Shown: piece after piece, positions 1-64,000 of the stretch
How the letters are laid out: each line of letters starts with the position of its first letter
Position numbering within the stretch: the first letter of the stretch is position 1
NCBI GenBank assembly: GCA_001399795.1
Contig: LIHK01000023.1
Span: forward strand, 6,916-70,915
Length of the DNA: 64,000 nucleotides
DNA from: Candidatus Bathyarchaeota archaeon BA2
Lineage (GTDB): Archaea > Thermoproteota > Bathyarchaeia > Bathyarchaeales > Bathyarchaeaceae
Direction of reading: 5' to 3'
Translations under genes and position numbers: made by a program
The notes under the pieces: generated by a model
What the model saw: only the letters and a program-made list of their open reading frames with translations
Database searches by the model: none
What the model was told of the DNA's origin: nothing

Positions 1-1
1 G

Positions 2-607
2 ATCACCAACGATTTCATTGAAGGGGTTAAGGATCAGATGCCGGAATTACCAGAAGCCCGAATACAACGTTTCATAACCACTTACAACATCCCGCAATAC
101 AACGCCGAAGTCTTGGTGAGCGACAAAGCACTGGCAGACTTTTTTGAAAGATGCGTCAAACTTTACAATAAACCAAAAGAAATTGGCAATTGGATGATGA
201 GTGATCTTTTACGCTATCTTTACGAAAACAACCTCGAGCTCCCGGAATCTAAAATCACTCCAGAGCACCTTGTTGAAATGATTAGGCTCATCGATGACGG
301 AGTTATAAGCGGAAAAATCGGCAAGAAAGTTCTTCCTGAAATCATATTGACTGGACGGCTTCCAATGCAAATTATTGAAGAAGAAGGTTTAGTAAAGGTA
401 ACTTCCCGTGAAACCCTTGAAAAGATTGTGGACAGAGTTTTTGCAGAGAACCCAAAGGCTGTCGAAGATGCTCTAACTGATGAAAAGACGGTTCACTTTC
501 TCGTGGGGCAACTAATGAAAGAAACAAAAGGAAAGGCTGATCCCCAGCTAGCCAACCAAATTATAAGGGAAAGACTGGAGATCATAAAAGCCAAGGGACG
601 CCCCTAA
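2..607 (+). CDS. gatB: Asp/Glu-tRNA amidotransferase subunit B, C-terminal part (5' end lies outside the window)
   Basis: The frame is open from nt 2 with no stop before 605-607. The sequence has a GatB/YqeY-type C-terminal helical domain (HFLVGQLMKETKGKADP). Confidence 0.85.
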   Translation: MTNDFIEGVKDQMPELPEARIQRFITTYNIPQYNAEVLVSDKALADFFERCVKLYNKPKEIGNWMMSDLLRYLYENNLELPESKITPEHLVEMIRLIDDGVISGKIGKKVLPEIILTGRLPMQIIEEEGLVKVTSRETLEKIVDRVFAENPKAVEDALTDEKTVHFLVGQLMKETKGKADPQLANQIIRERLEIIKAKGRP

Positions 608-1296
608 GTGGAAGCCCCAGCTTTTCTTTTTCCCTCTAGTAAGTATACAAAGAGAATAATGCCTGTCATGAAGAAAACTAGACCGAAAAGAAGTAGGAGA
701 AGCCTTGGCAACGCAAAATTTTGAAGAACGTAAAGCATGTATGTGGGTCCTCCAAACGTGAGGAAGGCTGCAAGAAACATCAGCAACGCCCTCACGCACC
801 TTTTCTGTACATCCTTCGGTGACAGAAGAAACGCCATAATTACTCCTTCAACCACAAAACCAATGGAGGCCGCCAAGACAAGAGGTTTATACCGAAGACT
901 TGAAATCATGCCTCTTGCAGAGGCGTTGGGATTCCGCAACCATGCGAGTGTCAACGCTGCGACCGCAACGCCGATGCCCATAACAATGAGAATCGGGGTT
1001 TTTCCAATTATTTCTCGTTTTCTTTTTTCTTTAGGCAACAAATAATATTGAGTCACAAGGGATAAACATCCAAAACCTATCAGCACCGAAAATATAACTG
1101 GATCAGACGTTACTCTGTCAAAAAGTTTTTTCCCCTCGAAATCTGCTTGATACCAATAGAAACTGGTTATGATTGCTGGTATGGCGACCGCCGCCATTAG
1201 AAAGATTTTCCACATTTGTAGGCGTGTGTCTTTGAAAATCGGGACACCGAACCTAGGCTTTTTGGAGACCTTCCTTTCCTTTCTCGCTTTCGCCAT
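604..1296 (-). CDS. polytopic membrane protein, function unknown
   Basis: 230-aa ORF with a basic N-terminus followed by about six hydrophobic segments. It is convergent with gatB. Confidence 0.6.
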   Translation of the reverse strand: MAKARKERKVSKKPRFGVPIFKDTRLQMWKIFLMAAVAIPAIITSFYWYQADFEGKKLFDRVTSDPVIFSVLIGFGCLSLVTQYYLLPKEKRKREIIGKTPILIVMGIGVAVAALTLAWLRNPNASARGMISSLRYKPLVLAASIGFVVEGVIMAFLLSPKDVQKRCVRALLMFLAAFLTFGGPTYMLYVLQNFALPRLLLLLFGLVFFMTGIILFVYLLEGKRKAGAST

Positions 1297-1360
1297 GTGT
1301 AATCCTCGTTTGTGAATGAATGCGTTATGTTTCTCTCTTAATGCTTTCCCTCAAACTTTC

Positions 1361-2008
1361 TCAGAAACCCGCTTCCACCTCTGCCCCAAGCGTCTTCATC
1401 AAGAACTTGAAAACAGAAAGAGCTGCTCCCCTATCTGCCTTGAAACCTGTTGTTGACCCTAGCAAGCATAAGCCTTCTAACCCGCGTTCTTTTGCGAGGC
1501 CCAAAAGGAGGCCTGTGGCTCCCATAATCCTTCCCTGCCTATAGAGTATGGCGCCTTTGTCAATGTTTTCAGAGGCGAGTTTCTCGGAGGTGGCGGCTAC
1601 GTAAATTTCTTCTCCTCTTGGTTGTGGCGTGGGCACACCGCCCATTGTAACGATGAACTTGCATCCGTATTTTTCTGCGAAGTCTAGGATTTGGTCGCAG
1701 ATTTGGTAGTGAGCTTTTACGTCTTCTAGGGAGGGTTGTGTGTCTCCGGTTAGGATGATGAACTGGTTTTTGTTGGTTGAAGATGCGTAGAACTTGTAGC
1801 AGGGTGGTCGGCATATTCCATTCTTATTCACGATTACGTAGTCTGGGAAGGAGGGAGAGTACAGCTCAGCGAAACATTTAGCTTTGGTATACTCGATTAG
1901 GAGTTGGGCGGCGATTTTTCCAACGTTTCCGAATCCTGGGAGCCCCTCTACGAAGACTGGATGTTCCAGTTTTGGGTGGAATAGGTGGCGAAACTGTGGT
2001 TTGTCCAT
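1361..2008 (-). CDS. PAC2-family proteasome assembly chaperone (PbaA/PbaB-like)
   Basis: 215 aa. The N-terminal FVEGLPGFGNVGKIAAQ motif and overall layout are typical of the archaeal PAC2/COG1938 family. Confidence 0.7.
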   Translation of the reverse strand: MDKPQFRHLFHPKLEHPVFVEGLPGFGNVGKIAAQLLIEYTKAKCFAELYSPSFPDYVIVNKNGICRPPCYKFYASSTNKNQFIILTGDTQPSLEDVKAHYQICDQILDFAEKYGCKFIVTMGGVPTPQPRGEEIYVAATSEKLASENIDKGAILYRQGRIMGATGLLLGLAKERGLEGLCLLGSTTGFKADRGAALSVFKFLMKTLGAEVEAGF

Positions 2009-2170
2009 GGAAACTTCCTAAACATAACTGGACGCGATGAAGTATAGGCTTTTCGCATAATCTTTGTGGAAGTGGATTTTGTTCTCTCTTTTGTGTGTTG
2101 AGGCTATATAGCGTCTCAATATTGTTTGTTGCGCAAACGGCACAAAACTTGTTTAAGATAGGGAGCTGAT

Positions 2171-2205
2171 TTGTCGGACAAAAAGAAAATTTTATTGTCA
2201 GACAA
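2171..2205. promoter_or_regulatory. two copies of the palindrome TTGTCNGACAA (candidate operator pair)
   Basis: TTGTCGGACAA at 2171-2181 and TTGTCAGACAA at 2195-2205, 24 bp centre to centre, in the 520-bp non-coding gap upstream of the PAC2 gene. CTATATAG palindromes lie nearby at about 2105 and 2249. Confidence 0.35.
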
Positions 2206-2526
2206 AACTGTTTAGTTATCTTCCTTTTTTTATATCTGTAGGTCGCCTCTATATAGCCCCCTCTATTTATAGTTCCAACATAGAAAACAGGACTTGCGGT
2301 GTATAAACTCGCTGTGTACACGCTCAATGCCTCGTCACAAGCCATTATGTGGACTTAGAGAAGGACTATCCAATAGATTATAGGCAGTACTTCAAGCGTG
2401 GTAGCCGAGAGGTGAGGGAGAACGACTTCAGAAGCAAGGTGGAGCAGTCTTGCTCGGAGTTCAGGGCGGGCGCTCTTCTGAGGGCGCCGACTACCCTGGC
2501 GATCAGATGAACTCTAGCTGTTGTAG

Positions 2527-2868
2527 GTGTTCCTTACGCTGAGCCAACTCCGAGAATACGTGCCCAAACCAAGTATTATGAGAGCTGTTTTCCCCGGTGA
2601 CGGGAGAGAGTATGGCTACGTTCTACCAGACTTGAAGAAGGCTTCACAGGCGGCTGGCAGACCTATACGAAGTCTAGAGGATAGAGGAGCCATAATCTTT
2701 CTGGATTACTGCTTCGCCACAAAATGTTGTCAGCGCTTCCTACCATTTTGGATTAGAAGAGGTATGAAGACACTTCCAGACGAAGAAGGTGCCATAGCAA
2801 AAGAACTCATCCTCTTCCACGCCCAAAAAACTAACCCTTCCACCAAAGTTTATTTTGAATCCAAATAA
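2527..2868 (+). CDS. hypothetical protein (weak)
   Basis: 113-aa ORF with no recognisable motif. It lies between a GC-rich structured segment and the R-M pair. Confidence 0.25.
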   Translation: MFLTLSQLREYVPKPSIMRAVFPGDGREYGYVLPDLKKASQAAGRPIRSLEDRGAIIFLDYCFATKCCQRFLPFWIRRGMKTLPDEEGAIAKELILFHAQKTNPSTKVYFESK

Positions 2869-2960
2869 ACTATTTAGCGGAAAGAGTTCAATGTTTTCTG
2901 TCAAGCTCCTTTCAATCCAAAAACTTCCTCTTAACAATGAGCAGAGGCATACTACCGTAG

Positions 2961-3479
2961 TTATTTAGGCAAGCTTGATTCCAGACTTGCGAGAAAATCA
3001 TTGTTCCAATTAAGTAAAATGTCCCAGTTGTTCTTTAAAACTTGCAGTTTTCCTACGGACCTTGACTTCCCCCATTTTTCAATGAACCGTGTGGGAATTA
3101 GATAGAGGTCAAATGTATTCTTGTCTACTCCGATTACCAAGTCGTTGTGCTCTGTTGTATATTTATACTCTTTTACTTTGGGAATGTATATTCTATTAAT
3201 CCCGCCTCTTGTTCCGCCAGTAAACTTGATGCTCCCGCCTTCCGAAATAGTTTTAGTTTGGACTCTGAGAGACACTTTTCGTCCATTGGGCTTCTCATAA
3301 GCAAGGAGCCATAAATCGTATGCAACTCCCTTGACTTGCATAACCCCTACATCAAATCCTAATCTAATTAATATCCCAGTAACAATGAATTGGTGAGCAT
3401 CACCTAAGAGAGCAGCAAATGCGCTAGGATGTTTCCCAGTAATATTAAGGTCGGTTATTTTCCTTTCCCGAGACAGCAT
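2961..3479 (-). CDS. putative type II restriction endonuclease (PD-(D/E)XK-like)
   Basis: 172 aa, co-oriented with and 26 nt downstream of the methyltransferase. AYDLWLL...LRVQTKT fits a D...(Q/E)xK nuclease core. The call rests mainly on context. Confidence 0.55.
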   Translation of the reverse strand: MLSRERKITDLNITGKHPSAFAALLGDAHQFIVTGILIRLGFDVGVMQVKGVAYDLWLLAYEKPNGRKVSLRVQTKTISEGGSIKFTGGTRGGINRIYIPKVKEYKYTTEHNDLVIGVDKNTFDLYLIPTRFIEKWGKSRSVGKLQVLKNNWDILLNWNNDFLASLESSLPK

Positions 3480-3505
3480 AAAAGAGGTTGTTGAATCTTT
3501 GGTTT

Positions 3506-5032
3506 TTAAGGTTTCCTCAGAATTACTAAGTTTTCCACCGGTGTTCTTCTGTCTTTAAGCTTCGTTGCTGGATTGATACGGTAGGAAAACATTCGGCGGG
3601 CTACTATAGTGTCTATTAGTGTACCCTCATGAACCCACCCCAACTCAACAAAATGTTCTGCAAAAATTCGGTCGATTGGAACAGGACGTCCCCTCATGCT
3701 TGCCCGACCTACAAAGAGGAATAGATAAGGGCTCACTTTTTCCTGTAAGCGGGTAAGTGCCCCAAGTACTCCCCAAAAATATCTGTCAAAGAGTTTTCGC
3801 ATATGGTTTTCTTCTATTTCGCCCCTCCAAGAAGAAAATGTTTCGGAATGCACGGGTTGTGGTTCCACATCCCTATAAGGAATTTCCAGCTTGCTCAGTT
3901 TTCTGACTTCATCCTCTGAGTGGCCCAACCAAAAAAGGTCCATTTTCGCTTGTCGGATATACTCGTGTGACTGTAAGTAAGGAGGAGAAGTGATGAGGAT
4001 ATCCTTTTCTTCTGTAAGGTTCATGCTTAAGGTATCGACCCCGCCCTTAACGATTGCCTCAGTTTGTTTAGGCGAAAGCATCCAATGGTCCTCTATCCTT
4101 TTTATGACCTTCTCCGTTTCTTGCTCTACCATTTTAAAGAATTTGGTCTTCCAATCGCAAGTCAACAGCAAATTAACTCGCTGTTCTGATTTTGGCGATT
4201 TAGAAAGCTTTTGCCTTTGCATGTCGTCATATGAGAAGTAACGTGTAGTTTTAACTAGAGGTATGGTTAGAAGGAGTTTAAGGTATTCATCATCCATAGA
4301 ATGGTAGAAGCCCCATACTCTATACAGAAGAGGTAGGAATTCTTGTGGAAACCAATAATAAAGTCTTGACCACTTTGGGACGAATTCTTCATTAGAAGTA
4401 GCCAATTGATGAAGAAGTTTCTTTACGTCTACTTTTTTTGGCTCCAATGTGGCAACACTATGCAACGTCTCTAGCAGTGGATTTAGGTCCCACAGTTCAT
4501 AATCATAGCCATAAATCCTTGATACAACACCAACCGTTCCACAACCAGCGAATGGGTCAAAGACCTTCATACAGGACTGGGCATAATTTTCTAAAACGTA
4601 AGCTATTACATGAGGAATAAACTTAGCAGGATATCTATAGAGACCAAACGTTGCATAAGTTGTGGAAGGAAGGTTTGCCAAATTGCGGAATAGAACTTTT
4701 CTCTCTTCTCCTAGCATTTTCTCTCTCGCGCCAAACAGACCTGTCTCACTTCTAGATTCGATTCTTAAAACAGCACTTTCCAATTTACTCGTAATTGGTT
4801 CAATTTGAAAACCTTGCTCACTCTTAACTAAGTGTACTTGATAACCAATAGGAAATTTTCCTTTCAAAAAAGGTGACCAGAGTCTCCCATATTTGTCAAG
4901 CCTTGCTGGATTGCCGTTCAGCGTAGTAACACATGGCAGAGGCGTATTGCCAATTAGTTCAGGTCTACTTTTTGTCGGGATACAAATAAATCCCTGAAGA
5001 ACCTCCATCTTTTTAAGAAACTTGCTTACCAT
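3506..5032 (-). CDS. DNA amino-methyltransferase (N4-cytosine or N6-adenine), alpha-type motif order
   Basis: SAM motif I (DPFAGCGTVG) lies about 190 aa upstream of catalytic motif IV (ILITSPPY). S-P-P-Y favours N4-cytosine. Confidence 0.85.
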   Translation of the reverse strand: MVSKFLKKMEVLQGFICIPTKSRPELIGNTPLPCVTTLNGNPARLDKYGRLWSPFLKGKFPIGYQVHLVKSEQGFQIEPITSKLESAVLRIESRSETGLFGAREKMLGEERKVLFRNLANLPSTTYATFGLYRYPAKFIPHVIAYVLENYAQSCMKVFDPFAGCGTVGVVSRIYGYDYELWDLNPLLETLHSVATLEPKKVDVKKLLHQLATSNEEFVPKWSRLYYWFPQEFLPLLYRVWGFYHSMDDEYLKLLLTIPLVKTTRYFSYDDMQRQKLSKSPKSEQRVNLLLTCDWKTKFFKMVEQETEKVIKRIEDHWMLSPKQTEAIVKGGVDTLSMNLTEEKDILITSPPYLQSHEYIRQAKMDLFWLGHSEDEVRKLSKLEIPYRDVEPQPVHSETFSSWRGEIEENHMRKLFDRYFWGVLGALTRLQEKVSPYLFLFVGRASMRGRPVPIDRIFAEHFVELGWVHEGTLIDTIVARRMFSYRINPATKLKDRRTPVENLVILRKP

Positions 5033-5221
5033 CTACGCCCTCTTCTCTAGTATTGTCTCCCTTTTAGTAAGTTTTTCTATATTTAAATTATTTATATTCG
5101 CAACATTTCCAAGCGCATTTCTGGTCACCGCTGCTTTTCTGTTAACTCGTATTAGCTGTCATTCACACAAAAAGATTTAAGAAACCGATGTCTCAGAATT
5201 GAAGGTGGCGGGGTAAACCGT

Positions 5222-5386
5222 AGCGAGAGAATTTATGCTCTCCTATATGGGTGGGGTAGCCAGGTGAACCCGCTGGGCTCATAAGCTTAGGCTGAGAGAC
5301 CCAGAGATAGCAGTCGCATTAGGCTGCCTCTAACGGTAGTTCAAAAGAAGGCGGAAAACCTTCTGAAACTCTACCCCCCGCTACCA
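5222..5386 (+). tRNA. initiator-type tRNA-Met (CAU) with four BHB introns and an encoded CCA
   Basis: Exons 5222-5225, 5249-5283, 5299-5308, 5334-5345 and 5370-5386 join to AGCGGGGTGGGGTAGCCAGGTGAACCCGCTGGGCTCATAACCCAGAGATCGGTAGTTCAAATCTACCCCCCGCTACCA, a perfect cloverleaf. Each intron folds as 3-nt bulge / 4-bp helix / 3-nt bulge. A1:U72 and G29-31:C39-41 are present. Confidence 0.85.
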
Positions 5387-5523
5387 TGTCATTTGCTTCT
5401 TTTTGGGCCTCTTCAACGAGGGAAATAACGATCATAACCTTTTTTGTCTTCATGAGATATTTCGGTTTTCCAGTTGACGGCAAGAACAACCGAGTGGTTT
5501 TAAGAAAAACTTTGGGATTCACG

Positions 5524-5736
5524 TTACTTTAAATTGGAATCGGAATCAGAATTATAGCTAGATTCCTCCTCTTCAAACTTTATCCTGTGAACATACCAAC
5601 AGTAATGATGCCTAACAGAGTCCTTGACAAAATCCGCAATACTGGCATAACCACACTCAGGATGCTCCCTAATCAACCGCTCCACAACTTCCAGCATTTT
5701 GGAAGGCAACTTCACAGTTCTGTACCGTCTATCCAT
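5524..5736 (-). CDS. ribbon-helix-helix (CopG-like) DNA-binding protein
   Basis: From the internal ATG at 5736 the protein reads MDRRYRTVKLPSKMLEVVERLIRE...GYASIADFVKDSVRHH, a beta-strand followed by two helices. The long form starting at 5790 is unlikely. Confidence 0.6.
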   Translation of the reverse strand: MDRRYRTVKLPSKMLEVVERLIREHPECGYASIADFVKDSVRHHYCWYVHRIKFEEEESSYNSDSDSNLK

Positions 5737-5860
5737 TGCGCTCCACAACCATGAGGATAAGCATGAGATAGAAGGTACGAAACATTTCAAATTTATGAGT
5801 AATCCATGACTCAGAATCCGAAGACGCCGACAGAAAGCTCGCGAAGCCTTAGTCTTTCAG

Positions 5861-6220
5861 TTAGCATGTTATATGGATTATTGCTCCCACACTTTCTCCT
5901 TCATCAACCAACTTGTTATACCTTTTTATCGCTTCGTAAGACGACAACTTAACGAGTTTTATTTCCTTCTGTTTCGCGAAGCTTTCGGCTTCAGTTGACA
6001 AACTTGCCAGATCGCTGGTTCTTGTGCCTATAACTATGATTTTGGCCCCGTCCTTGTAGAGTTTCTCCAATTCTTCTTTGCTGAAGGAGTGGCTTCCAAA
6101 CTTGTCGCGTTCGTTTGTTCTCGGCTTTAACTTTCCTTTTGGAGTTACAATTACGTCGTAATCGTATTCCTTTCCGTCAACCGTGATGGTGCCCCATTCT
6201 ATCGAATCAAAACGCGCCAT
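5861..6220 (-). CDS. Mth938-like domain protein (DUF498 family)
   Basis: 119 aa with WGTITVDGKEYDYDVIV at the N-terminus and HITC at the C-terminus, characteristic of the Mth938 family. Confidence 0.75.
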   Translation of the reverse strand: MARFDSIEWGTITVDGKEYDYDVIVTPKGKLKPRTNERDKFGSHSFSKEELEKLYKDGAKIIVIGTRTSDLASLSTEAESFAKQKEIKLVKLSSYEAIKRYNKLVDEGESVGAIIHITC

Positions 6221-6452
6221 ATGGCCACACCTCAGTCTCTTAGGTTGAAGACAATGTTATTTAGGGTTTTTCTTGCGAGAGTACAGCGTTAAACCAGAAT
6301 TTGCCTTTTGAACCGGAACACCTCAACTGCGCATGGACTAAATTCAATCATGTAATTAAAGGAAAGTTTGTTTTCCAGCCGACGTCTCCAAAAAGTTTGG
6401 AATCGGAGTTTAGCGTACGCGGGATAAAAAATAGGGAAATAATACGAAATTT

Positions 6453-7040
6453 TTAGGGTTTAATTTTGGTTCCAAGGATTTCAAGAAATTTCTTCATCCA
6501 TTCTGGGTGACCGGGCCATGCCGCTGCCGTAACGAGATTTCCATCTACACATGCGCTTGTGAAAGTCTCATTCGGCTGGGCCCACTCAGCCTCTGCACTA
6601 ATGATGTCTGGCTTAACTGCGGGGTAAGCCATACACTTCTTTCCTTTCAGCACGTTGGCCGCTGCAAGAACTTGAGGACCATGACAGATTGCGGCTATTG
6701 GTTTCTTTCTTTCAGCGAAATGCCTAACGATTTCAAGAACTCTTTCGTTCAGCCTAATATATTCTGGTGCCCTACCTCCTGGTATCACCAATCCATCGTA
6801 ATCTTCAGGATCAATTTTTTCAAAATCAATTGTGATCGCGAAGTTGTGACCTACCTTTTCGCTGTACGTCTGCTCACCTGTAAAGTCATGCACGGCTGTT
6901 TTGACGGAATCCCCAAGTTTCTTGCCAGGGCATGCCGCGTCGACCTCGTGCCCAACCATCTTCAGCATCTGATAAGGAACCATCGCCTCATAATCTTCGA
7001 CGAAATCCCCAACTAAGACCAAAATCTTCTTAGTTGACAC
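6453..7040 (-). CDS. DJ-1/PfpI family protein (intracellular protease/glyoxalase type)
   Basis: 195 aa. The nucleophile elbow AAICHGPQVL is followed by a conserved His region. Confidence 0.85.
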   Translation of the reverse strand: MSTKKILVLVGDFVEDYEAMVPYQMLKMVGHEVDAACPGKKLGDSVKTAVHDFTGEQTYSEKVGHNFAITIDFEKIDPEDYDGLVIPGGRAPEYIRLNERVLEIVRHFAERKKPIAAICHGPQVLAAANVLKGKKCMAYPAVKPDIISAEAEWAQPNETFTSACVDGNLVTAAAWPGHPEWMKKFLEILGTKIKP

Positions 7041-7208
7041 GTCCCCTCACCTACCTCTTTTTTTCTTTATTTTTCTTTATTTTTATTTATTTAATTTTTT
7101 CATTTTTGGTCTAGCGCGCGAAGAGTTTTTATATGGAACTTTGTTTCGGATACGATTATGTCTAATCAAAGTCTTATATACTAACCGCAATCATATTTTG
7201 GAAATTGA

Positions 7209-7415
7209 ATGGGAGGAAAGTGTATGACCGAAGTGGTGGAGAAGGAACTAAGAAAAATGGGAATAACTGTTTCAAAGCCTGTCTTAGCAATAATATGCAT
7301 CGTATTCGGGACGCTCGTCATAGTGTTTAAAGACCTTCTACAATGGATAGTTGGACTATTCCTAATAATCCAAGGAGTACTGGTGTTAACGGACTATCTC
7401 GAACTGAGAAAATAA
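7209..7415 (+). CDS. small two-TM membrane protein
   Basis: 68 aa with two hydrophobic helices, preceded by a T-rich region and a TTTTTATATGG TATA-like box. Confidence 0.5.
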   Translation: MGGKCMTEVVEKELRKMGITVSKPVLAIICIVFGTLVIVFKDLLQWIVGLFLIIQGVLVLTDYLELRK

Positions 7416-7446
7416 CCAGAACTAAACTTTGCCTGCTCCTCAGCAA

Positions 7447-8130
7447 CTATTTTGTAAACTTCGTCTTTACTTGGTGACGATGTTCCAACTCCTCGAAGAT
7501 TCCTCTGAGCTTAAAGCCTTTCTGAGCGAAAAGCACTAGAACGTGGAAGAGTATGTCTGCGGCTTCATGTACAATCTCTTTAGGACGGTTATCTTTTGTT
7601 GCAAGAATGAGTTCAACCGTTTCCTCATCTATCTTCTGAAGAACAGCGTCTTCTCCCTTCGCAGTTAACTTGGAAACATAAGATTTCTCAGTAGGATTTC
7701 TGATTCTATCCATTATAACCTCGAAGATTCTTTCAACAATCTTCGCGTCAACCGCACGTTTCTCTTCGGCAATTACTGGCTTGTAAAAGCACGTTTCTTG
7801 GCCGGTGTGGCAAACGGCTCCAATCTGTTGAACCTTAAAGAGAATTGCATCATTGTCGCAGTCTATAATCGCGTTCTGCAGCAGAGAGTGGTGCCCAGAC
7901 TCCTCGCCCTTAAGCCATATCCTCCCGCGGCTTCGACTCCAATAGTGCATTTTACCGCTTTTCAAAGTCAACCGTAGGGCTTCCTCATTCATGAAGGCTT
8001 GCATCAAAACCTTGTCATTTGAAGCGTCTTGAACGACCACTGGAACAAGCCCATCAGCCTTTTCAAAGTCCACTTTCTTGACGAAATCTTCAACTTCTGT
8101 TTCACTTAACTGCAAGACCAAGTTTTCCAC
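7447..8130 (-). CDS. hisIE: bifunctional phosphoribosyl-AMP cyclohydrolase / phosphoribosyl-ATP pyrophosphatase
   Basis: The HisI core (YWSRSRGRIWLKGEESGH...CDNDAILFKV...CHTG) is fused to a HisE helical C-terminus (EAADILFHVLVL). Confidence 0.9.
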   Translation of the reverse strand: MENLVLQLSETEVEDFVKKVDFEKADGLVPVVVQDASNDKVLMQAFMNEEALRLTLKSGKMHYWSRSRGRIWLKGEESGHHSLLQNAIIDCDNDAILFKVQQIGAVCHTGQETCFYKPVIAEEKRAVDAKIVERIFEVIMDRIRNPTEKSYVSKLTAKGEDAVLQKIDEETVELILATKDNRPKEIVHEAADILFHVLVLFAQKGFKLRGIFEELEHRHQVKTKFTK

Positions 8131-8138
8131 CTCCCTGA

Positions 8139-8948
8139 CTAGACGAGACGTACAGGCACTCCTCTTTGGGCAAGATACTCCTTAACCTCCATAACCGAGC
8201 ATTGGGACCGGTGGAAGATGGAGGCAGCTAGGGCAGCGTCAGCTTTGCCAGCAGTTAAAACCTCGTAAATGTGCTCAAGGTTTCCAGCGCCTCCGCTCGC
8301 AATTACCGGCAAATTTGTTGCTTCGCTTATGGATTTTGTCAATGGAATGTCGTAGCCATCCTGAGTTCCGTCATAGTCCATGCTGGTTGGCAGAAGTTCT
8401 CCGGCGCCCAGTTCTTTCACGGCCTTAGCCCAAGATATGGCGTCCATTCCGGTGGGTACTCTTCCCCCCTCAACGTAGACTTCAAACCAACACTTCCCCT
8501 CGGCAGTATCCACAACCGTCTTGTCTGGAACGGCTTTTTCCACGTAAACCCTCTTAGCGTCGATGGCAACCACGATGCATTGGCTGCCAAAAATTTCAGC
8601 CGCCTTCTTTACGAGTTCGGGTTCCCTCACAGCCGCGGTGTTTACGGAAACTTTGTCTGCGCCAGCTGAAAGCACATTTTTGATGTCAGCGATACTTCTG
8701 ATGCCTCCGCCCACGGTGAAGGGAATAGACACCACATCTGCGGTTCTTTTCACAACATCCAGCAGGGTGCCCCTTTTCTCGTAGGAGGCTGTTATGTCGA
8801 GGAAAACCAGCTCATCTGCTCCTTGCTCCTCGTAAATCGCTGCAAGCTTTGCTGGGTCTCCTTCAATTTTCAAATTTACGAACTGCACGCCCTTGACAAC
8901 TTTTCCATCCTTGACGTCTAGACAGGGAATTATTCTTTTAGCCAACAC
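8139..8948 (-). CDS. hisF: imidazole glycerol phosphate synthase, cyclase subunit
   Basis: [20 protein letters not shown]...VFLDI...GGGI...ASGGAG is a full-length HisF barrel. Confidence 0.95.
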
Positions 8949-9660
8949 TTTTCACAACCTCTATAGCCTGTTCCAAAGTGAACTTTCCCTCATATAGGGC
9001 GGTGCCAACTATCACTCCATCAACACCTGTCCCCGCCAACTTAACTAAATCGTTCAAATTGGCTACGCCGCCCGAAGCAATAACTGGAACGCTAACGGTT
9101 TCCACAAGCTTCCTAATTTTTTCAACCTGCGGTCCTTTCAAAGTTCCGTCCACGCTTGTGGAGGTAAAGATTATAGTTCCAACTTTCATTTCTTCAAAGG
9201 AACGCGCGAGGTCTAAATAGTCTATTGCTGACTTATCCTTCCAACCGTGAAAAGTTACCTTGCCGTTTCTCTCGTCTATGGCTACGGCGACTCGCGGCGA
9301 ACCGTAACGACGAATAGCCTCTTGAATCAATGCAGGATTTTGAACGGCAACCGTTCCGAAAATTACTCGATAGGCGCCAAACTTCAGCAGTGTTTCCGCC
9401 TTCCCTAAAGTTCTGATTCCTCCGCCAATCTGCACATTCACGCGAAGTTCACTCAAGATTTTTTCTATTTCCTCCAAATTTTGCCCAGAACCTATGGCGG
9501 CGTCAAGGTCGATTAAATGGATGAGTTCTGCCCCTTGAACCTCTAATCGTTTAGCTGCTTCCAGAGGGTTGTCAAAATAGACTTTTGACCTCGTTGGGTC
9601 TCCTTGAACGAGGCGGACGCATTTTCCCCCCATTATGTCAACGGCTGGAATGACAAGCAT
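8938..9660 (-). CDS. hisA: ProFAR isomerase
   Basis: [21 protein letters not shown]...IGGGIR...ASGGV. The ATG at 9660 follows the hisB stop by 1 nt. The longer form starting at 9681 is less likely. Confidence 0.9.
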
Positions 9661-9661
9661 T

Positions 9662-10240
9662 TTAGAGCACACCCTTTGCACTTGGAATTTCGGACATAGC
9701 CCTTGATTCCAGCGTCACAGCCTCCCGTAGGGCAAGGGCAAAAGCCTTCACCGCAGCCTCGATCTTGTGGTGATCGTTGGTGCCGTAAAGAACCGCCAAG
9801 TGCAGGTTTGTCTTTGAAGCTTGGGCTAAGGAGTTGAAGAAGTGTTCAATGTCTTCTGTTTTTAAGTCTTCAATTTGAGGCTGGCTGAGTTTAAGATCTA
9901 GACTGGCGTAGGCTCTTCCACCGAGGTCCACCGCGGCTCTTGCAAGGGAGTCATCCATGGGCACGTAGGCTGAGCCAAACCTTCTGATGCCCTTCTTTTC
10001 TGCTATAGCTTTTTGCAGTGCTTCTCCCAGGGTTAGGGCAACGTCTTCGCACACGTGATGCTTCAACTCTCCTTTAGCTTTAACTGTTATGTTGAAGAGA
10101 GAGTGTTTCGCCAAGGTTATGAGAAGGTGGTCTAAAAACTTGATGCCGGTTTCTGCCTTTCCTTCTCCTTCCCCGTCGATGTTTAGCTTTACGGTTATGT
10201 CGACTTCGGTTGTTTTCCTTTCAACTTTTGCTTTTCTCAT
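9662..10240 (-). CDS. hisB: imidazoleglycerol-phosphate dehydratase
   Basis: 192 aa with the FLDHLL and HHKIEA metal-binding motifs. This is the monofunctional form with no fused phosphatase domain. Confidence 0.9.
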   Translation of the reverse strand: MRKAKVERKTTEVDITVKLNIDGEGEGKAETGIKFLDHLLITLAKHSLFNITVKAKGELKHHVCEDVALTLGEALQKAIAEKKGIRRFGSAYVPMDDSLARAAVDLGGRAYASLDLKLSQPQIEDLKTEDIEHFFNSLAQASKTNLHLAVLYGTNDHHKIEAAVKAFALALREAVTLESRAMSEIPSAKGVL

Positions 10241-11445
10241 TCAACTTTTCCTCCTAGACTAGCGTAAAGGTTTGGAATGTCGTTCACGTCTGTCATAACA
10301 GCGTCAGCACCGTGCTTTACGTATTGGGAAAAAAGTTGGTCTGGATATTGAGATGAACATAAAACGCCGAAAAACAGTATGTTAGACAAGCCTTGCAAAC
10401 GAGCATTTTCAATCAACAACATGTCTGCAATACCGTCCCCAACATAAACCACTTTTCCAGCAAGTTTCTCCACCATTTTAATGAAAAAAGTTGGGTTCGG
10501 CTTGCCAAGTTGCACGCTTTCACATGCCCCAAAAGGAATCTCCTCAGATGCAAATATGTCTTCTTGGAAAATAAGCCCATTTTCGTCAAAGTATTCCTTT
10601 AAATTGTTCTTTTCTAGGAGATAGATTCCTTGGTCTCTAGGTTTTTCCGAATATATCGCAAACTTCCCAAATCTTAAACGAAGCGCGTCAAGTGTCTTTT
10701 CTGTAGGAATAAAACTTTCTTTTTCAATAAAACTTTCGTCAAACTTGAAGATGGATGGAACGCCGTAAAATTTGCTGAAGAGCTTCGCACCTAAATACGT
10801 TTCCTCGAATAGACGCTTTAGTAGGTCTGGCTTCTCAAGATTGTATGGAACCAGTTTTCTGATAAGGGTTAATTGTTCGCCTCCAGCCTCTGGGAGGATA
10901 GGCTTTAGAGCAACTTCGAGAGAACTTTGATTTTCCAGCCTGACGCGTGTTAACAACGATTCTATGCCTACGGCGCTATCATTTTTCGTGTCGACGAGTT
11001 CGGTTGCGTTTAGTCCATAGCGTCCAAGAAAGTCGCCGATTTCTCTTAAAGTTTGGAGGAAACTGCCCGCCTCCGAGAACTGAATGTCGCTGAATCGTTT
11101 CGTGAAGTTTTGGAGGGTGCGTCTTTTTTGAAGTTTTCTCATTAGGAGGGCTAGGTAGTATGCGATGAGAGCGTACGTGAGGTTCCAATCGTTGTTGTAT
11201 AGTCCTGTGTCCTTAAAACTCTGAATATCTCCTAGGGTGACGAGTTTTCCCCTTTCCCCTTCAAGGCCAAGAATTTCGAGGAAATAGTAGTCCACAACCC
11301 TTCTTATGGTTTGGCGATACGATTGCGAAGTTTGAACCAGAACGCCGTCAAAGTCGAAGATGATTTTTTTGGTGTCGCTAAGGGCTTTCGCAGAGTCTTT
11401 CTTAAAGTATATTTTCCTCTCCTCGTCTAGGCATTGATAAGACAT
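10237..11445 (-). CDS. HAD-superfamily hydrolase with a large cap insertion; candidate histidinol-phosphate phosphatase
   Basis: Motif I is IIFDFDGVLV, the motif III Lys lies in LGKPNP and motif IV is YVGDGIADM. Its stop overlaps the hisB start by 4 nt and its start codon directly abuts the hisC stop codon (no gap), so it is embedded between hisC and hisB. Confidence 0.75.
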   Translation of the reverse strand: MSYQCLDEERKIYFKKDSAKALSDTKKIIFDFDGVLVQTSQSYRQTIRRVVDYYFLEILGLEGERGKLVTLGDIQSFKDTGLYNNDWNLTYALIAYYLALLMRKLQKRRTLQNFTKRFSDIQFSEAGSFLQTLREIGDFLGRYGLNATELVDTKNDSAVGIESLLTRVRLENQSSLEVALKPILPEAGGEQLTLIRKLVPYNLEKPDLLKRLFEETYLGAKLFSKFYGVPSIFKFDESFIEKESFIPTEKTLDALRLRFGKFAIYSEKPRDQGIYLLEKNNLKEYFDENGLIFQEDIFASEEIPFGACESVQLGKPNPTFFIKMVEKLAGKVVYVGDGIADMLLIENARLQGLSNILFFGVLCSSQYPDQLFSQYVKHGADAVMTDVNDIPNLYASLGGKVE

Positions 11446-12579
11446 TCACTGTTCCTCCAAGGCATCTTTCAAGGCTGAAACGAAGGTTTCGTTCATGCTG
11501 CGTGTTCCAACAGTTACGCGTATACAGTTCTCTAAAAGCGGCAGATTACTTCTATCCTTCACTAAGACGTCCCTGCTTTCCAGTTTTTCCTTAACGGTTG
11601 AGGAGGAAAGGTTATCCTTGGTTATCTTGAAGAGGATGAAGTTTGCGTCTGAGGGGTACGGGGTTACGCCATCAGTTTTGGCTAAAGCGTCTCTTAACCA
11701 CTCGCGTTCTTTTATAATGTATTTGATTCGCTGCTGGAAGTAGTTCCAGTTCTGCAAGGCAAGAGCGATGAGTCGTTGAGTCACAATGTTTATTTCAAAT
11801 GGGTTGGTAACTCGCTTAACGTACTCTGCAATTGACTTGTTTGAGACAAGAAAACCAGCGCGAATTCCAGCTAAACCAAAGGACTTTGAAAAACTTCTTA
11901 AGACAACGAGATTTTCAAACTTCCTTGTCCAGTCTATAACCGTGTATTTTGCGAAGTCAACGTAGGCTTCATCCACAACAACGACGCCTTTAAACTCCCG
12001 CAAGATTTTTTCTAGGTCTTCTTTTTTGAACTGGTTGCCAGTTGGATTGTTCGGAGAACAAATAATGAACAGAGAGATTTGTTCATCGCATTTTTCAAGC
12101 ATCCCATCGACATCCAACTCAAAATTTGGTCTAAGCAGAACCGTAACCTTTTTGCCCCCGTACAACTGCGTGAAGTAAGCATACAGGGGAAAAGTCGGCT
12201 CAACCACCAAGACTTTTGACTCCTTCTTCACGAAAACCTTCATAAGCGAATCCAAAACTCCGTCTACACCGTTTCCAACAAAGATTTCAGATTCGCTGAA
12301 GCCAAAAAACTCTGAGATGGCTTTTACGGCCATGGCACCGTAAAGTGGAGGATATAAACGGACATCAACGTCTTGACAAACTTCAAGGAGCAGTTTTCCC
12401 ACAATGTCACCAGCCACAGCGAAGTTCTCGTTTAGATCAAGTCTTGTGACTTTTTCATCAAGTTTCCGTGGAAGAATGCTCCCCGCTTCGTAAAGGGGGA
12501 GACCAAGAATTTCCTTGCGAACCAGTTCTTCAATTTTCACTTTTGTCACCCCTGATGGAAACTGATCTCGTGTGTCCAT
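11446..12579 (-). CDS. hisC: histidinol-phosphate aminotransferase
   Basis: 377 aa. PNNPTG and the PLP-lysine motif SFSKSFGLAGIRAGF are present. Confidence 0.9.
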   Translation of the reverse strand: MDTRDQFPSGVTKVKIEELVRKEILGLPLYEAGSILPRKLDEKVTRLDLNENFAVAGDIVGKLLLEVCQDVDVRLYPPLYGAMAVKAISEFFGFSESEIFVGNGVDGVLDSLMKVFVKKESKVLVVEPTFPLYAYFTQLYGGKKVTVLLRPNFELDVDGMLEKCDEQISLFIICSPNNPTGNQFKKEDLEKILREFKGVVVVDEAYVDFAKYTVIDWTRKFENLVVLRSFSKSFGLAGIRAGFLVSNKSIAEYVKRVTNPFEINIVTQRLIALALQNWNYFQQRIKYIIKEREWLRDALAKTDGVTPYPSDANFILFKITKDNLSSSTVKEKLESRDVLVKDRSNLPLLENCIRVTVGTRSMNETFVSALKDALEEQ

Positions 12580-13828
12580 TGAAACCTTCCAGTTTTGCGA
12601 GCGTGACGGTCATTCTCTCCAAGCTTAAGTAGCCCTTTTTGCTACACTCTAGGAAATTAATTGTTTTGACGAAATCCCTAGTCGAGAGACCTGAGTAGGA
12701 TTTTGCGTAGCCTCCTGTTGGAAGCACGTGATTTAATCCAGCTGAGTAGTCGCCGAAGGCAACTGGCGAGTATTGGCCCAAGAAAACGGCTCCGGCGCTT
12801 TGAATCTTGTCGAAGACCTTGCGGGGAGTCCTTGTTAAAATTTGGAGGTGTTCCGGGGCTATCAGGTTGGCGTAGTCTACTGCTTCCTCAAGGTTTTTGA
12901 TGAGCACTATTAAGCCTCCTGTTTGCATGGAAGATTTTACAGTTTCTTTTCTGGAGAGTGATTCCCACTGCTTACGTACCTCTTTCTCAACCGCTAGTGC
13001 CAAATCCTTGGATGTGGTTAACAGAATCGCCCATGCCCGTGGGTCGTGTTCCGCTTGGGCGAGAAGATCTGCGGCGACGAAAGAGGCGTTGGCGGTTTCG
13101 TCTGCTATTATCAGGACTTCGCTTGGCCCCGCTGGAATGTCTATGGCCACGTCTTTGCTTACCTCCAGTTTTGCGGCTGTCACAAAAACGTTTCCCGGAC
13201 CTATAATCTTGTCTACTTTGGGCACGGTTTCTGTGCCGTAAGCCATAGCCGCTATCGCTTGTGCTCCCCCAACCCTGTATATTTCAGTTACGCCCGCAAT
13301 GTCAGCCGCCACCAAGAGGGCTGGGTTGGTGTACCCGTTTTTTCTCGGTGGAGAACAAACAATAATTTTCTTGATCCCTACAATCTTAGCTGGGATGGCG
13401 CACATGAGCACCGAAGACGGGTAAGAAGCTTCTCCTCTAGGAGTGTAAACGCCGACAGATGATAGTGGCCGGGTTACCTGTCCGACTGTTACTCCTTTTG
13501 TGGTCTCCAAAGACCAAGCATTTCTGATCTGCGATTCGTGGAAGCGAGTGATGTTTAACGCGGCTTTTTTCAGGGCATTGATCTGTTCGGTTTCAAGCTT
13601 TTCATATGATTTTTCAATCTCCTTTTTGGTGACTTTCAGTTTTGACTTGGTAAGGCGTACGTTGTCGAATTTTTCGGTATAAAGTAAAAGGGCTTCGTCG
13701 CCGTTTTCCCTGACATCCGTTATTATTTTTTTAACCGACGAAGAAATTGAGGACAAATCCGTTTTTCCTCGGTTCAAAACCGCATCTAGCATTTTTTCTT
13801 TAAACTCTTGGCTGGTCAGAATCCTCAT
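12530..13828 (-). CDS. hisD: histidinol dehydrogenase
   Basis: 432 aa with GPGNVFVTAAK and AQAEHD motifs. Confidence 0.95.
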   Translation of the reverse strand: MRILTSQEFKEKMLDAVLNRGKTDLSSISSSVKKIITDVRENGDEALLLYTEKFDNVRLTKSKLKVTKKEIEKSYEKLETEQINALKKAALNITRFHESQIRNAWSLETTKGVTVGQVTRPLSSVGVYTPRGEASYPSSVLMCAIPAKIVGIKKIIVCSPPRKNGYTNPALLVAADIAGVTEIYRVGGAQAIAAMAYGTETVPKVDKIIGPGNVFVTAAKLEVSKDVAIDIPAGPSEVLIIADETANASFVAADLLAQAEHDPRAWAILLTTSKDLALAVEKEVRKQWESLSRKETVKSSMQTGGLIVLIKNLEEAVDYANLIAPEHLQILTRTPRKVFDKIQSAGAVFLGQYSPVAFGDYSAGLNHVLPTGGYAKSYSGLSTRDFVKTINFLECSKKGYLSLERMTVTLAKLEGFNGHTRSVSIRGDKSEN

Positions 13829-14467
13829 TTATTCCAGTCCTCCCTGCTTTAGTCTACTGAGAAACTCTTTAATTTCGCTTTCAAATGTTCTGAAGGAAAT
13901 TTTGTTGCATGCTAGTCTACACGTTGAATCAAGGATGGTGGCGATTACTTTGAGGTTGTTTTTCCGCAAGGTTTCGCCTGTCGACGAAACATCTACGATT
14001 ATTTCGGCCAAACCCAGCTTTGGGGCTAGTTCGGCTGTTCCGCGAACCCTTAGGATTTCCACCTGCTTTCCTAGGCCTTCAAAGTACCTTCTGCTAAGGT
14101 TTGGAAATTCTGTTGCGACTTTTGCCACTATTGAAATGTCTTTAACGGAGCGAATTGTTGAGTTTTCGGGAACCGCGACGACGAGTTGGCATTTTCCAAA
14201 ACCTAAATCCAGTAGTTCGTGTACGTCTGCTTCTCTTTCAAGGATGAGGTCGTGGCCAGTTATGCCTAGGTCCACGGCGCCGTACTGAACGTATAGGGGC
14301 ACGTCGAAGGCTCTGACGAAGATTGCCTCGAATCTTGGGTCAGAAGTTTTGGAAACGTAGACTCTTTCCTCTTCGAGTATGTTTATACCTGCACGTTGAA
14401 GCGCTTTGATTGAGGGTTGCCTGAGTCTGCCTTTGCTTGGTATTGCGATGCGAATCTTTCTTTTCAT
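13829..14467 (-). CDS. hisG: ATP phosphoribosyltransferase, short form
   Basis: 212 aa with no C-terminal regulatory domain. Motifs RIAIPSKGRL, DLGITG and DVSSTGETL are present. Confidence 0.9.
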   Translation of the reverse strand: MKRKIRIAIPSKGRLRQPSIKALQRAGINILEEERVYVSKTSDPRFEAIFVRAFDVPLYVQYGAVDLGITGHDLILEREADVHELLDLGFGKCQLVVAVPENSTIRSVKDISIVAKVATEFPNLSRRYFEGLGKQVEILRVRGTAELAPKLGLAEIIVDVSSTGETLRKNNLKVIATILDSTCRLACNKISFRTFESEIKEFLSRLKQGGLE

Positions 14468-15744
14468 GAAGATGAGCCTCCTAGGTTTTGAAGAAAAGTT
14501 TCAATCGTTACGTTCTTCTTTACGTTCGACTTGGGGTCATATACGATCACAGGCTTTTCAATGGTTGAATCCACGAAAATCACGTAATCTATTCCAGCAA
14601 GCTCCGCATATTTCAAAACTTTCTTCTCGTCGCTTTTTGTCACGTCTAAGAGTGCCACAACCCCGGCGTTATGAAAAGCGTTAACAGCTTTTACCGCGGC
14701 ACTTCTGAATTTAGACGCTACCAGAATCCTGATTTTTTCCCTTTTTTGCGGTTGAAAACCTTGAGCTGTCAGAGCTTGCAAGCACTTTTCAATCTCCAAG
14801 GCGAAGCCTATTGCCGGAATTTTAACTTTTCCAAACTTTTCAATAAAGTCGTCGTATCGGCCTCCTCCTCCAAGGGGTAAACCGAAATTTGGAACAGAAG
14901 CCTCGAAAACGATTCCTGTGTAGTATTCAATTTTTCTTGTAAGCGAGAAGTCGAAGAAGACAAGGTTTTCGATGCCGTAGTCAGTTAGGACATCCTTGAC
15001 ATCCAAGAGTTTTCTTAGATGATCTTCTGTCTTTCCGTACTTTGATGAACCAAGCGAAACGGATGAAACTTCGTCTAGTCGTCTACAGGAGGAAAGTTTT
15101 AGGAAGATTTCTCTTAGTTTTGGCGGAATTTTGTTTTGGTCCATGAATTTTTCTAGACGTGCTTCGTCTCTGTATCCTAGAAGATTTTGAAGTTTGGCTC
15201 TCTTTTCTTCGTCTAAACCTGTTGCTTTCAACAGGTCTTTTAGGAGGCTGGCGTGTCCGACATCAACTCGCACTTCCTTTAAGCCGATTTTTTTTAGAGA
15301 TGAAATTAGAAGGGCTAGTATTTCTCCGTCGGCTTCTGGGGTGTTGCAGCCTATTAGTTCAACTCCAGCCTGCCAGAATTCCCTTCCCCTTTCAATGTAG
15401 GATTGGCTGTATCTGAAAACGTTGCATATGTAGAATAGTCGAATTGGTTCTGGGGTGGAGGGCATCCTAGTTGTTATGATTCTGGCAACTGGCGCTGTCA
15501 TTTCTGGTCTTAGGGCCACAATTTTTCCGTCGAAATCTTGAAATTTGAACATGCTGTCAACTAGTTCTGATCCTACGCCTGTGGACAATGCTTCAACGAA
15601 TTCGATGGTGGGGGAACGGATTTCCTGATAGCCCCAGAGTTTAAATTTTTCTCTTAACCCCTCTTCGATGTAGCGGTAGTACTCAACTTCTAATGTAAGG
15701 TAGTCTCTTGTTCCTTTCGGTGTGTGTAGTTTGGTGAACGTCAT
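14464..15744 (-). CDS. histidyl-tRNA synthetase paralogue, probably the HisZ regulatory subunit (alternatively HisRS)
   Basis: PKGTRDYL is at the N-terminus. The motif-2 region is degenerate (FRYSQSYIERGREFWQAGVELIG). RKIEYYTG replaces RGLDYY, GGGGRYDDF is present, and GFALEIEK replaces the usual ER. An anticodon-binding-like C-terminus is retained. Its stop overlaps the hisG start by 4 nt. Confidence 0.8.
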   Translation of the reverse strand: MTFTKLHTPKGTRDYLTLEVEYYRYIEEGLREKFKLWGYQEIRSPTIEFVEALSTGVGSELVDSMFKFQDFDGKIVALRPEMTAPVARIITTRMPSTPEPIRLFYICNVFRYSQSYIERGREFWQAGVELIGCNTPEADGEILALLISSLKKIGLKEVRVDVGHASLLKDLLKATGLDEEKRAKLQNLLGYRDEARLEKFMDQNKIPPKLREIFLKLSSCRRLDEVSSVSLGSSKYGKTEDHLRKLLDVKDVLTDYGIENLVFFDFSLTRKIEYYTGIVFEASVPNFGLPLGGGGRYDDFIEKFGKVKIPAIGFALEIEKCLQALTAQGFQPQKREKIRILVASKFRSAAVKAVNAFHNAGVVALLDVTKSDEKKVLKYAELAGIDYVIFVDSTIEKPVIVYDPKSNVKKNVTIETFLQNLGGSSS

Positions 15745-15808
15745 ACCTCCAGTTCACTGCGTGACCTCCGTGGGCAATTTGTGGGTTGAAACCCATATTG
15801 TGCACATG

Positions 15809-15820
15809 CTTATATAAAGG
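15809..15820. promoter_or_regulatory. TATA-like box in a divergent intergenic region
   Basis: CTTATATAAAGG lies between the first gene of the his operon and the AbrB-ACT gene. Confidence 0.3.
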
Positions 15821-15836
15821 TTTCTGAAAAAGATTA

Positions 15837-16259
15837 GTGGAGATCGAGAACATGCGCATGTCCGAAATAGTTCGAATAGATTCCAGAGGAAGGGTAACTA
15901 TGCCTTCTTCCATTCGCGACGCTGTTAGGCTTTCTGAGGGCATGTACGTTATACTAATAGCTGATTTGGACAGAAAAGAGGTTAGGATTGTTCCGTTTGC
16001 CGACCCAGAAGCTAGGCTGGTTGAATTTCGCATAACCTTTGCGGATGCCCCTGGCGCCCTTGCGAAGGCTGCTGCTGTGCTGGCAAAGGAGGGCGTCGAC
16101 TTGTTGTCCAGCGAATCCAGAACCCTGCGAAGGGGGGAATCAGCAGAGTGGTTTGTTATAGCTGACGTTTCCAATTGTAAGTGCAGACTGGAAGAACTTG
16201 AAAGGAAGGTTGTGGAGGAGGCAGCTGCAAAAGAGGTGAAGCTCCGAAGCTTTCCCTAA
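15837..16259 (+). CDS. AbrB/SpoVT-type DNA-binding domain fused to an ACT domain
   Basis: IVRIDSRGRVTMPSSIRDAVRLSEGMYV forms the swapped-hairpin AbrB domain, followed by FADAPGALAKAAAVLAKEGVDLL (ACT). The true start may be the ATG at 15852 or 15858. Confidence 0.7.
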   Translation: MEIENMRMSEIVRIDSRGRVTMPSSIRDAVRLSEGMYVILIADLDRKEVRIVPFADPEARLVEFRITFADAPGALAKAAAVLAKEGVDLLSSESRTLRRGESAEWFVIADVSNCKCRLEELERKVVEEAAAKEVKLRSFP

Positions 16260-16530
16260 ATGCAGAGCTTAAAAACTTTAGTTAAGCTTTTATTCTCGTT
16301 GATATGCTTTCTTCAAGTTTCTCAGGCAACGGGTTCTTTATATTTCTCTCTCATATCCTATGGTTCTGTTTTCTCGTCTTAATCGGGAACTGCGCACCTC
16401 AGTGCACACTTTTAAAGGTGTTCGATATATTTCATATTGTTCTATGGGATGCTTACAGAAGATTGGGGTATGGTGGGGTGAATGGAACGCGTGCCCAAAA
16501 AAGCCATAGACGCTATGGAGGAAGCGTTAA

Positions 16531-17163
16531 ATGAGATCAGTAGGTCGGCTGGAATCAAGTTTATCTGAAATTGTGAACACCGTTAAAACGGTGGATGGCG
16601 TCGTGGGAATAATTCTCTTCGGCAGTGTTGCAAGGGGGGAGGCTGATGAGGGATCAGACATCGATTTGCTTGTCCTTTTTGAGGATGAGGATAAGATGCG
16701 GATGAACGAGTGGGAGGTCACTCGTCGCATACCTCCTAACCTGTTTACTCAATCGATTTGTGCGTGCGCTTCAACCCTCAAGATGATGAATCCTGTCTTT
16801 CTCCAATCGGTGCTAGAGGAAGGACTGATCCTCTATGCGCAGTACCCGCTAGTGTTAAGGTCTCGCCTGGCCAACGCTGTTGTTTGCTTCATAGTGACAT
16901 ACTCGCTAGAGGAACTGCCTCAAAGGGAAAAGAAGAGGGTTAACTACAAATTGTTTGGGAGAAGGATGGCAGAGCGTCGGTACCTCGGGCTTGTTGAGGA
17001 ACGCGGTGGAAGACATCTTGGAAGGGGATGCTTCCTCATTCCGAAGGAAAACGCAGAAGTTGTTCTAAACGTTTTGAACGAACATAATGTAAAATATGAG
17101 TCTATAGAAGTGTACATTCCAAACAAAGCACAGGTTGGCACCCCGGCATTTCTCCAACTTTAG
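16531..17163 (+). CDS. nucleotidyltransferase-domain protein (Pol-beta superfamily) with an uncharacterised C-terminal domain
   Basis: The NTase signature is ILFGSVARGEADEGSDIDLLVLF. The roughly 100-aa C-terminal half has no motif I can name. Confidence 0.7.
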   Translation: MRSVGRLESSLSEIVNTVKTVDGVVGIILFGSVARGEADEGSDIDLLVLFEDEDKMRMNEWEVTRRIPPNLFTQSICACASTLKMMNPVFLQSVLEEGLILYAQYPLVLRSRLANAVVCFIVTYSLEELPQREKKRVNYKLFGRRMAERRYLGLVEERGGRHLGRGCFLIPKENAEVVLNVLNEHNVKYESIEVYIPNKAQVGTPAFLQL

Positions 17164-17267
17164 AAATAGACACAATAACTCTAGCGTATTTATCATTCTT
17201 ACAACTGAAAACCGTCTAACATAGACAAAAGTTTATTTATTCTGGTCCTATTTTCATGAGGCCCGCG

Positions 17268-17640
17268 CGCGCACGCACAAGTCTTATCAGGATGGACTCA
17301 GTTCCAGCAAATAGACCAAATTTCTCTAGATTTTTCCTCATCCGTAGCCAAGAAACCCTCAGGTATTAGATTTCGCGAAGCAGAATCATCTAAAGTCCGT
17401 TCCAAGACATTGTTGGCTGCATTTGCCCATGCTATTCAGGCAAGGCGCTCACAAATCTTGCTAAAGAACACATACCAATTCCTCTGGAGATAGTATGCCA
17501 TATTCGGCTTGAGCTTCAGCAAGGTAGAACCAAATTCCTCTCCAAATAGTTCGATTTTCAATTTCAGAGAAAATCTCGCTCATTTCTTGACTGCCATATC
17601 TCCATGTGAAACGTGAAAGATACGTGTCTCACCAAATTTC
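17268..17640 (-). pseudogene. purB: decayed N-terminal remnant of adenylosuccinate lyase
   Basis: WRYGSQEMSEIFSEIENRTIWRGIWFYLAEAQAEYGILSPEE is readable, followed by stops and frame changes. It covers only about 110 of the expected ~450 codons. The remnant ends at the (GC)n tract 17264-17272. Confidence 0.5.
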
Positions 17641-17677
17641 TCTCCATTCAAATGCTTTTCCTCTGTATTCAAGTCTT

Positions 17678-19852
17678 TTATCGTTCGTGAGGTATTATTT
17701 TAAACAATGGTACGTTGGTCATAAGGGCTTTCATCAAGCTGTCTCTCAATTCATCACTATTACGTGGAAGTTCTTCTCTGGGAAGATAAATTCGTGAAAC
17801 CGATCCTCCGAACATAAAAGAGTGTATTTGACTTTCTGATCTTAATTGTTCTTCCCAGGAGGTATCAACAATAGGCAAGATATTAATGTACTCTTGTGGT
17901 GGCTGCGCTGACCTAAAGAATTTGTAATATGCTCCTGATCGGGCCGGCGTCTGAGACAGGAATGTTGGTATGCCATGCATTTGCGAAAGGTTATCCAACA
18001 TGGTTTTCAATTCCTCAAGAAAGGCAACGATTTTTCCAACAACATTTCTCTTTGCCTCCACTGTGGCTTTTGATCCCTGGAAAAAATCAGCCAGCCCAAC
18101 AAGTCCAATGTGCAAGCTGGAATGTTCCACATCAAAGTATTTGTGGTCAGGATCAGGCGGGGTAGCTTGGCCTGTGATCTGTAACAACGGATCCTTCATC
18201 TTAAGTCTTGACTTAAGTTCGGTTCTTTTCTTTAGGTCAAAATAAACAAGATTTTTGATCAGCTCTTCAACATGTGAAAGTATTCCTTTAAAGTTTTCTT
18301 TGTCAGATACGTTTACTTTTTTTCTTATCTCGGGGAGATTCAAAGAAGCAAAAGTCATTATGCCTTTGCGCTGGTCATCCTCCGTTCCGTCAGAGGTGAT
18401 TCTTTGAATTTCGCAAGAATATGATACATGAGAACCTGAAACCTTATTCATCGTGCTATCCATATTCACAAAGTATATAGGAATGTGTCTCAGATCAGAT
18501 ACTTTCAAAATTGACAAAATTGTTTCAAGTGTTTTGGAGGATATTTTCTTATGGTCATTCAAGGAATTAACAGAGACTTTCAGAAACACTCTTGGATATA
18601 TCGGGGCATAAGTATTTTCTTCCTTTTTCTTACACATCATTTCGAGCAAAACATCAGCAGTGTCCCTCGCACATTCCCAATAATCACGGTATCGGCTTTC
18701 TTTCTCCTCGCCTTCCATGATTATATTAGAATTTTCTATGGGGCTGTTTTCATACTCTAATGTGATGCTTGAAAACACAGGATCCATCGGTCTGGCCACG
18801 TACAATCGCCAAATTTCCGAGATAAACGCCTCAATATACTGTCTCAACCGATGCTCGTATTGGTTACCTGTTGCGGCTTCCTTCATCTTCTTGACAAACG
18901 GAGCCATTAATACATTAAAATGGTCAATGTTCTGTGATCCCCCAACTTCAGACCGACACATAGCTAGTACAGCGCAAACACATGCAAGAGCAGAATCTAG
19001 ATGGCGTGCTGGACGAGAAGAGTGGAATTGCGTTTTTACTCCATACTGAAAGAACCAACGCATGTCGTGGTTTATGGTTAGTGGTTGAAAGACGTTAGAC
19101 AACCCATGGAAATACATGATAGATCCACGGTCTGAGCTAATGCGAAGGTCATCGGGTAGTCGTCTCAAGTTAATGGTACAGAGGATCCGCTTGCCAGGTG
19201 ATTGAAGATGAATTCCGTGATAGCTGGGTGTCTTCAGGGAGTTCTCCAAGTGTTTCCAAGACCATCCTATATCAGAGTACTTGAATGCCATGTTTTCAAA
19301 GCGCTCTCTGTTATACCTATCTTTTTCATGGTCCGCCATTTCTTGAAGCGCCTCAACTACTAGTGCTCTTATGGTACCTTTCCATATTTTCTCCATGCGA
19401 ACGTAGCCCAGACCGTTGGCATAATCTTCGACTCTTCGAGCTACAATATCAGCTTCCTTGACTTTCATGTTGAGTTCATGTAAAAGAGATTCGATGATTT
19501 GGGTGCGCCCTTTACTTCCCCAATGTTCAGTTGAGGTTGCGAAACGAACACTGGGAGGCTTCTCCCTTGACAGTGGCAAAAACCTTTTTTTAATTCGCCA
19601 TTTTTTTGGTCTTTGATCATCCGTTTCCAAAATTCCAGCCTTTGCAAGCTTGTCAAGATAGCGATACAGAGTCTTGGTACTTATTTTGATCCCTTGTTTT
19701 TTGAGCGCAATATTAATGTCGTTAAACGTGGCACTGACCTTTGCATCAACTTCTCTGAGAATCCTTACTGTTGCGTTAGAATTGGACCCTAATGCGGCGA
19801 TCTGTTCTCTTAAAATGTCTAAAGATGGATCCAACATCATTAACACCTTCAA
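17678..19852 (-). CDS. winged-helix DNA-binding domain fused to a class III (NrdD-like) ribonucleotide reductase core that lacks the glycyl-radical domain
   Basis: The N-terminal wHTH reads ISTKTLYRYLDKLAKAGILE...KKWRI. NrdD-type blocks follow: RPARHLDSALACVCAVLAMCRSEVGGSQNIDHFNVLMAPFV, GIMTFASLNLPEI, LSQTPARSG and FGGSVSRIYL. The protein ends before any CxxC Zn-ribbon or RVCGY motif. Confidence 0.7.
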   Translation of the reverse strand: MKVLMMLDPSLDILREQIAALGSNSNATVRILREVDAKVSATFNDINIALKKQGIKISTKTLYRYLDKLAKAGILETDDQRPKKWRIKKRFLPLSREKPPSVRFATSTEHWGSKGRTQIIESLLHELNMKVKEADIVARRVEDYANGLGYVRMEKIWKGTIRALVVEALQEMADHEKDRYNRERFENMAFKYSDIGWSWKHLENSLKTPSYHGIHLQSPGKRILCTINLRRLPDDLRISSDRGSIMYFHGLSNVFQPLTINHDMRWFFQYGVKTQFHSSRPARHLDSALACVCAVLAMCRSEVGGSQNIDHFNVLMAPFVKKMKEAATGNQYEHRLRQYIEAFISEIWRLYVARPMDPVFSSITLEYENSPIENSNIIMEGEEKESRYRDYWECARDTADVLLEMMCKKKEENTYAPIYPRVFLKVSVNSLNDHKKISSKTLETILSILKVSDLRHIPIYFVNMDSTMNKVSGSHVSYSCEIQRITSDGTEDDQRKGIMTFASLNLPEIRKKVNVSDKENFKGILSHVEELIKNLVYFDLKKRTELKSRLKMKDPLLQITGQATPPDPDHKYFDVEHSSLHIGLVGLADFFQGSKATVEAKRNVVGKIVAFLEELKTMLDNLSQMHGIPTFLSQTPARSGAYYKFFRSAQPPQEYINILPIVDTSWEEQLRSESQIHSFMFGGSVSRIYLPREELPRNSDELRDSLMKALMTNVPLFKIIPHER

Positions 19853-19862
19853 TCTTGCAAGA
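19853..19862. promoter_or_regulatory. 10-bp perfect palindrome TCTTGCAAGA abutting the NrdD-like gene start
   Basis: Seen directly in the sequence. It is followed by a duplicated CTTATAT (19866-19880) in the divergent intergenic region. Confidence 0.25.
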
Positions 19863-19990
19863 AGTTCTTATATGCTTATATACTTATTGGTCCTTGGCTG
19901 AGAATAATCCATATTTCATGAAGCAATTCTTAAAAAATTACAAGAAGATTTATTTTTCTCGCAAAAAAGGACAATCATGGGTGGAACAGA

Positions 19991-20359
19991 ATGTCTCAGT
20001 CAAAAGAGGATAGAAAGGCACCTCCTAGCGAGACGGATAAATTTTTCTGGGAGGACGACCCAGCCAGAACGTTGCATGTGCCTGCAGCATCCAAAACAAT
20101 CTCTGGGTCAAGCAAAACCATGTTTGATGTAGGAAAAATGTTGGAGAATATAAAGAATGAGGCAACAGATCCTGAAGAGCGTGAGATATGCCTAAAAGTG
20201 GCTGAGAAATGGTTTTCCGATGCTGTTGGAGTACCTACACATGTAGTTCCTATCGAGATAGGTACAGATGGGACATCAGAAAAATATACCCGAGGAGCCG
20301 CTGTCGTGGTTCCTCTAGTCATTCAAAGAGTTAACCCCCTAGTCTTCTCATACTCGTAA
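19991..20359 (+). CDS. hypothetical protein, probably the N-terminal part of one gene continuing at 20335-21147
   Basis: 122-aa ORF. Adding one C to the C5 run at 20335-20339 would fuse it in frame to the next ORF. Confidence 0.45.
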   Translation: MSQSKEDRKAPPSETDKFFWEDDPARTLHVPAASKTISGSSKTMFDVGKMLENIKNEATDPEEREICLKVAEKWFSDAVGVPTHVVPIEIGTDGTSEKYTRGAAVVVPLVIQRVNPLVFSYS

Positions 20360-20424
20360 CCCCTCGCTATGGCAAGTCTGCTCAAAGATTTCTTCATGAG
20401 AGGAAACTGAGCGAGGAAGAAGTC

Positions 20425-21147
20425 TTGGAAATCCATGACACCCTTGTTCGATACGCGTTAGTCTTGGCGACGGACACGTTCGATGGAGACAGACCTTCAA
20501 GAGCTTTTATGGATTATTACAATAAGGCTGAAAGTAGAATGGAGGGGATCAGGCAAACCAATTGGAAGCTGAAAGAAGGTGAAATAGCCCCTCCTGAACT
20601 CCTTCTCAAGGACTTCATCGTAAACGGCGTTAAAGTCCAGAAGTTAATCGATCTCATTCATCAGGCTAAGCGATCTGTACCTTCATACTTACAACCGTAC
20701 CGCTTTACACAACATGGAGACGAGTATCCGGGCAACCTTTTCATGGTGATAATACCCGTCACCACTGATCCCTTCTCGCGTATAAGAAAGTGGAAATTGT
20801 CGGACTTTGACAATCTGACGACCTCTGCCATTAGAGGTATTGAGATATACGGAGAAGAGGGGAAAATTAACGAAATCAACTATAACTATAAGTCGGTCGT
20901 CAGAGAGGATCTTAAAGAGGCCACAGAAAGGGCACTCAACGAACTAAAAAAGTGGGCCAGTCTTCATGGTGATAAACACTTTGAGGTTCGGTTTTACTAC
21001 TTTCTAGGCTTAGTCCAGATATGTGTTGCTGCTAAAATTAACGACCCTACCCTCTGCAAAATTCTCCTAGCTGAAGGGAGCAAGAATCTACATTATTTCG
21101 TCAATGAATCCGAAAAAGGAAAGAATAAGCGAGGTGTTGAGGGTTGA
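20425..21147 (+). CDS. hypothetical protein (frame open from 20335 but without a canonical start there)
   Basis: 240-aa ORF. The upstream in-frame sequence PPSLLILVTPRYGKSAQRFLHERKLSEEEV looks coding. The stop overlaps the next gene's start. Confidence 0.55.
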   Translation: MEIHDTLVRYALVLATDTFDGDRPSRAFMDYYNKAESRMEGIRQTNWKLKEGEIAPPELLLKDFIVNGVKVQKLIDLIHQAKRSVPSYLQPYRFTQHGDEYPGNLFMVIIPVTTDPFSRIRKWKLSDFDNLTTSAIRGIEIYGEEGKINEINYNYKSVVREDLKEATERALNELKKWASLHGDKHFEVRFYYFLGLVQICVAAKINDPTLCKILLAEGSKNLHYFVNESEKGKNKRGVEG

Positions 21148-21566
21148 AAGTTTACTATAAGCGATTAGTCATTCCCACAACGAGCCGGCTGGATGAAGTG
21201 GACATTACTGACCACACGCAACATGAAGTGCAAAAAAGTGAGGTGCAAAACGGTATGGCTTTCATTTTTGTTCCACACAACGGAGCCGCTCTAACCATCA
21301 ATGAGCATCAAAAAGAAATATGGAACGACAGCTGGAGATGCTATCAAACTTGGGCCCCTCTCGATGGTAACTATGAACATCATAGGACATGGGGTGGAAT
21401 GGAAAAGAACGGCATGGCTCACGTTCTTTCGAATTTCATGGCGAAATCCATTCCTCTCTTGATCCTTAACGGCAGGCTTAGGCTAGGGACATGGCAGCAG
21501 CTGCTGTTGTGGGAGATGGATGGACCAAGAGAACGTCAGGTGGACGTCATGGTGATGGGGGAATGA
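21144..21566 (+). CDS. YjbQ/UPF0047 family protein (secondary thiamine-phosphate synthase family), paralogue 1
   Basis: LDEVDITD...NGMAFIFVPHNGAALTINE...GTWQQLLLWEMDGPRERQV matches the family layout. The TTG start overlaps the upstream stop. Confidence 0.8.
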   Translation: MKVYYKRLVIPTTSRLDEVDITDHTQHEVQKSEVQNGMAFIFVPHNGAALTINEHQKEIWNDSWRCYQTWAPLDGNYEHHRTWGGMEKNGMAHVLSNFMAKSIPLLILNGRLRLGTWQQLLLWEMDGPRERQVDVMVMGE

Positions 21567-22735
21567 GAGCCGTCATCTTTGATCTCGATGGAACTCTGTA
21601 TAAAAGTGCCAAATTGAGCTCAGACATCTGGAGAAATCTTGTTAAGGTGGTTGCGGAAGAACTTGGAATATCGGAAGAGAAGGCCTCTGAATTCATCATC
21701 AAGGGAAAGAAGCGGCACCTCACCGTAACCAGAACTGTAGAGGCTATGGGGATCTCAAGGATTAGATTGTATGAGAGGTTAGCTAAATCTGTTAACCCTT
21801 CAGAATATTTAAATTTAGACCCTCGGCTCCAGTCCCTTGTCGATGAGCTGCACGACAAGGGATATAAGGTTGCCGTGGCAACGGACTCCGGTAGATCCTT
21901 AGCTGTTAAGATCCTCGACGCGATAGGGATTTTAAATAAGCTAGACTCAGTAGCCACCAGTTCCGAGGCTGCACCGAAGCCGGAGCCAAACATCTACCTC
22001 TATGCCCTAAGTAAGTTAAATATTTGGCCTAACCAGGCTGTTTATGTAGGAGACCGCTTGGAAGAGGCTAGAGGAGCTAAACAAGCCGGTCTCTCTACGC
22101 TCTTACTCTCCAAACTTCCAGTTGATAGTCCTTGGGTTGATTTCACCATCAGGGACTTAAACCAGCTACCTAAAATCTTGGAACATCACACTCCGTTCAT
22201 CATGACCATATCTAGCGACGGATTTCTGGACTCATCTGGTTTTAAAGGTATAACTCGACTCGAAACCAGACTAGAGGACGTATACCAAGAATTTCAAGAT
22301 CGGGACTATGTAGAGAAGTTATTACGAAAGGGACAAAACCCCATTATTAGAGTGAGGGAAAGGATTAATTTAAAGGGAGAGGGCCTGCTCAAGCTTTCAG
22401 TTCAGGCGATTTCATCGGGGAAGATCGGGAAAGAATATTTCTTAACTCCTCTACACGTCCATGACAAAAGCGAATTGATGGTGGGGATATCGGGAAAGGG
22501 GTTGGTTCTGCTACAATGTGGAGAATTAGCTGACTTGAAGCGCCTTGAAAGAGGAAAGTTGGTATACATTCCTCCTCGTTGGGCACACAGATGCATTAAC
22601 ATAGGCAACGAGAGGTTCGTCTACATAGCTATTTACGATTCTGAGATAAGGAAAAGCTACGGCATGAAACCCATCTACACAGCGATAGAGGGCGAAGATG
22701 GTAAGCCCAAGCTGATCCATGTGGAAGATGAGTAG
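21563..22735 (+). CDS. fusion of a HAD phosphatase domain and a cupin-type phosphoglucose-isomerase-like domain
   Basis: MRAVIFDLDGTLY (HAD motif I) and YVGDRLEEARGA lie in the N-terminal half. LHVHDKSE...VYIPPRWAHRCINIGNERFVYIAIY (archaeal cupin PGI signature) lies in the C-terminal half. The start forms an ATGA overlap with the upstream stop. Confidence 0.75.
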   Translation: MRAVIFDLDGTLYKSAKLSSDIWRNLVKVVAEELGISEEKASEFIIKGKKRHLTVTRTVEAMGISRIRLYERLAKSVNPSEYLNLDPRLQSLVDELHDKGYKVAVATDSGRSLAVKILDAIGILNKLDSVATSSEAAPKPEPNIYLYALSKLNIWPNQAVYVGDRLEEARGAKQAGLSTLLLSKLPVDSPWVDFTIRDLNQLPKILEHHTPFIMTISSDGFLDSSGFKGITRLETRLEDVYQEFQDRDYVEKLLRKGQNPIIRVRERINLKGEGLLKLSVQAISSGKIGKEYFLTPLHVHDKSELMVGISGKGLVLLQCGELADLKRLERGKLVYIPPRWAHRCINIGNERFVYIAIYDSEIRKSYGMKPIYTAIEGEDGKPKLIHVEDE

Positions 22736-22736
22736 A

Positions 22737-23162
22737 ATGAAAATTTTTAATCTCTCCATACATAGTAGAAAGCAGAGAGAACTAATTGACATAACTGACT
22801 ATGTTGAATCGATTATCCGTGAGAGTCGGATTACAAACGGGCTAGTTATCATCACCACACTACACGTGACAGCTGGAATCCTGATTAACGAATACGAGGA
22901 TAAACTGAAATGGGACATTCTCAATAAACTCACTGCCTTGTGCGCATCTCGCTCATACCGTCACCACCGTTATCACTACGAAGATGGTAGGCCAGCGGTT
23001 AATGCTCCATCCCATCTGGCCGTTATCTTAGCCAGCCAGCCAAGTGTAGCCCTGTTGATAGAAAACGGGTCTTTGCTTTTATCTAGGAGGCAAAGGATCA
23101 TGCTCTTAGAAGCCGATGGGCCTAAAGAGAGAAGTCTCAAAGTCCGTGTGGTCGAAGAGTGA
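22737..23162 (+). CDS. YjbQ/UPF0047 family protein, paralogue 2
   Basis: MKIFNLSIHSRKQRELIDITD...NGLVIITTLHVTAGILINE...LLEADGPKERSL. The ATG lies 1 nt after the upstream stop. Confidence 0.8.
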   Translation: MKIFNLSIHSRKQRELIDITDYVESIIRESRITNGLVIITTLHVTAGILINEYEDKLKWDILNKLTALCASRSYRHHRYHYEDGRPAVNAPSHLAVILASQPSVALLIENGSLLLSRRQRIMLLEADGPKERSLKVRVVEE

Positions 23163-24036
23163 AAAGTTACAGTGTGGTGATCATTTGATAGACATCCATG
23201 TCCATCCGTTTCTTCTGAAGGAGCTAACGGAAAAGCGCCCAGAGCTTTTAGAGGGTACCAAGGCATACTTGGGCATAAAGATTTCACCTCAACCGTTGGA
23301 GACACTAGTGAGACAGATGGAAGTAGCTGGAGTCGTCAAGGCTGTCTTGCTTGCCTTAGACCTCACATCCAAGTTAGGATGTAAGCTACCATCCAACGAG
23401 GAGGTAGCTGAGCTGGTTAGGATGGACCCAGACAGGTTCATTGGGTTTGCTAGTGTTGATCCTTTGCAGGGTCAAGAGGCTGCGAGACAATTGGAACATG
23501 CTATTAACGAACTAGGCTTAAGAGGTCTGAAGCTACATCCACCACTTCAAGATTTTGAACCCTCTGACCCAAAGTTGAGACCCGTGTTCAAAAAGTCTGA
23601 AGAATTAGAGATTCCTATTCTAGCTCATACCGGAATGACTTGGCAAAGGAGTTGTATATTAGAGCTCAGTCATCCGATGCTATGGGATAAAGTAGCTATG
23701 GATTTTCCAGATCTAAAAATAATCCTAGCACATTGTGGATGGCCTTGGGCGTGGGACGCAGCAGTGTTAGCAATGCGACATCCAAACGTCTATCTGGATA
23801 TAGCTAACACCTACACTGGAACGCCCTCCGAACACCTGTCTTTAATATTAACAGAAATGATGCCGAAGAGAATTGTAGAACGATTTCTAGCAGATAAACT
23901 ACTGTTTGGATCAGATTTCCCGTATATCGAGTTACATAAGATGGCCGAGTCTGTAAAGAAGTTGCCCATAGCAGATGAAGTCAAACTGCAGATTCTAGAA
24001 ACAAACGCATCTAAGCTACTTGGGTTGTTATTATAG
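23116..24036 (+). CDS. amidohydrolase-2 family metal-dependent hydrolase (TIM barrel)
   Basis: IDIHVHPF (HxH), ILAHCGWPW and GSDFPY metal-ligand motifs are present. The start is uncertain: the annotated ATG overlaps the upstream gene by 47 nt. Confidence 0.75.
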   Translation: MGLKREVSKSVWSKSEKLQCGDHLIDIHVHPFLLKELTEKRPELLEGTKAYLGIKISPQPLETLVRQMEVAGVVKAVLLALDLTSKLGCKLPSNEEVAELVRMDPDRFIGFASVDPLQGQEAARQLEHAINELGLRGLKLHPPLQDFEPSDPKLRPVFKKSEELEIPILAHTGMTWQRSCILELSHPMLWDKVAMDFPDLKIILAHCGWPWAWDAAVLAMRHPNVYLDIANTYTGTPSEHLSLILTEMMPKRIVERFLADKLLFGSDFPYIELHKMAESVKKLPIADEVKLQILETNASKLLGLLL

Positions 24037-24039
24037 CGC

Positions 24040-24171
24040 GCGATATCGACACCCAAGAGTGACTGTTGCTTGAAATCGAATATCAAAATCTTTATGCTTC
24101 AGGGCCTGAATAAGTGGTTCAACTACCCTTTTACACCCTATCTTTACAAAAATGTCTGCAGCGCCCCATCG
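24040..24171 (-). pseudogene. fragment of a HEAT-repeat (PBS-lyase type) protein
   Basis: RWGAADIFVKIGCKRVVEPLIQALKHKDFDIRFQATVTLG covers about 1.5 HEAT repeats with no plausible N- or C-terminus. It is bracketed by (GC)n tracts at 24036-24042 and 24247-24255. Confidence 0.4.
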
Positions 24172-24323
24172 AAGATGAAACGACTGTTCCATTGTCAAAC
24201 TGAATAGGGTATTCGAGAATCTTACTCGAAACATTATTTGAAAAAAGCGCGCGCGATTAATTCGGAATGTTGAAAACATAAAGTTTATATAACGCTTGAG
24301 TGTCTCACTGTTTAGGTGTTTAT

Positions 24324-24563
24324 ATGTCTAAGCGTACAACCATCCTGCTTGATAAGGAACTCTACGAGGAACTTGTGAAGGAAAGTTTAAGAAGATACGG
24401 AACTGTTAAAGCTCTATCTAAAGTTTTGAATTCAATATTGTTGGAGACTTTTAAAGGTAAGAGAGAGATGCTAAGGTTAATCTACTCAGAAAAAGCTGCG
24501 AAAACAACATGTGAGGAGTTTGAAAAGTTTCGGAGAGAACTGTCAAGAAGGCTAGAATCCTGA
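24324..24563 (+). CDS. VapB-type antitoxin (small DNA-binding protein)
   Basis: MSKRTTILLDKELYEELVKE begins at the ATG at 24324. The gene lies immediately upstream of the PIN gene, and its stop overlaps the PIN reading frame. Confidence 0.55.
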   Translation: MSKRTTILLDKELYEELVKESLRRYGTVKALSKVLNSILLETFKGKREMLRLIYSEKAAKTTCEEFEKFRRELSRRLES

Positions 24564-24583
24564 TCCTAGACACTACTTATCTT

Positions 24584-24988
24584 TTGCCTCTTGCTAGAAT
24601 TGAGATAGACGTGGATCTTCTAAGGGCCGTAGCTGACGGCAAAGTTGACTTAAAACTGGAAGACATAACCGTTAATACTATTTCGCTTTTTGAGCTCCAG
24701 GCAAAGGCCGCAAAGTTAAAAGTGCCAGCGAACTTTGTGATCGAAGCTATAGAGGCAATTCTCAAAACCTTCAAGATAGAGCAATTCCACAAGCCAAAAA
24801 TTATAGAGGTTGCTAGCGAAATAAGAAATATGCTGCCAGATTACATCGACTGCGTTATAGTTGCAACCGCGGTTTCGCTGAAGAATGATTTATTAACGGA
24901 GGACTCTTTAATACTATCCAGAAGAGGACCAATTAAGCAAAAGTATGGGATAAAAATATCAAAATTTTCAGAGTTTGTTGGAAAATGA
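24584..24988 (+). CDS. PIN-domain ribonuclease (VapC-like toxin)
   Basis: LFELQAK and DCVIVATAVSLKNDLLTEDS supply acidic residues. The first PIN aspartate (LILDTTYLLP) is encoded at 24560-24583, upstream of the first canonical start codon. Confidence 0.7.
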   Translation: MPLARIEIDVDLLRAVADGKVDLKLEDITVNTISLFELQAKAAKLKVPANFVIEAIEAILKTFKIEQFHKPKIIEVASEIRNMLPDYIDCVIVATAVSLKNDLLTEDSLILSRRGPIKQKYGIKISKFSEFVGK

Positions 24989-25114
24989 TGAACTTCGTTG
25001 CCCAAAACGTTACGTTATGAGACGTGCGTCATGGTTAGTTACTGACTGTTGGTTTCTCATTGGCATGAAATATTTAGGATTATATGGTGTATGTCTTAAA
25101 CTGATAAATGTTGT

Positions 25115-25332
25115 TTAATTAAAATAGTGCGCTAGAAGAATTGGATATTTCTCCTTTATTTCATCTAGAATATTTTTAACAGCTTCTCCGATAACTTCGA
25201 TTCTTCTGATCACGGCGTCTTGGTTTTTCTTGAACTTAAAAATTCATCTTTTGTTATTCCTTTTGTGTATTCTTCTATTCTTTCCATGCTCTCCAAGATA
25301 TGCTCAATGAAGATTTTTGGATCCTTCTTCAT
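25115..25332 (-). pseudogene. HEPN (DUF86) toxin remnant, frameshifted and lacking the R-x4-6-H motif
   Basis: MKKDPKIFIEHILESMERIEEYTKGITKDEFL is readable. The frame breaks at the T5 run 25224-25228, then reads QDAVIRRIEVIGEAVKNILDEIKEKYPILLAHYFN and stops. Confidence 0.6.
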
Positions 25333-25336
25333 AAAA

Positions 25337-25617
25337 TCACTTTTTGCTCCTGTAAAATCCTATTTTTGACAGGGGATTTAGGGAATTGTATGTGAGAACG
25401 TCAACTTTTCTTCTTAAAACTTCTTCTAATTCTATTTTCAGCCCTGCAAAATCAAGCAAACTTTTGTCGCCTTTAAACTCAACAAGGATATCTATATCAC
25501 TGTCTTCTTTTGTTCCTCCCTCACAAAAGAGCCGAAAATCGCCGCTCTTTTGATGTCATGGCGTTGCAAGACTGGGATGATTTTGTTCTTTATTTCTTCT
25601 AGTTCCCTACTCATCAT
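25337..25617 (-). pseudogene. minimal nucleotidyltransferase (MNT antitoxin), frameshifted
   Basis: MMSRELEEIKNKIIPVLQRHDIKRAAIFGSFVREEQ is followed by a frame break at the T4 run 25508-25511, then DSDIDILVEFKGDKSLLDFAGLKIELEEVLRRKVDVLTY. Confidence 0.7.
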
Positions 25618-25730
25618 ATAGGTAATGTTGCTTCAATGCTTTTATCTCTACCCTTTTCAAAATGGGCAAGAGAAGTGAAGTTCCGAAGCTTTCCTTAGAA
25701 TGTGGCTTGTGTCCATGAATGGTTTTATGG

Positions 25731-28706
25731 CTAGAGTGAGGTTTGTTTTCGTTTTTTCCAGAGGATTGTTGTAACTGCTATTCCTATTGCTGCGATTGCG
25801 GCTGCTGCTCCTATGATCCACATGGGGAAGGCTTCGGTCGGAGGTGGAGGAGGCGCTTCTGCTGGAAGAACCGTTACGGTTATCGAGTGGGTTGCAGTGT
25901 TTCCTGCTGCGTCTTTAACAGTCAGAGTTACTGTGTAGTTCCCCGGACTTGTGTATGTGTGGGTTGCCGTGATGCCAGTTCCTGTTGTTCCGTCTCCGAA
26001 ATTCCATTCGTAGCTGACTATGCCCACGTTGTCGTTGGAGGCGCCAGCGTCAAAAGTCACAGCGACGCCGACATTTACTGTTTGGTCATCTCCAGCGTCA
26101 GCGATAGGTCTGGTCTGATCCAGTATGATAAAATCACTTTCGGGTTTTGAATATAGTCCGGCGTTGTCTCTATAGAGCACATGAATGTCTTTGCTTCCTT
26201 CTCCGATTGTCAAGAACGTCCATGATTTGAAGGTGGTGTATGGCTCCCACGCTGTCCATATAGTGTGTGTACCGTTAGATTCTGCGAGACACATCTGAGC
26301 AACGCCAGAGGTGGCGTCTTCTGCTGAGAGTGTTAGAATCACTGTTGACGAGTTTGTGTAGGTTGTGCCTCCCGCGATTGTAATAGAACCAGCTGGCGGG
26401 ACGGTGTCCAGAATAATCGTAGCTGAGTATGTGGATATTAGCCCGGCACGGTCTTTGATTTGGTAGTAGACTGTTTTTGGGCCGTCTCCGTCTTGTAGGA
26501 TCCAGGCCTTGCTTAGCGAGAAAGTTTCCCATGGTTCAGTATCCCATACACCATCGTTGCTATACCTGACCTCGGAAACACCTGAGAATAGGTCATTTGC
26601 GATTAGGTTTAGCGTCACTGAGGCTGAAGTTGTATAGGCATTACTATTGTTGATTATGATTGAGCCCGTCGGAGCAGTCTTATCGATTTTCATTGTTTGG
26701 AACTTGGCTGTTTCTGGGTTGCCCCCTTTGTCTGTTGATTTGTAATAGACTGTGGTGGTTCCTTCGTCGGTGATGGTGAAAGTTGTTGTAAAGGTGATCC
26801 AGGTGGCGTTGTCAAAGCTGTATTCTGTTTTGTCAACTCCTGAGATATCGTCTGAGGCTGACAGGGTCACAGTGACATCTGAAGTGAACCAACCGTTGCT
26901 GCCAGGCACGCCGCTTAGACTAATAGTGGTTGTTGGTGGTTTAGAGTCTGGCGGCGTCACCGTAGCGGTTTTTGTTTCGCTTTCTGCTGGACATGTGTTT
27001 TCGTCGCCTTGCCAGCTGGCTTTGATTTCGTATGTGCCTATTTCTATTGTTGCCCATAGGTAGGTGTAGTGGCTGTTTGAGTCTGTTTTGACCGTGGCCA
27101 GTGTGGTCCATGTTCCGCCGGAAAGTCGATAGAAAATTGTTACATTAATGTCAACACGAGCAGGTGTGATAGTTCCGTTTATGGTCACGTCGGAGCCAAC
27201 AGTTACTGTAGAAGGGGTTACGTTGACTGTAATGATGCTGCTTGCTTTCTCGATTGTTACGGACTTTGTGATGCTGTGGGTAAATCCATCATTGTCTGTC
27301 ACTGTTAGGTTTATTGTATACGTGCCAGCTACTGCATAGAAGTGTTTTATTATCGGGGTCGTTACGGTTGCAACGTTACCATCGCTGAAATCCCACCGAT
27401 ATTCAACAATAGTGCCATATAGGTCATAGCTGGCTGAAGCATCAAAGGTAATAGTTTCGCCTACGAGTGGAAACTCTGGTGAGTAGCTGAAATCAGCTAT
27501 TGGAGGAACCGGAACCCATGGATTCATGAGTGGATATTGGTCTCTATTGTTTGCATCAATAACGTATGGTGTATCGCCTATGCCATCGCTTCGAGGCTGA
27601 TCTTGGTTAGGTCCGCTCCTCTCATCAATGCCTGTGTAGTCGCTCCAATGGTTGCCGCCTGAAGGATAACCATCATCCCATAAGTTAAGAGGAGCAGCTT
27701 CTCCATAGTATAAAGAGACTTGCCGTGTGTTGTTGATGAAGTTGTTATGATAAATTTTGTTGTTATATGAATCGCTGAGCCCGATGCCCAAGCCGCTTTT
27801 TGTTACGTTGTTTCCAGAGATGATGTTGTTGGTGGAGTGGTAGCAGAGATAGATGCCATAGTTGCTGCTTGTTATTTTGTTTTTGGAAATGATATTGTTG
27901 GAGGAATGCATACCAAGAGAGATGCTGATGCCCAATCCATTGTTTATGGTGTTGTTATGAATTAGGTTATATTTAGAGCTCGTAAGGACTATACTATATC
28001 CGCTGTTGTTTATGGTGTTGTCCTTTATGGTGGAGCCCGAGCCGCCTATGAAGATGCCTGATCCATTGTTTATGGTGTTGCCGATAATAATGCTGTTGCT
28101 CCCGCCACTGATACCACAAGAATTTTCCAAAGTGTTGTCACGTATGATGTTATTGCCACCTGCCGAGATGCCATACCGATTGTTTGCTATAATATTATCA
28201 TACACAATATTGTTGTGCGGGTTATAATCCTTCATGCCATCTACCCAGTGCGCGGTTGTGATAATTGCGATGGCAGAGCCTTTGTTGTTAGTTATAGTGT
28301 TGTCATGTATTGTATTGCTGTGAGAATATCTTATCTCGATACCTGCATCAACACTCCCGGTCATGTTCGTTACGAAATTGCCATATATGGAATTGTGGCT
28401 TATGATGTTATACGGACTCCCGCTAATATCAGCGCCTTCCCATCCATTTCGCAAGGTGAATCCGGTTAAGGTAACATTATTTGCCGAAATTGTAACTACA
28501 GTGCCAGTTCCGCCTCCGTCAATTATAGTGGTCTCTGTATTCTCTCCAATAAGCGTCAAAGTTTTGTTCACAAGGATGTTTTCGTAGTATGTTCCGTTGT
28601 ATACGTATATGGTGTCTCCTGGACTGGCCGCGTTTATGGCTTCCTGTATTTTCGAAAAGTCTGCTGATCCATCATCATCCACAGTCCACGCTCTGGTGAA
28701 AGCCAA
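25731..28706 (-). CDS. large cell-surface protein: right-handed beta-helix (NosD/CASH-like) repeats, PKD/Ig-like domains, Pro-rich linker and C-terminal TM anchor
   Basis: Repeated NN(I/T)ISxN beta-helix rungs, several FDASAS...DG PKD signatures, and the ending PPPPPTEAFPMWIIGAAAAIAAIGIAVTTILWKKRK. This ORF carries no signal peptide. Confidence 0.8.
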   Translation of the reverse strand: MAFTRAWTVDDDGSADFSKIQEAINAASPGDTIYVYNGTYYENILVNKTLTLIGENTETTIIDGGGTGTVVTISANNVTLTGFTLRNGWEGADISGSPYNIISHNSIYGNFVTNMTGSVDAGIEIRYSHSNTIHDNTITNNKGSAIAIITTAHWVDGMKDYNPHNNIVYDNIIANNRYGISAGGNNIIRDNTLENSCGISGGSNSIIIGNTINNGSGIFIGGSGSTIKDNTINNSGYSIVLTSSKYNLIHNNTINNGLGISISLGMHSSNNIISKNKITSSNYGIYLCYHSTNNIISGNNVTKSGLGIGLSDSYNNKIYHNNFINNTRQVSLYYGEAAPLNLWDDGYPSGGNHWSDYTGIDERSGPNQDQPRSDGIGDTPYVIDANNRDQYPLMNPWVPVPPIADFSYSPEFPLVGETITFDASASYDLYGTIVEYRWDFSDGNVATVTTPIIKHFYAVAGTYTINLTVTDNDGFTHSITKSVTIEKASSIITVNVTPSTVTVGSDVTINGTITPARVDINVTIFYRLSGGTWTTLATVKTDSNSHYTYLWATIEIGTYEIKASWQGDENTCPAESETKTATVTPPDSKPPTTTISLSGVPGSNGWFTSDVTVTLSASDDISGVDKTEYSFDNATWITFTTTFTITDEGTTTVYYKSTDKGGNPETAKFQTMKIDKTAPTGSIIINNSNAYTTSASVTLNLIANDLFSGVSEVRYSNDGVWDTEPWETFSLSKAWILQDGDGPKTVYYQIKDRAGLISTYSATIILDTVPPAGSITIAGGTTYTNSSTVILTLSAEDATSGVAQMCLAESNGTHTIWTAWEPYTTFKSWTFLTIGEGSKDIHVLYRDNAGLYSKPESDFIILDQTRPIADAGDDQTVNVGVAVTFDAGASNDNVGIVSYEWNFGDGTTGTGITATHTYTSPGNYTVTLTVKDAAGNTATHSITVTVLPAEAPPPPPTEAFPMWIIGAAAAIAAIGIAVTTILWKKRKQTSL

Positions 28707-28756
28707 GTCATCTATGTTGTAAAAAGCACTTGGATATTCTGAGGATCTGGTTATAG

Positions 28757-29248
28757 TTATCCGGGTAATTGTATTAAAGGGAAGAGAATAGAAAATTGGT
28801 CCTCCAGGTGTAGGTTGGGATTTGGCTGAATCGCTACGCTTCCTAACAAAGCTGTACCGCTGTAGGCACTGAATGTAAGCGTATTATCTTCGTATCCTGC
28901 ACTATATACATTAAAGTAAGCGCTAACATTGGATACAGGTATAGTAAAATCAATAACAGCAGGAAAAGGGAATCCTATTGCAGTAATGCTTCCAGAGTGT
29001 GCTGGGTAATTAGGGTCCTCCCCATAGGCATACCAATCGCTACCAAATATCACTCCTAGATCTTCATAGTATGAACCGATAAGACTTTGAGGATCACCCA
29101 CCGGGCCGCCAGGATATAACTCCTCAAATGTAATTGTTGTTATATTTCCTTCAGCTTTCACCGTTAATACATTATACACCAAAGTTAACATGCCTATAAA
29201 CAGCAGTGTCAGCATTACTCCTGAAACTGCTTTTCTCGTCAATCCCAT
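28757..29248 (-). CDS. signal-peptide-bearing N-terminal segment, probably belonging to the surface protein at 25731-28706
   Basis: MGLTRKAVSGVMLTLLFIGMLTLVYNVLTVKA is a signal or anchor sequence. The downstream gene's frame is open and protein-like across the junction (PTPGGPIFYSLPFNTITRITITRSSEYPSAFYNIDDLAF). Confidence 0.6.
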   Translation of the reverse strand: MGLTRKAVSGVMLTLLFIGMLTLVYNVLTVKAEGNITTITFEELYPGGPVGDPQSLIGSYYEDLGVIFGSDWYAYGEDPNYPAHSGSITAIGFPFPAVIDFTIPVSNVSAYFNVYSAGYEDNTLTFSAYSGTALLGSVAIQPNPNLHLEDQFSILFPLIQLPG

Positions 29249-29315
29249 TCTCCTTTCTCCAACTTATACAATAGATACATTTGGTCCAGTAATATTATAA
29301 TATTTATAAACTCTT

Positions 29316-29819
29316 CTAGTACACTGTGATGCTTCGGGTTCCTGGTAGTTTCCTTATTTCGCTGATTAGTTCTGGAGGAATTTCTCCCTCGATGATTAGG
29401 GTTAGTTTGGGCTGGGCACTTATGCTGGGATCTTCTGCCAAAGCCTGTCTTATGCTCAGTCCTTTCTCTGAAACTTTCCTCGTGACATTGGCTATGATGC
29501 CTGTTTCCCGAGCGTCTTCTGGAACAAAAACGATTACGCCCAAGTTAAATTCGCGAGCAACTTCCTGAAGGGAGCACACCTGTCTAAGATTCTTGTAGAT
29601 TCTTTTCACCTCGGGTTTTGAAAGAATTGTTTGAACGGTACTGTCAACGGCTCTGCGCTCAACTCCAGCTTCCCTGGCTATTTGGGTGTGGGCTATCTCT
29701 ATTCCGCCGCTTACAACTTGGCCATCTTCCCTAACTTGGAAGCCCCTTTCAAAGAGGAGTTTCGCAACCTTTAGTTGCGCTGGGAAGTCTTTGAAGTATT
29801 TTTCAATTCGACTCCACAT
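29316..29819 (-). CDS. ACT-domain regulator of amino-acid metabolism (COG2150-like)
   Basis: 167 aa with an N-terminal HTH-like region and a C-terminal ACT-like half. It is divergent from TrpB2. Confidence 0.65.
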   Translation of the reverse strand: MWSRIEKYFKDFPAQLKVAKLLFERGFQVREDGQVVSGGIEIAHTQIAREAGVERRAVDSTVQTILSKPEVKRIYKNLRQVCSLQEVAREFNLGVIVFVPEDARETGIIANVTRKVSEKGLSIRQALAEDPSISAQPKLTLIIEGEIPPELISEIRKLPGTRSITVY

Positions 29820-29916
29820 GCCCTTCCCCTTAAGGTAGAGTATTGTTCGACAAAGTTTATATATGTACTTCGATGTATAAACTTATCCCTAAAAACCTAG
29901 AAACGGAGCAAAACAT

Positions 29917-31302
29917 ATGGCATCCAGAAAAATAATGCTAGATGAAGAAGAGATACCTAAACAATGGTATTCCATTTTATCAGACCTCCCAAAACCACTT
30001 CCTCCCATGCTAAATCCTGAAACAAGGGAACCTGTACCTCCTCAGGCTCTAGAAGCTGTGTTTGCTAAGGAACTCGTGAAGCAAGAGGCTAGCCGAGAAC
30101 GTTGGATAACTATACCCGAAGAAGTGCGTGAGGTTTACCGGTTATGGAGACCAACACCCCTCTACCGAGCAATCAACCTTGAGAAAGCCCTAAAGACGCC
30201 CGCCAAAATCTACTACAAATACGAAGGAGTAAGTCCTCCAGGAAGCCACAAGCCTAACACTGCTGTTGCCCAAGCTTACTACAACATGAAAGAAGGCACG
30301 AAGAGGCTTACAACAGAAACCGGGGCAGGTCAATGGGGTTCAGCGCTGGCCTTTGGTTGCATGTTGTTTGGAATGAAGTCAACCATTTACATGGTTAAAG
30401 CAAGCTACTACCAAAAGCCCTACCGGAGAGTCATGATGGAAACTTGGGGCGCCGAAGTTTTTCCAAGCCCAAGCGAGAAAACAAAATTTGGAACAAAGGT
30501 TCTTGAAGATGACCCCGAATGCTCGGGAAGTCTAGGAATATCCATAAGCGAAGCCGTAGAGGATGCGGTTACACACGAGGACGCTAAATACACTCTTGGA
30601 AGCGTCGTTAACCACGTTCTTCTCCATCAAACCGTTGTTGGTCAAGAAACTCAGAAACAGATGGAACTTTTGGACGATTATCCAGATTTGATTGCAGGAT
30701 GCATAGGCGGAGGAAGCAGTTTTTCAGGATTATACTGGCCCTTCTATTACGATAAAGTCTCAGGCAAGTCTCCGAAGGAAACTGAGTTCTTAGCCGTAGA
30801 ATCCACGGCTTGTCCCAAGGTAACGAGAGGTTACTACACGTATGACCATGGAGACAGCGCCCGAATGACTCCCTTGGTTAAAATGCATACTCTTAGCCAC
30901 ATGTTTGTACCCCCACCTATCCACGCTGGTGGACTACGTTACCACGGAATGGCTCCAACCCTCTGTTTATTGAAGGAGGAAGGGATAGTAAAAAGTAAGG
31001 CTTACAATCAGGTTAAAACCTTCGAAGCAGCAACCCTCTTCGCCAAGACTGAAGGTATACTGCCAGCTCCTGAACCTGCCCATGCCATAAAGGCTGCAGT
31101 TGATGAAGCTCTTGAATGCAAGAAAACTGGTGAGAAGAAGACCATACTTTTCTTGCTTTGTGGACACGGCTACTTTGACATGCAAGCCTACGACGACTAC
31201 AACAGTGGCAAGCTACCTCCATACGAGTATCCTAAAGAAAAAGTAGAAGAATCTATGAGAAAGCTTAAGGCGCTTTATCCGTGGCTGGATGTAAAAATAT
31301 AA
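29917..31302 (+). CDS. trpB: TrpB2-type tryptophan synthase beta-like PLP enzyme
   Basis: 461 aa, with the N-terminal extension typical of TrpB2. PLP lysine motif GSHKPNTA is present. No trpA is adjacent. Confidence 0.9.
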
Positions 31303-31363
31303 GACTTTAAATTCCTACACCATTTTTTAAATATTCTTAAAAAAAGAAAAAGGGAGAAGATAT

Positions 31364-32161
31364 TTACTTTCCTTTGAATTTCGGAGTCCTTTTCTCGAAC
31401 ATCGCCGACACGCCTTCTATGATGTCTTCGGATGTCGCGCAGGTCATGCCTCCCTCTATCATCAGTTTGTTTCCTTCTTTCATTGGAATTTCGAAGGCCT
31501 TGGCCATAATTTTCTTAGCCAGCTTAATTGGTATAGGAGCCTTAGTTGCTAAGATTCCCGCCATCTGCATTGCCGCCGACTTTAACTCATCTCGAGGAAC
31601 AACCTTGTTGACGAGCCCTATTCTGTAAGCTTCTTGAGCGTCGATCCTTTGGGCTGTGAGAATCATTTCGTATGCGTAGGTTTTTCCAACGGTCCTTGGA
31701 AGCCTCATGACTCCACCCCAGGCAGGTAGTAAGCCAATGTTTGTTTCTACCAATCCAAACCGAGCATCGTCAGCGGCGATTCGTATGTCGCATGCCAATG
31801 CAAGCTCTAATCCGCCGGCTAGACAGTAATTATGGATGGCTGCTACAACTGGCTTGTCGAATTCCTCGATCTTATCGTAAAGTTTTTGTCCAAAATCCAG
31901 TCGTTCTCTAATCTCTTCTTCTCCTGTTGGTCCTGCGATGTCTGCTCCGCTGCTGAAAGCCCTACCAGCCCCCATGATTACAACCGCCCTGACCTCATCA
32001 TCTTTCCTTATCTCCTCAAAAACGCTGTCGAGTTCCTTCAAGATTTCCATGTTTAAGGCGTTTAACACTTCGGGTCTGTTCAGCGTAATGACTGCAATGT
32101 TTTTTTCCTCTGGAGTTGCGGCACTAGCTTCTTTGGCGTAGGTTATGAGTTTATACTCCAT
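31364..32161 (-). CDS. enoyl-CoA hydratase/isomerase (crotonase) family
   Basis: VVIMGAGRAFSSGADI and CLAGGLELALACDIRIA oxyanion-hole motifs are present. Confidence 0.85.
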   Translation of the reverse strand: MEYKLITYAKEASAATPEEKNIAVITLNRPEVLNALNMEILKELDSVFEEIRKDDEVRAVVIMGAGRAFSSGADIAGPTGEEEIRERLDFGQKLYDKIEEFDKPVVAAIHNYCLAGGLELALACDIRIAADDARFGLVETNIGLLPAWGGVMRLPRTVGKTYAYEMILTAQRIDAQEAYRIGLVNKVVPRDELKSAAMQMAGILATKAPIPIKLAKKIMAKAFEIPMKEGNKLMIEGGMTCATSEDIIEGVSAMFEKRTPKFKGK

Positions 32162-32410
32162 GATTGTTTCACCTCCTACTTTTTATTTTCATTCCCCTCC
32201 AAACCTCTAGAAAAAAAGTAGTAATGCACTTACCAAGTATAAATACTTCTCTATATCTCCATCTGGAATTCGCTTGCCAGTGAAGGTTTCCGAATTGCGT
32301 TTATGATAATATTTTCTGTTTTCTGGTATGGTTTTAGCTATCTGGTTTGCAATCAATCCCGGCAGAAAAGGACAAAATATTTAGGTTTTGTGTCCTACTT
32401 GTTAGATAGT

Positions 32411-33316
32411 GTGTGTGACTTGGACGATCTCGACATTTCTATTCTAAAGATGCTGACGACTAATAGTCGAAGATCGGATCACAGCATAGCCAGAAAGCTT
32501 AACGTTACCGCAAACACGGTGAAGAACAGAATAAGGAACTTGGTGGAAGAAGGGGTTTTGCTGGGATTCGAGACTCACCTTAGCGCAACTTTTTTCAACG
32601 CCACCCACTGCTGGCTAGCCGCAGAACTATCTGGCAGTGAACTTGAGGAAAAGATTATTGATGAAATCGGTGAAATTGATAAAGTAAATTTCATCATGCC
32701 CACCACAGAAAATTTGATGTTAATAGCCATGGATTTTTTCAATTCAACCGATCTTGATAACACGATACAACAAATGAGTAGGATAAAAGAGATAACGGGA
32801 ATTCAGACACTTATCTACTCATCGCAACACTTACATAGAAAAATCGAAATTTCACCATTAGATTGGAAAATTATTAAATCTGTTAGATTCAACAACAGGA
32901 AGAGTCCAAGCGAAATCGCCAAGGAATGTGGTGTCTCAGCGAGGACCGTGAACAGAAGACTGAGAAGACTTCACGATGGCGGAGTGATCCGTCATACAAT
33001 AACTTTTGATCCAATGGCATCCAGAGGCACCATAGTTTACGGAATCAACACGGAGTATGACGCGAGATTCCCACGAGACAAGGTCGTAAGATCGATCACG
33101 AGCAGCGTCGAGAACCTTTTCAACCATTTCGTCATGGTCAACTCACCAACCGTATTACTCATATTCTTTGGAAAACGATTCAGCGACATTCACGACAACG
33201 AAAATGCCATAAAAGCCGTGGAAGGAGTTAGATCCATAAAAACGTATTTTTGCCCAAAGGTCTACTACTTCAAAGACTGGAGAGACAAACTGATCGAGGA
33301 AAACGCAGGAAAATAG
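32411..33316 (+). CDS. tandem double Lrp/AsnC-type regulator (two HTH plus effector modules in one chain)
   Basis: LDISILKMLTTNSRRSDHSIARKLNVTANTVKNRIRNLVEEGVL and LDWKIIKSVRFNNRKSPSEIAKECGVSARTVNRRLRRLHDGGVI are each followed by a roughly 80-aa domain. The start (GTG 32411, TTG 32420 or ATG 32450) is uncertain. Confidence 0.7.
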   Translation: MCDLDDLDISILKMLTTNSRRSDHSIARKLNVTANTVKNRIRNLVEEGVLLGFETHLSATFFNATHCWLAAELSGSELEEKIIDEIGEIDKVNFIMPTTENLMLIAMDFFNSTDLDNTIQQMSRIKEITGIQTLIYSSQHLHRKIEISPLDWKIIKSVRFNNRKSPSEIAKECGVSARTVNRRLRRLHDGGVIRHTITFDPMASRGTIVYGINTEYDARFPRDKVVRSITSSVENLFNHFVMVNSPTVLLIFFGKRFSDIHDNENAIKAVEGVRSIKTYFCPKVYYFKDWRDKLIEENAGK

Positions 33317-33596
33317 CCCTCTGGGCGCGAAATGAAACTCAGATTACATATCAAACAGGTGTTCAGAAAGCTTTCCGAAATAAAAAGGGGCGTTTGCATT
33401 TTCTTCTGTTATCTTCTTTTTTATACCAATTCTATTTTCAATCTTTAATCGCCCAAACGCTAACTTCATTTCGGTAAAAGAAAGATTTTTCTGGCACAAT
33501 CATCAAAGCACAGAATTTCCATGTTCTATTGTACACGGTAGAAAAGGGGAAAATCGCCACGATTAGGGTTCCGTTACCTTCAGGAAACGCCGACGC

Positions 33597-33785
33597 TTAA
33601 TATCTCCAGAGCCACCCACGTTTTTCGTATCCCCATATTTTACCGTTATCGACGTACCACTTGATCGTTCTTCGAATTCCATCTTCAAACGCTGTCGTGG
33701 GCATCCATCCTAAGATTTTCCTCGCTTTGCTATTATCCATGACCAACGTATCAACGTCTTTTAGTCTCAATTTTCCTTTTATCAG
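33597..33785 (-). pseudogene. C-terminal remnant of an NAD-dependent sugar epimerase/dehydratase
   Basis: DVDTLVMDNSKARKILGWMPTTAFEDGIRRTIKWYVDN covers about 60 codons with nothing upstream. An intact paralogue lies 170 bp away. Confidence 0.55.
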
Positions 33786-33954
33786 CTAACGATATCTTAG
33801 GAGAATAGAGCAACTGCCAAAGAAGTAGCTATCCTTCATCTCAAGAAACAGTGCTACACCCAGGGTCAGTATATGTGAACTAAAAGCCTTGAAGTAACAG
33901 CAACAAATATTCTAAGGAAAATATATTCGTTTCAGGAGCGCGAAGCTTAAGGTT

Positions 33955-34836
33955 TCATTTCAGAACGTCCTCAACGCCCTCTAACAGATTCCATTTCGGG
34001 TCAAACCCCAAAAGTGTTTGTGCTTTAGAAATATCATAAACAAATACAGGGAAATCAAATGCCCGTGCTGGCTTAATTTCCATTGTTAGGTTACTTTTCA
34101 TAGCCTTGATGCATAATTCGCATACGTCTTTAATGCTTGTAGCTCTGCCAGACCCTATATTGTATACTTGGTGAACGTGTTCCGTTTCAAGAGCCAAAAG
34201 ATTCGCTTGTACGACATCTTTGATATAGATGAAATCATTTGTCTGTCTACCTCCGAAAACTATCGGTCTTTTCCCTTCTTTAAGGTATTTCAGAAAAGCT
34301 CCTATGGCACCCCAATCTTTGCCTTTCCCGTAGACATATCCGTATCGCAAGATAACATACGGTAACATATCACCATAACGAAAAATCCAGTCTTCAGCCT
34401 GCTTCTTCGTCAAACCATATACACTGTCTGGTTCTCTTGATGCATCTTCACGGATAGGAATGGGAACATTACGACTATAAACTGAACCTGTAGAACTGTA
34501 AACTAGTCTTTCAGCCTTTTTCTCGATACAAGCTTGAATTAAATTGATTGTTCCTTCAACGTTTACTCTAACTGCTTTTTGAGGGTTCTTTCTCGCTTCA
34601 TCAAACCTCGGAACAGCCGTTAAGTGTAGAACTTTGTCTCCTTTCCTAATGACTTGTTTAAACTTTTCATCTAGGATATTTATGGTTTTTATTGTACAAC
34701 GCTTGTTATCATGAAATTCTGTTTGCAATTTGGAGTCTACAATATCAACAGCCATAACCTCGTAGCCCGCATTAAGTAACTCCCTTATAGAGTGCAATCC
34801 TATGAAGCCGTTTGCACCAGTCACAACGACCCTCAT
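33955..34836 (-). CDS. NAD-dependent epimerase/dehydratase (UDP-glucose 4-epimerase family)
   Basis: MRVVVTGANGFIGLH (Rossmann GxxGxxG), a YGLTK catalytic Y-x3-K motif, and a C-terminus similar to the neighbouring remnant. Confidence 0.85.
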   Translation of the reverse strand: MRVVVTGANGFIGLHSIRELLNAGYEVMAVDIVDSKLQTEFHDNKRCTIKTINILDEKFKQVIRKGDKVLHLTAVPRFDEARKNPQKAVRVNVEGTINLIQACIEKKAERLVYSSTGSVYSRNVPIPIREDASREPDSVYGLTKKQAEDWIFRYGDMLPYVILRYGYVYGKGKDWGAIGAFLKYLKEGKRPIVFGGRQTNDFIYIKDVVQANLLALETEHVHQVYNIGSGRATSIKDVCELCIKAMKSNLTMEIKPARAFDFPVFVYDISKAQTLLGFDPKWNLLEGVEDVLK

Positions 34837-34996
34837 CGCTACTTCATCTCCGTAACTTCTTTTCATACTCGATAGGAAGAATATAAAAGTTCCACTATAA
34901 ACATGTTCATGTTAAGTAACCCTTACTAGGCAGGAGTGTAAATCCCAATTTATATTTCACACCTAGAACAGAAAGAATCAAGGTGAAGCAAAAACT

Positions 34997-36109
34997 ATGA
35001 AAGTCATGCTTGTCATAGGCGCTAGACCTCAGATAATCAAGTCGGCGCCCATAATCCACAAGGCGTCAAAGGACGTTGAGATAGACCTTCAGATAGTTCA
35101 CACCGGGCAACACTACGACTTCGAAATGTCGAGGATTTTCTTCAGCGAGTTAGAGTTGCCAGATCCTGTAGCCAACTTGGGGGTTGGATCTGGAACTCAC
35201 GCTTGGCAAACTGGTAAAATGATGATTGGCTTAGAAAAGACCATCAAAGACTTGAAGCCAGATATTGTCTTGGTTCCTGGAGACGCAAATTCCACGTTGG
35301 CCGGGGCCCTAGCGGCTGTTAAGCTTCATGTAGCCGTGGCTCATGTTGAGGCTGGAGCCAGAAGTTATGACATGGGGATGCCGGAGGAGGTGAACAGACG
35401 GCTAACAGACCATTGCTCAACAATGCTATTCGCAACGACGGAAAACTGCCTAAACAACCTAGTGAAGGAAGGTATACCCTCAGGCCAGATACATTTGACT
35501 GGCGACACCATGTACGATGCCTTGTTGCAGCATCAAATGAAGTTTCAGAGAACTCAGGTTCTGGAAAGACTTGGATTAAGAGCTGGTGAATACGCTGTGC
35601 TTACAGCTCATAGACCTGAAAACGTGGATACTCCTGAGACATTGAAAAATATTGTGGAAGCCATGATTCAACTTAGTGAATCTACAATAGTTTTTCCAGT
35701 TCACCCAAGAACTATAGAGAGACTGCGAGTCTCGGACTTGCTGAAAAGTTTGAAGAAGGCGGAACATATCAGGCTTGTTGATCCAATTGGATATCATGAG
35801 ATGCTTCATTTAGTAGAAAAAGCCAAGATGGTTTTCACAGATTCAGGCGGGCTACAAAAGGAAGCTTTCTTGCTTCATACCCCTTGCATCACCCTCAGAG
35901 AGAAAACGGAGTGGGTGGAGACTGTCGATTTGGAAGCTAATGTTCTTGTTGGGAACAGCGTTGAGATGGTTGTTCGAAAAGCGAGAGAATACTTAGCTAC
36001 TGAAAACTTGAAAACCAAGTTGAAAAAGTTGCCAAACCCTTTTGGAGATGGAAACGCGTCGACAAGGATCGTCAATGCCTTAAAGGATATGATTCCGGTA
36101 GATATTTAA
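34997..36109 (+). CDS. wecB: UDP-N-acetylglucosamine 2-epimerase (non-hydrolysing)
   Basis: IGARPQIIK...HTGQHYD...GDANSTLAGALAA...HVEAGARS...PEEVNRR...DSGGLQKEA. Confidence 0.9.
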   Translation: MKVMLVIGARPQIIKSAPIIHKASKDVEIDLQIVHTGQHYDFEMSRIFFSELELPDPVANLGVGSGTHAWQTGKMMIGLEKTIKDLKPDIVLVPGDANSTLAGALAAVKLHVAVAHVEAGARSYDMGMPEEVNRRLTDHCSTMLFATTENCLNNLVKEGIPSGQIHLTGDTMYDALLQHQMKFQRTQVLERLGLRAGEYAVLTAHRPENVDTPETLKNIVEAMIQLSESTIVFPVHPRTIERLRVSDLLKSLKKAEHIRLVDPIGYHEMLHLVEKAKMVFTDSGGLQKEAFLLHTPCITLREKTEWVETVDLEANVLVGNSVEMVVRKAREYLATENLKTKLKKLPNPFGDGNASTRIVNALKDMIPVDI

Positions 36110-36159
36110 TTACTTTGTATTTCCTCTGGGGAAATTAACAATGTCTTGTTGAAGAGAAG

Positions 36160-37260
36160 GTGAAAAACATTAAGGATGAATACATGATCGTTGTCGGTAC
36201 TAGACCAGAAATTGTCAAGATGGCACCGATCATTCGAGCATTAGATGAGGAATCCCAGTCTTATGTTTTAGTCAATTGCGGGCAACACTACGACTATAAC
36301 ATGTCTCAACAATTCATCGAAGAGCTTGAACTGCCAACGCCAGATTACGGCTTCAAGGTAAGAGCATACTCACCTGGACTGCAAACCAGCAGAATCCTCA
36401 CCCTCATTGAGCGTGTTGTCAAAAAAGTGAAACCAAGAGTTGTGTTAGTTGAAGGTGACACTAATGGCGTGTTAGCTTCTGCTTTGGCGGCTGTCAAACT
36501 TAACGTTCAAGTAGGTCACGTAGAAGCTGGGCTTAGAAGTTTTGACTTGCGCATGCCGGAGGAGCATAACCGCCGTTTGGTAGACCACATGTCTACATAT
36601 CTTTTTGCCCCAACTAAAAATGCCCAGCGAAATCTTGAGAGAGAGAATGTTTGGGGCAAGATTTGTGTGACTGGAAACACGGTTATTGACGCAGTGATAC
36701 AGCACATTCCAGTCGCCGAAAAAAAGTCAAACATTCTAGATATGGTAAGGTTTGAGAAATTTGCACTTGTCACGGCACATCGATGTGAAAACGTGGACGA
36801 CCCTGACGTACTCAAAAACTTTGTTGAAGCTTTTACTGAAACACCAATTCCAATAGTTTACCCCATCCATCCAAGAACCAAAAAAAGGTTGAGCCAACAA
36901 AAAATGTGGAAGAAGCTGTCGCTAGCAGAAAACGTGCAGATTTTGCAACCACTTGGATATCTCGACTTCCTTGTGCTTATGAAAAACTGTGAATTGATAA
37001 TAACTGATTCTGGCGGAATACAAGAAGAAGCCACTGCACCACCAATACGAAAACCAGTTCTAGTCATAAGGCTATCTACCGAAAGACCTGAAGCTGTTGA
37101 AGCGGGCTTCGCAGAGGTTGTAGGCGTGGATAAGCACAACATTCTAGTTGCAATGGAACAAGCTATAAAAAGAAAAAACAGACTGCCGAAAAATTCGCCT
37201 TTCGGCACCGGGACAGCTGCTAAAGAAATAGTCAAGATCATAATCGAAGAGGCCCTTTAA
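36160..37260 (+). CDS. UDP-N-acetylglucosamine 2-epimerase paralogue
   Basis: It shows the same motif set (VGTRPEIVK, CGQHYD, HVEAGLRS, PEEHNRR, DSGGIQEEA). By eye it is roughly 40-50% identical to the upstream copy. Confidence 0.9.
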   Translation: MKNIKDEYMIVVGTRPEIVKMAPIIRALDEESQSYVLVNCGQHYDYNMSQQFIEELELPTPDYGFKVRAYSPGLQTSRILTLIERVVKKVKPRVVLVEGDTNGVLASALAAVKLNVQVGHVEAGLRSFDLRMPEEHNRRLVDHMSTYLFAPTKNAQRNLERENVWGKICVTGNTVIDAVIQHIPVAEKKSNILDMVRFEKFALVTAHRCENVDDPDVLKNFVEAFTETPIPIVYPIHPRTKKRLSQQKMWKKLSLAENVQILQPLGYLDFLVLMKNCELIITDSGGIQEEATAPPIRKPVLVIRLSTERPEAVEAGFAEVVGVDKHNILVAMEQAIKRKNRLPKNSPFGTGTAAKEIVKIIIEEAL

Positions 37261-37290
37261 TAAGGAATCACTTGTGCGGATAAAAGAAAG

Positions 37291-37843
37291 AGTGATTTTG
37301 CTTTTCTGCTTGACGGTTTAGAAGAGGAAGGCGAATTAACAATAGACATAATGGCCAACTACTGCCTAGGACGTCTACCAATACGAAAACAACCAATAAA
37401 TCATCCGCCCGCAAAATCGAAACAGGAACACTTAAGCCTGGGAAAACGGTCATTTTCAAACCATCTAGAACCGGGAGACTCAGTCGGCTTATTTTAGACG
37501 GAATTGACACGGTTAGGAGAGGCGAAGTATTAAGCTATCCTCAAAACCAGCCACAAAACGTCAAAAATTCATCGCTGAAATAATTGTATCCTCCGATATC
37601 CAGATAAAAATGGTGATGAACTAATAATTCGTTATGGAAACGCTGAAAAGGAGAAGTGCAAAAAATACTAAGTGAAATCGATCCCTTTTTCCCTTCAATA
37701 ATAAATCTTCCAAGTTCGGGAGAGTCAGAGTAGTTTTGAGGCATAGTGGCCCAAGCGCGAGAAGTTCCATTTTTTAAAACTTCTGGAAGTTTAGAACGGA
37801 CAGCGAGACTAAATAAAACTTTTTTCTTCTCGCACAAGCGCGC
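37291..37843 (+). pseudogene. heavily decayed remnant of a translational GTPase (EF-1alpha-like), domains II-III
   Basis: Fragments are readable across three frames: LLDGLEEEG...GRLPIRKQPINH, KIETGTLKPGKTVIFKPS...RRGEVLSYPQNQP, FIAEIIVSSDIQ, DELIIRYGNAEKEKCK and ILSEIDP. There are multiple stops. It ends at GCGCGC 37838-37843. Confidence 0.5.
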
Positions 37844-37973
37844 TACATGAGGTGTTAACCAAACAATATTTGAGAAGCTTTGAAGAGGGTCGATTTTTTG
37901 TGCCGTTGTTACATGCTTGAATGAAGAGGAAAAATTGAAGTGTTGCCTGTAAAGTCAAGTCTTCAGTTCATAC

Positions 37974-39866
37974 CTAGGATTCCTCTTCGTAGTAGAATAT
38001 GCGTAGTTTTTCGTCACCTTCTGGATAATAGAAAACTCCCCCCGGATAGGTTTCGAGGTTATTGTCTTCAGCTTGTTTAATTATGCGTTTGTATTCATCT
38101 TCACCCAGTCTGAGTTTTGATATAATGAAGTAGGTGACCTTAGCATCCGTGTAGTTCATGGCTTCGATCATTACCTCAGGCGATGGGTTATTCTTTATTT
38201 TGTTGAATAATGCCACTCCCACGGGGTTACGTTCTGGGAAGTAGTATGCCCTTAGATTGTAGGTTCCTGTCATCATCTGTCCTGCGTATGATATCCATCT
38301 GTCGCATATTACGATATAGCTTTTGTTTGTAGTTTTTTCGATGTATTTTACTGCTTCCAATTCGTAGGATGTTGTTTGCACTATACCTAGTGAAATGTGG
38401 GGGTAGGCATAATTGACTGAGAGGGTGATCCATCCTGCCAGCACGACTGGCATTAAGATATTCATCATAAAGAGTAACCCTAGAGCGGAATAGGTGATGG
38501 CTTTCAGGAATATTTTTACGTTTCTAAAGGATGTTATTGGAACCAGCAAATGCAACTTGAAGGAAGTAATCTTTGAGATTGTGCGACGGGAAAATGCGAG
38601 GAGCTCCTTTATGGCGAGTGCTACTAGTGGGACGCTTAAGAGGTCTCTGAACATCCATAGTCTTTCTTCTCTGAAGGGTACCCCCACCATGAATAAATTT
38701 AGTATATGATAATCTATCCAAAGCATGAGAAGTCCGAGAAAGAGAAATACTATGTAGATGCGTGTGTTGTTGCTGTGTTCTTGATTGCGGGTTGTGTACA
38801 GTTTGTATATGACCCAGATGAAAGCGATGAGGGGTCCAATGATGTGTATGAGCATGACGGGAAGAGAGTAGCCTAAATAGTCACCTAGCAGGAACCTTCC
38901 GATCAGTTCTGTTATCGTGTATCCGTGGATTTTGTCCATGCTGAAATATGTGTATAGATGGACAGAGAATCTTTGACATACGAGAGCGAAAGGCAGGAGG
39001 CTTGTCGATAAAATGAAAACCATTGGTAGAAAGAGTTTTGCGAATGATGGGGCTTCTCTTTTTTCCCTTTCGTATTCTCTGAGAGAATAGGCTATCAAAA
39101 GGAAAGAGAAGGAAATTAATCCTGTTAAGAAGTGTGATACGAAAGAAGCAAAGGTGAATATCAGCATTAGGCGTGTGTACATAGATTCTGGAGAAGTGAG
39201 GTACTTTAAAAAGAAGTATAGGGACCCTAGGAAGAATATGAAGCCTAAGCTGTTGGGCACAGAGATTGCTCCCCAAGAGATGAGGAGAGGAAAGGCTAAG
39301 CTCAAGAGACTTGCGAGGGCTGAAATTTTCTCGTCTCCTCCAAGTGTTTTGGTGATCATGAAAGTAATTGTTGGAATGAATATTCCCCAGAGCATTGGTA
39401 GCAGTAGCAGGTGACTCCAAAAAACATCTATCCCAAACATACGTGCAAATGTCACGCTGTAAACACTCTGGAAGTTGCCGCTGCCGAACCAGTTGTATAT
39501 TCTTGTTAGAATGTTTTCGACGGTTCCTCCAAATCCGTGAGGTGCAGTATTGTCGAATATGCGCCTCGTGACGCCTAGTACCGATTGTTGGAACGATATT
39601 TTACCAGCTGGAAAGACAATGACAAAGAAAGAATGTGAAAGGATAGAGTGAACAATTATGAAAAGTATTTTGTATTCAACTTTTTCAGATGAGAAAATAA
39701 TTGCAACTAATAGGGCTGTTGTTGCGAAGAAGAGGGGCATGAACAAAGGATGCATATGTTGCCACACCGTATACGGTTCCTCAGATCGCGAAATTAGAAG
39801 GAGGAAAAAGAGGAGAACCGTGAAGAAGAGATAAAGAATTTTTGTAAAGGCGTAAATGTTTTTCAT
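37974..39866 (-). CDS. large polytopic membrane protein with a C-terminal soluble domain (possible GT-C-type glycosyltransferase or polymerase)
   Basis: 630 aa with more than 12 hydrophobic segments followed by a roughly 130-aa hydrophilic tail. It sits in the glycan cluster. No WWDYG (AglB) motif is present. Confidence 0.65.
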   Translation of the reverse strand: MKNIYAFTKILYLFFTVLLFFLLLISRSEEPYTVWQHMHPLFMPLFFATTALLVAIIFSSEKVEYKILFIIVHSILSHSFFVIVFPAGKISFQQSVLGVTRRIFDNTAPHGFGGTVENILTRIYNWFGSGNFQSVYSVTFARMFGIDVFWSHLLLLPMLWGIFIPTITFMITKTLGGDEKISALASLLSLAFPLLISWGAISVPNSLGFIFFLGSLYFFLKYLTSPESMYTRLMLIFTFASFVSHFLTGLISFSFLLIAYSLREYEREKREAPSFAKLFLPMVFILSTSLLPFALVCQRFSVHLYTYFSMDKIHGYTITELIGRFLLGDYLGYSLPVMLIHIIGPLIAFIWVIYKLYTTRNQEHSNNTRIYIVFLFLGLLMLWIDYHILNLFMVGVPFREERLWMFRDLLSVPLVALAIKELLAFSRRTISKITSFKLHLLVPITSFRNVKIFLKAITYSALGLLFMMNILMPVVLAGWITLSVNYAYPHISLGIVQTTSYELEAVKYIEKTTNKSYIVICDRWISYAGQMMTGTYNLRAYYFPERNPVGVALFNKIKNNPSPEVMIEAMNYTDAKVTYFIISKLRLGEDEYKRIIKQAEDNNLETYPGGVFYYPEGDEKLRIFYYEEES

Positions 39867-39867
39867 T

Positions 39868-40254
39868 TCAGTTCCCTACCATATTTTTTCTTAGTTTGTT
39901 GATGGCTGAACACAAGATGGCTACGACGCAAAGTGCCACTGATGTGATGTTGATGTCAAGATTGTAGATAATCAGGGTTATCCAGCCAATTGTGCCTAGG
40001 AGTAGGAGAAACGTCAGGTTTCCAAATATAAACCTAATGAGTGATTTTTCTTTTTCGAAAAAAGCCTGCCCCAAGAAGATGGTGTTCGATGATAAGAAGG
40101 TAAGAGAAGCGGTTATACCTATGATTGGTGAATTAAGAAAAATTTGGTTTATGTAGATGATCAAGATCATAAGCAATGAAAACGTTGTGAAAAGAAATTT
40201 CTCGTCTCGTGTTATCAGATCTTCCATATCTTTAAGTTTGCATCGGCGCTTCAT
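39868..40254 (-). CDS. small four-TM membrane protein
   Basis: 128 aa. Its stop lies 1 nt from the start of the downstream 630-aa membrane protein gene. Confidence 0.55.
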   Translation of the reverse strand: MKRRCKLKDMEDLITRDEKFLFTTFSLLMILIIYINQIFLNSPIIGITASLTFLSSNTIFLGQAFFEKEKSLIRFIFGNLTFLLLLGTIGWITLIIYNLDINITSVALCVVAILCSAINKLRKNMVGN

Positions 40255-40593
40255 TTCTTATCGCCTATTACTGGCTTCAAACTGCTTAGTCAATGTACTA
40301 TGGGGTTATTAAATGATTTTTATATATCCTTCTTTCAGGACGGTTGCCCTTATTTCTTACCACTAAGTGCCGCACCGTCAGGGAATCAGACAACCTTAGA
40401 CGCCATGGTTAATCAGAATTTGTATTTGTTAGATATGGCTGGAGGACCGGTGGGTTGGGTTTACGTAACCAACGGAACCCTAACGTGGAGTTACGATGCC
40501 TCCACCAAGATATTAACATTAAACGTTACACACCTTAGCCCCGCAAGAATAGTAGTTTACTGGCGCAGACGACTTCATATTCTCAGGGGCATA

Positions 40594-40998
40594 CTATTTC
40601 TGTGTTTCCAGTTTATGCTTGGTTTTTCTAAACTTTTTGAAATATAATCCCACCCCAATAGCGACAGCCGTCAAAGATAAACCAGCAACCAACATATGTA
40701 GGAGCGGAATGCCCGGCCCTCCCACTTTATAACGGTAAGCTGACGTTGTCTCGACGTTCTTAGCCCTGTCCGTAGCTTGAACAAGAAACGAGACAACCTT
40801 GCCGTCGCTTTGACCTGGAATCTCAGCCCGCCAGAGACCATTTTCATAAGTCATATTAATCGTCCAGTGAGGAAGGAGGTCGCGGTTCAAAAAGTAATAA
40901 AGCCTCACAGTATCTAAACCACTTGCGTTCTCCGGCTCGTCTATAGAAACTTGGACAAGCACTGGCTGGCCAGCAGAAGGGTTCACGGGATCCCACAT
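40594..40998 (-). CDS. Ig-like surface domain with a C-terminal TM anchor; the N-terminus appears replaced (fragment)
   Basis: It ends GGPGIPLLHMLVAGLSLTAVAIGVGLYFKKFRK and has no signal peptide. Its ATG lies inside the tail of an out-of-frame GT2 remnant. Confidence 0.45.
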   Translation of the reverse strand: MWDPVNPSAGQPVLVQVSIDEPENASGLDTVRLYYFLNRDLLPHWTINMTYENGLWRAEIPGQSDGKVVSFLVQATDRAKNVETTSAYRYKVGGPGIPLLHMLVAGLSLTAVAIGVGLYFKKFRKTKHKLETQK

Positions 40999-41102
40999 GG
41001 GAACTCACAAACAACCACCATATCTACATGTCTCTGCGCGACCAAAACCACTTTAGCTATGGTTTTCTCCTCGTTATAGGCAGGTATACCAGTGACAATC
41101 AA
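40983..41102 (-). pseudogene. N-terminal remnant of a family-2 glycosyltransferase
   Basis: LIVTGIPAYNEEKTIAKVVLVAQRHVDMVVV is followed by a stop after 39 codons. The DDGS region is absent. Confidence 0.5.
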
Positions 41103-41105
41103 AAC

Positions 41106-41462
41106 CTACGCAACCCAGCAAACACTAAAATCTCTTGAATTCACAGCATTTATGCCATGAAACCTGATGAAGCCCGAATCGTGCTTCCAACTTGAAGCAC
41201 TAATGTTTCCCCAACCTAGGGCAATCGCGCTTCCAGCCTTATTCACATTCTCCAAAAACTTGCTCTCCAGGTTCTTCAACAACTTTCTGACAATATCCAA
41301 AACCACTCTAGCAAGAATTGGGCTTCGAATCTTCTCTACGCAACGTATAGTCAAGTCAACGATGCCTCTCTCCACCCTCGACAAGACTTTAAACCAAACC
41401 CTACGCCTCAAGGCTCTAGTCTTAATTTTCATCAAACTCTGCCTAGTCACCAAATTCTCCAC
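41106..41462 (-). CDS. hypothetical helical protein
   Basis: 118-aa ORF with no motif. An overlapping plus-strand ORF of similar length makes the strand choice uncertain. Confidence 0.35.
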   Translation of the reverse strand: MENLVTRQSLMKIKTRALRRRVWFKVLSRVERGIVDLTIRCVEKIRSPILARVVLDIVRKLLKNLESKFLENVNKAGSAIALGWGNISASSWKHDSGFIRFHGINAVNSRDFSVCWVA

Positions 41463-41889
41463 TTTCCTCTCTTTTCAGTCGATCTCCCTCAACAGCGGGA
41501 AACCGCGACACCAACTAATTTTAGAAGCAGACTTCTATTAAAGGTTATTTCCTAATTTTTATATAAACCAAGTTCTATACAAGAACATGTAAATTTACTG
41601 AACAAAAACAAACTTCAAAAACAACAAATTTTAAACTTATCAGATAAAGACAAGGAAGCTAGGACAGCTTCTACCGCATTTTCAACAACTCAAACGGAAA
41701 ACTTAATTCTTATCTATCATAGCTGATGTTGCCTTGGTTAAGCACTCTGTAGACTGAAGAGAGGCAGGGTGGTGACTGCTTATTTTTCATCCAATTGCGC
41801 GCGCAAGTTCGGAAAGCCTTGAAGAACTTTCTTACAGCAACCTCACTCAAAAGTGACAAGAAATGCGATTTTCTGCGAAAAGCGACAAA

Positions 41890-42348
41890 CTACAGCTCTT
41901 TTGTTTCAACTTTACTTGACACAAAGTCTATAGCTTGGACCACGTTTTTAGCAATTCCTAGAAGGCACGTCAGGACTAGCATGGCTAGCACCACCGTGGC
42001 ATTGAGCATAATATTTACGGACGCTCCTTCAAAAGGCACAGTCAAGGCTATGACGCCGCCATTCAAGACGTAGATAAAGAATATCATCAAGGCTAAATTT
42101 CTGGCAACGCCGAACACGTATTGAAAGACGGTTCCAGAAGAAAGCACACCAACAAAGAGAAGGAAAATGAACACTGCCGCAAATATGTTGGTGAGTGGCT
42201 CATACCAAGGAAAGAAGGGCTGAATGGGACTTATAAGGGTTGAAAGGAAATACATAGGTAAATACGTGATAACCGCCAACAAAGCCGCTTTGAAAACCCT
42301 TGGCACAATCTTTTTCACGAAGAGTTTGGTATTTCTTTCCTCAACCAT
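41890..42348 (-). CDS. four-TM membrane protein
   Basis: 152 aa. It overlaps the upstream gene's stop by 8 nt, consistent with an operon. Confidence 0.6.
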   Translation of the reverse strand: MVEERNTKLFVKKIVPRVFKAALLAVITYLPMYFLSTLISPIQPFFPWYEPLTNIFAAVFIFLLFVGVLSSGTVFQYVFGVARNLALMIFFIYVLNGGVIALTVPFEGASVNIMLNATVVLAMLVLTCLLGIAKNVVQAIDFVSSKVETKEL

Positions 42349-43060
42349 ACGGCATCACCACGGGACCAAAACTGAACACAGAGGTCTCAAAATAAAAATG
42401 CATTTCACCGCTCGGCGTGAGCTTTAGGTCATTGACAATTAGCTCAATTCGATCCTCATACTTAGAATGTGATGGTGCATCCAAACTTGATGTTCTGGAA
42501 GCTATAACCTCACCTCTATCGTTGTACATTTCAGCAAGCATCATCCCGTCTACGCCGAAATACGGTGAGTGATTTTCAAAACTTAAGGGTATAATAACCC
42601 TTCGATGTGTAAGGTTATGGTCATTGTAAGAGGGTTGTCCCACGGAAAAGTTGTAGAGGGGTGCCCCCCAAGGTATTGTCGTATTCATTGAACCCTTAAG
42701 GGGGACAACACGCGCAAAATTTAGTTTCATGGATGCGTCCATATTGAAAATGGTGTCATTAAATAGGTAAATTTGAGCCCTAGATGTAATGTCGTCTAGG
42801 TTCATAGAGATGTTATACGCCGTCTCAACGCTGCTACCTCTTGATATCAAAGGTACAAACGTTGTGGATGTCGACACTAAAGATCCATTGTAGTCCACTA
42901 GGTTAACCGTTATGTTGAGTTCGTACAGATCATAAAGGCCAGTGTTATTAATGAGTAAAGGAATCGAAATAACCACGAGTCCACTTGAAAGGAATACTTG
43001 GGGTTCCCCAAAACTTATCCTCACGTTCATAGCTGAGTATACCGACGTAGCTGAAAACAT
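42341..43060 (-). CDS. secreted or anchored beta-rich protein (LEA_2/immunoglobulin-like); its N-terminal anchor is probably encoded in another frame from 43121
   Basis: 239 aa. Upstream, MRYAVRALGW (ATG at 43121) and in-frame QQKYFWIFIIMFSATSVYSA would form a classic signal anchor if 1 nt were removed. Confidence 0.55.
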   Translation of the reverse strand: MFSATSVYSAMNVRISFGEPQVFLSSGLVVISIPLLINNTGLYDLYELNITVNLVDYNGSLVSTSTTFVPLISRGSSVETAYNISMNLDDITSRAQIYLFNDTIFNMDASMKLNFARVVPLKGSMNTTIPWGAPLYNFSVGQPSYNDHNLTHRRVIIPLSFENHSPYFGVDGMMLAEMYNDRGEVIASRTSSLDAPSHSKYEDRIELIVNDLKLTPSGEMHFYFETSVFSFGPVVMPYG

Positions 43061-43137
43061 GATTATGAAGATCCAAAAATATTTTTGTTGCCCAGCCCAG
43101 CGCCCTTACCGCATACCTCATTCGCCTTTCTTCCCTT

Positions 43138-43554
43138 TTACCATAGGCGGCTAGGAGTATCACTTGACGAGCTTGGCTTTCTCAACCTTTCCAGTTTTTT
43201 AGCCTTCAGGCTTTCTGCAGTCTTGGGCTTCGGGGCTTTCACGGTTTCCGGGACTATTGACTTGAATTCTGGTTTAACTTCAGTTTTTACTTCGCGTTTG
43301 AGTTGTGTGACTAGTTGTACGCCCCTTATCGTCAGTAAAGAACCTATCCATCCCATTATGCCGAGGTACATGATACGAATGCATGTTTCAATCAATGGAG
43401 CCAAAGCCGTGCCGAAAAAGGTTACGAGATCAGCTGATCCTGTGATGGTTGGATTATTGCTAAGAAACAGGCATGCGCTGGCGAAGGTGAAAGCTAGCAG
43501 GGCTATGCCTATGAATAGAGTAGCGTATCCTGAAACCTCAGCTTTGTCTTCCAT
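43138..43554 (-). CDS. membrane protein with a Lys/Pro-rich C-terminal tail
   Basis: 138 aa with three hydrophobic helices followed by KREVKTEVKPEFK...KAPKPK. Confidence 0.6.
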   Translation of the reverse strand: MEDKAEVSGYATLFIGIALLAFTFASACLFLSNNPTITGSADLVTFFGTALAPLIETCIRIMYLGIMGWIGSLLTIRGVQLVTQLKREVKTEVKPEFKSIVPETVKAPKPKTAESLKAKKLERLRKPSSSSDTPSRLW

Positions 43555-43684
43555 AAGTGGGGCCCTCGTCGTAAGTTAGCTAAGAAAATGATATTAAGTC
43601 TTCTGTCTCACTAAACCATATTTTCCTTAATTATCCACCCTTCGCATCCAGGAGAAGTTTAGTGAGTAAAAAGCAGTCAAGGTC

Positions 43685-43882
43685 TTAAAGGCTTCCAACA
43701 CTGTTCTTTCTTTTCAAGGCGCGAATGACACTCGATGCCTCTTGAGCAGTTTTAGTGTGGGCGACCTTTTTTGCTTTATCCAAAACTAGTCGAGTTTCAC
43801 AGTAGGGGCATCTCCTTGTTTTTTGACCAGTTTTAGCCAACAGAAATTGTCCACAGTTGTGGCAAATGATCACCAAATACAT
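43685..43882 (-). CDS. zinc-ribbon protein (DUF1922 family)
   Basis: 65 aa with CHNC...CPYC, a four-Cys ribbon, and a basic C-terminus. Confidence 0.7.
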   Translation of the reverse strand: MYLVIICHNCGQFLLAKTGQKTRRCPYCETRLVLDKAKKVAHTKTAQEASSVIRALKRKNSVGSL

Positions 43883-43955
43883 TTGACCGTGCTCCTCCTA
43901 GTCGAAAAGCTTTTCCTTACTACAGAGATTTAAGTGCTGTAGAGGATGCAGATAA

Positions 43956-44294
43956 ATGAGTAGGGGTTCTCTCATCGAACTTGCGTCCAAGTATTTTAGG
44001 CAAAATGGGTACACAATCGAGAAAGACGCTGTTTTGGAAGGAATTTCTGGTCTTCCGCGGAAGTTTGATATGGTTATTCGCAAAGGCAAAGAGCAACACT
44101 CGGTTTGGATCAAAGATTGGAAGAGAACAGTGGGTGTCAATATTGTTATAAACATGGACAAGGCATCAGAGGATGTGGGGTTTCCAAAACCAGTAATGAT
44201 ATCTGACAAATTTAGTGGTCACGCGAAGGCTTATGCCAATCGTCGGGGCATTACGTTGCTTTCAAAACGTCAAATCCTACGGATGCTGGGATAA
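43956..44294 (+). CDS. small restriction-endonuclease-like (PD-(D/E)XK, Mrr-cat-like) protein
   Basis: EGISGLPRKFDMVI...VWIKDWK fits an E...D...(I/V)xK core. 112 aa. Confidence 0.5.
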   Translation: MSRGSLIELASKYFRQNGYTIEKDAVLEGISGLPRKFDMVIRKGKEQHSVWIKDWKRTVGVNIVINMDKASEDVGFPKPVMISDKFSGHAKAYANRRGITLLSKRQILRMLG

Positions 44295-44295
44295 A

Positions 44296-44916
44296 CTAGA
44301 AATGTTTTAGGAAGTCGTGCAGTCGTCCCTCAGTCTCTAATTTTCCTAACCAATCAACTATCCCCACTTCGCACTTCTTTCTTCCTTCTAACACTGAAAT
44401 CATGGATTCCACCACCTCTTCAACTCTTTTACCACTAACATCAATCTCGCAAACTTTATCAGGCCCGCATGCTGACACGGCGTCCCAGAGGCAGACATCT
44501 AAGATTTCAGCGGCGAGATTTTCCCAAAGTTTCCTTCCCTTAAATCCACGGTTCTCCATGAGACCTTTAAGCTCGTCCGGATCTCGTCTAAGAACAAAAA
44601 CTACATGAACGTCCTTGGCTGGTGTGACGTCAACGGCGTAGTGACCGTCAATTATGATGTCTCGCTGAGAACTCTTCATAATCTCTTGAACTCGCTTCGA
44701 AACCCTGTCAGTATCTGCAATCAAAGTTTTTCTCACTTTGTCTATGCCGCTAGTCAACTTTTCTTGCTCAGCGAGTTCCGTTAAATTGGCATGTACAGCA
44801 TCCAGCTTGGAGGCTAACAAACGAGAGATAGAGGTCTTTCCGACAGCGGGCGTGCCGGTGATCAAAATAACTCTCCTAAATCCTTTCACACTCTTTGACA
44901 GGTTTAAGGCTGACAA
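44296..44916 (-). CDS. Fap7/adenylate-kinase-6-like NTPase
   Basis: P-loop ILITGTPAVGKTS, IIDGHY, and VVFVLRRDPDELKGLMENRGF lid region. Confidence 0.7.
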   Translation of the reverse strand: MSALNLSKSVKGFRRVILITGTPAVGKTSISRLLASKLDAVHANLTELAEQEKLTSGIDKVRKTLIADTDRVSKRVQEIMKSSQRDIIIDGHYAVDVTPAKDVHVVFVLRRDPDELKGLMENRGFKGRKLWENLAAEILDVCLWDAVSACGPDKVCEIDVSGKRVEEVVESMISVLEGRKKCEVGIVDWLGKLETEGRLHDFLKHF

Positions 44917-45189
44917 GTAGAATGGTGTGTCTTTTTTACAAATTTTGTGGTGCTCAACGGACTAGTCTCAGAGGCAAAGTTAAATTCGACTTCAAAGAAT
45001 TAGACCCATGGTTCCGGGGATTGGACATACTATCCCTTACTCATCCTTCTTGAAACATCAAGTCCTTTAAAGTGGCAATTCCGACTCATTAAGTCCACTG
45101 GCGCAACCTTAGGCATAGTTTTATTCATCGAAATACAGTTCACTTTTATTTGTTGAGTTTTATGGAACGTCGACAACTAAGTAAATAGT

Positions 45190-45610
45190 TTATTCATAAA
45201 ATTCACGTTTCCACTCGATTAGATCGTTTTCACTCAGTATCGGACTGTCTATTGGATCCCACTTCATTTCTCCGTTTACATAATATACCCAGTACCCCCC
45301 CCTCTCCGCCCTTGTAACCTGTAACTGCATTAACACTATGCACATATAACGACCCCCATTCCTCGCCAGTCTCCACGTCTGCCACGGCGTCTAAAGCCGC
45401 AAGCGGTGTATTGCCACAATAAATAGAGTGGTATTCCTCTTCCATACTATTACCGTAATCAATAATTATGGATATGTGAACGGGATAAGTAGCTGGAGAC
45501 AAGGCGCGGTAATAGTAGTATCCTGCTCCAAGCGAAGCCATAATGGTCCCACAAATCACCCCAATGGCTAAGGTCCATCTTTTTTTCAGGAGCAATGCCA
45601 ATTTTCTCAC
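45190..45610 (-). CDS. DUF4430-like (transcobalamin-fold) membrane-anchored protein, interrupted by a frameshift in a C8/G8 run
   Basis: It has an N-terminal TM segment and the PLAALDAVADVE core. After the homopolymer at 45295-45302 the alternative frame reads GYWVYYVNGEMKWDPIDSPILSENDLIEWKREFYE, which is the family's C-terminal consensus. Confidence 0.6.
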
Positions 45611-46131
45611 TTCAGAATTTTCCTCATAGCTGTTATTAGCGGGATTGAACCCAGACTAAAAATCGCGATGTTGCTAAACACGTGTATAAACATAAACGGT
45701 ACGCCGAAAATTACGGCAAGAACAATGGGGATGCTGAATGTCACGGCAAAAACAATGTTTGTAACTATGTCGTAGATTAGTGTTAGCATGCACGCAAAGA
45801 TTCCAAACAAAGTACACAGCCTCAAATGTTGACCTTTAAAATCTATTGAAGCCAAACTCTTTCCTATGAGACCACCGACAATTCCGTAAATAGATTCGGC
45901 AAACATCGTGGCCAGGTATATTGGCAACAAAAAACCATAAGGGTTTATTAACCCATAAACTATCCAACTAAGGGCGCCTATCAAAGCCCCGGTAAAGGGT
46001 CCGAAACAAAATCCCCCAATGAAGATTATAAAATCCATAACCTTTACGTTGGGCACGCCGACCAACGCGTAATTTGTTGCTACGCAGAGAGCGGTTAAGG
46101 TTGCGATGATCGAAACTTTACGGACGTTCAT
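45607..46131 (-). CDS. ECF-transporter S-component-like membrane protein
   Basis: 174 aa with 5-6 TM segments and a Gly-rich helix pattern. It overlaps the DUF4430 gene's start by 4 nt. Confidence 0.5.
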   Translation of the reverse strand: MNVRKVSIIATLTALCVATNYALVGVPNVKVMDFIIFIGGFCFGPFTGALIGALSWIVYGLINPYGFLLPIYLATMFAESIYGIVGGLIGKSLASIDFKGQHLRLCTLFGIFACMLTLIYDIVTNIVFAVTFSIPIVLAVIFGVPFMFIHVFSNIAIFSLGSIPLITAMRKILK

Positions 46132-46219
46132 TATTGGTTGGATTATCTATCCAAGTTATTTAAGAGTTACTATTATTTAAGATAGTGACAATAATTTAAA
46201 ACAGAGGAGAAAACTGGAT

Positions 46220-46852
46220 TTGCTGTCAACGATAGAAAGGGTTACTAGAAAAATCGCGCCTGGACGCGCGCCCTCTTTTACAGAGGCGCATGTGATTAAG
46301 GCTTTGAAGATAATTGGTGGTAGAGAAGCTGTAGGGCGAATAAGGCTTTCGAAAGAACTTGAGCTAGGAGAAGGTGTAACAAGAACCCTTGTAAAGCACC
46401 TTAAAAACGAAGGGATAATTGAAGTTTCAAGGTCTGGAATTGTGCTTTCGGAATATGGTGAAAAACTGTTCTCTGATTTGGGGTCCAGAATTAGTGAAGG
46501 GGTAGAGGTTCCACCTAGTCCCTTGACGGTCGGGCCCTTCAATATTGCTGTTCTCGTAAGGGACGCGGCTGGCGTGGTGAAGATGGGTTTAGAGCAACGT
46601 GACACAGCGATTAAGGCTGGAGCCCTAGGAGCAACCACGTTAATTTTTTCCCGCAACAGATTAACCATGCCATCGATGGAGAAGATAGATGTCTTCAAAG
46701 GCATCTCCTCTATACACGAAATGCTGATATCCAAACTAAACCCAAAAGAAAACGACGTCATTGTAATAGGAAGCGGAGAAAACAAGAGACTTGCAGAACT
46801 AGGAGCAAAAATGGCAGCCTTCGAACTCCTAACTCGCTTGGCGTCGGCATAA
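46220..46852 (+). CDS. wHTH-containing protein of unknown function (DUF4443-like)
   Basis: GRIRLSKELELGEGVTRTLVKHLKNEGIIE is a wHTH, followed by a roughly 130-aa domain. The long antisense ORF is Ser-rich and judged spurious. Confidence 0.55.
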   Translation: MLSTIERVTRKIAPGRAPSFTEAHVIKALKIIGGREAVGRIRLSKELELGEGVTRTLVKHLKNEGIIEVSRSGIVLSEYGEKLFSDLGSRISEGVEVPPSPLTVGPFNIAVLVRDAAGVVKMGLEQRDTAIKAGALGATTLIFSRNRLTMPSMEKIDVFKGISSIHEMLISKLNPKENDVIVIGSGENKRLAELGAKMAAFELLTRLASA

Positions 46853-46908
46853 ACGTTCTCTGTCAAATCTCCCTTCTGAAACATTAACGCATAAGAGGAC
46901 GATGGGAG

Positions 46909-47412
46909 TTGAACGAAACTTTAGCTAGAATCACTATAAATTCAGAAACTAGGCATGTCAAAGATTTGTCTCTCCACCAAAAACATCTTCGATTTAAATG
47001 CCTGAGATGCGCCATTTTCTGCTGTAGGTTAGGCGGACCTTGGCTAACTGGAAGAGACATTGAAAGAATAAAACAGGCTGGTTATGATATGAAGGATTTT
47101 CTTGAGCCAGCATTGAAAAGCAAATTTAAGGGCTTGCCCATTATGCGTGGCAGTCTGAAAAATAAAGAAGACGGATCCTGCGTTTTCCTCAAGTTTGACG
47201 CAGAGAAAAACCGTTGTGAATGTTTGATCTACGATTTTAGACCAGTCCTCTGCAGGCTTTACCCCTTCGATTTTGGGTGGATAAGCCTCAACACCATTGT
47301 GTTAAAGTTTATTCCGTGTTGTAGAGGCCTAAATAACCCAGATGGAGAGTTGGTGGATGAGGAATTCATCACCAATTATCTGCTTGACTCCGTACTTGAC
47401 CTGATGATTTGA
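46909..47412 (+). CDS. YkgJ-family Cys-cluster (Zn/Fe-chelating) protein
   Basis: CLRCAIFCC...C...C...CRLYPF matches the UPF0153 pattern. Confidence 0.75.
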   Translation: MNETLARITINSETRHVKDLSLHQKHLRFKCLRCAIFCCRLGGPWLTGRDIERIKQAGYDMKDFLEPALKSKFKGLPIMRGSLKNKEDGSCVFLKFDAEKNRCECLIYDFRPVLCRLYPFDFGWISLNTIVLKFIPCCRGLNNPDGELVDEEFITNYLLDSVLDLMI

Positions 47413-47580
47413 TATGACGTGAACGTGCACTGGACAGAGACAGAGAGGGGTATAGAGGTAGAACCATGTACTGAAAATCTAGACTTAGCTCCTTTTGGGC
47501 ATTTTCCCAAGCTTGGAATAAATTATCCCTTTTAAGCTTGAAATTCAAACTATTGTAATTTAAAGAGGGAGATTGATCCA

Positions 47581-48300
47581 TTGAGGCTCTTGGTCAGTGT
47601 AATAGATAGAAAGGAGGCTATAGAAGCAATTGAAGGAGGAGCACACATAATCGATGTCAAAAATCCGAGAGAGGGGTCCTTGGGCGCAAACTTTCCGAGA
47701 ATCATTAGGCAAGTCAGAGAAATAGTGCCGAACGACGTTGAAGTAAGCGCGACGATCGGTGATTTGCCAAATCTGCCTGGAACAGCCTCTCTAGCTGCTT
47801 TAGGCGCGGCTTTTTCGGGAGCCAATTACGTTAAGGCCGGGCTTTACGGTGTGAAAACATCTATTGAAGCGGTAAGCTTAATGAGGGAGGTTTGCAGGGC
47901 TGTGAAAGATTATAATGTTGCCTTAAAGGTAATCGCTGCGGGTTATGCTGACTTTAAAAAAATCGGCTGCCTAAACCCTTTAAAGCTTCCCGAAATTGCG
48001 TCTATAGTTAAGGCTGATGGCGTAATGGTGGATGTCAAAATGAAAACTCTGGGAAAGTTATTTGACTTTCTAAGTGATTGTGAGCTGGGAGAGTTCATTG
48101 ACAGGTCACATAAATACGATTTAACGGTAGCCTTAGCCGGATCCTTAGATAAGGAGGATGTCCCAAAAGTGCACAGTCTTGGGGCAGATGTAATCGGGGT
48201 TAGGAGGGCTGTTTGCAGCGGAAAAAATCGATTGAAAGGTAGAATTCAAGGAAAAGCGGTAACAGAATTTATCAAGGCGATTAGCATCTGTGAAAGATAA
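47581..48300 (+). CDS. mfnB: (5-formylfuran-3-yl)methyl phosphate synthase-like protein (MfnB/DUF556)
   Basis: MRLLVSVIDRKEAIEAIEGGAHIIDVKNPREGSLGA is the family N-terminus. 239 aa. Confidence 0.8.
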   Translation: MRLLVSVIDRKEAIEAIEGGAHIIDVKNPREGSLGANFPRIIRQVREIVPNDVEVSATIGDLPNLPGTASLAALGAAFSGANYVKAGLYGVKTSIEAVSLMREVCRAVKDYNVALKVIAAGYADFKKIGCLNPLKLPEIASIVKADGVMVDVKMKTLGKLFDFLSDCELGEFIDRSHKYDLTVALAGSLDKEDVPKVHSLGADVIGVRRAVCSGKNRLKGRIQGKAVTEFIKAISICER

Positions 48301-48660
48301 TTAAACTACGATTTCTGTGCAAAGAGTTTTTCCATCCTTTAAAATCGCTTCAATTCTCTCAGGATGCTTACCATTCACAACGTAGCACTTTAGTCGTGTC
48401 CCTAAAAACATCTTAGGCAAGAATTTGTCAACGCTTGTCCTCTTGTTCCAGCTTAATAATTCGTTAGCCGATAACTTTTCTATCAATCCTGCCGAGCTTC
48501 TGCATGGTTATCTGGTCGATTCTGGCTATTACTCTGTAAACGTCGCATTGCCTTACGTCTTCTACTATCGGTTTAATTTCGGGTTGAGCCTGTTCCGGGT
48601 CCCCCATCACCGTTCCTCCCTGTGAAGTCGGATGGCTTGCTCCAGCAAATGCAGAGGTAG
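48301..48660 (-). pseudogene. diverged remnant of an amino-acid-kinase-family (MfnE-like) gene
   Basis: LSANELLSWNKRTSVDKFLPKMFLGTRLKCYVVNGKHPERIEAILKDGKTLCTEIVV parallels the C-terminus of the intact gene at 50418-51089. The upstream part is readable only in another frame. Confidence 0.5.
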
Positions 48661-49051
48661 GGCTCCCGCTCAGCCGAGGTTGAATACCTAATTAAGCTGG
48701 GCTTAGAACACGAAAAGGAAAAGGAGGTGAATACGCCAAAATTATGAGTGTTTTCGCTTGGTCTTTTGTCGGCGCCTTGGTCTATATTTTGGCGGTTGAC
48801 TGAAGCAGATGCCTCAAGAGAACTTCAGCGGCAGAAAGACTCTTGAAAACCAGGTAATAGCATTTCTTGTAACCCCAGAATACAAACGGTACTGACAATA
48901 ACCAAAACTTAGCTTATTATTTTTTCATAAAGCTTAAATACTAAATCCATTTTAATAAAATGTGACGGCGAAAAGATGCCAAGACAGAAATGATTTGGTG
49001 TCTTAGCCCGTAGAAAACAAATAAACAACATGTTATCCTACTATAACTCAC

Positions 49052-50215
49052 TTACTGTGGCTTCCTCGATTTTTTCAACTTTGAAAGAAGAGTTTTCCTC
49101 TTTTGAATGGGAGCGAGTTTTGCCTCGGATTGCAAAACGCCAAGGAATTTTTCAAAGTCGTCTTTGAACTCAGAACTATGATAAACAGGATATCCCTCTT
49201 CTTCACAGAACGTCAGATTTTCTTTGTCTTTTGCATCGAGGATCCCGCCATAAATTATTGTCGTATTTTCAGGATTTCCGGGTCCAAATGTCTTAAAGAA
49301 CCATTTAATATTAGTTCCCACGTAAAAGGGTTCGTAGGTTTTGCTCCTATCTCTAAGATGCACTAAATATGGCAAACAACTTCTTACATGTTCTCTTATT
49401 CTTCCTAAGAAAAGTATCCTATTCTGAAAAGTAGGAATTGTAATCGCCCGACTGTGATTTTCATAGAAAGAAGTAAGATTGACATCTTCAGAATAGTCTA
49501 TTTGCTGCACAGGAAAAAGATGGAGTTTTTCCAGATTAGAGGTGAGTATATGTGCTATAGCACCCGCGGTGGATATTGAAGGATAGTATTGGTCACCATT
49601 TGACACTCCAGTTACGACAAATGAACCTTTCTTGAACTTCGTGTTTGGGGTATCACATAAATCTTTCCACCAGAAAGCAAAGGGATAGCCTCCATCTATT
49701 TGAATCACAAGTAATGTGTCCGCCTCGACGCTTCTCGAAAAGAGTTTAGAATGCGTTTCAAGTTTTTTAGTAATTATCATCATTCCATATGCCTTCACAA
49801 AGGATTCCAAATAAACTGTAGATCGTTTAAATTTCTTCAACATATTCATTGAATTAGAAACTGCACTCCAATCTTTTTCATACGATTCTATCAAAGTTTC
49901 CCGCATTTTGAACAAGGTATCGGCCGATTGAAGAAAAAGTTCCCTTAGAAGCTTCAGTTGCACTTTGGGAAACATGCGGAAAATGGTGACGTCAAAAGTC
50001 GTATCATCCATATAGTCCAACACATACTTGAAGAGAGTGGATTTATCATATCCTTTCAAGACTTTCCTATAAATCATCAACCTGTCAAAATAGTCTATGT
50101 TACGCAGAATCACTTGCACCTCATAGGGTAGCCCTATCCCAATTCTCACAAATAGAACATCCTCACCCACAGCACCAGATTCGTCCAAACCATTGATTTC
50201 TACCAATTTGGGCAA
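49052..50215 (-). CDS. uncharacterised protein with RNase H-fold-like motifs (DUF3800/RNase HII-like)
   Basis: 387 aa. INGLDESGAVGEDVLFV lies at the N-terminus and GVSNGDQYYPSISTAGAIAHIL lies later, resembling the DE(S/A)G ... D-x2-Y-x5-A-x-I-A-(K/H) pattern. The flanks are AT-rich. Confidence 0.45.
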   Translation of the reverse strand: MPKLVEINGLDESGAVGEDVLFVRIGIGLPYEVQVILRNIDYFDRLMIYRKVLKGYDKSTLFKYVLDYMDDTTFDVTIFRMFPKVQLKLLRELFLQSADTLFKMRETLIESYEKDWSAVSNSMNMLKKFKRSTVYLESFVKAYGMMIITKKLETHSKLFSRSVEADTLLVIQIDGGYPFAFWWKDLCDTPNTKFKKGSFVVTGVSNGDQYYPSISTAGAIAHILTSNLEKLHLFPVQQIDYSEDVNLTSFYENHSRAITIPTFQNRILFLGRIREHVRSCLPYLVHLRDRSKTYEPFYVGTNIKWFFKTFGPGNPENTTIIYGGILDAKDKENLTFCEEEGYPVYHSSEFKDDFEKFLGVLQSEAKLAPIQKRKTLLSKLKKSRKPQ

Positions 50216-50417
50216 GAAGGGTCACTAACAGAATAGTGTATGCTACTCAGTTATTTAGCTTTCACTAATGTTTATTTTAATTGAAATTGAAAGGGAAATG
50301 ACACCAAGGGCTACTAACTTTGAGTCTCAAGAAGTATTCAAATCGTTTGCTAAGTTCATTCTACATAATATTCCCCTGGTCTCCAACTGAATCAAAGTGA
50401 TGACTTCACATAGAGCC

Positions 50418-51089
50418 TCATTTTTGGCTTTCGTTTAAAAGCAGAACTCTCGTACAAATAGTTGGTTCATCTTCCAGTATAGCCTTTATCCTCTCTGGAT
50501 AATTACCATTAACCACATAACAGTCAATTTTGGTTTCCAAGAGAACCCCTGGCAACGCTCTATCAACACAGGTTCCCCCAAACTTCAACAAATCGTGCAC
50601 CGATACCTCTCTTATCAACCTAGCCTCTTCACTTCTCTTCGGGTCCGAAGTGAAGATCCCATCCACATCCTTAACCAACACGAGCTTCCTTGCATTAACC
50701 AGACCAGCGACAAAAGCCGCGACCGAATCACTCGTTACATCCCATGAATGCTCTAATGAATCCTTACGAAACATCAACTTTGATGGTAAAATTATCGGTA
50801 GCATTCCAGCCGCGGAAAACTTCTTTGCCTTTTCTAGTGTGTACGACACGCAGGAGTTTGGCGTGACATCTGATAAAAACAACCCAAACTGATCCATGGC
50901 AAGAATAGCCATCTTATGAGCGATGACGTCGGACAACCCAAACGATTGATCAATTTCTCTCACGATGTCGGCAAGTTTACCTCCCCCAGGCACGATGAGA
51001 ATTTTGTGGGTCTTCGCAAGTATACCTAACCACTGACACAGAGCATTTAGACTTGCGGGATCTTCAGCTAAACTTCCACCAATTTTCAT
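50418..51089 (-). CDS. mfnE: amino-acid-kinase-family protein, MfnE-like ([5-(aminomethyl)furan-3-yl]methyl phosphate kinase)
   Basis: MKIGGSL...ILIVPGGG...DVDGIFTSDP. The start forms an ATGA overlap with the upstream gene's stop. Confidence 0.65.
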   Translation of the reverse strand: MKIGGSLAEDPASLNALCQWLGILAKTHKILIVPGGGKLADIVREIDQSFGLSDVIAHKMAILAMDQFGLFLSDVTPNSCVSYTLEKAKKFSAAGMLPIILPSKLMFRKDSLEHSWDVTSDSVAAFVAGLVNARKLVLVKDVDGIFTSDPKRSEEARLIREVSVHDLLKFGGTCVDRALPGVLLETKIDCYVVNGNYPERIKAILEDEPTICTRVLLLNESQK

Positions 51090-52171
51090 AACCGCTTCCA
51101 TTGTACAACCTTACCCTCCAGCTCGCTTGCTACCATGAGAGCGACACCAACCGAAGGTGAGGCCACGGTGGCACTGGCATCTAGCAACCCACCAAGGTCA
51201 ATGATCCAATTAAAGCCAGCTTTTTGAGCCGCCTTTTTCGCCAAAAAGTTTCTGCCAAGCCCGGTGACTACAACGGGGATGTTTTCTTTTAGATACAGTT
51301 TTATCCTGTTATAAACCTGCGTCAGCCCCTCACTAATTTGCTTAACCTGCTTTTCATAAACATAATAAGCGATTTCAACAATTTCTTGCTCGGTCAACAT
51401 TTCTATGTCAGCGCAAACAACGCGCGCTAGCCTTGCCATGGCCTCCATCCTTGTTTTTCCTCGACCATCCACCGTTTCTATGGTATAATCGTCCTCCTTG
51501 ATGTTGCCTAAGATTAAATGTACGTCGCCGGATTGGGCGAATAACTCGGAGGAGACACGCGCTACCCCTCCTTTAATAGGAATGAAACTTACGATAGTTG
51601 CAACGTTTGTCCGCAAGGATCCGGTGTAAATGAGTTCTCCATTCAGAAGCTTTTCTAGGTCAGTTCTGCCTGCCGTGGCAATATTCCCGTCAATCACTGG
51701 AATGATGCTCGTCGTGGTGCTTCCGGTATCTATGATGATGCAGTCTTTAATCAGCTGTGATACCATCCATCCCGTCGCTGGCCAATTGGCAGCTGCAACC
51801 TTAAGTGGCTCATGTCTAGCCTCTTCGACCGATCTGAGGTTTGCTTCAGCATCAAGAACGAAAATCGGAATATTTACAAAAACTTCCTCGATGCAATCGA
51901 GAACGTGATTGACCCCTTCTCTTTTAGTCCAATATACATCGGATAATTCAGCTGTCATGGTTATTCCGACAGCATCTAACTTGATTGAGCCAGCTACTTC
52001 GTTTCTTAGTCTATCTAACACCGCTGGAAGCTGTTCTTTTCCCCTCTTCCAGATTGGGAAATATTGCGTTGCGGTTTTAAGTTCCTTAACCGAACCGTTC
52101 CAGGTTTTTATCAGAGCTGTTTTAACATTCACTCCTCCAATATCCCAGCCGAGGACGTCTACCATAATCAA
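51086..52171 (-). CDS. mfnF: hydantoinase-A-like / H4MPT-linked C1-transfer-pathway protein, MfnF-like
   Basis: VLGWDIGGVNVK (ASKHA phosphate-1) and IIDTGSTTTSIIP are present. 361 aa. The start may be the ATG at 52165. Confidence 0.7.
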   Translation of the reverse strand: MIMVDVLGWDIGGVNVKTALIKTWNGSVKELKTATQYFPIWKRGKEQLPAVLDRLRNEVAGSIKLDAVGITMTAELSDVYWTKREGVNHVLDCIEEVFVNIPIFVLDAEANLRSVEEARHEPLKVAAANWPATGWMVSQLIKDCIIIDTGSTTTSIIPVIDGNIATAGRTDLEKLLNGELIYTGSLRTNVATIVSFIPIKGGVARVSSELFAQSGDVHLILGNIKEDDYTIETVDGRGKTRMEAMARLARVVCADIEMLTEQEIVEIAYYVYEKQVKQISEGLTQVYNRIKLYLKENIPVVVTGLGRNFLAKKAAQKAGFNWIIDLGGLLDASATVASPSVGVALMVASELEGKVVQWKRL

Positions 52172-53397
52172 CCGCCCCTCAACAGAATCCTCATAAGGCT
52201 CTTCCTAGCCTTGTAGAACCTTGTTCTAGCGTCCCTCAATCTGGCTGCGTAAGCAACGATAAGCGCCCATGTTGTCCCGTCGTCTGTGAAAGGAAAAGGT
52301 GGCGAGACAAGCTCTTCCAACCTATAGGTTTCCTGAAGCGCCTTACTAGTTGGCGCGGAAACTTTCACCTTTGAGAAGAAGGTGTAACCCGAGACTTGTA
52401 CATTCTCGGGAAGCTTACGTGTAAGCACCGCGTCGATCATTGCTTGGGCTGGATTAAAGTTCATGACTTTCCTCAGGCCAATGTACGACGTTGTAAGCCT
52501 TGGGTTAACCTCCATCACCACCGGCCCATCCTCGGTTAGAACCACATCTACTCCTACATAGCCTCGAAAATCCTTAAATCCTTCAACCAATTTCTTTGCT
52601 GCTTCTAAAGCGTCGTTCTTAAGTACATGATGAAAAGGAACAACCCCGCCAAGGTAATGTGAATCAGAGCTAGGTGAAGTTAAATGCATGATCTGCCTGT
52701 TGAGAGTTAGAGGCAAAGCTTCAGTGCCCATTGAAATAAGGCTGACACTTACATCAGTTCCATCAATTAGTTTCTGGACGAGGAACTGCTTGCTCTCTGA
52801 CTTTTTCATAATTTTGTTAACAGCCGCTTTCATCTGAAGCTCATTTCTGACCACGCTTAAACCACCGCAACCAACTCCGTTCACTGGTTTAAAAACTAAT
52901 GGTAATCGAAGTTTGTCTCCAGCATGTTTAATCTTATCCATATTTTCATTAAGCTCGGCTATCAGCGTTTCAGGTACGGATAAACCAGCCTTCTTTGCAG
53001 CCTCGTAGACTGACATCTTGTTAGAAGCTTTCTCTATGGCGCTAACCGAACAATTAAGGGAGACACCTCCAGCCTCTCTGACGGTCTCAACCAGCTTTCG
53101 TAATACTTGACCCGACTCTGGCGCGATGATGTAAACGGCATCAGCAAAGGAGGAAAATCTCTCCAAGGTTTTATTTAACTCTCGGCCGGACGAGATAGAA
53201 ATTATGGTATCAGCCTTAATTGGTGGTTTGAGTCCCTTCAGCCTAACATCAAGTGTAGTCATCACATAATGTCCAGCGGCTTTGAAGTCTGAGATTAAAG
53301 CCCTTAGCATGCCGAAGCCTTCACACAAGACGCTTGATGGAATATCTTGGCCGGCGAAACCGCCCCCTGCAACATGTTCATAAACAAAAAGCTTCAA
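52168..53397 (-). CDS. mfnD: ATP-grasp ligase, MfnD-like (tyramine-glutamate ligase family)
   Basis: MKLFVYEHVAGGG...CEGFGMLRAL is the family N-terminus. ATP-grasp core motifs LVFKPVNGVGCGG and EVNPRLT are present. Confidence 0.65.
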   Translation of the reverse strand: MKLFVYEHVAGGGFAGQDIPSSVLCEGFGMLRALISDFKAAGHYVMTTLDVRLKGLKPPIKADTIISISSGRELNKTLERFSSFADAVYIIAPESGQVLRKLVETVREAGGVSLNCSVSAIEKASNKMSVYEAAKKAGLSVPETLIAELNENMDKIKHAGDKLRLPLVFKPVNGVGCGGLSVVRNELQMKAAVNKIMKKSESKQFLVQKLIDGTDVSVSLISMGTEALPLTLNRQIMHLTSPSSDSHYLGGVVPFHHVLKNDALEAAKKLVEGFKDFRGYVGVDVVLTEDGPVVMEVNPRLTTSYIGLRKVMNFNPAQAMIDAVLTRKLPENVQVSGYTFFSKVKVSAPTSKALQETYRLEELVSPPFPFTDDGTTWALIVAYAARLRDARTRFYKARKSLMRILLRGG

Positions 53398-53440
53398 ACC
53401 TTTACCCTCATGACTTAATACTAAGCCTCGGAGGGATTTA

Positions 53441-54199
53441 ATGAAAATTATCCCTGTCCTCGATATTTTAAATGGTGTAGCTATTCAAGCCATTCGTGGT
53501 GAAAGGGAGAAGTACCTTCCGGTGAGAAGCATCCTATGCGAATCTGCCAGCCCATTAGAGATGGCTATAGCATTTAAATCGTTTGGATTTGATGAGCTCT
53601 ACATAGCAGACTTGGATGCAATATTGGGTAGGTATGTAAATCTAGCCCTCTACAAACAAATTAAAACCAAGACTAGCCTCAACTTAATGGTTGACGCTGG
53701 CGTAACCGACCTTGAGAAAGCTAAGGGGGTACTTAAAAGCGGAGTTTCAAGGATCATCATCGGGACCGAAACCTTAGACAACCTAGATTTTGTGAAACGA
53801 GCAATAAGACTCTTTGGTGAAGATCGGGTTATAGTTAGCCTTGACTTAAAGGAAGGAAAAGTCATGAGCATATCTGAAGCCATTAGGTCCATGGATCCGA
53901 CATCACTGGTGAAGACGCTTGAGGGAATGGGTGCTACCCGAATGATTATTCTAGACTTGGCGAGAGTGGGGACCGGGCGAGGGGTTAACCTCATTGCCGT
54001 AAAGAAAATTCTTCAGGAGGCCAAAGTTGAAGTGTTAGCTGGCGGAGGAATAAGCAACATTAGAGATTTAGAAGAGTTAAAAGATGTTGGCGTGTCCGGC
54101 GCTCTTATAGCTACGGCCTTACATACAGGGAAAATCACTGCAAAGGAATTAAAATCAACAGGCTTTCTACTCCAGCTTGGGTATAACAACGGGTTGTAG
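53441..54199 (+). CDS. HisA/HisF-related (beta/alpha)8 barrel protein, not part of the his operon
   Basis: MKIIPVLDILNGVAIQAIRGEREKY...IADLDAI...GGGI. It is divergent from the mfnD-F-E genes. Confidence 0.8.
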   Translation: MKIIPVLDILNGVAIQAIRGEREKYLPVRSILCESASPLEMAIAFKSFGFDELYIADLDAILGRYVNLALYKQIKTKTSLNLMVDAGVTDLEKAKGVLKSGVSRIIIGTETLDNLDFVKRAIRLFGEDRVIVSLDLKEGKVMSISEAIRSMDPTSLVKTLEGMGATRMIILDLARVGTGRGVNLIAVKKILQEAKVEVLAGGGISNIRDLEELKDVGVSGALIATALHTGKITAKELKSTGFLLQLGYNNGL

Positions 54200-54246
54200 C
54201 AGATGCAAGAATCTGCAAAAACATTTTAAAATTTCTTGAATATATT

Positions 54247-54891
54247 GTGAGCTCATACCCTAAGGAAGAAGAAGCCTTGGCGTCCAAGATTGCCGGCGTG
54301 ACTTACCTTCTGATAGCGGCAAACATAGTGATATTCTTCCTAACACTTTCTGATCAGGGATACTATGTTAACGAATACTATGCTAACAAGTATGGCTTGA
54401 TTCCCGCTCAAATTATGAAAAGAAAGAGTCTCTTCACCCTTGTTACATCCATGTTTTTGCATGTCGACCTTCTTCATCTTGGCATGAACATGCTTTTTCT
54501 CTTAATAACTGGTGATGGATGCGAACGCGCCATAGGCAGCTCACGCTTTTTAGTTTTCTACCTAACCTGCGGCATTTTTTCTGGACTTTTCCATGCCTAT
54601 TTAAACAGCACATCCAGCCTTCCTACCATAGGTGCCTCTGGGGCGATCTTCGGCGTTTTAGCAGCCTTTGCGATTCTTTTTCCTTTCCGATGGCTGATCA
54701 GCCTTTTCGGTTTAATTCCCGTGCCTATTCCAGCCATAATCTTTGCCTTCTTAATGGTTTTGATTGAAACAGCTTATGTTACCTCAGGCCAAGTCACCTA
54801 CGTCGCTCACACAGCCCACGTAGGAGGTTTCTTAGCTGGAGTTTTCTTGACTTTATTGTTTGGACCCAAGAAAAGCGATATAGAGGAGTAA
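54247..54891 (+). CDS. rhomboid-family intramembrane serine protease
   Basis: Catalytic GASGAIFG and AHVGGFLAG motifs with six TM segments. Confidence 0.85.
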   Translation: MSSYPKEEEALASKIAGVTYLLIAANIVIFFLTLSDQGYYVNEYYANKYGLIPAQIMKRKSLFTLVTSMFLHVDLLHLGMNMLFLLITGDGCERAIGSSRFLVFYLTCGIFSGLFHAYLNSTSSLPTIGASGAIFGVLAAFAILFPFRWLISLFGLIPVPIPAIIFAFLMVLIETAYVTSGQVTYVAHTAHVGGFLAGVFLTLLFGPKKSDIEE

Positions 54892-54944
54892 TTAACTTAG
54901 GCTGTACGAGTCAAAGTCGATAAGCAACAGAGCAGAATGGAAGA

Positions 54945-55427
54945 TTAAGACCCCAACTTCTTTTTGAGTCGAACTCCATGAATTCTTCTGTAATATTTTT
55001 TAAGCTTTTCCACCTCCACGTAACCGCGCTTGCGATAGAGCTCCAGCGCTGCCACATTGTCCACACGGACTTCGAGATAGCATATTTTAACTCCTCTTTT
55101 TACGAAAATTCGCTCAAGTTCGTCAAGGAGTTTTATTCCCACACCTTTTCTTCTATGCTTGGATGCAACGTCTATGGTATACACTCGGCCAGTTATCATT
55201 TTGTCTTGGCGATGGATCAAGCCAATGATAAACCCGGCGATTTCGCTGTTTATCTGCGCAACCAAGCTTATTGCGTTCGGGTTTTGCAAAAGGTAGGCTA
55301 TGTGTTCCTTGCTAAAAGCTTCCATGGTGAAGCATTCCCTCTCAATCTGGTAAAGCTTTTCTAAATCGTTGATCGTGGCTGGCTGTATTGTAATTGACAA
55401 AGATTCGACGACCGTTCTGCTTTCCAT
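54945..55427 (-). CDS. rimI: GNAT N-acetyltransferase (RimI-like)
   Basis: From the ATG at 55427 the sequence includes QIERECF...IAGFIIG...RRKGVGIKLLDEL...LEVRVDNVAALELYRKRGY. The longer ORF starting at 55583 would overlap the next gene. Confidence 0.8.
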   Translation of the reverse strand: MESRTVVESLSITIQPATINDLEKLYQIERECFTMEAFSKEHIAYLLQNPNAISLVAQINSEIAGFIIGLIHRQDKMITGRVYTIDVASKHRRKGVGIKLLDELERIFVKRGVKICYLEVRVDNVAALELYRKRGYVEVEKLKKYYRRIHGVRLKKKLGS

Positions 55428-55476
55428 TCTACATAAGGTAGAAGAGAATTTGAGACTTTTGGAAGCTAAACCGTTC

Positions 55477-55956
55477 CTAGCCAAAATCGATGGTGAAAAA
55501 CTTAGATACCAGTCGCTTGGAATAAAATATAGCAATTTTTGATTTGATTTCTTCTTCGCCAAAATATAGAAGGTGACTTCCACAGTTTTCCTTACAGTCA
55601 GAAGAACCGAATCCCTTGACAGGAAAATTTGCCTTTCCCTCCCTTTTTATGTAACGATTCATGTTGCATTCCAATTTTTTGCTGGTCTCCGCAGCTACAA
55701 CTGCAGTTACGGTTGCATTTTTATCTGCCAGAAGGAAGTCTATGTGCCAGAGGTTCCGTTTTCTTTTCCGCAAGTGCCTAGAAACTCGTCGTTTTAAACT
55801 TGTAGCTCCTTTGCCTAACGCGGATCCAGTGTAGGTGTAGTATCCTCTTGGAAATTTTTGCAAACCCAACTTTCCTACATTTAAGCGTGCTTCCTCTGAC
55901 AAAAATATGATTAACGTGTAGATTCCTTTAGTTGGAAGCGTTTCGATAGAGGACAC
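55477..55956 (-). CDS. GIY-YIG-superfamily DUF123 protein
   Basis: GIYTLIIFL...GYYTYTGSALG...RVSRHLRKRKRNLWHIDFLL...EC. Confidence 0.75.
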   Translation of the reverse strand: MSSIETLPTKGIYTLIIFLSEEARLNVGKLGLQKFPRGYYTYTGSALGKGATSLKRRVSRHLRKRKRNLWHIDFLLADKNATVTAVVAAETSKKLECNMNRYIKREGKANFPVKGFGSSDCKENCGSHLLYFGEEEIKSKIAIFYSKRLVSKFFTIDFG

Positions 55957-56061
55957 ATCTCTTCCTTTTCTGAGGGGCGATAACCTTCCTAAATAATTTT
56001 ATACGGAAAACCTAAAAACGGTGACGAACAACTGATAACAAAACGTTACAGGTGGAACGCC

Positions 56062-56451
56062 ATGAGTAGCGGTGAAACAGCCGAGGAGAGGGAGGACCCT
56101 ATAAAGCTTCATAGAGAAGGAACAGCCTTGTCTGACGTTGGGAAGCATGAGGAGGCAATAGAGAAATTCCTAAAAGCCTCCACACTTTACGAAAAAGCCA
56201 AAAACTTTTTCGACGCATCATACACATTGTTCAAGGCAGCTGAATGCAGCTATACATTAAAGGATTACAGTACCGCGACGGAGCGCTTCATAAAAGCAGC
56301 AGACTTGGCATTCAAAGTGGGCTATGACAGGTTTGGGTTGAGTGCACTGGAATATGCCCTCGACTGCTGCAAGGCAAGAGGAGAAAAAAGAAAGGTTGCT
56401 GAACTGAAAAAGAAAATAAAAGAAGTAAAAGATAAACTCTCAACTTTATAA
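56062..56451 (+). CDS. TPR/SNAP-like helical repeat protein
   Basis: 129 aa of paired amphipathic helices (EEAIEKFLKASTLYEKAKNF...), with a Lys-rich tail. Confidence 0.5.
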   Translation: MSSGETAEEREDPIKLHREGTALSDVGKHEEAIEKFLKASTLYEKAKNFFDASYTLFKAAECSYTLKDYSTATERFIKAADLAFKVGYDRFGLSALEYALDCCKARGEKRKVAELKKKIKEVKDKLSTL

Positions 56452-56532
56452 CTAGTCAACAAACTATAGTGCTCATACTGTTTTTACGTTGGACGAATTT
56501 GACCATGTCGTTTAACACGGTTTTTCGAAAGA

Positions 56533-57534
56533 TTATTGAGGAGGTGATTTTGGGGGTTGAGGAGTCGGGCGTTGTGGTGGTTGAGACGGTGGTGGTCGCG
56601 CTGGTAGTCGAGGTGCTCGAATCATCACAGCTTGTATACTCATTCTCAACGAAACTGATTCGCTTTCATATAATTTTGCGTCTACAGGAGGACCCACTTG
56701 TTGAAGAAATTGGGTGGATCTACAGTATAACTCCCACACATCACTCCACAAATCGGAATTCGGATCTATTTTTTCTACGTTGAGTTTGAGAACATTTTTT
56801 GCTTCTTCGAAGTCTATCACTTTACCATGCGACTTGTACTTTTCCCCTGTGGATAACCATTTTGCGACTAATTCTGCCTGCCTTGGATCATCTTTTAACA
56901 TATACTTTTTCAGCCATTTTTCAGCCAATTCTCGAGACCCGTCGATGGCACTTTGACATCTCGCCAGTATTTCCGGACGTATTTGTGCCATCATTGGGTA
57001 ATACATTTGAACCGGATCACCATCTTCTTGAACTTTTTTACGAATGATTTCTAACCCGTCGATGAATGACCTAGCAGGTATGGTTTCCCCTGGTAAAGGT
57101 GGAGGCGCTGTTCGAAGCTGTGGGTCAATAGGTCCTAGTTCTGCTAGATATCCCATGAGAATCTTGTCACTTCCTAGCGCTATCATGGCTGCTGCACTTT
57201 TTGCGTAGTCTGGTACAATTACACTGAATCCTTTCGTGAACCTAACTCTGCACATCGTCAGAAGCTTTTCAGCTGCATTTGCATCCCCACCTGGAGAATT
57301 TATCATGAGACACCCTTTTTCAGCTCCAGCAACAGACCTTAGCAAATCTTCGAAGAGAGGGACATCTTGTATCATTATGTGAGCAATAGGATGAGTTGGA
57401 TTAGCCGTATAAACAATGAGTTTGGCACCTAACTTCCTTTGTAAGCGTTTAATGATGGGTCGTCTGTGTCTGTCATAAATATTGGGAGCTATTACACTCT
57501 GAAATATCGGATCTTTGAACCGCATACCTAGCAT
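56533..57534 (-). CDS. SDH-family Clp-fold serine protease with a Pro-rich C-terminal tail
   Basis: INSPGGDANAAEKL...AKSAAAMIALGSDKILMG...LGPIDPQ. The tail reads PRLPARPPPSQPPQRPTPQPPKSPPQ. Confidence 0.75.
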   Translation of the reverse strand: MLGMRFKDPIFQSVIAPNIYDRHRRPIIKRLQRKLGAKLIVYTANPTHPIAHIMIQDVPLFEDLLRSVAGAEKGCLMINSPGGDANAAEKLLTMCRVRFTKGFSVIVPDYAKSAAAMIALGSDKILMGYLAELGPIDPQLRTAPPPLPGETIPARSFIDGLEIIRKKVQEDGDPVQMYYPMMAQIRPEILARCQSAIDGSRELAEKWLKKYMLKDDPRQAELVAKWLSTGEKYKSHGKVIDFEEAKNVLKLNVEKIDPNSDLWSDVWELYCRSTQFLQQVGPPVDAKLYESESVSLRMSIQAVMIRAPRLPARPPPSQPPQRPTPQPPKSPPQ

Positions 57535-57880
57535 CTCCTAATTCAGATATTGCTGGATACAGAAATCGTATAGATGCGAGTTCGTCGTCTACTAAACTGA
57601 TTCAGTATTTCTTGCAATTTCTTGATTTCGTCTATTTCCTCTCGATTTTCCTCAAGAACGTCTCTGACGAAATCATTAAGTGACATTTTCATCAATTGGA
57701 ATAGTCTTTAAGTCACACATATTTCTTTCGTTCACTTTCAACATATTCTTAAACAAGTAATCGAATAACTAATTAAAATACACGTATGTCCATTGAGAGT
57801 TCTTATAAGTATGAAAACGTTTATGTTTTTTGCGGGACTAACTTCTTCGAAGCAAACGGTTAGTTGTAAAGGTAAAACTT

Positions 57881-59569
57881 ATGGAAACAGAGTTCCGGGC
57901 TTTGGCTGAACTTTGCGAGAAACTGGAGGCTACATCCAAACGCACATTGATGGTGAGTCTTGTAGCAGAATTTCTAAAGCATTTACGTGATGATGAAGTG
58001 GAACCCGCGATATCTATGATTCTTGGCCGCGCTTTTCCAAGGTGGGATCAAAGAACTCTTGAGGTTAGCTGGGCAACCATGAGTGGCTCGATTAAACGCT
58101 TAACCAATGTGGATTGGAAGGATTTCACAAAGGCTTTCAGCAAAACAGGCGATATAGGAGCAGCCACCAAGATCATGTTTGAATCAAGCAGAATTCAGAG
58201 ACAGGCTACGCTTTTTGAAAAGCCCGTGACGATTCTCGAGGCGAGACGCAGCCTAGAAGCCATAGCTGAAACCAGTGGCTATGGTTCAAGAGAAAGAAAG
58301 GAGTGCCTTATAGAAACTTTGTTGGGTGAAGTCACACCTTTAGAGGCGAAATACATAGTCAAGATAATGATTGGCGAGATGAGGACAGGTTTCCACGAGG
58401 GACTGATGGAACTCGCAGTTTCGAAGGCTTTCAACGTTCCTCATGATGTTGTTCAAAGGGCAAGCATGCTAACCGGAGACATAGGAGAAGTCGCGGCAAT
58501 AGCCAAAACTCGAGGCCGAGAAGGAATCTCGAAGCTTCAGTTTCAAGTTTTCAGACCTATAAAGCCTATGTTAGCCCAAACAGCCGAGGACATAAATGAG
58601 GCCCTCAAAGAACATGGCGGTTTAACCGCCTTCGAACATAAGCTGGATGGGGCCCGCGTACAGATTCACAAAGCTATGAATAAGGTTAGGATTTACAGTC
58701 GCAGGCTAACCGATGTAACTGCGAGCTTCCCTGAAATCGTGCGACTGACTCGGGAGGAAGTTAAAGCCAGTGAAGCTATTTTGGAAGGTGAGATTATTGC
58801 AGTTGGGAAGGATGGCACCCCGCTTCCCTTCCAGCACTTCATGAGAAGGTTCCGAAGGGTTCACGACATAGAAGAGATGGTTAAGAGAATTCCAGTCGAG
58901 CTTTTCCTTTTCGACCTCATATACATTGACGGCAAAAGCCTCATCGTTGACCCATACGTTGAGCGAAGAAAGAAACTGAAGGAAATCGCGGGGAACATAC
59001 CCCTAACTAGGCAAATAATTACCAGCAGTCCTCGTGAAGCAGAACGGTTCCTAGGAGAAGCCATAAACAAAGGCCATGAGGGGCTTGTGGCCAAAAAATT
59101 GGACAGTCCCTATACCCTAGGAGTTCGGGGCAAGCGCTGGTTCAAAATCAAATTATCATTGGAGCCCTTGGACCTAGTCATAGTCGCGGCTGAGTACGGG
59201 TATGGAAGAAGGCACAACTGGCTTTCAGACTATTATCTAGCGGCTCGAGACTCTGAAAGCGGGGAGTTCCTAGTGGTTGGGAAGACTTTCAAGGGTCTAA
59301 CCGACGAAGAAATTAAAGATATGACCAGAAGACTCGAAGAAGCGGCCATCAAAGAGGAGCATCGGAGGGTTGTTGTACCTCCTAAAATAGTGGTGGAAGT
59401 GGCCTACAACGAAGTCCAGAAAAGCCCAAAATACAAGTGTGGAATGGCTTTACGCTTTGCTCGAATAATGCGAATTCGGGAAGACAAAAGCCCAGAAGAA
59501 GCCGACACCATTCAAAAGGTTAGGAAAATTTACGAGAAGCAGTTTGAGAAAAAAGCGATCTACAGGTGA
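57881..59569 (+). CDS. lig: ATP-dependent DNA ligase
   Basis: 562 aa. The adenylation motif is FEHKLDGARVQIH. EGEIIA, LFLFDLIY, EGLVAK and KIK motifs plus an OB-fold C-terminus are present. Confidence 0.95.
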   Translation: METEFRALAELCEKLEATSKRTLMVSLVAEFLKHLRDDEVEPAISMILGRAFPRWDQRTLEVSWATMSGSIKRLTNVDWKDFTKAFSKTGDIGAATKIMFESSRIQRQATLFEKPVTILEARRSLEAIAETSGYGSRERKECLIETLLGEVTPLEAKYIVKIMIGEMRTGFHEGLMELAVSKAFNVPHDVVQRASMLTGDIGEVAAIAKTRGREGISKLQFQVFRPIKPMLAQTAEDINEALKEHGGLTAFEHKLDGARVQIHKAMNKVRIYSRRLTDVTASFPEIVRLTREEVKASEAILEGEIIAVGKDGTPLPFQHFMRRFRRVHDIEEMVKRIPVELFLFDLIYIDGKSLIVDPYVERRKKLKEIAGNIPLTRQIITSSPREAERFLGEAINKGHEGLVAKKLDSPYTLGVRGKRWFKIKLSLEPLDLVIVAAEYGYGRRHNWLSDYYLAARDSESGEFLVVGKTFKGLTDEEIKDMTRRLEEAAIKEEHRRVVVPPKIVVEVAYNEVQKSPKYKCGMALRFARIMRIREDKSPEEADTIQKVRKIYEKQFEKKAIYR

Positions 59570-59660
59570 TAGTTTATGGAGAATAAAGATGTGGAAATCT
59601 TAGACAGAATTCATAAATGGTTTATATAAATAGGCTCAAAATTTTAAAGGAGGGCTCTGG

Positions 59661-59966
59661 ATGGTGCGAAGATCAAAACTGGAAAGGTACATTAGCATTC
59701 TTGAGATTCTGGCGCGTGCGCGCAATTTTGCGTCTCAGGAGCCAATGGACTTAACCCAACTTATGCGTAAGACTGGTCTAAGCAAAAGCGTTCTGAAACA
59801 ACACTTAGACTCTCTGATACAGCAAAACCTTGTTGAAGAACAAAACTTAGGTAAAGACAAAATTTTCTACGCCATTACAGAAAGAGGTCTAAAGGTGCTG
59901 TACGTTGTCGTCCCAATAATTGAAGAAGCGCGCAAAATCCCAGCATCGCTATACCAGCATGAATGA
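59661..59966 (+). CDS. winged-helix transcriptional regulator
   Basis: 101 aa. MDLTQLMRKTGLSKSVLKQHLDSLIQQNLVEE...FYAITERG. Confidence 0.65.
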   Translation: MVRRSKLERYISILEILARARNFASQEPMDLTQLMRKTGLSKSVLKQHLDSLIQQNLVEEQNLGKDKIFYAITERGLKVLYVVVPIIEEARKIPASLYQHE

Positions 59967-59997
59967 CGGAATAGACCACCACTTTTGTCATTTTTGC

Positions 59998-60316
59998 GCG
60001 CGCATAAGTGTTGAATAATTCTTTTTGGCTTGTTTTGGTGATTGGGGCGGTTTTTGGGCTTAGTAGGTGAATGCTGCTATGCTGTTGGCTAGGTCTGGTC
60101 TGCCTATCTTGTGTGTCGTGATGGCCACCGCATATATGCATGAGTAGCATAGGGCCACGTGCATGCGCTGAAAACTTTCCAAACCGGTTTGTCACCTCTT
60201 CTGAGGTTGATTTAACCATCCCTTGGCATTCTCACCCCTATAAGCCTAACTAAGCCTAGAAAAAGCCTAATTGACGGAAATAAGTTAGGAAAGAATTATT
60301 CAACACTTATGCGCGC
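59998..60316. mobile_element. MITE-like non-autonomous element with 27-bp perfect terminal inverted repeats
   Basis: GCGCGCATAAGTGTTGAATAATTCTTT at 59998-60024 is the exact reverse complement of 60290-60316. The 265-bp interior has subterminal GGCTT/AAGCC(TA) repeats and no credible ORF. Confidence 0.6.
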
Positions 60317-60522
60317 AACCGTCAACGATTTATAAAAGGTGATAATTACCGTTTAACCCCGAAAACTTCAAAAATCCTTTAAACTAACCTTTATGGTTGC
60401 GAGCTAAATGTTTCGAAGAAGCGTTGTCCCCCCACAGACTGAAGGGGTTTCCATCGTTCTCACAAGGGTCAGCTACCGACATGAGCGACTTCAAACTCAA
60501 TCCGTCAAATCTTCTCTAAAAG

Positions 60523-61212
60523 TCACGTATATCCGTACTGAGCTAGATAGGACCTGATGTATTCAACTGCTCGTTCTCTTGGTCTGTAGATTCCAAAATG
60601 CCCCTCTGCCAAGACATCAAAGTCCAAGCTGACAAGTTTCTTCATAGATTCAGCCCATTCTGAAATGTTGGAACGAAACTCGGACATGAATGGACCATGA
60701 ACATCCTGCGCGAAAAGGATATTTCCACCCGAGGTGCTGAGAAGTATCGAAATGCTTCCAGGCGTGTGACCTGGCGTGTGAAACCATCTTAAGGTTTTGT
60801 TTCCCACTGGAAATTTTCCCTCAGAGCCCGAAAGTTTAACATCTACTTTGCAGGGAATCAAAATCTGGCTATACCAAACAGCCCCTGTTAGTTTGGGATC
60901 TGCTTTTTCTAAAACCTCACTGTCTAACTCGTGGGCAACCGTTTTGCACCCATATTTTTCGCGAAAAGAAGCGGCTCCTCCAACATGGTCTATGTGAGAA
61001 TGCGTGATAAACAGGGTTGAGATATCCTCTGGATTTAAATCCGCCGTCTTTATGTTTTTACAAATTTTATTAATATCTACGCTGACGCCAGCGTCAATCA
61101 ACGCCAACTCGCTTTTACAATCTACAAGGTAAACCATGCAATCTCCTGGATTAGATATTTCAGAACTGCCGACCAAGTAAACTCCGGGAAGTATTTCAGA
61201 GGGTTTTTGCAT
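60523..61212 (-). CDS. MBL-fold metallo-hydrolase
   Basis: THSHIDHVGG (HxHxDH) and a downstream HTPGHTPG motif. Confidence 0.85.
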   Translation of the reverse strand: MQKPSEILPGVYLVGSSEISNPGDCMVYLVDCKSELALIDAGVSVDINKICKNIKTADLNPEDISTLFITHSHIDHVGGAASFREKYGCKTVAHELDSEVLEKADPKLTGAVWYSQILIPCKVDVKLSGSEGKFPVGNKTLRWFHTPGHTPGSISILLSTSGGNILFAQDVHGPFMSEFRSNISEWAESMKKLVSLDFDVLAEGHFGIYRPRERAVEYIRSYLAQYGYT

Positions 61213-61246
61213 GGGACTGTTTACTCTCCGCTCCTAGAAAAGCTTG

Positions 61247-63964
61247 TCATTTCATGAGTTCACGCTGGCTTTTTAGTTCTTCTTTTAGGTTGAGAGCGGC
61301 TTTCACGGTGCCGTCACCTAAATTTTCGGTGATGAATCCCATTTTCTTCATAAGATTAATAGCCAGATAGTTATCACTTAACAACAGGCCATAAATTGTT
61401 TCAAGTTTTTTGTCTTTACAGATTTCAATCATGTGATCAAGCATTTTTGACCCCAGGCCCAAGCCTTGCCAGGAATCAGCAACGACGATAGCTATTTCGC
61501 CAGTTTTTCCATCGGGTTCAATAACAAGTCTGACAACGCCTAAGATTTTTCTTTGTCCATCGCCAGGCAATTCTGCTACGATTGCTATTTCTCTGTCATA
61601 GTCGATGTTGCAATAGCGAACTCTAACCTCATGCGGTGTTTCTTCGATAACATTGAAAAATCTGTGATGTATGGTTTGTTCTGAAAAGTTTTTGAACATT
61701 TCAAGCCACAAGGGTTCATCTTCAGGCTTTATAGGTCTTAGAAGAACAATTTGTCCATCACGAAGCTTCCACAAAGTTTCGTACTTTATGGGATAGGGAC
61801 TAATCACCAAATGTTCGTGAGGTTCAAGTTCCGCGAATACGCGTTCTTTATCAATTACTATGCGGGCGTCAAGAGCTAAAGCTTCCTTTTCATCTATTAA
61901 CAATGGATTAATGTCAACTTCTTTCAGTTGCGGAAAGTCAACAAGCATCCTGGAAAACCGCACCATTATACCTTCAAGAAGCCTAAGATTTGCCGGCGGC
62001 GCATTTCTATAACCTTTCAGAAGCTGATAAACTTTCGTTTCCTCCATGATTCTTCTAGCTAAAATTTGATTTAACGGTGGAAGCCCGATAGCAACATCTT
62101 TGAATAATTCAACACCGACACCGCCCATTCCAAACAAGATTACTGGACCGAAAAGCGGGTCAGTTTTAGCCCCGAGAATGATTTCATAGCCCCGCTTTTT
62201 AATCATAGGTTGAATTGTAACACCACGAATTTCAGCTTCTGGATTGTATTCTTTAGCTCGCTTTATGATAAGATCAAATGCCTCCCGAAGCTCAGCCTCT
62301 GAAGCTATATCAAGCACGACGCCTCCCGCGTCAGTTTTATGAACAATTTGAGGCGAAAGAATCTTCAGAACCACTGGATAACCTATTTGAGAAGCTGAAA
62401 TAGCCGCCTCATCTACAGTTTTTGCCACCAACGTTTTAACAACTGGAATATTGTAATATTCCAGAAGTTGCTTTGCTTCGATCTCAGTCAATATTTCCCG
62501 GTTTTCCTTGGCAACATTTCTCATTATCACCATAAGCGGACGTTTCGGTGGAACACTTTCCACAGGAAGTTCTTCAGGTGTTTCATAAAGCAATTCAAGA
62601 TTACGTTTATACCGATACATATACATGTATGATTTAACCGCTTGCTCCGGAGTGGAGAACGTTGGAACGCTGTTTTCGGTTAAAATGTGGTTCGCCTCTT
62701 CTACCTCTTCATAACCCATGAAAGACGTCAAAAGCGTCTTGTAATGGCCTTTACTTTTACCCAGCTCCACGATGTTTCTTGCAATCTCAGCGGGATCTGA
62801 TACGCCCTGAGGAGTATAAATTATCAATAAACCGTCAACATTTTCATCTTCAATACATGCTTCTACAACAGCTCTATATCTATCAGCTTTAGCATCTCCC
62901 AAAATATCAATCGGGTTTCCTCTACTCCAATAACGTGGCAAGATGCTGTTAAGCCTCTCCATTGTTTTTCGGCTTAGCTTAGCCAGTTTTCCTTCTCTGG
63001 CTATAAGTGCGTCCGTAGCCATTATTCCTGGACCGCCCGCATTAGTGATTATGGCAAGATTTGGGCCTCTGGGAAGGGGCTGCATGTCCAAAACTTCGGC
63101 AATGTTAAAGAGATCATCAATTTCCTCAACGCGCACTATTCCAGCACGTTTAAACGCTGCATCGTATGTCATGTCTTCGCCGGTGAGGGACCCGGTATGC
63201 GAAGCAGCAGCCTTTGCGCTTTCACCAAACTTTCCAGCCTTCACTACGATTATTGGTTTGGTTTTTGCAAAGTGCCTTGCAGCACTCATGAATTCTCTAG
63301 CATCGGTTATTCCTTCGATGTACATTAATATGCTTCTTGTCTTTGGATCAGTACCAAAATAGTCTATAAGATCGCCGAAGTCTACGTCAATCATTGAGCC
63401 TATGGAAACGAAGTTGCTAAAGCCTATGTTCTCGTGGATGCCCCAGTCAAGGATTGCTGCGCCTAATGCACCGCTTTGAGAAATAAACGCTATATTACCT
63501 GGCTTCGGCATTCTAGTTACAAAGGTCGCGTTAAGATTGATGCTTGGACGGATGATGCCTAAACAGTTAGGTCCTATAATTCGTAGATTGTATTTCTTCT
63601 TTATCTCAAGAATTCTGTCCTCTAGTGCTTTGCCTTCCGGTCCAACTTCTTTAAAACCAGCTGAAATAATGATGATTCCAATTATTCCAGCTTTCCCACA
63701 CTGCTCCACTACGTCAGGAACGGTTTTAGCTGGAGTAGCGATTACAGCAAGGTCAACTGTTTCTGGAAGTTGATCCACGGTTTTATAGGCTTTAAAACCG
63801 AGAATCTCCTTTTTGCGAATGTTAACTGGATAAACCTTGCCTTCATAACCTAACTCGGTGAGATTTTTCATTAATGTATATCCGACAGAACCCTTCTCAT
63901 CACTTGCCCCAATCACCGCGATGCTTTTAGGATTAAAAATTCTGTCAAGATTTGACGTAACCAA
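61247..63964 (-). CDS. ADP-forming acyl-CoA synthetase (alpha and beta domains) fused to a C-terminal GNAT domain (Pat-like protein acetyltransferase architecture)
   Basis: FNPKSIAVIGAS, a CoA-binding domain, an ATP-grasp region, then the GNAT motif QGLGLGSKMLDHM. The frame stays open to the window end, so the start is not fixed. Confidence 0.85.
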   Translation of the reverse strand: MVTSNLDRIFNPKSIAVIGASDEKGSVGYTLMKNLTELGYEGKVYPVNIRKKEILGFKAYKTVDQLPETVDLAVIATPAKTVPDVVEQCGKAGIIGIIIISAGFKEVGPEGKALEDRILEIKKKYNLRIIGPNCLGIIRPSINLNATFVTRMPKPGNIAFISQSGALGAAILDWGIHENIGFSNFVSIGSMIDVDFGDLIDYFGTDPKTRSILMYIEGITDAREFMSAARHFAKTKPIIVVKAGKFGESAKAAASHTGSLTGEDMTYDAAFKRAGIVRVEEIDDLFNIAEVLDMQPLPRGPNLAIITNAGGPGIMATDALIAREGKLAKLSRKTMERLNSILPRYWSRGNPIDILGDAKADRYRAVVEACIEDENVDGLLIIYTPQGVSDPAEIARNIVELGKSKGHYKTLLTSFMGYEEVEEANHILTENSVPTFSTPEQAVKSYMYMYRYKRNLELLYETPEELPVESVPPKRPLMVIMRNVAKENREILTEIEAKQLLEYYNIPVVKTLVAKTVDEAAISASQIGYPVVLKILSPQIVHKTDAGGVVLDIASEAELREAFDLIIKRAKEYNPEAEIRGVTIQPMIKKRGYEIILGAKTDPLFGPVILFGMGGVGVELFKDVAIGLPPLNQILARRIMEETKVYQLLKGYRNAPPANLRLLEGIMVRFSRMLVDFPQLKEVDINPLLIDEKEALALDARIVIDKERVFAELEPHEHLVISPYPIKYETLWKLRDGQIVLLRPIKPEDEPLWLEMFKNFSEQTIHHRFFNVIEETPHEVRVRYCNIDYDREIAIVAELPGDGQRKILGVVRLVIEPDGKTGEIAIVVADSWQGLGLGSKMLDHMIEICKDKKLETIYGLLLSDNYLAINLMKKMGFITENLGDGTVKAALNLKEELKSQRELMK

Positions 63965-64000
63965 GACGTAGCCGCTCTTAATCAGAGAGTAAACAAGATT

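Follow-up and report, generated by a model that had tools for sequence, protein, structure and literature searches.

Reviews of archaeal tRNA genes give three introns as the maximum for a single gene (PMC4033280; PMC8450103, the tRNAscan-SE 2.0 paper). In the Thermoproteales, which reach this number, several bulge-helix-bulge (BHB) introns are found per gene, many of them at non-canonical sites (Sugahara et al. 2008; PMC4033280, PMC8450103). Their multi-intron genes have been linked to a broad-specificity (alpha-beta)2 splicing endonuclease, and the introns are gained rapidly, probably by transposing between sites (PMC4033280, PMC8450103). Four introns per gene are recorded for Asgard archaea in Supplementary Data 4 of Valentin-Alvarado et al. 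2024 (PMC11291895): four were predicted and four observed in Arg-TCT and Ile2-CAT of Freyarchaeia, and four were observed in Leu-GAG of Freyarchaeia and in Trp-CCA of Atabeyarchaeia-2, while the Atabeyarchaeia-2 initiator has three. Several of the Asgard multi-intron genes are under-called by tRNAscan-SE (PMC11291895). A disrupted initiator gene that needs BHB processing is known from Thermofilum pendens, where tRNA-iMet is permuted, with the 3' half placed before the 5' half, is interrupted at junction 59/60 and lies unusually far from its promoter (Chan et al. 2011, PMC3218864). In Nanoarchaeum equitans and Caldivirga maquilingensis, split and tri-split tRNAs are trans-spliced from separate transcripts, and leaders and trailers outside the mature tRNA build the BHB. 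Finally, nuclear tRNA genes of the red alga Cyanidioschyzon merolae contain ectopic BHB introns, up to three per gene, in the D-arm, at 37/38 and in the T-loop, and it was shown experimentally that the order of splicing follows BHB stability (PMC3728597).

Here we describe positions 5222-5386 on the plus strand of the window, which is the whole 64-kb stretch of DNA that was analysed; its source, a Bathyarchaeia MAG, is of mesophilic type with 43% G+C. We interpret this locus, with a probability of about 0.88, as an initiator tRNA-Met(CAU) gene of Bathyarchaeia that is functional and interrupted by four BHB introns. The splicing arithmetic, the geometry of the BHBs, a blind scan of the window, the agreement of the product with intron-free orthologues and the covariation of the BHBs all support the initiator reading. 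The gene thereby exceeds the three introns of the Thermoproteales. The Asgard genes have four introns too, but they belong to a different phylum, outside Bathyarchaeia and TACK, and none of them is an initiator; moreover, the count is given in a supplementary table only, without a comparative series for one tRNA and without a leader element (PMC11291895). With the T. pendens initiator, which provides the precedent for a disrupted initiator gene, our locus shares the 59/60 site and the long distance between promoter and gene, but its five exons are colinear (PMC3218864). The likeness to split tRNAs lies in the leader, of which ACC-GU forms part of the first BHB, whereas here everything is on one transcript and the leader holds a copy of the acceptor strand. 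In the literature, we found four-intron tRNAs recorded earlier only in the supplementary table on Asgard archaea (PMC11291895), and no report of a four-intron initiator or of multi-intron Bathyarchaeia tRNAs came up in a partial coverage, which is not proof of novelty. Four introns is a count that ties the record; the phenomenon was known already, and what is added is a new lineage and the initiator. The sequence-only reading of this DNA had taken three as the maximum, which matches the reviews but is outdated, given the Asgard genes (PMC11291895) and seven metagenome initiators described below. The parts of the gene are as follows:

5222..5225, plus strand: exon 1 (tRNA positions 1-4, AGCG), from splicing and spliced alignment
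5226..5248, plus strand: intron 1, 23 nt, site 4/5 in the acceptor stem, with a BHB that draws on leader nucleotides
5249..5283, plus strand: exon 2 (positions 5-37, with the remainder of the acceptor 5' strand, the D arm, the 5' strand of the anticodon stem and CAT)
5284..5298, plus strand: intron 2, 15 nt, canonical position 37/38
5299..5308, plus strand: exon 3 (positions 38-47), from splicing and spliced alignment
5309..5333, plus strand: intron 3, 25 nt, site 47/48 in the variable loop
5334..5345, plus strand: exon 4 (positions 48-59, with the 5' strand of the T stem and the larger part of the T loop)
5346..5369, plus strand: intron 4, 24 nt, site 59/60 in the T loop
5370..5386, plus strand: exon 5 (positions 60-76, with the 3' strands of the T stem and the acceptor stem, A73 and CCA)

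Scripted joining of these five segments reproduced exactly the 78-nt string that had been proposed from the letters, and the lengths and sites of the introns (23, 15, 25 and 24 nt after tRNA positions 4, 37, 47 and 59) agreed as well. ARAGORN folds the spliced 78 nt into a tRNA-Met(CAT) cloverleaf with an acceptor stem of 7 bp, a D stem of 4 bp and anticodon and T stems of 5 bp each. The CCA is encoded in the genome at 5384-5386 (plus strand), as it is in 57 of 57 intron-containing relatives among the matches listed, and the sequence of exon 2 is identical in many Bathyarchaeia initiators. The archaeal initiator signature that had been claimed is there in full: the product contains the CAU anticodon, the pair A1:U72 (A at 5222 with T at 5382), the three pairs G29-31:C39-41 (CTGGG / CCCAG) and R11:Y24 in the form of G11:C24 (D stem GGGT/ACCC). 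The A1:U72 pair is a hallmark of archaeal initiator tRNA, and a purine-11:pyrimidine-24 pair in the D stem is a criterion of initiator identity.

On the unspliced DNA, ARAGORN gave no match with or without its intron mode, and neither did Rfam at the gathering threshold or at E<=1, so that the gene indeed escapes standard gene finders, as had been predicted. Could the arrangement be due to chance or to an assembly artefact? Loose BHB-like geometry is frequent, with about 23 occurrences per kb by chance, which is the one point in favour of this explanation, and BHB motifs alone are therefore weak evidence. For this reason we dropped BHB density as a stand-alone test and used a blind splice-and-scan with shuffled controls instead. 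BHB candidates were collected across the 64 kb on both strands (643 on plus, 517 on minus), chains of 1-4 compatible candidates were excised, and each of the approximately 9,000 products was passed through ARAGORN. The sole region of the window that yielded a tRNA was this locus, and the chain that did so, 5226-5248 / 5284-5298 / 5309-5333 / 5346-5369, consists of exactly the four introns. The shuffled controls (two windows, about 5,100 chains, ARAGORN) gave 0 tRNA. A spliced aligner that was given the mature sequence only, without coordinates, recovered the identical four gaps. An artefact is further contradicted by the assemblies, because MAG GCA_002509245.1 and the two independent assemblies of read runs SRR5036703 and SRR2132206 match the window to 100% across the tRNA locus; all three also encode the neighbouring 508-aa protein, in GCA_002509245.1 on contig DAEP01000080.1. 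Together with homologous multi-intron genes in dozens of independent genomes and metagenomes, these data effectively refute chance and artefact. Seeding of the window with reference tRNAs for further hidden tRNAs gave no credible seeds, with a reference set in which 98 of 118 entries are tRNA-Met.

The relatives of the gene were collected in two ways. A pattern search with exon 2, using one genome per species, returned at least 119 loci, nearly all of them labelled Bathyarchaeia or Bathyarchaeota and some labelled Caldarchaeales and Nitrososphaeria. When the mature tRNA was spliced-aligned to the genome loci listed and the usable ones were counted by intron number, at least 77 had no intron, at least 22 had one, at least 10 had two and at least 3 had three, in each case among the matches listed. 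The introns of these genome loci were invariably at 4/5, 37/38, 47/48 or 59/60 (among the matches listed). One locus that ends at a contig end (L038) probably has three introns. In a second scan we demanded introns at both 47/48 and 59/60 in metagenomes and obtained 24 loci. Here we detected seven other initiator genes with four introns, in two arrangements: the one of our window (4/5, 37/38, 47/48, 59/60) is also present in L133 and L134/L143, and a second one (15/16, 29/30, 47/48, 59/60) in L124, L127/L137, L140 and L145. The spliced products of all these metagenome four-intron genes are tRNA-Met(CAT). Several loci with apparently 4-9 introns were rejected, namely L058, L061 and L071 as contig-end artefacts with negative alignment scores, L128 and L131 as false positives in coding sequence, and L139, of which only the 3' half is present.

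The spliced product of the window is equal to the mature sequences of three relatives (L075, L107, L135), and its sole difference from the intron-free L086 is one compensatory pair in the T stem. Overall, about 140 related genes contain 0-4 introns at six recurrent sites (among the matches listed), in at least 13 combinations of presence and absence. So many combinations at six sites point to repeated independent gain and loss. Judged from this sequence comparison, the four introns are separate members of recurrent-site intron families that were gained and lost independently across Bathyarchaeia. As a side observation, a 12-nt identity links the 37/38 and the 47/48 introns.

We next turn to the BHBs themselves. 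The geometry tested was an exon-side helix h, a 4-bp central helix, a 3-nt bulge and an intron-side helix h', mirrored on the opposite strand; in the strict hBHBh' motif, both outer helices h and h' have at least 2 Watson-Crick pairs (PMC7714728). At intron 1, the central helix GTAG/CTAT is paired 4/4 (one G-U) between an h of 3 bp and an h' of 4 bp. Intron 2 has CTCA/TGAG (4/4), with the anticodon stem as an h of 5 bp and an h' of 2 bp, and intron 3 has AGAG/CTCT (4/4) with an h of 2 bp and an h' of 6 bp. At intron 4, TTCA/TGAA (4/4) is flanked by the T stem as an h of 5 bp and by an h' of 5 bp. All four introns thus have the strict hBHBh' form with 3-nt bulges on opposite strands. The 4-bp helix with two 3-nt bulges that had been proposed for each intron is therefore present at all four junctions. 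Cutting after the second bulge nucleotide at the eight sites does give the mature tRNA-Met(CAT), and this symmetric cutting leaves a canonical cloverleaf identical to the mature sequences of orthologues.

For the covariation analysis, pairs were counted in anchored 42-nt constructs for each intron class, and the control was the same count with the partner slid by 1-3 columns. In class 4/5 (22 related genes, 16-42 nt), 96.5% of the cells are paired compared to 42-55% after sliding. The corresponding values are 95.2% versus 14-51% in class 37/38 (45 related genes), 95.2% versus 28-45% in class 47/48 (26 related genes) and 94.8% versus 30-59% in class 59/60 (22 related genes), all among the matches listed and all with pair counts that are slightly inflated, since equivalent boundary placements were resolved to the best pairing. 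In each class the covariation score was above 500 out of 500 shuffles, and in class 59/60 five pairs have changed on both sides. Compensatory changes connect leader position -2 (G/A) with the last base of the intron motif CTAY; they turn h' of intron 4 from GAAGG/CCTTC into GGAGG/CCTCC and h' of intron 3 from GCAGTC/GGCTGC into GTGGT/ACCGC. In the second four-intron arrangement, exon position 26 (G/A) changes with the intron (CCGC/GCGG vs CCAC/GTGG).

The junctions had also been proposed for folding. Here the outcome is divided: the strict BHB geometry is found at all four introns, but the nearest-neighbour MFE fold of the precursor leaves the BHBs out, and folding alone is therefore no proof of them. 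For 3-nt bulges that are recognised by a protein it is usual that the BHBs lie outside the MFE fold. We used MFE folding solely for relative costs and for compatibility, within a model that disfavours 3-nt bulges. Enforcing BHB 1, 2 or 4 costs +5.7, +4.3 and +2.3 kcal/mol, respectively, in any splicing state. The full BHB3 costs +6 to +12 kcal/mol, while the central helix and intron helix of intron 3 alone cost 0-0.9 kcal/mol. The full BHB3 shares bases with BHB2 (5301-5304) and with BHB4 (5335-5336); its central helix covers tRNA positions 42-45, and its exon-side helix is formed by C40-C41 with G49-G50, which are residues of the anticodon stem and the T stem. Because the exon-side helix and half of the central helix take these stem bases, the four full BHBs cannot coexist. 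In the model, introns 1, 2 and 4 could be recognised independently and without an obligatory order. Intron 3 may be removed through a relaxed motif made of the central helix and the intron helix, or through a transient alternative fold with refolding; either would call for an endonuclease of broad specificity.

The region around the gene contains the following further elements:

5175..5182, plus strand: candidate TATA-like promoter box ATTTAAGA, by conservation in relatives and by spacing
5205..5221, plus strand: predicted 5' leader of the precursor
5207-5213, plus strand: acceptor-strand mimic GGCGGGG, within the leader
5217-5219, plus strand: leader ACC, exon-side helix of BHB1
5220-5221, plus strand: leader GT, first two nucleotides of the BHB1 central helix
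5392..5404, plus strand: T-rich tract TTTGCTTCTTTTT, candidate oligo-T transcription stop, read from the sequence

In archaea, oligo-T tracts function as transcription stops. An (A/G)ATTTAAG box is found 24-26 nt upstream of GGCGGGG in 20 of 22 genes that contain the 4/5 intron (among the matches listed), the remaining two have a CTTAAG variant, and the sequence between box and GGCGGGG is variable. From the usual archaeal spacing between TATA box and start we infer that ATTTAAGA would be the promoter, and transcription would start around position 5205, 0-2 nt before the mimic. BHB1 uses five nucleotides of the leader: ACC pairs with G6-G7-U8, and GU provides the first two central pairs. The ACC/GGU pairing is kept to 100% in the 4/5 class, with changes that are compatible with G-U pairs.

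The mimic itself, (G)TGGCGGGG, copies the 5' acceptor strand AGCGGGG and lies 7-11 nt upstream of A1 in 22 of 22 genes (among the matches listed). At an equal match of 6/7, 22/22 genes that contain the 4/5 intron have the mimic, versus 2/109 of those that lack this intron, again among the matches listed. The 7-mer is invariant, and the flanking columns are about 62% conserved. In the MFE fold, the leader segment GUGGCGGGG forms 9 bp with CCCCGCUAC, which comprises the 3' acceptor strand, A73 and C74. The mimic is probably a surrogate acceptor stem during splicing. Its conservation could in part come from common descent, as the 22 genes share the promoter and probably form one clade. In three relatives with the same promoter and no intron 1 (L125, L126, L142), the box is about 15 nt nearer to A1, which indicates that the leader and intron 1 behave as a module; from its sequence, this module looks like a tandem duplication of GT-RGCG. 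No prior description of a leader acceptor-strand mimic was found in our literature search. That the mimic is a novel precursor element and the Bathyarchaeia initiator the most intron-dynamic single tRNA known is an idea that we put forward tentatively, at less than even odds.

We also considered a gene model in which the tRNA begins with GGCGGGG and the intron lies at 7/8, and rejected it, since no BHB exists in that register. A related alternative is that the gene is functional and the 5' cut of intron 1 falls in the leader copy (GUGG-CG^G, 5205-5211), so that a 38-nt intron is removed and the tRNA starts with G1 (G1-U72) and not with A1. The leader does offer a near-exact repeat of the true site (GT-GGCG vs GT-AGCG), and GUGG can pair with the same CUAU through two G-U pairs. 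Such a site, however, would have no exon-side helix, would sit at the predicted start of the transcript and would possess only a weak intron-side helix of 3 bp, whereas at the true site the upstream ACC-RT is conserved and 100% paired with G6-G7-U8. Furthermore, every intron-free orthologue among the matches listed starts with A1, the partner of U72 in the initiator hallmark. We consider the cut in the leader copy improbable and retain A1 as the first nucleotide of the tRNA.

The tRNA gene adjoins a histidine-biosynthesis operon and other housekeeping genes, which places it in the core chromosome and not in a mobile element; the G+C content of the window is 41-46%. Neither EndA nor RtcB nor an integrase is encoded among 67 of the 70 candidate ORFs of the window (all but three at 59875-63964). 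One ORF overlaps the gene:

5319..5522, minus strand: 67-aa ORF over the tRNA gene's 3' half, a truncated remnant fused to antisense tRNA

As had been seen from the letters, this ORF crosses the 3' half of the gene. It has no Pfam match, and the public record calls no gene there. Conservation is confined to the part outside the tRNA, MKTKKVMIVISLVEEAQKEAND at 5388-5453, which is present in L134, L139 and L086 and represents the first 22 codons when reading starts at an internal ATG (5453-5388). In these relatives the protein runs on as ...EANE-IEKEIFQELS..., whereas the homology of the window ORF ends 0-3 nt from the CCA end of the tRNA and the frame enters antisense tRNA. We therefore rejected the ORF as a competing gene and regard it as what truncation has left of a conserved small ORF. 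The remnant marks a rearrangement breakpoint exactly at the 3' end of the tRNA.

This breakpoint would fit a decaying, non-functional copy that has received insertions while an intron-poor initiator gene exists elsewhere in the genome, and one relative, JAGTQF01, does have two initiator loci (L026, L051). Decay is difficult to reconcile with 78 of 78 exon nucleotides that are intact and identical to functional-looking orthologues, with eight splice sites that retain the exact BHB geometry, and with the conservation of the promoter box, of the leader and of the encoded CCA. Excision of randomly inserted segments would not leave a perfect cloverleaf, as illustrated by the 0 tRNA from shuffles, and each intron family is kept by compensatory changes in many lineages. 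In addition, in the complete Bathyarchaeia chromosomes that were hit (CP070754, CP070759, CP070826 and CP070679 are examples) the intron-containing gene is the sole locus among the matches listed. A decaying copy is hence very unlikely, and we keep the functional initiator gene as our reading.

For this gene, we propose the following processing pathway. Transcription would start about 24-26 nt downstream of ATTTAAGA, near 5205, and the precursor would open with GU-GGCGGGG, the copy of the 5' acceptor strand of the tRNA. This leader copy would pair with the 3' acceptor strand (CCCCGCU, A73 and C74), and the surrogate stem would persist for as long as BHB1 occupies both the leader ACC-GU and positions 1-8 of the true 5' strand. 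The archaeal splicing endonuclease would then cut the eight bulges, each after the second nucleotide. Since (alpha-beta)2 endonucleases are of broad specificity and occur mainly in TACK archaea (PMC7714728), we would expect this type here. The exons would be joined by an RtcB-type ligase, after which the true 5' strand would displace the leader copy. RNase P would finally remove the leader of about 17 nt, and the 3' trailer would be trimmed to the encoded CCA.

In summary, an essential initiator gene is invisible to ARAGORN and Rfam in this genome, as is probably the case in many other MAGs of Bathyarchaeia; initiator genes that are missed in this way affect estimates of the tRNA complement and of completeness. 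The four-intron tRNA genes on record are very few, and a TACK lineage and the initiator now join them; the figure of three introns given in reviews is obsolete outside the Asgard archaea too. The series of orthologues with 0-4 introns at six sites, with its compensatory changes, is a rare natural experiment on the gain and loss of introns, and the 12-nt identity of the 37/38 and 47/48 introns bears on the movement of introns between sites. Moreover, the acceptor-stem intron is strictly tied to a leader copy of the acceptor strand, which suggests a way for a precursor to deal with an intron in its own acceptor stem. If the proposed role is true, the mimic would keep the pre-tRNA tRNA-like while the 5' strand is locked in BHB1, and RNase P would discard it after splicing. 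The Bathyarchaeia initiator, with its six sites, at least 13 combinations and two independent four-intron arrangements, would be a natural system for the dynamics of BHB introns.

The leader of the initiator tRNA-Met gene carries a short copy of the 5' acceptor strand, which is invariant among the genes with the 4/5 intron:

Window 5205-5213: leader element (G)TGGCGGGG, copy of the 5' acceptor strand

We find this element in all 22 genes that have the acceptor-stem intron at 4/5, while an equally good match precedes just 2 of the 109 genes without it. Beside the window, the leaders concerned are those of the related loci L014, L031, L034, L037, L046, L047, L049, L065, L072-L075, L098, L103, L107, L110, L116, L133, L134, L143 and L144. 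A conserved ATTTAAG box, a TATA-like candidate promoter, lies upstream of the element at a distance of 24-26 nt (20 of the 22 genes). In the minimum free energy fold the 3' acceptor strand is the pairing partner of (G)TGGCGGGG, and the leader element may form a surrogate acceptor stem.

On the other side of the gene lies a pair of conserved small ORFs, both converging on the tRNA:

Window 5388-5453, minus strand: conserved small ORF
Window 5524-5790, minus strand: conserved small ORF

The ORF MDRRYRTVKLPSKMLE... looks like a putative ribbon-helix-helix protein. The ORF MKTKKVMIVISLVEEAQKEAN... is truncated in the window precisely at the CCA end of the tRNA and continues for about 35 residues more in relatives; the truncation marks a breakpoint, from a deletion or a rearrangement, at the 3' end of the tRNA.

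Locus L139 (about 2225-2343) has a partial initiator gene, and behind it come the small-ORF pair and the DUF498 gene that the window shows too. Only the 3' half of the gene exists here; it starts near position 34 and includes the introns at 47/48 and 59/60, and a TPR-like coding sequence lies upstream. This half gene could be a partial duplicate of the att-like kind that an integrating element leaves behind, or it could belong to a split gene.

Elsewhere in the window, a 113-aa ORF (2527-2868, plus strand) looks like a gene fragment, since its match to the Helicase_C_2 domain covers just the final 48 positions of that domain; it has the PAC2 gene on one side and, on the other, two unannotated genes (172 aa and 508 aa) adjoining the tRNA. 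At 24300-24988 (plus strand) a PIN-domain protein of 134 aa comes directly after a small ORF of 87 aa, a layout typical of a VapBC-type toxin-antitoxin pair. About twelve consecutive ORFs at 37268-43579, among them one for a 630-aa protein (37974-39866), have no Pfam match, and a short Mrr_cat restriction-endonuclease-like ORF follows at 43956-44294; together they could represent an element that has integrated, or else a defence island.

Metagenomes furnished a second four-intron arrangement of the initiator tRNA, in which one intron interrupts the D loop (15/16), one the anticodon stem (29/30), and the other two lie at 47/48 and 59/60:

L124, 272-432
L127, minus strand
L137, 1117-1270
L140, 1767-1922
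L145, minus strand

The 29/30 intron of this arrangement shows covariation with exon position 26. Combined with the sites of the window, the intron sites in the initiator tRNA family number six. In L134 and L143 we observe a 12-nt identity, GCTTAGGCTGAG, between the 37/38 intron and the 47/48 intron of the same gene; the counterpart of this identity in the window is 8 nt long (TTAGGCTG, at 5287-5294 in the 37/38 intron and 5319-5326 in the 47/48 intron). Shuffled intron pairs had a common substring of at least 9 nt in only 17 of 21,200 cases. This hints that one of these two introns derives from the other, which would mean a transposition of introns between sites.

What the first reader, a model, noticed from the sequence alone, without database searches (positions are those of the whole stretch)
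10237..11445. Large-cap HAD hydrolase embedded between hisC and hisB: candidate for the missing histidinol-phosphate phosphatase
The his operon here encodes every step except the glutaminase hisH and the phosphatase step. HisB is monofunctional at 192 aa, and no PHP-type or IMPase-type gene is present. In the position where a phosphatase would be expected sits a 402-aa HAD protein with all catalytic motifs (DFDGVL, LGKPNP, GDGIADM). It has a very long insertion between motifs I and II, and its reading frame overlaps the hisB start by 4 nt. Known histidinol-phosphate phosphatases belong to the HisB-N HAD, PHP and IMPase families. A long-cap HAD of this type in an archaeal his operon would be a distinct solution.
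Basis: partly seen in the sequence, partly recalled or inferred. Interest (0 to 1): 0.55.

Follow-up and report, generated by a model that had tools for sequence, protein, structure and literature searches.

The report
Archaeal histidinol-phosphate phosphatase (HisN) gene
The 402-residue HAD hydrolase between hisC and hisB very probably performs the "missing" phosphatase step of histidine synthesis, but it belongs to an enzyme family already shown to do this in the archaeon Nitrosopumilus in 2024, so it is a good annotation and not a discovery.

Summary
The window comes from Candidatus Bathyarchaeota archaeon BA2. A 402-aa HAD hydrolase (10237-11445, minus strand) has intact catalytic motifs and a helical cap of about 200 residues. 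It sits in a hisZ-G-D-C-HAD-B-A-F-IE cluster, its start abuts the hisC stop, and its stop overlaps the hisB start (ATGA). HisB is IGPD-only. No hisH, PHP or IMPase gene lies in the 64 kb.

The guess that it is the histidinol-phosphate phosphatase is well supported. The claim of novelty is not. Kinateder et al. 2024 (PMC10804674) showed in vitro that Nmar_1556 (nmHisN), the HAD gene between hisC and hisB of Nitrosopumilus maritimus, is a specific HolPase, and their network included Bathyarchaeota. The BA2 protein is a full-length homologue of Nitrosopumilaceae orthologues (hhalign probability 100%, E 1.8e-72). The hisC-HAD-hisB order recurs in Bathyarchaeia, Nitrososphaeria and one unnamed bacterial MAG; an Atribacterota contig has hisD-HAD-hisB.

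The published fingerprint Y24-D25-K56-E64 maps to Y43-R44-K78-D86. Three positions fit, but the D25 position is Arg. That is the untested "YRKD" pattern the authors judged a likely HolPase. The BA2-type proteins form their own 45%-identity cluster.

Verdict: new member of a known kind, low interest.

The parts
10237..11445 (-). hisN-type HAD histidinol-phosphate phosphatase candidate, 402 aa
   Evidence: ORF. Pfam Hydrolase and HAD_2. Homology to Nitrosopumilaceae HisN orthologues. AF2 model with pLDDT 93.9.
11338..11355 (-). HAD motif I, DFDGVL. D31 is the nucleophile and D33 the general acid/base.
   Evidence: D31, D33 and G34 are invariant in 139 family members. The catalytic roles are inferred from general HAD chemistry.
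10711..11328 (-). Large all-helical cap, about residues 40-245, inserted just after motif I
   Evidence: The AF2 secondary structure has ten helices between residues 43 and 227 plus a short one at 239-242. In the alignment it is longer than the Nitrosopumilaceae cap.
11314..11319 (-). Y43-R44, equivalent to nmHisN specificity residues Y24-D25. The Asp is replaced by Arg.
   Evidence: Alignments. The numbering was checked on orthologues.
11188..11214 (-). K78...D86 (KDTGLYNND), equivalent to nmHisN K56 and E64
   Evidence: In A1 position 78 is always K or R, and D86 is more than 90% conserved.
10648..10650 (-). HAD motif II, S266
   Evidence: It aligns with the T/S of the 'GIASGRP / VVTGRG' block and follows strand 262-265 of the model.
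10492..10509 (-). HAD motif III, LGKPNP (K315)
   Evidence: K315 is invariant.
10423..10440 (-). HAD motif IV, GDGIAD (D337, D341), the Mg2+ ligands
   Evidence: G336 is invariant and D337 and D341 are at least 90% conserved.
11446..12579 (-). hisC, histidinol-phosphate aminotransferase, which makes the proposed substrate
   Evidence: Pfam Aminotran_1_2, E 5.5e-54. Its stop abuts the HAD start.
9662..10240 (-). hisB, monofunctional imidazoleglycerol-phosphate dehydratase, 192 aa
   Evidence: Pfam IGPD only. NF002111 scores above its cut-off. ATGA overlap with the HAD stop.
12530..13828 (-). hisD, histidinol dehydrogenase, which uses the proposed product
   Evidence: ORF. It detects the HisD region in related loci by tblastn, and the equivalent gene in relatives carries Pfam Histidinol_dh.
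13829..14467 (-). hisG, short form
   Evidence: Pfam HisG
14464..15744 (-). hisZ, regulatory subunit of ATP phosphoribosyltransferase
   Evidence: TIGR00443 scores 302.5 bits against a cut-off of 271.65. hisS is below its cut-off.
8938..9681 (-). hisA. It overlaps hisB by 20 nt, so the hisH position is empty.
8139..8948 (-). hisF
7447..8130 (-). hisIE
   Evidence: Pfam PRA-CH and PRA-PH

Best explanation
The gene encodes the L-histidinol-phosphate phosphatase (HisN, EC 3.1.3.15) of this Bathyarchaeon. It is a long-cap member of the archaeal HAD HolPase family typified by Nitrosopumilus maritimus nmHisN (Nmar_1556) and, more distantly, Thermococcus onnurineus toHisN. By analogy with HAD chemistry (inferred, not tested here), D31 attacks the phosphate of histidinol phosphate made by HisC and forms an aspartyl-phosphate intermediate. 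D33 acts as the general acid/base. S266 and K315 hold the phosphate, and D337 and D341 hold Mg2+. The helical cap closes over the site, and Y43, K78 and D86, with I47 and I74 behind them, recognise the histidinol moiety. The product, histidinol, goes to HisD. The gene is translationally coupled to hisC upstream and hisB downstream.
For: Homology:
- BLASTP against a Nitrosopumilaceae orthologue gives E 5e-22 over residues 28-393.
- Profile-profile comparison gives probability 100% and E 1.8e-72 over 321 columns.
- Those orthologues carry the published fingerprint Y24, D25, I28, I52, K56 and E64 invariantly, at the published numbering. The family enzyme was shown in vitro to be a specific HolPase (PMC10804674).

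Gene order:
- hisG-hisD-hisC-HAD-hisB-...-hisA-hisF-hisI recurs in Bathyarchaeia, Nitrosopumilaceae (most loci), Nitrososphaerales and an unnamed bacterial MAG. One Nitrososphaerales locus (L004) gave no hisC hit. An Atribacterota contig has hisD-HAD-hisB.
- It also holds for proteins with the same Y-R-K-D pattern: P0128, P0178, P0007 and P0044.
- It holds for a Y-Y-K-D variant in a complete genome.
- A short 237-aa toHisN-like form follows hisC at the end of a Thermoplasmata his operon.

The protein itself:
- All four HAD motifs are intact and conserved.
- The AF2 model is confident (pLDDT 93.9, pTM 0.91) and shows one large helical cap.
- HisB lacks a phosphatase domain, and no other HolPase type lies in the window.
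Against: - Position 44, the equivalent of nmHisN D25, is Arg. D25A lowered kcat/KM about 220-fold in nmHisN. No enzyme with the Y-R-K-D pattern has been assayed, and the authors called that assignment less reliable.
- Identity to the Nitrosopumilaceae orthologue of the characterised enzyme is only 24%.
- In my small network the BA2-type proteins form a separate cluster at 45% identity.
- The TIGR01548 score is 68 bits against a cut-off of 140.
- The rest of the BA2 genome was not searched for another HolPase.
- The N. maritimus sequence itself was not available, so orthologues stood in for it.
Confidence: 0.85

Rival explanations
1. It is a HAD phosphatase whose specificity has shifted because of the D25-to-Arg change and the enlarged cap. 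It would act on another phosphorylated amine or sugar, or on both histidinol phosphate and phosphoserine, while staying in the his operon.
For: One of the four specificity residues differs, and that position varies (R, Y, H, P) even within the closest 45%-identity cluster. HAD phosphatases are often promiscuous. Phosphoserine and histidinol phosphate are chemically similar (PMC5764234).
Against: Placement between hisC and hisB with translational coupling is conserved across all fingerprint variants. Y43, K78 and D86 are conserved. nmHisN rejected nine other phosphoesters, including phosphoserine.
Confidence: 0.09
2. The real HolPase of BA2 is a canonical PHP, IMPase or other enzyme encoded elsewhere, and this HAD is an accessory or redundant phosphatase.
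For: Only 64 kb of a metagenome-assembled genome was examined. Redundant HolPases exist in Pseudomonas aeruginosa (abstract of PMC12220765).
Against: No such gene lies in the window. The same HAD fills the same position in many lineages whose HisB is monofunctional. In Nitrosopumilus this gene is the HolPase.
Confidence: 0.05
3. It is a catalytically dead HAD-fold protein with a structural or regulatory role in the his operon.
For: None specific.
Against: The nucleophile Asp, the acid/base Asp, the motif II Ser, the motif III Lys and both motif IV Asp residues are all present and conserved.
Confidence: 0.01

Closest known systems
nmHisN (Nmar_1556), the HAD histidinol-phosphate phosphatase of Nitrosopumilus maritimus (Kinateder et al. 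2024, PMC10804674)
   Same: Same HAD subfamily, with full-length homology to its Nitrosopumilaceae orthologues (hhalign E 1.8e-72). Same position between hisC and hisB. A single large all-helical cap after motif I. Y24, K56, I28 and I52 are conserved as Y43, K78, I47 and I74. E64 is conservatively replaced by D86.
   Different: Only 24% identity to the orthologue. D25 is replaced by R44. It is 402 aa against about 306-330 aa in Nitrosopumilaceae, because of an N-terminal beta-hairpin extension, about 60-70 extra cap residues (ten or eleven helices against nine) and a longer loop before motif III. It falls in a separate cluster at 45% identity.
toHisN of Thermococcus onnurineus (Lee et al. 2008, as described in PMC10804674), and the solved relative 6IAH (240-aa 'Hydrolase')
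   Same: HAD HolPase with a single helical cap. The E64 position is Asp, as here. 6IAH is the best PDB sequence match to the family profile (E 5.2e-31). I recall 6IAH as Tt82 of Thermococcus thioreducens; this was not verified here.
   Different: Much shorter (about 240 aa, seven cap helices). Its fingerprint is Y-D-R-D, against Y-R-K-D here.
The 'cluster II' (Euryarchaeota) and delta-proteobacterial homologues in Kinateder et al. 2024
   Same: The same Y-R-K-D residue pattern. They are predicted, not tested, HolPases.
   Different: Different lineages. I did not measure sequence identity to them directly. Bacterial Y-R-K-D relatives found here are 330-360 aa.
1QYI, Staphylococcus aureus hypothetical protein Q8NW41 (structural genomics)
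   Same: Best structural match (Foldseek E 5e-11, TM 0.62-0.65) and a full-length profile match (E 2e-30). It is a HAD with a very large helical cap.
   Different: It lacks the S-Y and FK..GGFNNDW fingerprint. The three related Bacillota loci with several kb of flank (L022, L023, L028) showed no neighbouring his genes. Its function is unknown.
HisB-N (E. coli-type HAD-IIIA), paHisN (serB-like HAD), and the PHP and IMPase HolPases
   Same: They catalyse the same reaction. HisB-N and paHisN share the HAD core.
   Different: HisB-N and paHisN have unrelated caps, and the PHP and IMPase enzymes have different folds. HAD-IIIA scores 18 bits against a cut-off of 44.6. The protein has no PHP or IMPase domains.

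Membership tests
nmHisN/toHisN-type HAD histidinol-phosphate phosphatases | HAD core with catalytic motifs I-IV | tested here: met
   D31/D33, S266, K315 and D337/D341 are present and conserved. Pfam Hydrolase, E 9e-11.
nmHisN/toHisN-type HAD histidinol-phosphate phosphatases | Full-length sequence homology to the characterised enzyme | tested here: met
   Tested against Nitrosopumilaceae orthologues that carry the published residues at the published numbering, not against Nmar_1556 itself. BLASTP E 5e-22 with 24% identity. hhalign probability 100%, E 1.8e-72.
nmHisN/toHisN-type HAD histidinol-phosphate phosphatases | One large all-helical cap inserted after motif I, with no second cap | tested here: met
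   The AF2 model (pLDDT 93.9) has ten or eleven helices between residues 43 and 242. Only a disordered loop lies before motif III.
nmHisN/toHisN-type HAD histidinol-phosphate phosphatases | Gene lies within a his cluster, between hisC and hisB in Thaumarchaeota | tested here: met
   for the window. for relatives.
nmHisN/toHisN-type HAD histidinol-phosphate phosphatases | Fingerprint residues Y24, K56 (or R) and E64 (or D) | tested here: met
   Y43, K78 and D86. In 139 family members Y is present in 127, K or R in all 139, and D or E in 138.
nmHisN/toHisN-type HAD histidinol-phosphate phosphatases | Fingerprint residue D25 | tested here: not met
   R44. Within the closest 45%-identity cluster this position is mostly R or Y, with a few H or P. 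The paper's cluster II and delta-proteobacterial groups also have R here and were judged likely, but less certain, HolPases.
nmHisN/toHisN-type HAD histidinol-phosphate phosphatases | Connected to nmHisN at 45% identity or more (the paper's SSN cluster I) | tested here: not met
   In a network of the sequences fetched here, the BA2 protein sits in a separate 125-member cluster and the Nitrosopumilaceae form their own. The sample is limited and is not the paper's data set.
nmHisN/toHisN-type HAD histidinol-phosphate phosphatases | Mg2+-dependent, specific hydrolysis of L-histidinol phosphate | not testable with these tools
   Needs an enzyme assay or complementation.
TIGR01548 (HAD-SF-IA-hyp1) | Score above the curated cut-off of 140.2 bits | tested here: not met
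   68.4 bits. It is the best NCBIfam hit but below the cut-off.
HisB-N (HAD-IIIA) HolPase | HAD-IIIA domain, usually fused to IGPD | tested here: not met
   TIGR01662 scores 18.1 bits against a cut-off of 44.6 for the HAD. HisB aligns only to the IGPD half (167-355) of the bifunctional model.
PHP-type and IMPase-type HolPases | PHP or inositol-monophosphatase domain | tested here: not met
   Neither domain is found in this protein or in any scanned window ORF.

The most novel reading that the evidence does not exclude
The Bathyarchaeial long-cap subfamily may recognise its substrate differently from nmHisN. It has the pattern Y-x-K-D, with R, Y, H or P at the D25 position. It also has ten or eleven cap helices and an N-terminal beta-hairpin. 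Its specificity might be broadened or shifted, for example to cover both the histidinol-phosphate and phosphoserine phosphatase steps. The covariation between positions 44 and 78 (R goes with K, D or N goes with R) would then mark a rewired binding pocket.
Probability: 0.1. Interest if true: 0.4.

Novelty: new member of a known kind. Interest (0 to 1): 0.2.

Why it matters
The histidinol-phosphate phosphatase step is still the most frequent apparent gap in automated reconstructions of amino-acid biosynthesis. It is missing in 20% of prototrophs in GapMind 2026 (bioRxiv 10.1101/2024.10.14.618325). The BA2 protein and its many Bathyarchaeial relatives are labelled only as generic HAD hydrolases or phosphoglycolate-phosphatase-like proteins, and they fall below the TIGR01548 cut-off. 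Recognising them as HisN closes that gap for this lineage. Conserved operon context across the Y-R-K-D and Y-Y-K-D variants is independent support for the untested prediction that R-type homologues are HolPases. It does not reveal a new kind of enzyme.

Tried and rejected
- I looked for the Nmar_1556 sequence itself. The paper's supplements are not held. None of the proteins fetched up to that point (288 sequences) carried the fingerprint at the published positions. I used orthologues whose numbering and invariant residues match the paper.\n- I scanned the window ORFs for a HisH-type GATase, PHP or IMPase gene and found none. The DJ-1/PfpI gene at 6453-7040 is a PfpI-family protein (TIGR01382 above its cut-off) and not HisH (20.7 bits against 105.4). 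I rejected it as the glutaminase.\n- I considered the second HAD at 21491-22735 as a HolPase candidate and rejected it. It is an ordinary HAD-IA with a short cap fused to a cupin, and it lies outside any his context.\n- I looked for a BA2 HisH among relatives of the HisH of a close relative.

Full report
**1. What is in the sequence**

The window comes from Candidatus Bathyarchaeota archaeon BA2. The translated ORF is 100% identical to a deposited protein named 'haloacid dehalogenase-like hydrolase' from that organism.

A nine-gene histidine cluster lies on the minus strand:
- hisZ 14464-15744 (TIGR00443 above its cut-off)
- short hisG 13829-14467
- hisD 12530-13828
- hisC 11446-12579
- the HAD gene 10237-11445
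- hisB 9662-10240 (IGPD only, 192 aa)
- hisA 8938-9681
- hisF 8139-8948
- hisIE 7447-8130

The hisC stop is followed immediately by the HAD ATG. The HAD stop overlaps the hisB ATG as ATGA, with a GGAGG upstream. This arrangement indicates translational coupling. hisB and hisA overlap by 20 nt, so there is no room for hisH between them.

Pfam scans of nearly all other ORFs of 90 aa or more found no HisH-type GATase, PHP or IMPase gene in the 64 kb. Four ORFs were left out, including two long repeat-rich or membrane-like ones.

**2. What the protein is**

Pfam sees only generic HAD families. The best NCBIfam model is TIGR01548, at 68 bits against a cut-off of 140.

A search of 1.8 billion representative proteins found 734 relatives, mostly 330-410 aa. 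They share a strong signature: D-x-D-G-V-L-[IV]-D-x-x-x-S-Y ... F-[KR]-x-x-G-G-F-N-N-D-W-D.

AlphaFold2 with a 139-sequence alignment gave a confident model (pLDDT 93.9, pTM 0.91):
- a Rossmann-like HAD core
- an N-terminal beta-hairpin
- one very large helical cap, with ten helices between residues 43 and 227 plus a short one, inserted directly after motif I
- a disordered loop before motif III

The closest solved structures are 1QYI and 6IAH. 1QYI is a 384-aa Staphylococcus aureus hypothetical protein (Foldseek TM 0.62-0.65, profile E 2e-30). 6IAH is a 240-aa 'Hydrolase' (profile E 5e-31).

**3. The literature already explains it**

Kinateder et al. 2024 (Protein Sci 33:e4899, PMC10804674) started from a 2009 note by Fondi et al. 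about an uncharacterised hydrolase gene between hisC and hisB in Thaumarchaeota. They purified Nmar_1556 of Nitrosopumilus maritimus. Their findings were:
- It is a specific Mg2+-dependent histidinol-phosphate phosphatase, with kcat/KM about 1.1e4 M-1 s-1 and no activity on nine other phosphoesters.
- They named it nmHisN and described a single cap of nine helices.
- An alanine scan defined a fingerprint of Y24, D25, K56 and E64, with I28 and I52 as accessory residues.
- They related it to toHisN of Thermococcus onnurineus (Lee et al. 2008), which has seven cap helices and the fingerprint Y-D-R-D.
- In their sequence similarity network, the cluster holding nmHisN contained Thaumarchaeota and Bathyarchaeota.
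- A Euryarchaeota cluster and two delta-proteobacterial clusters carry Arg at position 25. These were called likely HolPases with less certainty.

**4. Testing membership**

The N. maritimus sequence itself could not be obtained. The genome scan did return Nitrosopumilaceae loci. With a TTG start, the orthologue in L013 has motif I at D12. Across seven Nitrosopumilaceae orthologues, Y24, D25, I28, I52, K56 and E64 are invariant at exactly those numbers. These orthologues are therefore valid stand-ins.

The BA2 protein aligns to them over its whole length. BLASTP gives E 5e-22 at 24% identity. hhalign gives probability 100% and E 1.8e-72 over 321 columns.

The fingerprint maps as follows:

| nmHisN | BA2 protein |
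|---|---|
| I20 | T39 |
| Y24 | Y43 |
| D25 | R44 |
| I28 | I47 |
| I52 | I74 |
| K56 | K78 |
| E64 | D86 |

Three of the four key residues fit; the E-to-D change is also seen in toHisN. The fourth is Arg, which gives the Y-R-K-D pattern of the paper's untested groups.

Compared with the Nitrosopumilaceae proteins (306-330 aa), the BA2 protein has:
- about 25 extra N-terminal residues
- about 60-70 extra cap residues
- about 12 extra residues before motif III

**5. Genomic context across the family**

I ran tblastn with the window's His proteins against the fetched loci.
- hisG-hisD-hisC-HAD-hisB-(about 600 nt)-hisA-hisF-hisI is seen in Bathyarchaeia (L001, L002, L003, L005, L041), one Nitrososphaerales locus (L006) and several Nitrosopumilaceae loci.
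- The other Nitrososphaerales locus (L004) has the same order but gave no hisC hit.
- An unnamed bacterial MAG (L018) shows the same order. There the HAD itself comes from the scan match to the Nitrosopumilales-like query, not from the window query.
- An Atribacterota contig (L017) has hisD-HAD-hisB.
- A Thermoplasmata locus (L044) has a 237-aa toHisN-like form directly after hisC at the end of its his operon.

The same context holds for relatives with the BA2-type fingerprint:
- P0128 (38% identity): hisD-C-HAD-B-H-A-F-IE
- P0178 (a bacterial-type operon with long-form hisG): hisG-D-C-HAD-B
- P0007 (82% identity) and P0044 (69% identity)
- P0183, next to a hisC-like aminotransferase with hisD about 5 kb away

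A Y-Y-K-D variant, P0109, occupies the same position in a complete Bathyarchaeota genome. The his-operon association therefore does not depend on the residue at position 44. This supports HolPase function for the R-type and Y-type proteins.

**6. Finer structure of the family**

In a 45%-identity network of the sequences fetched here, the BA2 protein belongs to a 125-member Bathyarchaeial cluster of 365-410 aa. This cluster is separate from the Nitrosopumilaceae (Y-D-K-E) cluster. It is also separate from a mixed cluster that contains other Bathyarchaeia (Y-D/N-R-D).

Within the BA2 cluster, position 44 is mostly R (about 87 of 125) or Y (29), with a few H or P. Y43, K78 and D86 stay conserved.

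Across 139 family members, position 44 covaries with position 78. R goes with K in all cases, and D or N goes with R in 85%. What this coupling means is unknown.

**7. Mechanism**

Shown here:
- homology to the nmHisN family
- intact catalytic motifs
- the cap architecture
- the operon position and coupling

Inferred from general HAD chemistry and from the nmHisN alanine scan:
- nucleophilic catalysis by D31 through an aspartyl-phosphate intermediate
- acid/base catalysis by D33
- phosphate and Mg2+ binding by S266, K315, D337 and D341
- recognition of the histidinol moiety by cap residues Y43, K78 and D86

**8. Verdict**

The premise that no such HolPase class is known is out of date. This is a new, unassayed and somewhat divergent member of a family characterised in 2024.

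The remaining uncertainty is the Arg at the D25 position and the lack of a whole-genome check for other HolPases. Interest is low (0.2). The practical value is better annotation of a step that is still the commonest gap in amino-acid pathway reconstruction.

Noticed in passing
window 8938-10240 (hisB/hisA junction); L054, L052, L055, L049: The hisH position of the operon is empty in BA2, where hisB and hisA overlap by 20 nt. Close relatives differ. P0007/L054 (82% identical HAD) and P0128/L052 have hisH between hisB and hisA. P0044/L055 and the complete genome CP070759.1 (L049) lack it there. No BA2-labelled HisH appeared among the best 120 relatives of the L054 HisH. Either hisH has moved elsewhere or these lineages use another ammonia source for HisF.
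   Followed up: partly
window 21491-22735 (+), flanked by 21144-21566 and 22719-23162: This is a second HAD-IA phosphatase domain fused to a cupin-type glucose-6-phosphate-isomerase-like domain (414 aa). It lies between two UPF0047 genes. The fusion is unusual and its function is unknown.
   Followed up: partly
window 47581-54199: A cluster resembling methanogen cofactor biosynthesis. It holds a 4-HFC-P synthase (47581-48300), an amino-acid-kinase-like gene and a hydantoinase-like gene (50418-52171), an ATP-grasp gene (52168-53397) and a HisA/HisF-related TIGR00734-like gene (53441-54199). The TIGR00734 score is 170 bits, just under the cut-off of 180.
   Followed up: partly
window 6453-7040 (-): A DJ-1/PfpI family gene lies about 400 nt downstream of hisIE on the same strand. 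It gives weak class-I GATase hits but is clearly PfpI (TIGR01382 above its cut-off) and not HisH. It does not follow hisIE in the relatives examined.
   Followed up: yes
alignment A1, window residues 44 and 78 of the HAD (11314-11316 and 11212-11214): The two specificity positions covary across the family. Arg at 44 always goes with Lys at 78, and Asp or Asn at 44 goes with Arg at 78 in 85% of sequences. The Nitrosopumilaceae (D with K) are the exception.
   Followed up: partly
L005 3180-4250 and 7513-8565: One Bathyarchaeia genome carries two copies of the HAD. One is in the usual hisC-hisB position and the second follows hisI.
   Followed up: no
L022, L023, L028 (also L020, L042): Bacillota carry large-cap HAD relatives of this family, represented by the S. 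aureus structure 1QYI. The three loci with several kb of flank (L022, L023, L028) showed no neighbouring his genes; L020 is a short contig and L042 gave no hits at all. This looks like a sister group of unknown function.
   Followed up: no
window 17678-19852 (-): A 724-aa ORF whose C-terminal 500 residues match anaerobic ribonucleotide reductase (NRDD). It has a long N-terminal extension with no Pfam match.
   Followed up: no

Follow-up and report, generated by a model that had tools for sequence, protein, structure and literature searches.

Among the closest described counterparts of the locus analysed here is the tagatose route of E. coli, which comprises a hexokinase, a phosphoglucose isomerase (PGI), a 4-epimerase of the GatZ/KbaZ type and a HAD phosphatase; GatZ/KbaZ is reported to turn fructose-6-P into tagatose-6-P by this 4-epimerase activity (PMC11907403). 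The isomerase-type domain of the locus has described relatives in the cupin-type PGIs (cPGI) of Pyrococcus furiosus and Thermococcus litoralis (1X7N, 2GC0, 1J3P; PF06560). YjbQ/UPF0047 proteins are represented by several solved structures (1VE0, 1VPH, 2P6C, 1VMJ; PF01894, TIGR00149), yet a preprint of 2026 still lists yjbQ without a clear function.

The window, the whole stretch of 64,000 nucleotides of Candidatus Bathyarchaeota archaeon BA2 that was analysed, contains a series of plus-strand ORFs (19991-20359, 20425-21147, 21144-21566, 21563-22735, 22737-23162 and 23116-24036 in the ORF listing) which make up one disrupted first gene and four intact genes, for YjbQ1, a HAD-cupin fusion, YjbQ2 and an amidohydrolase (Table 1). 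The genes make up a true, tightly packed archaeal operon, and we give about an even chance to the reading that this translationally coupled unit encodes a rare sugar-phosphate conversion cassette, most likely for a hexose phosphate. The domain assignments of the earlier note (two YjbQ/UPF0047 proteins, a HAD domain with a cPGI-type cupin, and Amidohydro_2) were correct by Pfam scores: UPF0047 matched the two small genes with 101.7 and 86.5 bits (cut-off 27), the fusion scored ~89 bits for HAD_2/Hydrolase and 48.5 bits for GPI (PF06560; cut-off 20.7), and Amidohydro_2 (PF04909) matched the last gene over its full length with 147 bits. By direct reading of the sequence, TTG 21144 of YjbQ1 overlaps the upstream TGA (21145-21147), the fusion begins within an ATGA at 21563-21566, and its TAG (22733-22735) is followed by ATG 22737 of YjbQ2; Shine-Dalgarno-like motifs stand 6 nt before ATG 19991 (GGTGG), 7 nt before the YjbQ1 TTG (GAGGTG) and 6 nt before the fusion ATG (GGTGAT). 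The proposed chain of overlaps and 1-nt gaps holds for three of the four junctions, but not for the supposed overlap of 23116 with 23162: since the orthologue in the related scaffold L003 starts at the homologous TTG, with stop codons just upstream, TTG 23185 (GGTGAT 3 nt upstream) is the probable start of the amidohydrolase, which would put 22 nt between it and the stop of YjbQ2 in place of a 47-nt overlap. The divergent NrdD-like gene lies at the distance first given; TATA-like stretches occur on both strands of the region in between, a promoter assignment made by eye only, and a bacterial-type promoter scan returned 9 sites against 8.5 expected, the bacterial consensus being uninformative for an archaeon.

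Table 1. Features of the operon and its divergent neighbour (window coordinates).
Feature	Position	Strand	Remarks
Divergent neighbour, wHTH + NrdD-like protein	17678..19852	-	Pfam; membership in the unit without support
Divergent intergenic region	19853..19990	.	138 bp, AT-rich, between NrdD-like gene and operon
Disrupted orphan gene, N-terminal fragment (122-aa ORF)	19991..20359	+	Homologous to P0048 residues 22-91
C5 run, site of reading-frame change and net 73-nt deletion relative to L003 orthologue	20335..20339	+	
Disrupted orphan gene, C-terminal fragment	20350..21147	+	Homology starts upstream of first possible start, TTG 20425
YjbQ1, UPF0047, 140 aa	21144..21566	+	Pfam; TTG start overlapping upstream stop
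HAD-cupin fusion, 390 aa	21563..22735	+	Pfam; ATGA overlapping YjbQ1 stop
YjbQ2, 141 aa, diverged paralogue with canonical 'HVTAG' motif	22737..23162	+	Pfam; ATG one nt past fusion stop
Predicted Amidohydro_2 (PF04909, COG2159-type) metal hydrolase or decarboxylase	23185..24036	+	N-terminus MIDIHVHPF; longest ORF from ATG 23116

On the related metagenome scaffold L003, and likewise on L004, all five genes recur in this order, the first of them intact and encoding 414 aa (P0048); the ATGA and the near-zero spacing of the BA2 junctions are kept, protein identity to BA2 is 70-83% for the four intact genes and about 54% for the orphan protein of the first gene (51-83% gene by gene), and dN/dS per gene is 0.09-0.26. 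An exhaustive HMMER search of 1.84 billion representatives recovered as relatives of the orphan protein only P0048, the window fragments, P0051 and P0052, the last two from contigs (L008 and L009) whose cassettes are far more distant from BA2 than those of L003/L004. P0051 (L008) is followed by YjbQ and then an 827-aa fusion of HAD, GPI-cupin and GatZ_KbaZ domains, P0052 (L009) by an uncalled YjbQ ORF (PF01894, E = 8e-21) and then a HAD gene whose product is 31% identical to the HAD of the window. Because both remote relatives precede YjbQ and then HAD, sequence comparison identifies orphan protein, YjbQ and HAD, in fixed order, as the conserved core. The HAD domain is fused to a cupin in three of the four contexts and, in L008, additionally to the GatZ/KbaZ-like domain; the second YjbQ paralogue and the Amidohydro_2 gene are confined to the BA2/L003 version, and the YjbQ1 subtype ('HNGAA...HHxTWGG') recurs only in the cassettes of L003 and L008. 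The neighbourhood comparison across other genomes that the earlier note had proposed finds the core linkage in all four independent contexts (every one metagenomic), and its proposal of a single unit is upheld both by the gene order in L003/L004 and by the core on the two distant contigs. Its impression of an unfamiliar gene combination and fusion was also sound: both are very rare, the cassette occurring at four places in public data, and kinase-like, HAD and cupin neighbours are absent at seven other YjbQ loci from genomes. In three of the four contexts the cassette has a neighbour related to nucleotide metabolism, which is a weak point of the sugar-phosphate reading: BA2 has the NrdD-like gene, L009 a class II RNR fragment and L008 an HD/HD_assoc_2 gene.

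Within the fusion, a HAD-IA domain (~21563-22111; motif I FDLDGTL) precedes the cPGI-type cupin (~22241-22666). The cupin matches P. furiosus PGI with E = 2e-22, aligning to residues 17-163 of 189, and keeps all of the His, His, Glu, His metal ligands, the PPxWAHRxxNxG motif, Thr85, Tyr152 and Tyr160. It differs from described cPGIs by an identity of only ~30-35%, a 3-residue deletion between HxH and the Glu ligand, the replacement of Thr71 by Gln, Gly87 by Leu and His158 by Lys, and its position behind a HAD domain (in L008 also ahead of the GatZ-like domain), in an operon with YjbQ and not with glycolytic genes. With Thr71 and Gly87 changed, the substrate may therefore be other than glucose-6-P. 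Next to the nearest stand-alone cupins lie sugar kinases of the FGGY or ROK type, a sugar transporter and an SIS protein; the nearest stand-alone HADs have GH113 glycosidases, a cellulase and rmlA/rmlC as neighbours. The HAD domain resembles HAD-IA phosphatases and beta-phosphoglucomutase (TIGR02253, TIGR01990; 4YGQ, 2YY6, 1LVH; E 1e-29 to 1e-19) in its DxDxT nucleophile motif, C1-type cap, and Lys and acidic motifs; it differs from them in its fusion to an isomerase and in scoring below every curated equivalog cut-off, too low for a specific substrate to be assigned by transfer. It could be either a phosphatase or a mutase, between which sequence alone does not discriminate; in L003, the motif IV Asp of this domain is replaced by Asn.

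Both YjbQ proteins are full-length, exceed the curated thresholds of their family, and have ST2072 of Sulfolobus tokodaii as best structural relative (E = 2e-23). The locus departs from described family members in holding two diverged paralogues (29% identical) in one operon, and in the HNGAA of YjbQ1, which replaces the usual H-T-T-A motif and is accompanied by an HHxTWGG insert. The last gene product shares an N-terminal HxH (DIHVHP) and GSDFP near the C-terminus with Amidohydro_2 proteins of COG2159 (BB4693 3IRS, LigW, ACMSD, gamma-resorcylate decarboxylase); its best solved relative, 3IRS (E = 1e-24), is itself uncharacterised, and the characterised members use aromatic carboxylates or lactones, with no obvious tie to the other genes of the operon.

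The ~385-aa orphan protein, described earlier as carrying no recognisable motif, has indeed no match in Pfam or NCBIfam; it does, however, contain a kinase-type HGDxxxxN...DFD pattern, statistically unconfirmed. In the BA2 C-terminal fragment, HGDEYPGNL would be the catalytic loop of a kinase and LSDFDN its Mg-binding motif, and the four family members, with an identity of only ~22%, all keep D243, N248, D270 and N273. HGDxxxxN followed by a hydrophobic residue occurs in the window protein and P0051, and the one further case among 846 background ORFs is SrkA, a kinase of E. coli; the motif order (GxGxxG-like loop, basic residue, hinge-like segment, catalytic loop, DFD) matches the kinase layout. 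An hhalign comparison paired the family motifs with those of NPTII, although not significantly, and the sole Pfam match of P0051 is APH at E = 0.23, no better than noise matches. The structure prediction and search suggested earlier did not confirm a kinase fold: two AlphaFold runs reached pLDDT ~35, no PDB entry matched the family profile at E <= 10, and hhalign against six bona fide kinases gave P = 0.12-0.73, no different from unrelated controls. Compared with small-molecule kinases of the APH type (APH PF01636, fructosamine kinase, methylthioribose kinase, N-acetylhexosamine 1-kinase, SrkA/YniA), the orphan protein shares the HGDxxxxN catalytic loop, the downstream DFD/DxxN, a Gly-rich N-terminal loop and APH-like motif spacing; it differs by a longer hairpin between Asn and DFD, by the lack of any significant sequence, profile or structural match, and, at the putative beta-3 position, by Arg instead of Lys in three of the four family members; Gln stands for the motif His in two of the four. 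We infer that the protein (~400 aa) is a small-molecule kinase of aminoglycoside-phosphotransferase/protein-kinase-like type, with a statistically unsupported fold.

In the sugar-phosphate cassette as we picture it, the presumed flow would begin with phosphorylation of a sugar by the kinase-like protein; YjbQ would act in some way on the phosphorylated intermediate, aldose and ketose phosphates would be interconverted by the cupin domain, and the HAD domain would remove the phosphate or shift it between C1 and C6 in the manner of beta-phosphoglucomutase. The BA2/L003 lineage would have gained a second YjbQ and the COG2159-type amidohydrolase, perhaps for a lactonase, decarboxylase or hydrolase step. 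A sugar-phosphate role, already suggested in the earlier note, is in keeping with the active-site residues of the cupin, with the variant fused to a GatZ-like domain and with the gene neighbourhoods of the closest relatives. The note's further suggestion, control by the wHTH-NrdD-like gene, finds no support, as this gene is missing beside the operon in L003, L008 and L009; its Pfam match ends at profile position 500 of 562, leaving unmatched the C-terminal NRDD part, which we take to be the glycyl-radical region. The divergent position of the gene, 138 bp upstream of the operon, could speak for a module of nucleotide or deoxyribose salvage or repair, in BA2 regulated by this protein, a reading that follows the nucleotide-derived metabolite named as the alternative in the note, with the kinase-like protein acting on a nucleoside or pentose, HAD as a nucleotidase and the cupin isomerising a pentose phosphate. 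The class II RNR fragment directly upstream in L009, the HD/HD_assoc_2 (dNTPase-like) gene downstream in L008, and sub-threshold matches of the HAD domain to pyrimidine 5'-nucleotidase and YjjG models point the same way; yet the three neighbours differ in family, position and orientation, the only close relative, L003, lacks the NrdD-like gene, the cupin belongs to a hexose-6-P isomerase family and is fused in L008 to a domain of ketohexose-6-P epimerase type, and the nearest stand-alone cupin and HAD relatives lie in carbohydrate clusters, so that we regard nucleotide salvage as unlikely. Salvage of thiamin or its pyrimidine moiety is less probable still, and we give it very little credence. 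Here the kinase would supply phosphorylated thiazole or hydroxymethylpyrimidine, YjbQ would be the thiamin-phosphate synthase and HAD would dephosphorylate thiamin monophosphate, an order of kinase, synthase and phosphatase that seems to parallel thiamin salvage logic; the sole activity in the YjbQ family name is 'secondary thiamine-phosphate synthase' (NCBIfam TIGR00149). Morett and colleagues reportedly described this activity in 2008. It is, however, weak and secondary, thi genes were not found nearby in any of the contexts, and the fusion of HAD with a cPGI-type isomerase (three of four cases) and the GatZ-like domain would be left unexplained.

The state of the first gene bears on whether the sugar-phosphate cassette is complete in BA2. 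Its split, placed at the C5 run in the earlier note, was attributed there to the assembly; the position is exact, but the explanation does not stand. A simple homopolymer miscount was rejected: nucleotide alignment to the intact gene of L003 shows 29 + 44 = 73 nt missing from the window at this site, and the same C5 sequence is found in L001 and L002, three assemblies in all with the window. A 25-codon segment present in all relatives is also missing from the C-terminal fragment, and the first gene has a dN of 0.31-0.38 against 0.10-0.17 for the remaining genes. Because two conserved segments are lost and the net 73-nt deletion shifts the frame, the BA2 first gene is probably a pseudogene, and the BA2 cassette is probably decaying or would run without its first step. 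An intact gene in vivo, with C5 really being C6 by sequencing error or with -1 slippage yielding the 385-aa protein of a functional operon, seems improbable to us, if slightly less so than nucleotide salvage. One inserted C does give a single 385-aa frame that aligns with P0048 along its whole length, tRNA-Pro on CCC might re-pair in the -1 frame on C5, and the dN/dS of ~0.26 in the N-terminal part indicates purifying selection over most of the divergence; but the three assemblies agree, the net loss alone accounts for the frame change, and the repaired protein would still lack 24 and 25 residues that all three relatives have, which in the kinase reading fall in the alpha-C/beta-4 region and a core C-lobe helix.

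If the sugar-phosphate reading is right, the cassette would be the first clue to such a role for the long-unexplained YjbQ family. Set against the E. coli tagatose route (PMC11907403), the L008 polypeptide, encoded behind a kinase-like gene, unites three domains from the families of the isomerase, the 4-epimerase and the phosphatase, two of which are also present in the fusions of BA2 and L003. The cassette differs from that route in being known here from sequence alone, in having an orphan family as its candidate kinase, and in its YjbQ and Amidohydro_2 proteins, which have no counterpart in the E. coli route.

The gene chain at 19991-24036 is, with high confidence, a real and conserved operon. 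All genes previously reported for it are present in the ORF list and in the sequence, and the region 19853-24036 is identical in assembly GCA_002509245.1 and in the Logan assembly of run SRR5036703. The HAD-cupin protein matches one from Candidatus Bathyarchaeota archaeon BA2 at full identity. The same-strand genes overlap or nearly abut (junctions of -4, -4, +1, and +22 nt), in the manner of a translationally coupled operon, and this arrangement is kept in the diverged relative L003, a related metagenome scaffold in which YjbQ1 overlaps the first gene by 17 nt (from the favoured GTG start at 4818) and the next junctions measure -4, +4, and +23 nt. Three of the four junctions described in an earlier note were recovered as such (TTG 21144 over TGA 21145-21147; ATGA at 21563-21566; TAG at 22733-22735, then ATG 22737); the fourth, a 47-nt overlap of the amidohydrolase from ATG 23116 to 23162, did not hold. 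Since the L003 orthologue begins at a TTG directly before IDIHVHPF, with stop codons just upstream, and this codon is homologous to the TTG at window position 23185, the latter is the likely start, with a 22-nt spacer behind the YjbQ2 stop. Shine-Dalgarno-like motifs could be read ahead of most operon starts (see table). The G+C content of the region is uniform, at approximately 0.41-0.46 around the operon; the window contains neither tRNA genes nor Rfam matches, and a bacterial promoter and terminator scan of the window was uninformative. Synonymous divergence between the window (19991-24036) and L003 (3590-7735) is uneven, with dS of approximately 1.5-1.6 or saturated in the first gene and YjbQ1, and of 0.54-0.69 in the fusion, YjbQ2, and amidohydrolase genes, which suggests a recombination breakpoint or a differing history of the two operon halves.

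Coordinates of operon starts and neighbouring features in the window and in related contigs (motifs and distances read from sequence)
Contig	Position	Strand	Feature	Shine-Dalgarno-like motif	Distance upstream
Window	16531-17163	+	Nucleotidyltransferase (NTP_transf_2/Polbeta) protein, upstream flank		
Window	17678-19852	-	NrdD-like protein, 724 aa		
Window	19991	+	ATG, first gene	GGTGG	6 nt
Window	21144	+	TTG, YjbQ1	GAGGTG	7 nt
Window	21563	+	ATG, HAD-cupin fusion	GGTGAT	6 nt
Window	23185	+	TTG, amidohydrolase (likely start)	GGTGAT	3 nt
Window	24300-24988	+	87-aa ORF, then PIN-domain protein, downstream flank		
Window	25731-28706	-	Predicted surface protein, 991 aa		
L003	5237-6430		HAD-cupin fusion P0002		
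L008	7022-8341		HD/HD_assoc_2 protein, downstream of cassette		
L009	266-892		Class II RNR C-terminal fragment, 208 aa, upstream of cassette		
L009	2279-2650	+	YjbQ ORF, 123 aa, GTG start		

The first gene of the operon, which encodes an orphan protein, is split in BA2: frame 2 closes at 20359, and the opening of frame 1, at 20335, coincides exactly with a C5 run. Frame 1 is homologous to the intact orthologue from 20350 onward, ahead of its earliest possible start (TTG 20425), so that the two ORFs must belong to a single gene; one added C would yield one 385-aa frame. A sequencing error, or a -1 slippage, at the C5 run is a possible cause of the split, but a product repaired in this way would still lack two segments that are kept in all three other family members. 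DNA alignment with L003 shows that 29 + 44 = 73 nt are missing at the C5 site, which removes 24 residues and shifts the frame, and a second, in-frame gap removes 25 further residues. A mere assembly error was rejected as the explanation. Against L003, the orphan gene has a higher dN (0.31-0.38) than the other four genes (0.10-0.17). Given the 73-nt loss, the frameshift, the second gap, and the raised dN, the BA2 gene has probably become a pseudogene only recently.

The cassette is rare. The orphan protein (approximately 400 aa) is represented by only four sequence clusters among approximately 15 billion predicted proteins; when 1.84 billion cluster representatives were searched exhaustively by HMMER with the orphan profile, the only hits were the intact L003 orthologue P0048, both fragments from the window, and two distant relatives, P0051 (E = 3e-9) and P0052 (E = 1e-6), and a word-indexed homologue search with the four-sequence profile returned nothing new. 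For the HAD-cupin fusion, 5.8 billion proteins include a single close relative of full length, P0002 (70% identity). On the related scaffolds L003 and L004, the intact 414-aa P0048 is followed by YjbQ, HAD-cupin, YjbQ, and Amidohydro_2 genes with the same ATGA overlap and short spacers. On the distant contig L008, P0051 is followed by YjbQ and by an 827-aa protein that joins HAD, GPI-cupin, and GatZ_KbaZ-like domains; on L009, P0052 is followed by a YjbQ ORF overlooked by the gene caller (PF01894, E = 8e-21) and then by a 219-aa HAD protein, 31% identical to the window HAD domain. This YjbQ ORF has a C-terminus approximately 13 residues shorter than that of other YjbQ proteins, without the usual DGPR motif. 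All four known contexts of the orphan therefore have the gene order orphan, YjbQ, HAD; the cupin is fused to the HAD domain in three of them, and the BA2/L003 lineage has gained YjbQ2 and the amidohydrolase in addition. The 292-aa unknowns of L008 and L009 turned out to be unrelated to each other.

The linkage of the cassette genes is specific. A scan of species-representative genomes for the YjbQ1 subtype found seven loci, none of them with cassette partner genes; in metagenomes, all 28 cPGI-like cupins recovered by a linker and cupin scan stand alone, without adjoining YjbQ, HAD, or orphan genes, and of the nearest stand-alone HAD relatives, the four that were checked have neither YjbQ nor the orphan as a neighbour. 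In the literature that we searched, we found neither the HAD-cPGI fusion, with or without the GatZ extension, nor the orphan family, nor their constant association with YjbQ described. The individual superfamilies are already known; the cassette is probably a sugar-phosphate catabolic or conversion operon with one possibly new enzyme family, and it places YjbQ in a new context.

That family would be the orphan, for which kinase identity is the most likely single explanation, held with slightly better than even confidence. Its four members are only approximately 22% identical and share an invariant Asp243, Asn248, Asp270, and Asn273, which sit in the motifs HGDEYPGNL...SDFDN of the window protein and HGDPYLENI...VDTTN of P0051. 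Together, HGDxxxxN and a downstream Asp characterise the catalytic loop and Mg-binding site in kinases of the aminoglycoside-phosphotransferase type; the window protein and P0051 carry the HxDxxxxN loop (HGDEYPGN and HGDPYLEN), and in the window protein SDFDN follows at the putative place of the Mg-binding DFG/DFD Asp. Among 846 background ORFs (188,068 residues), the pattern H[GN]DxxxxN[hydrophobic] occurs in three: the window protein, P0051, and the E. coli kinase SrkA. N-terminal to the motif, at APH-like spacing, a GxGxxG-like loop is followed by a basic residue that is conserved and by a hinge-like segment. This basic residue stands at the candidate beta-3 position, where a kinase fold would have a Lys paired with an alpha-C Glu; three of the four members have Arg there, and the alpha-C/beta-4 equivalent is deleted in the BA2 copy. 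Profile comparisons found no significant similarity to known kinase-like or APH members (PF01636 and relatives): at E <= 10, Pfam and NCBIfam gave the orphan family noise-level matches only (APH at E = 0.23, for P0051 alone), the family profile matched no PDB sequence, and P0051 alone gave a noise match to the PDB. Against NPTII, APH(3')-IIIa, and hygromycin phosphotransferase, hmmsearch yielded nothing above unrelated controls; hhalign, extended to E. coli YniA, SrkA, and YcbJ, gave P = 0.12-0.73 for the six kinases, equal to unrelated controls. AlphaFold2 models of P0048 (3-row alignment) and P0051 (5-row alignment) reached mean pLDDT values of 36 and 35. If the motif reading holds, the orphan would represent a new kinase family.

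The identification of two UPF0047/YjbQ genes and of a terminal amidohydrolase was upheld by Pfam and NCBIfam. YjbQ1 and YjbQ2 match PF01894 over their full length (101.7 and 86.5 bits; cut-off 27) and TIGR00149 (103.7 and 83.9 bits; cut-off 67.75), and His45, Glu54, Asn89, and His93, among others (YjbQ1 numbering), are invariant in all six cassette YjbQ sequences, both window paralogues included. The nine distinct UPF0047 sequences solved in the PDB are all deposited as hypothetical or uncharacterised, and according to a 2026 preprint yjbQ is still without a clear function. The last gene matches PF04909 over its full length (147.3 bits; cut-off 26.4) with the N-terminal HxH metal motif as DIHVHP; its closest solved relative is the uncharacterised 3IRS (E = 1e-24), followed by COG2159 decarboxylases.

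A sugar phosphate is probably the substrate class of the cassette. This option had been raised before and is favoured by the cupin ligands, the GatZ-fused variant, and carbohydrate-related neighbours; the nearest stand-alone cupins adjoin FGGY or ROK sugar kinases, a sugar transporter, a SIS protein, and dehydrogenases. With the orphan gene lying ahead of the cupin fusion, the cassette parallels this pattern of kinase plus cupin isomerase. In a working model, the putative kinase would phosphorylate a sugar, YjbQ would act on the phosphorylated intermediate, and the cupin would interconvert aldose and ketose phosphates, followed in L008 by the 4-epimerase-type domain; the HAD domain would then strip the phosphate, or shift it from one to the other of C1 and C6. 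The anomeric position is a frequent target of kinases with this fold (NahK, MtnK, maltokinase), so that a 1-kinase, mutase, isomerase route into fructose-6-P would be favoured. The conversion of galactose via Gal-1-P, Gal-6-P, and tagatose-6-P to fructose-6-P would fit the domain content of the L008 fusion. A bolder reading is an unrecognised pathway in which YjbQ, together with a new and extremely rare kinase family, would make an undiscovered sugar-phosphate transformation between the phosphorylation and the isomerase/HAD steps; we consider it rather unlikely, yet if true it would assign UPF0047, a family of all three domains of life, a physiological function for the first time. With its fixed order of a kinase-like protein, YjbQ, and HAD/isomerase domains, the cassette gives YjbQ a concrete and testable context of sugar phosphates, with defined partners and few substrates to try; rare but coherent, it makes YjbQ function experimentally approachable.

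A nucleotide-related role for the cassette has a low probability: such neighbours are present in three of the four contexts, yet they come from different families, are differently placed, and may reflect coincidence or a real link. The earlier note, whose observations were largely correct apart from the amidohydrolase start and the split gene, and whose interpretation is supported in part, had also proposed control by the divergent wHTH-NrdD-like gene. The divergent arrangement is real; regulation by this gene found no backing, and the gene was rejected as a conserved partner, being absent beside the operon in L003, L008, and L009. In L003, a MazE-like gene and a second Amidohydro_2 gene lie upstream instead. 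In the NrdD-like protein, a winged-helix region at the N-terminus (weak FUR and MCM_C matches) is joined to an NrdD-like barrel, and the sequence ends in ...KIIPHER. Its Pfam match stops at profile position 500 of 562, so that the C-terminal part of the NRDD profile, in which the glycyl-radical region is expected, is unmatched; the best PDB match (E = 5e-6) covers only approximately 100 residues. The L009 class II RNR fragment matches PF02867 (E = 2e-37). The operon is flanked on both sides by small toxin-antitoxin-like genes (see table), which, together with the MazE-like gene of L003, fits a variable genomic region. The surface protein further downstream carries beta-helix/NosD repeats, PKD domains, and a C-terminal transmembrane anchor, according to the GCA_002509245.1 annotation.

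The central 390-aa protein is, as initially described, a fusion of a HAD-IA domain and a GPI-type cupin (PF06560) by Pfam and NCBIfam. The HAD domain has motif I as FDLDGTL (DxDxT), the motif III Lys in KPEP, the acidic motif IV as GDRLEE, and a C1 cap, as in subfamily IA; it matches HAD_2 with 88.7 bits (cut-off 23.8) and exceeds the cut-offs of TIGR01509 and TIGR01549, and all equivalog models tried (beta-PGM, phosphoglycolate phosphatase, nucleotidase, and others) remain far below theirs (e.g., bPGM, 69 vs. 189 bits). In P0002, motif IV reads VGNRLEQE instead of VGDRLEE; since the Mg-binding Asp is replaced by Asn, the L003 HAD domain may be weakened. In BA2, by contrast, it is the first gene that is broken. 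The nearest stand-alone HAD proteins adjoin GH113 glycosidases, a cellulase, or rmlA/rmlC; the rmlA/rmlC pathway uses glucose-1-P, and this neighbourhood therefore hints at a mutase role. On L050/L051, a stand-alone HAD protein, 39% identical to the window domain, lies divergent from an rmlA-rmlC-rmlB-like dTDP-sugar cluster, a context that a phosphohexomutase role for this HAD clade would fit.

The cupin domain matches PF06560 with 48.5 bits (cut-off 20.7) and the solved cPGI of Pyrococcus furiosus (2GC0/1X7N) with E = 2e-22 over residues 18-163. Its metal ligands His88, His90, Glu97, and His136 (PfPGI numbering) are kept (HVHDKSE and WAHR vs. GHFH...AE and WAHR), as they are in P0002 and the L008 fusion, and the motif PPxWAHRxxNxG is retained. 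The 827-aa L008 polypeptide combines, by its domain matches, predicted isomerase, 4-epimerase, and phosphatase/mutase-type domains; GatZ/KbaZ proteins convert fructose-6-P to tagatose-6-P (PMC11907403). In metabolic reconstructions, the BA2 annotation "glucose-6-phosphate isomerase" should be read as a bifunctional fusion in a partly decayed specialised operon, and not as a plain glycolytic PGI. Among the residues that we take to be PfPGI substrate contacts, read from the alignment, the window cupin keeps Thr85, Tyr152, and Tyr160 and differs from the P. furiosus enzyme in Thr71 (Gln), Gly87 (Leu), and His158 (Lys). The HAD-cPGI and HAD-cPGI-GatZ fusions would be natural one-polypeptide counterparts of the cascades that are being engineered for rare sugars.

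Follow-up and report, generated by a model that had tools for sequence, protein, structure and literature searches.

A 319-bp inverted-repeat element of Candidatus Bathyarchaeota BA2 as a probable internal-deletion derivative of a ~1.2-kb DDE insertion sequence widespread in Bathyarchaeia

The 319-bp element flanked by 27-nt inverted repeats in the 64-kb window from Candidatus Bathyarchaeota BA2 (by window we mean the whole stretch of DNA that was analysed) is very probably a non-autonomous derivative, generated by internal deletion, of a ~1.21-kb DDE insertion sequence (IS) that is widespread in Bathyarchaeia. As reconstructed from sequence comparisons, a member of this IS family would have inserted into an alternating-GC tract (GCGCGCG) ~30 bp downstream of a gene for a winged-helix (wHTH) regulator, and a deletion between two GCGC microhomologies would then have removed ~886 bp and thus nearly the whole open reading frame (ORF) of the transposase. 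The element still has both terminal repeats with their subterminal repeats and, of the transposase gene, the 5′ leader, the 6 codons at the start and the 35 codons at the end. Homology of both halves to the IS ends, absence of the element from relatives and loss of the transposase are shown directly, whereas the sequence of events (a deletion at this site, or arrival of a copy shortened beforehand) is one that we only infer. The features of the element and of its surroundings are listed in Table 1.

Table 1. Features of the 319-bp element and its surroundings (positions are those of the window; where the evidence cell is empty, see the text)
Feature	Position	Strand	Evidence
wHTH (winged-helix) regulator gene, HTH_45	59661-59966	+	
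Left alternating-GC tract GCGCGCGC, part of it putative target or duplication	59996..60003	.	
Whole putative non-autonomous IS derivative	59998..60316	-	blastn against full-length IS in L008 (3823-5031)
Right terminal inverted repeat (IRR)	59998..60024	+	repeat finder; window search; family conservation
Residual 40-codon ORF, LESFQR fused to MHVALCYSCIYAVAITTHKIGRPDLANSIAAFTY, then stop	60060..60182	-	translation; tblastn
Putative deletion junction at a 4-nt microhomology (GCGC at either breakpoint of full-length copies)	60165..60168	.	
Left-end interior of the IS, 5′ leader to first 6 codons	60165..60289	-	L006 alignment, family consensus, translation
TTG start codon of transposase remnant	60182-60180	-	
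Shine-Dalgarno-like GAGGTGA	60198-60192	-	
Left terminal inverted repeat (IRL), GCGCGCATAAGTGTTGAATAATTCTTT on the minus strand	60290..60316	-	repeat finder; family conservation
Right alternating-GC tract GCGCGC, putative second copy of target or duplication, or IS tip	60311..60316	.	
Metallo-beta-lactamase-fold protein gene	60523-61212	-	

An earlier, sequence-only reading of the window had described the terminal inverted repeats as perfect over 27 bp around an interior of 265 bp. This was borne out: a repeat finder returned two arms of 27 nt each (59998-60024 and 60290-60316) with 100% complementarity and 265 nt between them, and the 27-mer was absent from the rest of the window when up to 3 mismatches were allowed and had no match in 100 dinucleotide shuffles. 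The arm reads GCGCGCATAAGTGTTGAATAATTCTTT on the plus strand at 59998-60024 and as the reverse complement of this at 60290-60316; the core of the terminal repeat is GCGCATAAGTGTTGAATAATT. The subterminal repeats were likewise recovered where they had been seen, with AAGCCTA at 60242-60248, 60252-60258 and 60263-60269, and with TTTTTGGCTT and TTTTTGGGCTTAG on the left, the left ones being two copies of TTTTTGG(G)CTT. On the minus strand, along which the ancestral transposase gene was read, the 5′ leader thus contains three TAGGCTT repeats spaced 10–11 nt apart.

The element occupies a spacer at which two genes converge with their 3′ ends, one for the wHTH regulator and one for a metallo-beta-lactamase-fold protein, and the distance of about 30 bp from the wHTH gene, as originally given, is correct (end of the gene at 59966). 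The wHTH protein is identical to one that carries the name Candidatus Bathyarchaeota archaeon BA2. The locus recurs in a metagenome-assembled genome (MAG), GCA_002509245.1, and in assemblies made from the hydrocarbon metagenome SRR2132206. Four contigs with an identical wHTH protein (L001-L004) match the window at 100% across the whole spacer; they come from the same population as the window and therefore carry no comparative information. A look-up of contigs with the metallo-beta-lactamase-fold protein as delimited here found none. Further right in the spacer, at a distance of 14 nt from the element, there is a TATA-box-like palindrome (TTTATAAA, 60330-60337), after which no gene and no Rfam match was found; as a promoter it could drive minus-strand transcription into the element, or rightward transcription.

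Evidence for the origin of the element came from outside the window. A species-representative genome collection was scanned with 22 nt of the repeat, the window's own genome not being among the matches, and the same repeat was found in another Bathyarchaeota MAG (PEWI01000023.1, locus L006). A match in Chitinophaga (L005) was set aside as probably due to chance. In L006 the identical repeat forms the head of a truncated IS copy, of which positions 4421-4269 are 81.7% identical over 153 nt to the reverse complement of element positions 168-319; after the repeat and ~150 nt there follows an ORF with the transposase domain DUF772. Homologues of this ORF led to complete IS copies in L008 and L007. 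The copy in L008 is 1209 bp long (3823-5031) and carries ORFs with the domains DUF772 and DDE_Tnp_1. By blastn, element positions 3-170 match the right end of this IS (1207-1039) with 85.8% identity and element positions 164-319 match its left end (157-1) with 72.8% identity; the best right-end matches are L112 (87.2%) and L091 (87.1%). Window positions 60165-60316 thus correspond to the left end of the IS, from the terminal repeat through the 5′ leader and the Shine-Dalgarno site to the sixth codon, and positions 59998-60164 correspond to its right end, with the last 35 codons, the stop codon and the other terminal repeat. Since the two halves match opposite ends of the IS, the element consists of two IS ends joined, with the transposase gene oriented oppositely to the window. 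At the protein level, residues 301-335 of the transposase from L112 match window 60167-60063 (minus strand) with 82.9% identity (tblastn, E 8e-14).

The junction between the two ends was placed by alignment with the full-length copies in L112, L058, L089 and L091. IS positions ~153-1038 are missing from the element. In L112 the left breakpoint reads ...TTTTCAGCGC/CTCC... and the right breakpoint ...GGTGCGC/ATGCACG..., and the element reads GTTTTCAGCGCATGCACGTGG across the GCGC. Translation shows that the reading frame is preserved across the deletion. Of the transposase gene only 6 codons from the N-terminal end and 35 from the C-terminal end have been kept, and the remnant of 40 residues has lost both the DUF772 and the DDE domain. 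The statement of the earlier reading that the interior lacks a credible ORF therefore holds in effect, but the interior is not devoid of coding sequence, being a transposase remnant (35 + 6 codons) on the minus strand.

That the element is an insertion is indicated by relatives. Three related Bathyarchaeia contigs (L013, L011 and L137), with 85–91% nucleotide identity in the flanking genes, have no element at the orthologous site. In L013 the wHTH gene is followed by a spacer of 156 nt and the metallo-beta-lactamase-fold gene; in L011 and L137 the ligase and wHTH genes are followed by other DNA. The alignment of the relatives with the window reaches an uninterrupted GC tract at the insertion point (TTTTGCGCGCG/TTTT, TTTTCGCGCGCG/AGCG and TTTTGCGCGCGCG/GTAA), and each empty site contains a single such tract, namely TTTTGCGCGCGTTTT in L013 (~3335-3343), TTTTCGCGCGCGAGCG in L011 (~3320-3331) and TTTTGCGCGCGCGGTA in L137 (~2228-2237). 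The presence of an uninterrupted GCGCGCG tract and the absence of the element in the relatives mean that the element is an insertion into an alternating-GC target. The search for empty sites that had been proposed gave three relatives that lack the element and have the tract intact, the empty site being defined from the left side only because the right flank (60317-60507) aligns with no relative. A single-copy unit conserved in relatives, which the earlier reading had named as the finding that would speak against a transposon, is not what was seen: L013, L011 and L137 all lack the element. Together with the assignment of both halves to IS ends, this absence supports the non-autonomous transposon that had been suggested as one of two interpretations.

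Where exactly the element ends is obscured by the target itself. The boundaries of nearly every member of the family read GC/GCGCATAAG...CTTATGCGC/GC. Among 37 copies, 7 have something other than GC as the outer two bases of one end, and 2 depart from the inner GCGC. As the outer two bases deviate more often than the inner GCGC, both 27-nt arms probably include at their outer edge a GC that belongs to the target or flank and not to the element. The empty sites have one GC tract of 7–9 nt, as compared with 8 + 6 nt in the window, which fits a duplication of 2–6 bp; how GCGCGC divides into IS tip and duplication (2, 4 or 6 bp) is masked by its palindromic nature. This agrees with the earlier failure to identify a target-site duplication and explains it, the palindromic GCGCGC at both ends hiding the duplication. 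From these comparisons it follows that the insertion targeted the GC tract and that part of GCGCGC is target or duplication.

The surroundings of the GC tract deserve mention in their own right. The metallo-beta-lactamase-fold gene is separated at its 3′ end from the element by ~190 nt (60317-60507) that match no relative. In their place L013 has an unrelated stretch of ~95 nt, and L137 has a whole gene for a 359-aa Fer4 protein between the wHTH and metallo-beta-lactamase-fold genes. That synteny breaks exactly at the GC tract in all relatives suggests a rearrangement hot spot or an IS-associated deletion or replacement of adjacent DNA. A T-run followed by the alternating-GC tract (TTTTGCGCGCG), ~30–55 nt downstream of the wHTH stop codon, is kept in all relatives, and the DNA beyond it differs among them. 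Besides being an IS target, the T-run and GC tract could form a motif that is bound by a protein or associated with a terminator.

The parent family is large. JGI metagenomes scanned with the degenerate repeat core GCGCATAAGTGKTSAWTAATT yielded at least 120 loci, and from all fetched loci 27 complete IS copies of ~1.19–1.21 kb were assembled. Most of these have a single intact ORF of ~335 aa, which is interrupted in L007, L008, L056 and L091. The transposase scores above the Pfam gathering scores for both PF01609 (DDE_Tnp_1, 64.4 bits) and PF05598 (DUF772, 56.2 bits). With the NCBIfam models for IS transposases it reaches 109.8 for IS1182 against a cut-off of 270 and 56.1 for IS5_4 against a cut-off of 140, the other models giving lower scores. 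With the domains present and all NCBIfam scores below the cut-offs, the family can be called IS5/IS1182-like, a designation that stops short of assignment to a curated family. There are at least 438 clusters of transposases in this IS family, nearly all of them without a taxon name or from Bathyarchaeia, and our search of the literature found no description of this IS or of the miniature element in Bathyarchaeota. A ~1.2-kb IS family that is abundant in Bathyarchaeia has thus apparently gone uncatalogued. Its terminal repeats begin with GCGCGCATAAGTG; across the 27 full-length copies both ends show at least 90% conservation in their first ~23 nt, and the motif GGCTTAGT is found at both ends, ~55–70 nt from the tip. 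The conserved tips and the subterminal GGCTT and GGCTTAGT repeats are plausibly the binding sites of the transposase. The family has an apparent preference for alternating-GC targets.

Several members of the family are decaying. For example, in L007 (3854-5063) and L008 (3823-5031) the transposase is split into two ORFs of ~162 aa each, and in L009 (3854-~4500), L010 and L006 (4269-~4700) only the left end and the DUF772 part are left. In L009 and L010 a PIN/MazE toxin-antitoxin pair directly follows the IS remnant. A partial copy with 73% identity over 569 nt is located at the end of a contig classified as viral in IMG/VR (L138, 5646-6215; IMGVR_UViG_3300042903_000096), which may be from a Bathyarchaeia virus or provirus or may be a misclassified fragment. 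Two transposases (P0272 and P0275) that are 73–75% identical to the Bathyarchaeia family are named from MAGs of Fervidicoccaceae and Halobacteriota. This suggests either that the IS has spread horizontally or that the bins contain errors.

The sequence-only reading had proposed a search for further copies and for an autonomous partner. The partner was found in the sense that other Bathyarchaeia contain transposase-encoding IS copies: the 27 complete copies have the same ends as the element, and most of them have an intact ORF of ~335 aa. But none of them was placed in the element's own genome: tblastn revealed neither a full-length partner nor any other copy of the transposase in the 64-kb window, and none of the best 120 transposase homologues is named BA2. 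The nearest full-length copies are only 79–87% identical to the element, so that no direct parent is in hand.

The designation as MITE-like has to be seen in the same light. The size of 319 bp, the terminal repeats, the lack of a functional transposase and the insertion polymorphism all agree with it, but searches of the window and of the 133 fetched loci gave no second copy with the element's deletion junction. The element may therefore be a one-off, having arisen by deletion in situ from a full-length insertion. The alternative, which refines rather than replaces the explanation as an internal-deletion derivative, is that it is a true MITE: a member of a multi-copy family of short elements that arrived as a 319-bp unit and was mobilised in trans. 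In favour of this are the terminal repeats, intact and identical over 27 nt, the retention of the subterminal repeats, and the existence of other short families with the same terminal repeats in several genomic contexts; since no other copy with the same junction turned up, we consider arrival as a ready-made unit possible but rather doubtful.

The other short families comprise one of 343 bp (L026, 3700-4042; L050, 1578-1920; L087, 6002-6343), whose members are 84–89% identical to one another, one of ~360 bp (L094, 356-716; L118, 812-1170) and one of 132 bp (L022, 2870-3002; L082, 8563-8694). Each has terminal repeats of the GCGCGCATAAGTG type, is present on more than one metagenome contig and has an interior that is largely unrelated to the IS. 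In addition, single short elements of 430 bp and 978 bp with the same repeats were found. The occurrence of several miniature families with the same repeats indicates that the IS family spawns and moves miniature derivatives. The transposase of the family could still move the 319-bp element in trans by a cut-and-paste DDE reaction, since two intact and identical terminal repeats and the GGCTT subterminal repeats, the presumed binding sites of the transposase, are retained.

A long inverted repeat can also be thought of as RNA. The plus strand of the element is predicted to fold with -138.7 kcal/mol (z -8.7) and the minus strand with -109.8 kcal/mol (z -7.4). These z-scores do not discriminate between explanations because any inverted repeat folds well. 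The difference of ~29 kcal/mol in favour of the plus strand comes from a stem that extends past the 27 bp through G-U pairs: of the 12 transition differences between the arms of the element (59998-60120 versus 60200-60316), 11 give a G-U pair on the plus strand, which is the strand antisense to the transposase. The same bias is found between the ends of full-length copies, 1.2 kb apart. It amounts to 11:0 in L112, 7:0 in L008 and in L089, and 8:1 in L058, with a family total of 105:45 over the 27 copies, counts that are not independent of each other. Its presence in full-length copies means that the bias goes back to the IS ends and did not arise for the sake of the hairpin, and it is thus no evidence for an RNA gene. 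Its cause could be nucleotide composition, coding constraint at the right end or selection at the RNA level. In the last case, selection on the IS ends could come from end-to-end folding of read-through or antisense transcripts or from a long hairpin RNA made by short derivatives such as the 319-bp element, a reading that we regard as very unlikely. If it were true, the hairpin RNA would lower transposase expression in trans, and miniature copies would regulate the parent IS in Bathyarchaeia.

Less probable still, and hardly credible on the evidence, is that the element is a gene for a structured non-coding RNA on the plus strand, with the 27-bp repeat and its G-U-rich extension forming the closing stem of a rod-like molecule. 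This was the second interpretation offered by the sequence-only reading, and it finds its support in the better fold of the plus strand and in the G-U pairs. However, no Rfam family matched at the gathering score anywhere in the window, and around the element a search at E ≤ 10 gave only chance-level hits (E 2.5–6). L013, L011 and L137 lack the element at the orthologous site, homology to the IS ends explains all of its length and extends to a coding remnant on the opposite strand, and the G-U extension of the stem is common to full-length IS copies, so that the interpretation has to be abandoned. For completeness, ARAGORN found no tRNA. A host regulatory hairpin, e.g., a bidirectional terminator or insulator that stops read-through from both of the convergent genes, as a long hairpin between two 3′ ends could do, is equally improbable: the hairpin is missing in relatives with the same two genes (L013 having only the 156-nt spacer), no terminator-like site was found in a promoter/terminator scan (the consensus being of the bacterial type, which says little about an archaeon), and any effect on termination would be a by-product of the insertion. 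Archaeal termination occurs mainly at oligo-T tracts and not at 27-bp stems.

The element shows no sign of a host function, and its location between convergent 3′ ends is neutral. It is an ordinary relic of mobile DNA, an internally deleted IS copy, and raises no new biological question. For annotation this means that in Candidatus Bathyarchaeota BA2 the wHTH and metallo-beta-lactamase-fold genes are separated by a spacer with a dead IS copy, which should be labelled neither as an RNA gene nor as a regulatory hairpin. The definition of the IS family should be useful in annotating Bathyarchaeia MAGs and in understanding breaks in their assemblies.

How does the element compare with known systems? 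With the miniature families of 343, ~360 and 132 bp it shares the GCGCGCATAAGTG... terminal repeats and a similar size range. Yet their interiors resemble that of the element not at all or at the ends only, the similarity to the 343-bp family covering just ~107–127 nt at one end (69–77% identity), and the other miniature families occur as several copies, whereas the element is single as far as seen. MITEs known from prokaryotes are, for example, SM1-SM4 of Sulfolobus and those derived from IS5- and IS630-type elements. Like the IS-derived ones, the 319-bp element lies between genes, lacks a transposase and has terminal repeats identical to those of an autonomous IS; both of its ends are homologous to the parent, and its deletion junction is at a microhomology. 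Unlike them, it is so far represented by one copy with its junction, keeps an in-frame coding remnant (6 + 35 codons) and has a target-site duplication that is unreadable. The parent IS differs from the IS5/IS1182 group in its repeats of ~25–27 nt that begin with GCGC, in its alternating-GC target, in its Bathyarchaeia hosts and in its scores below the NCBIfam cut-offs. IS5 itself has a similar size and layout (~1.2 kb, one ORF) and the target YTAR. The likenesses to the group lie in the length of ~1.2 kb, in the one ORF of ~335 aa and in the InsH-type combination of DUF772 and DDE_Tnp_1, and, as IS5 does with YTAR, the parent IS appears to prefer a short palindromic target.
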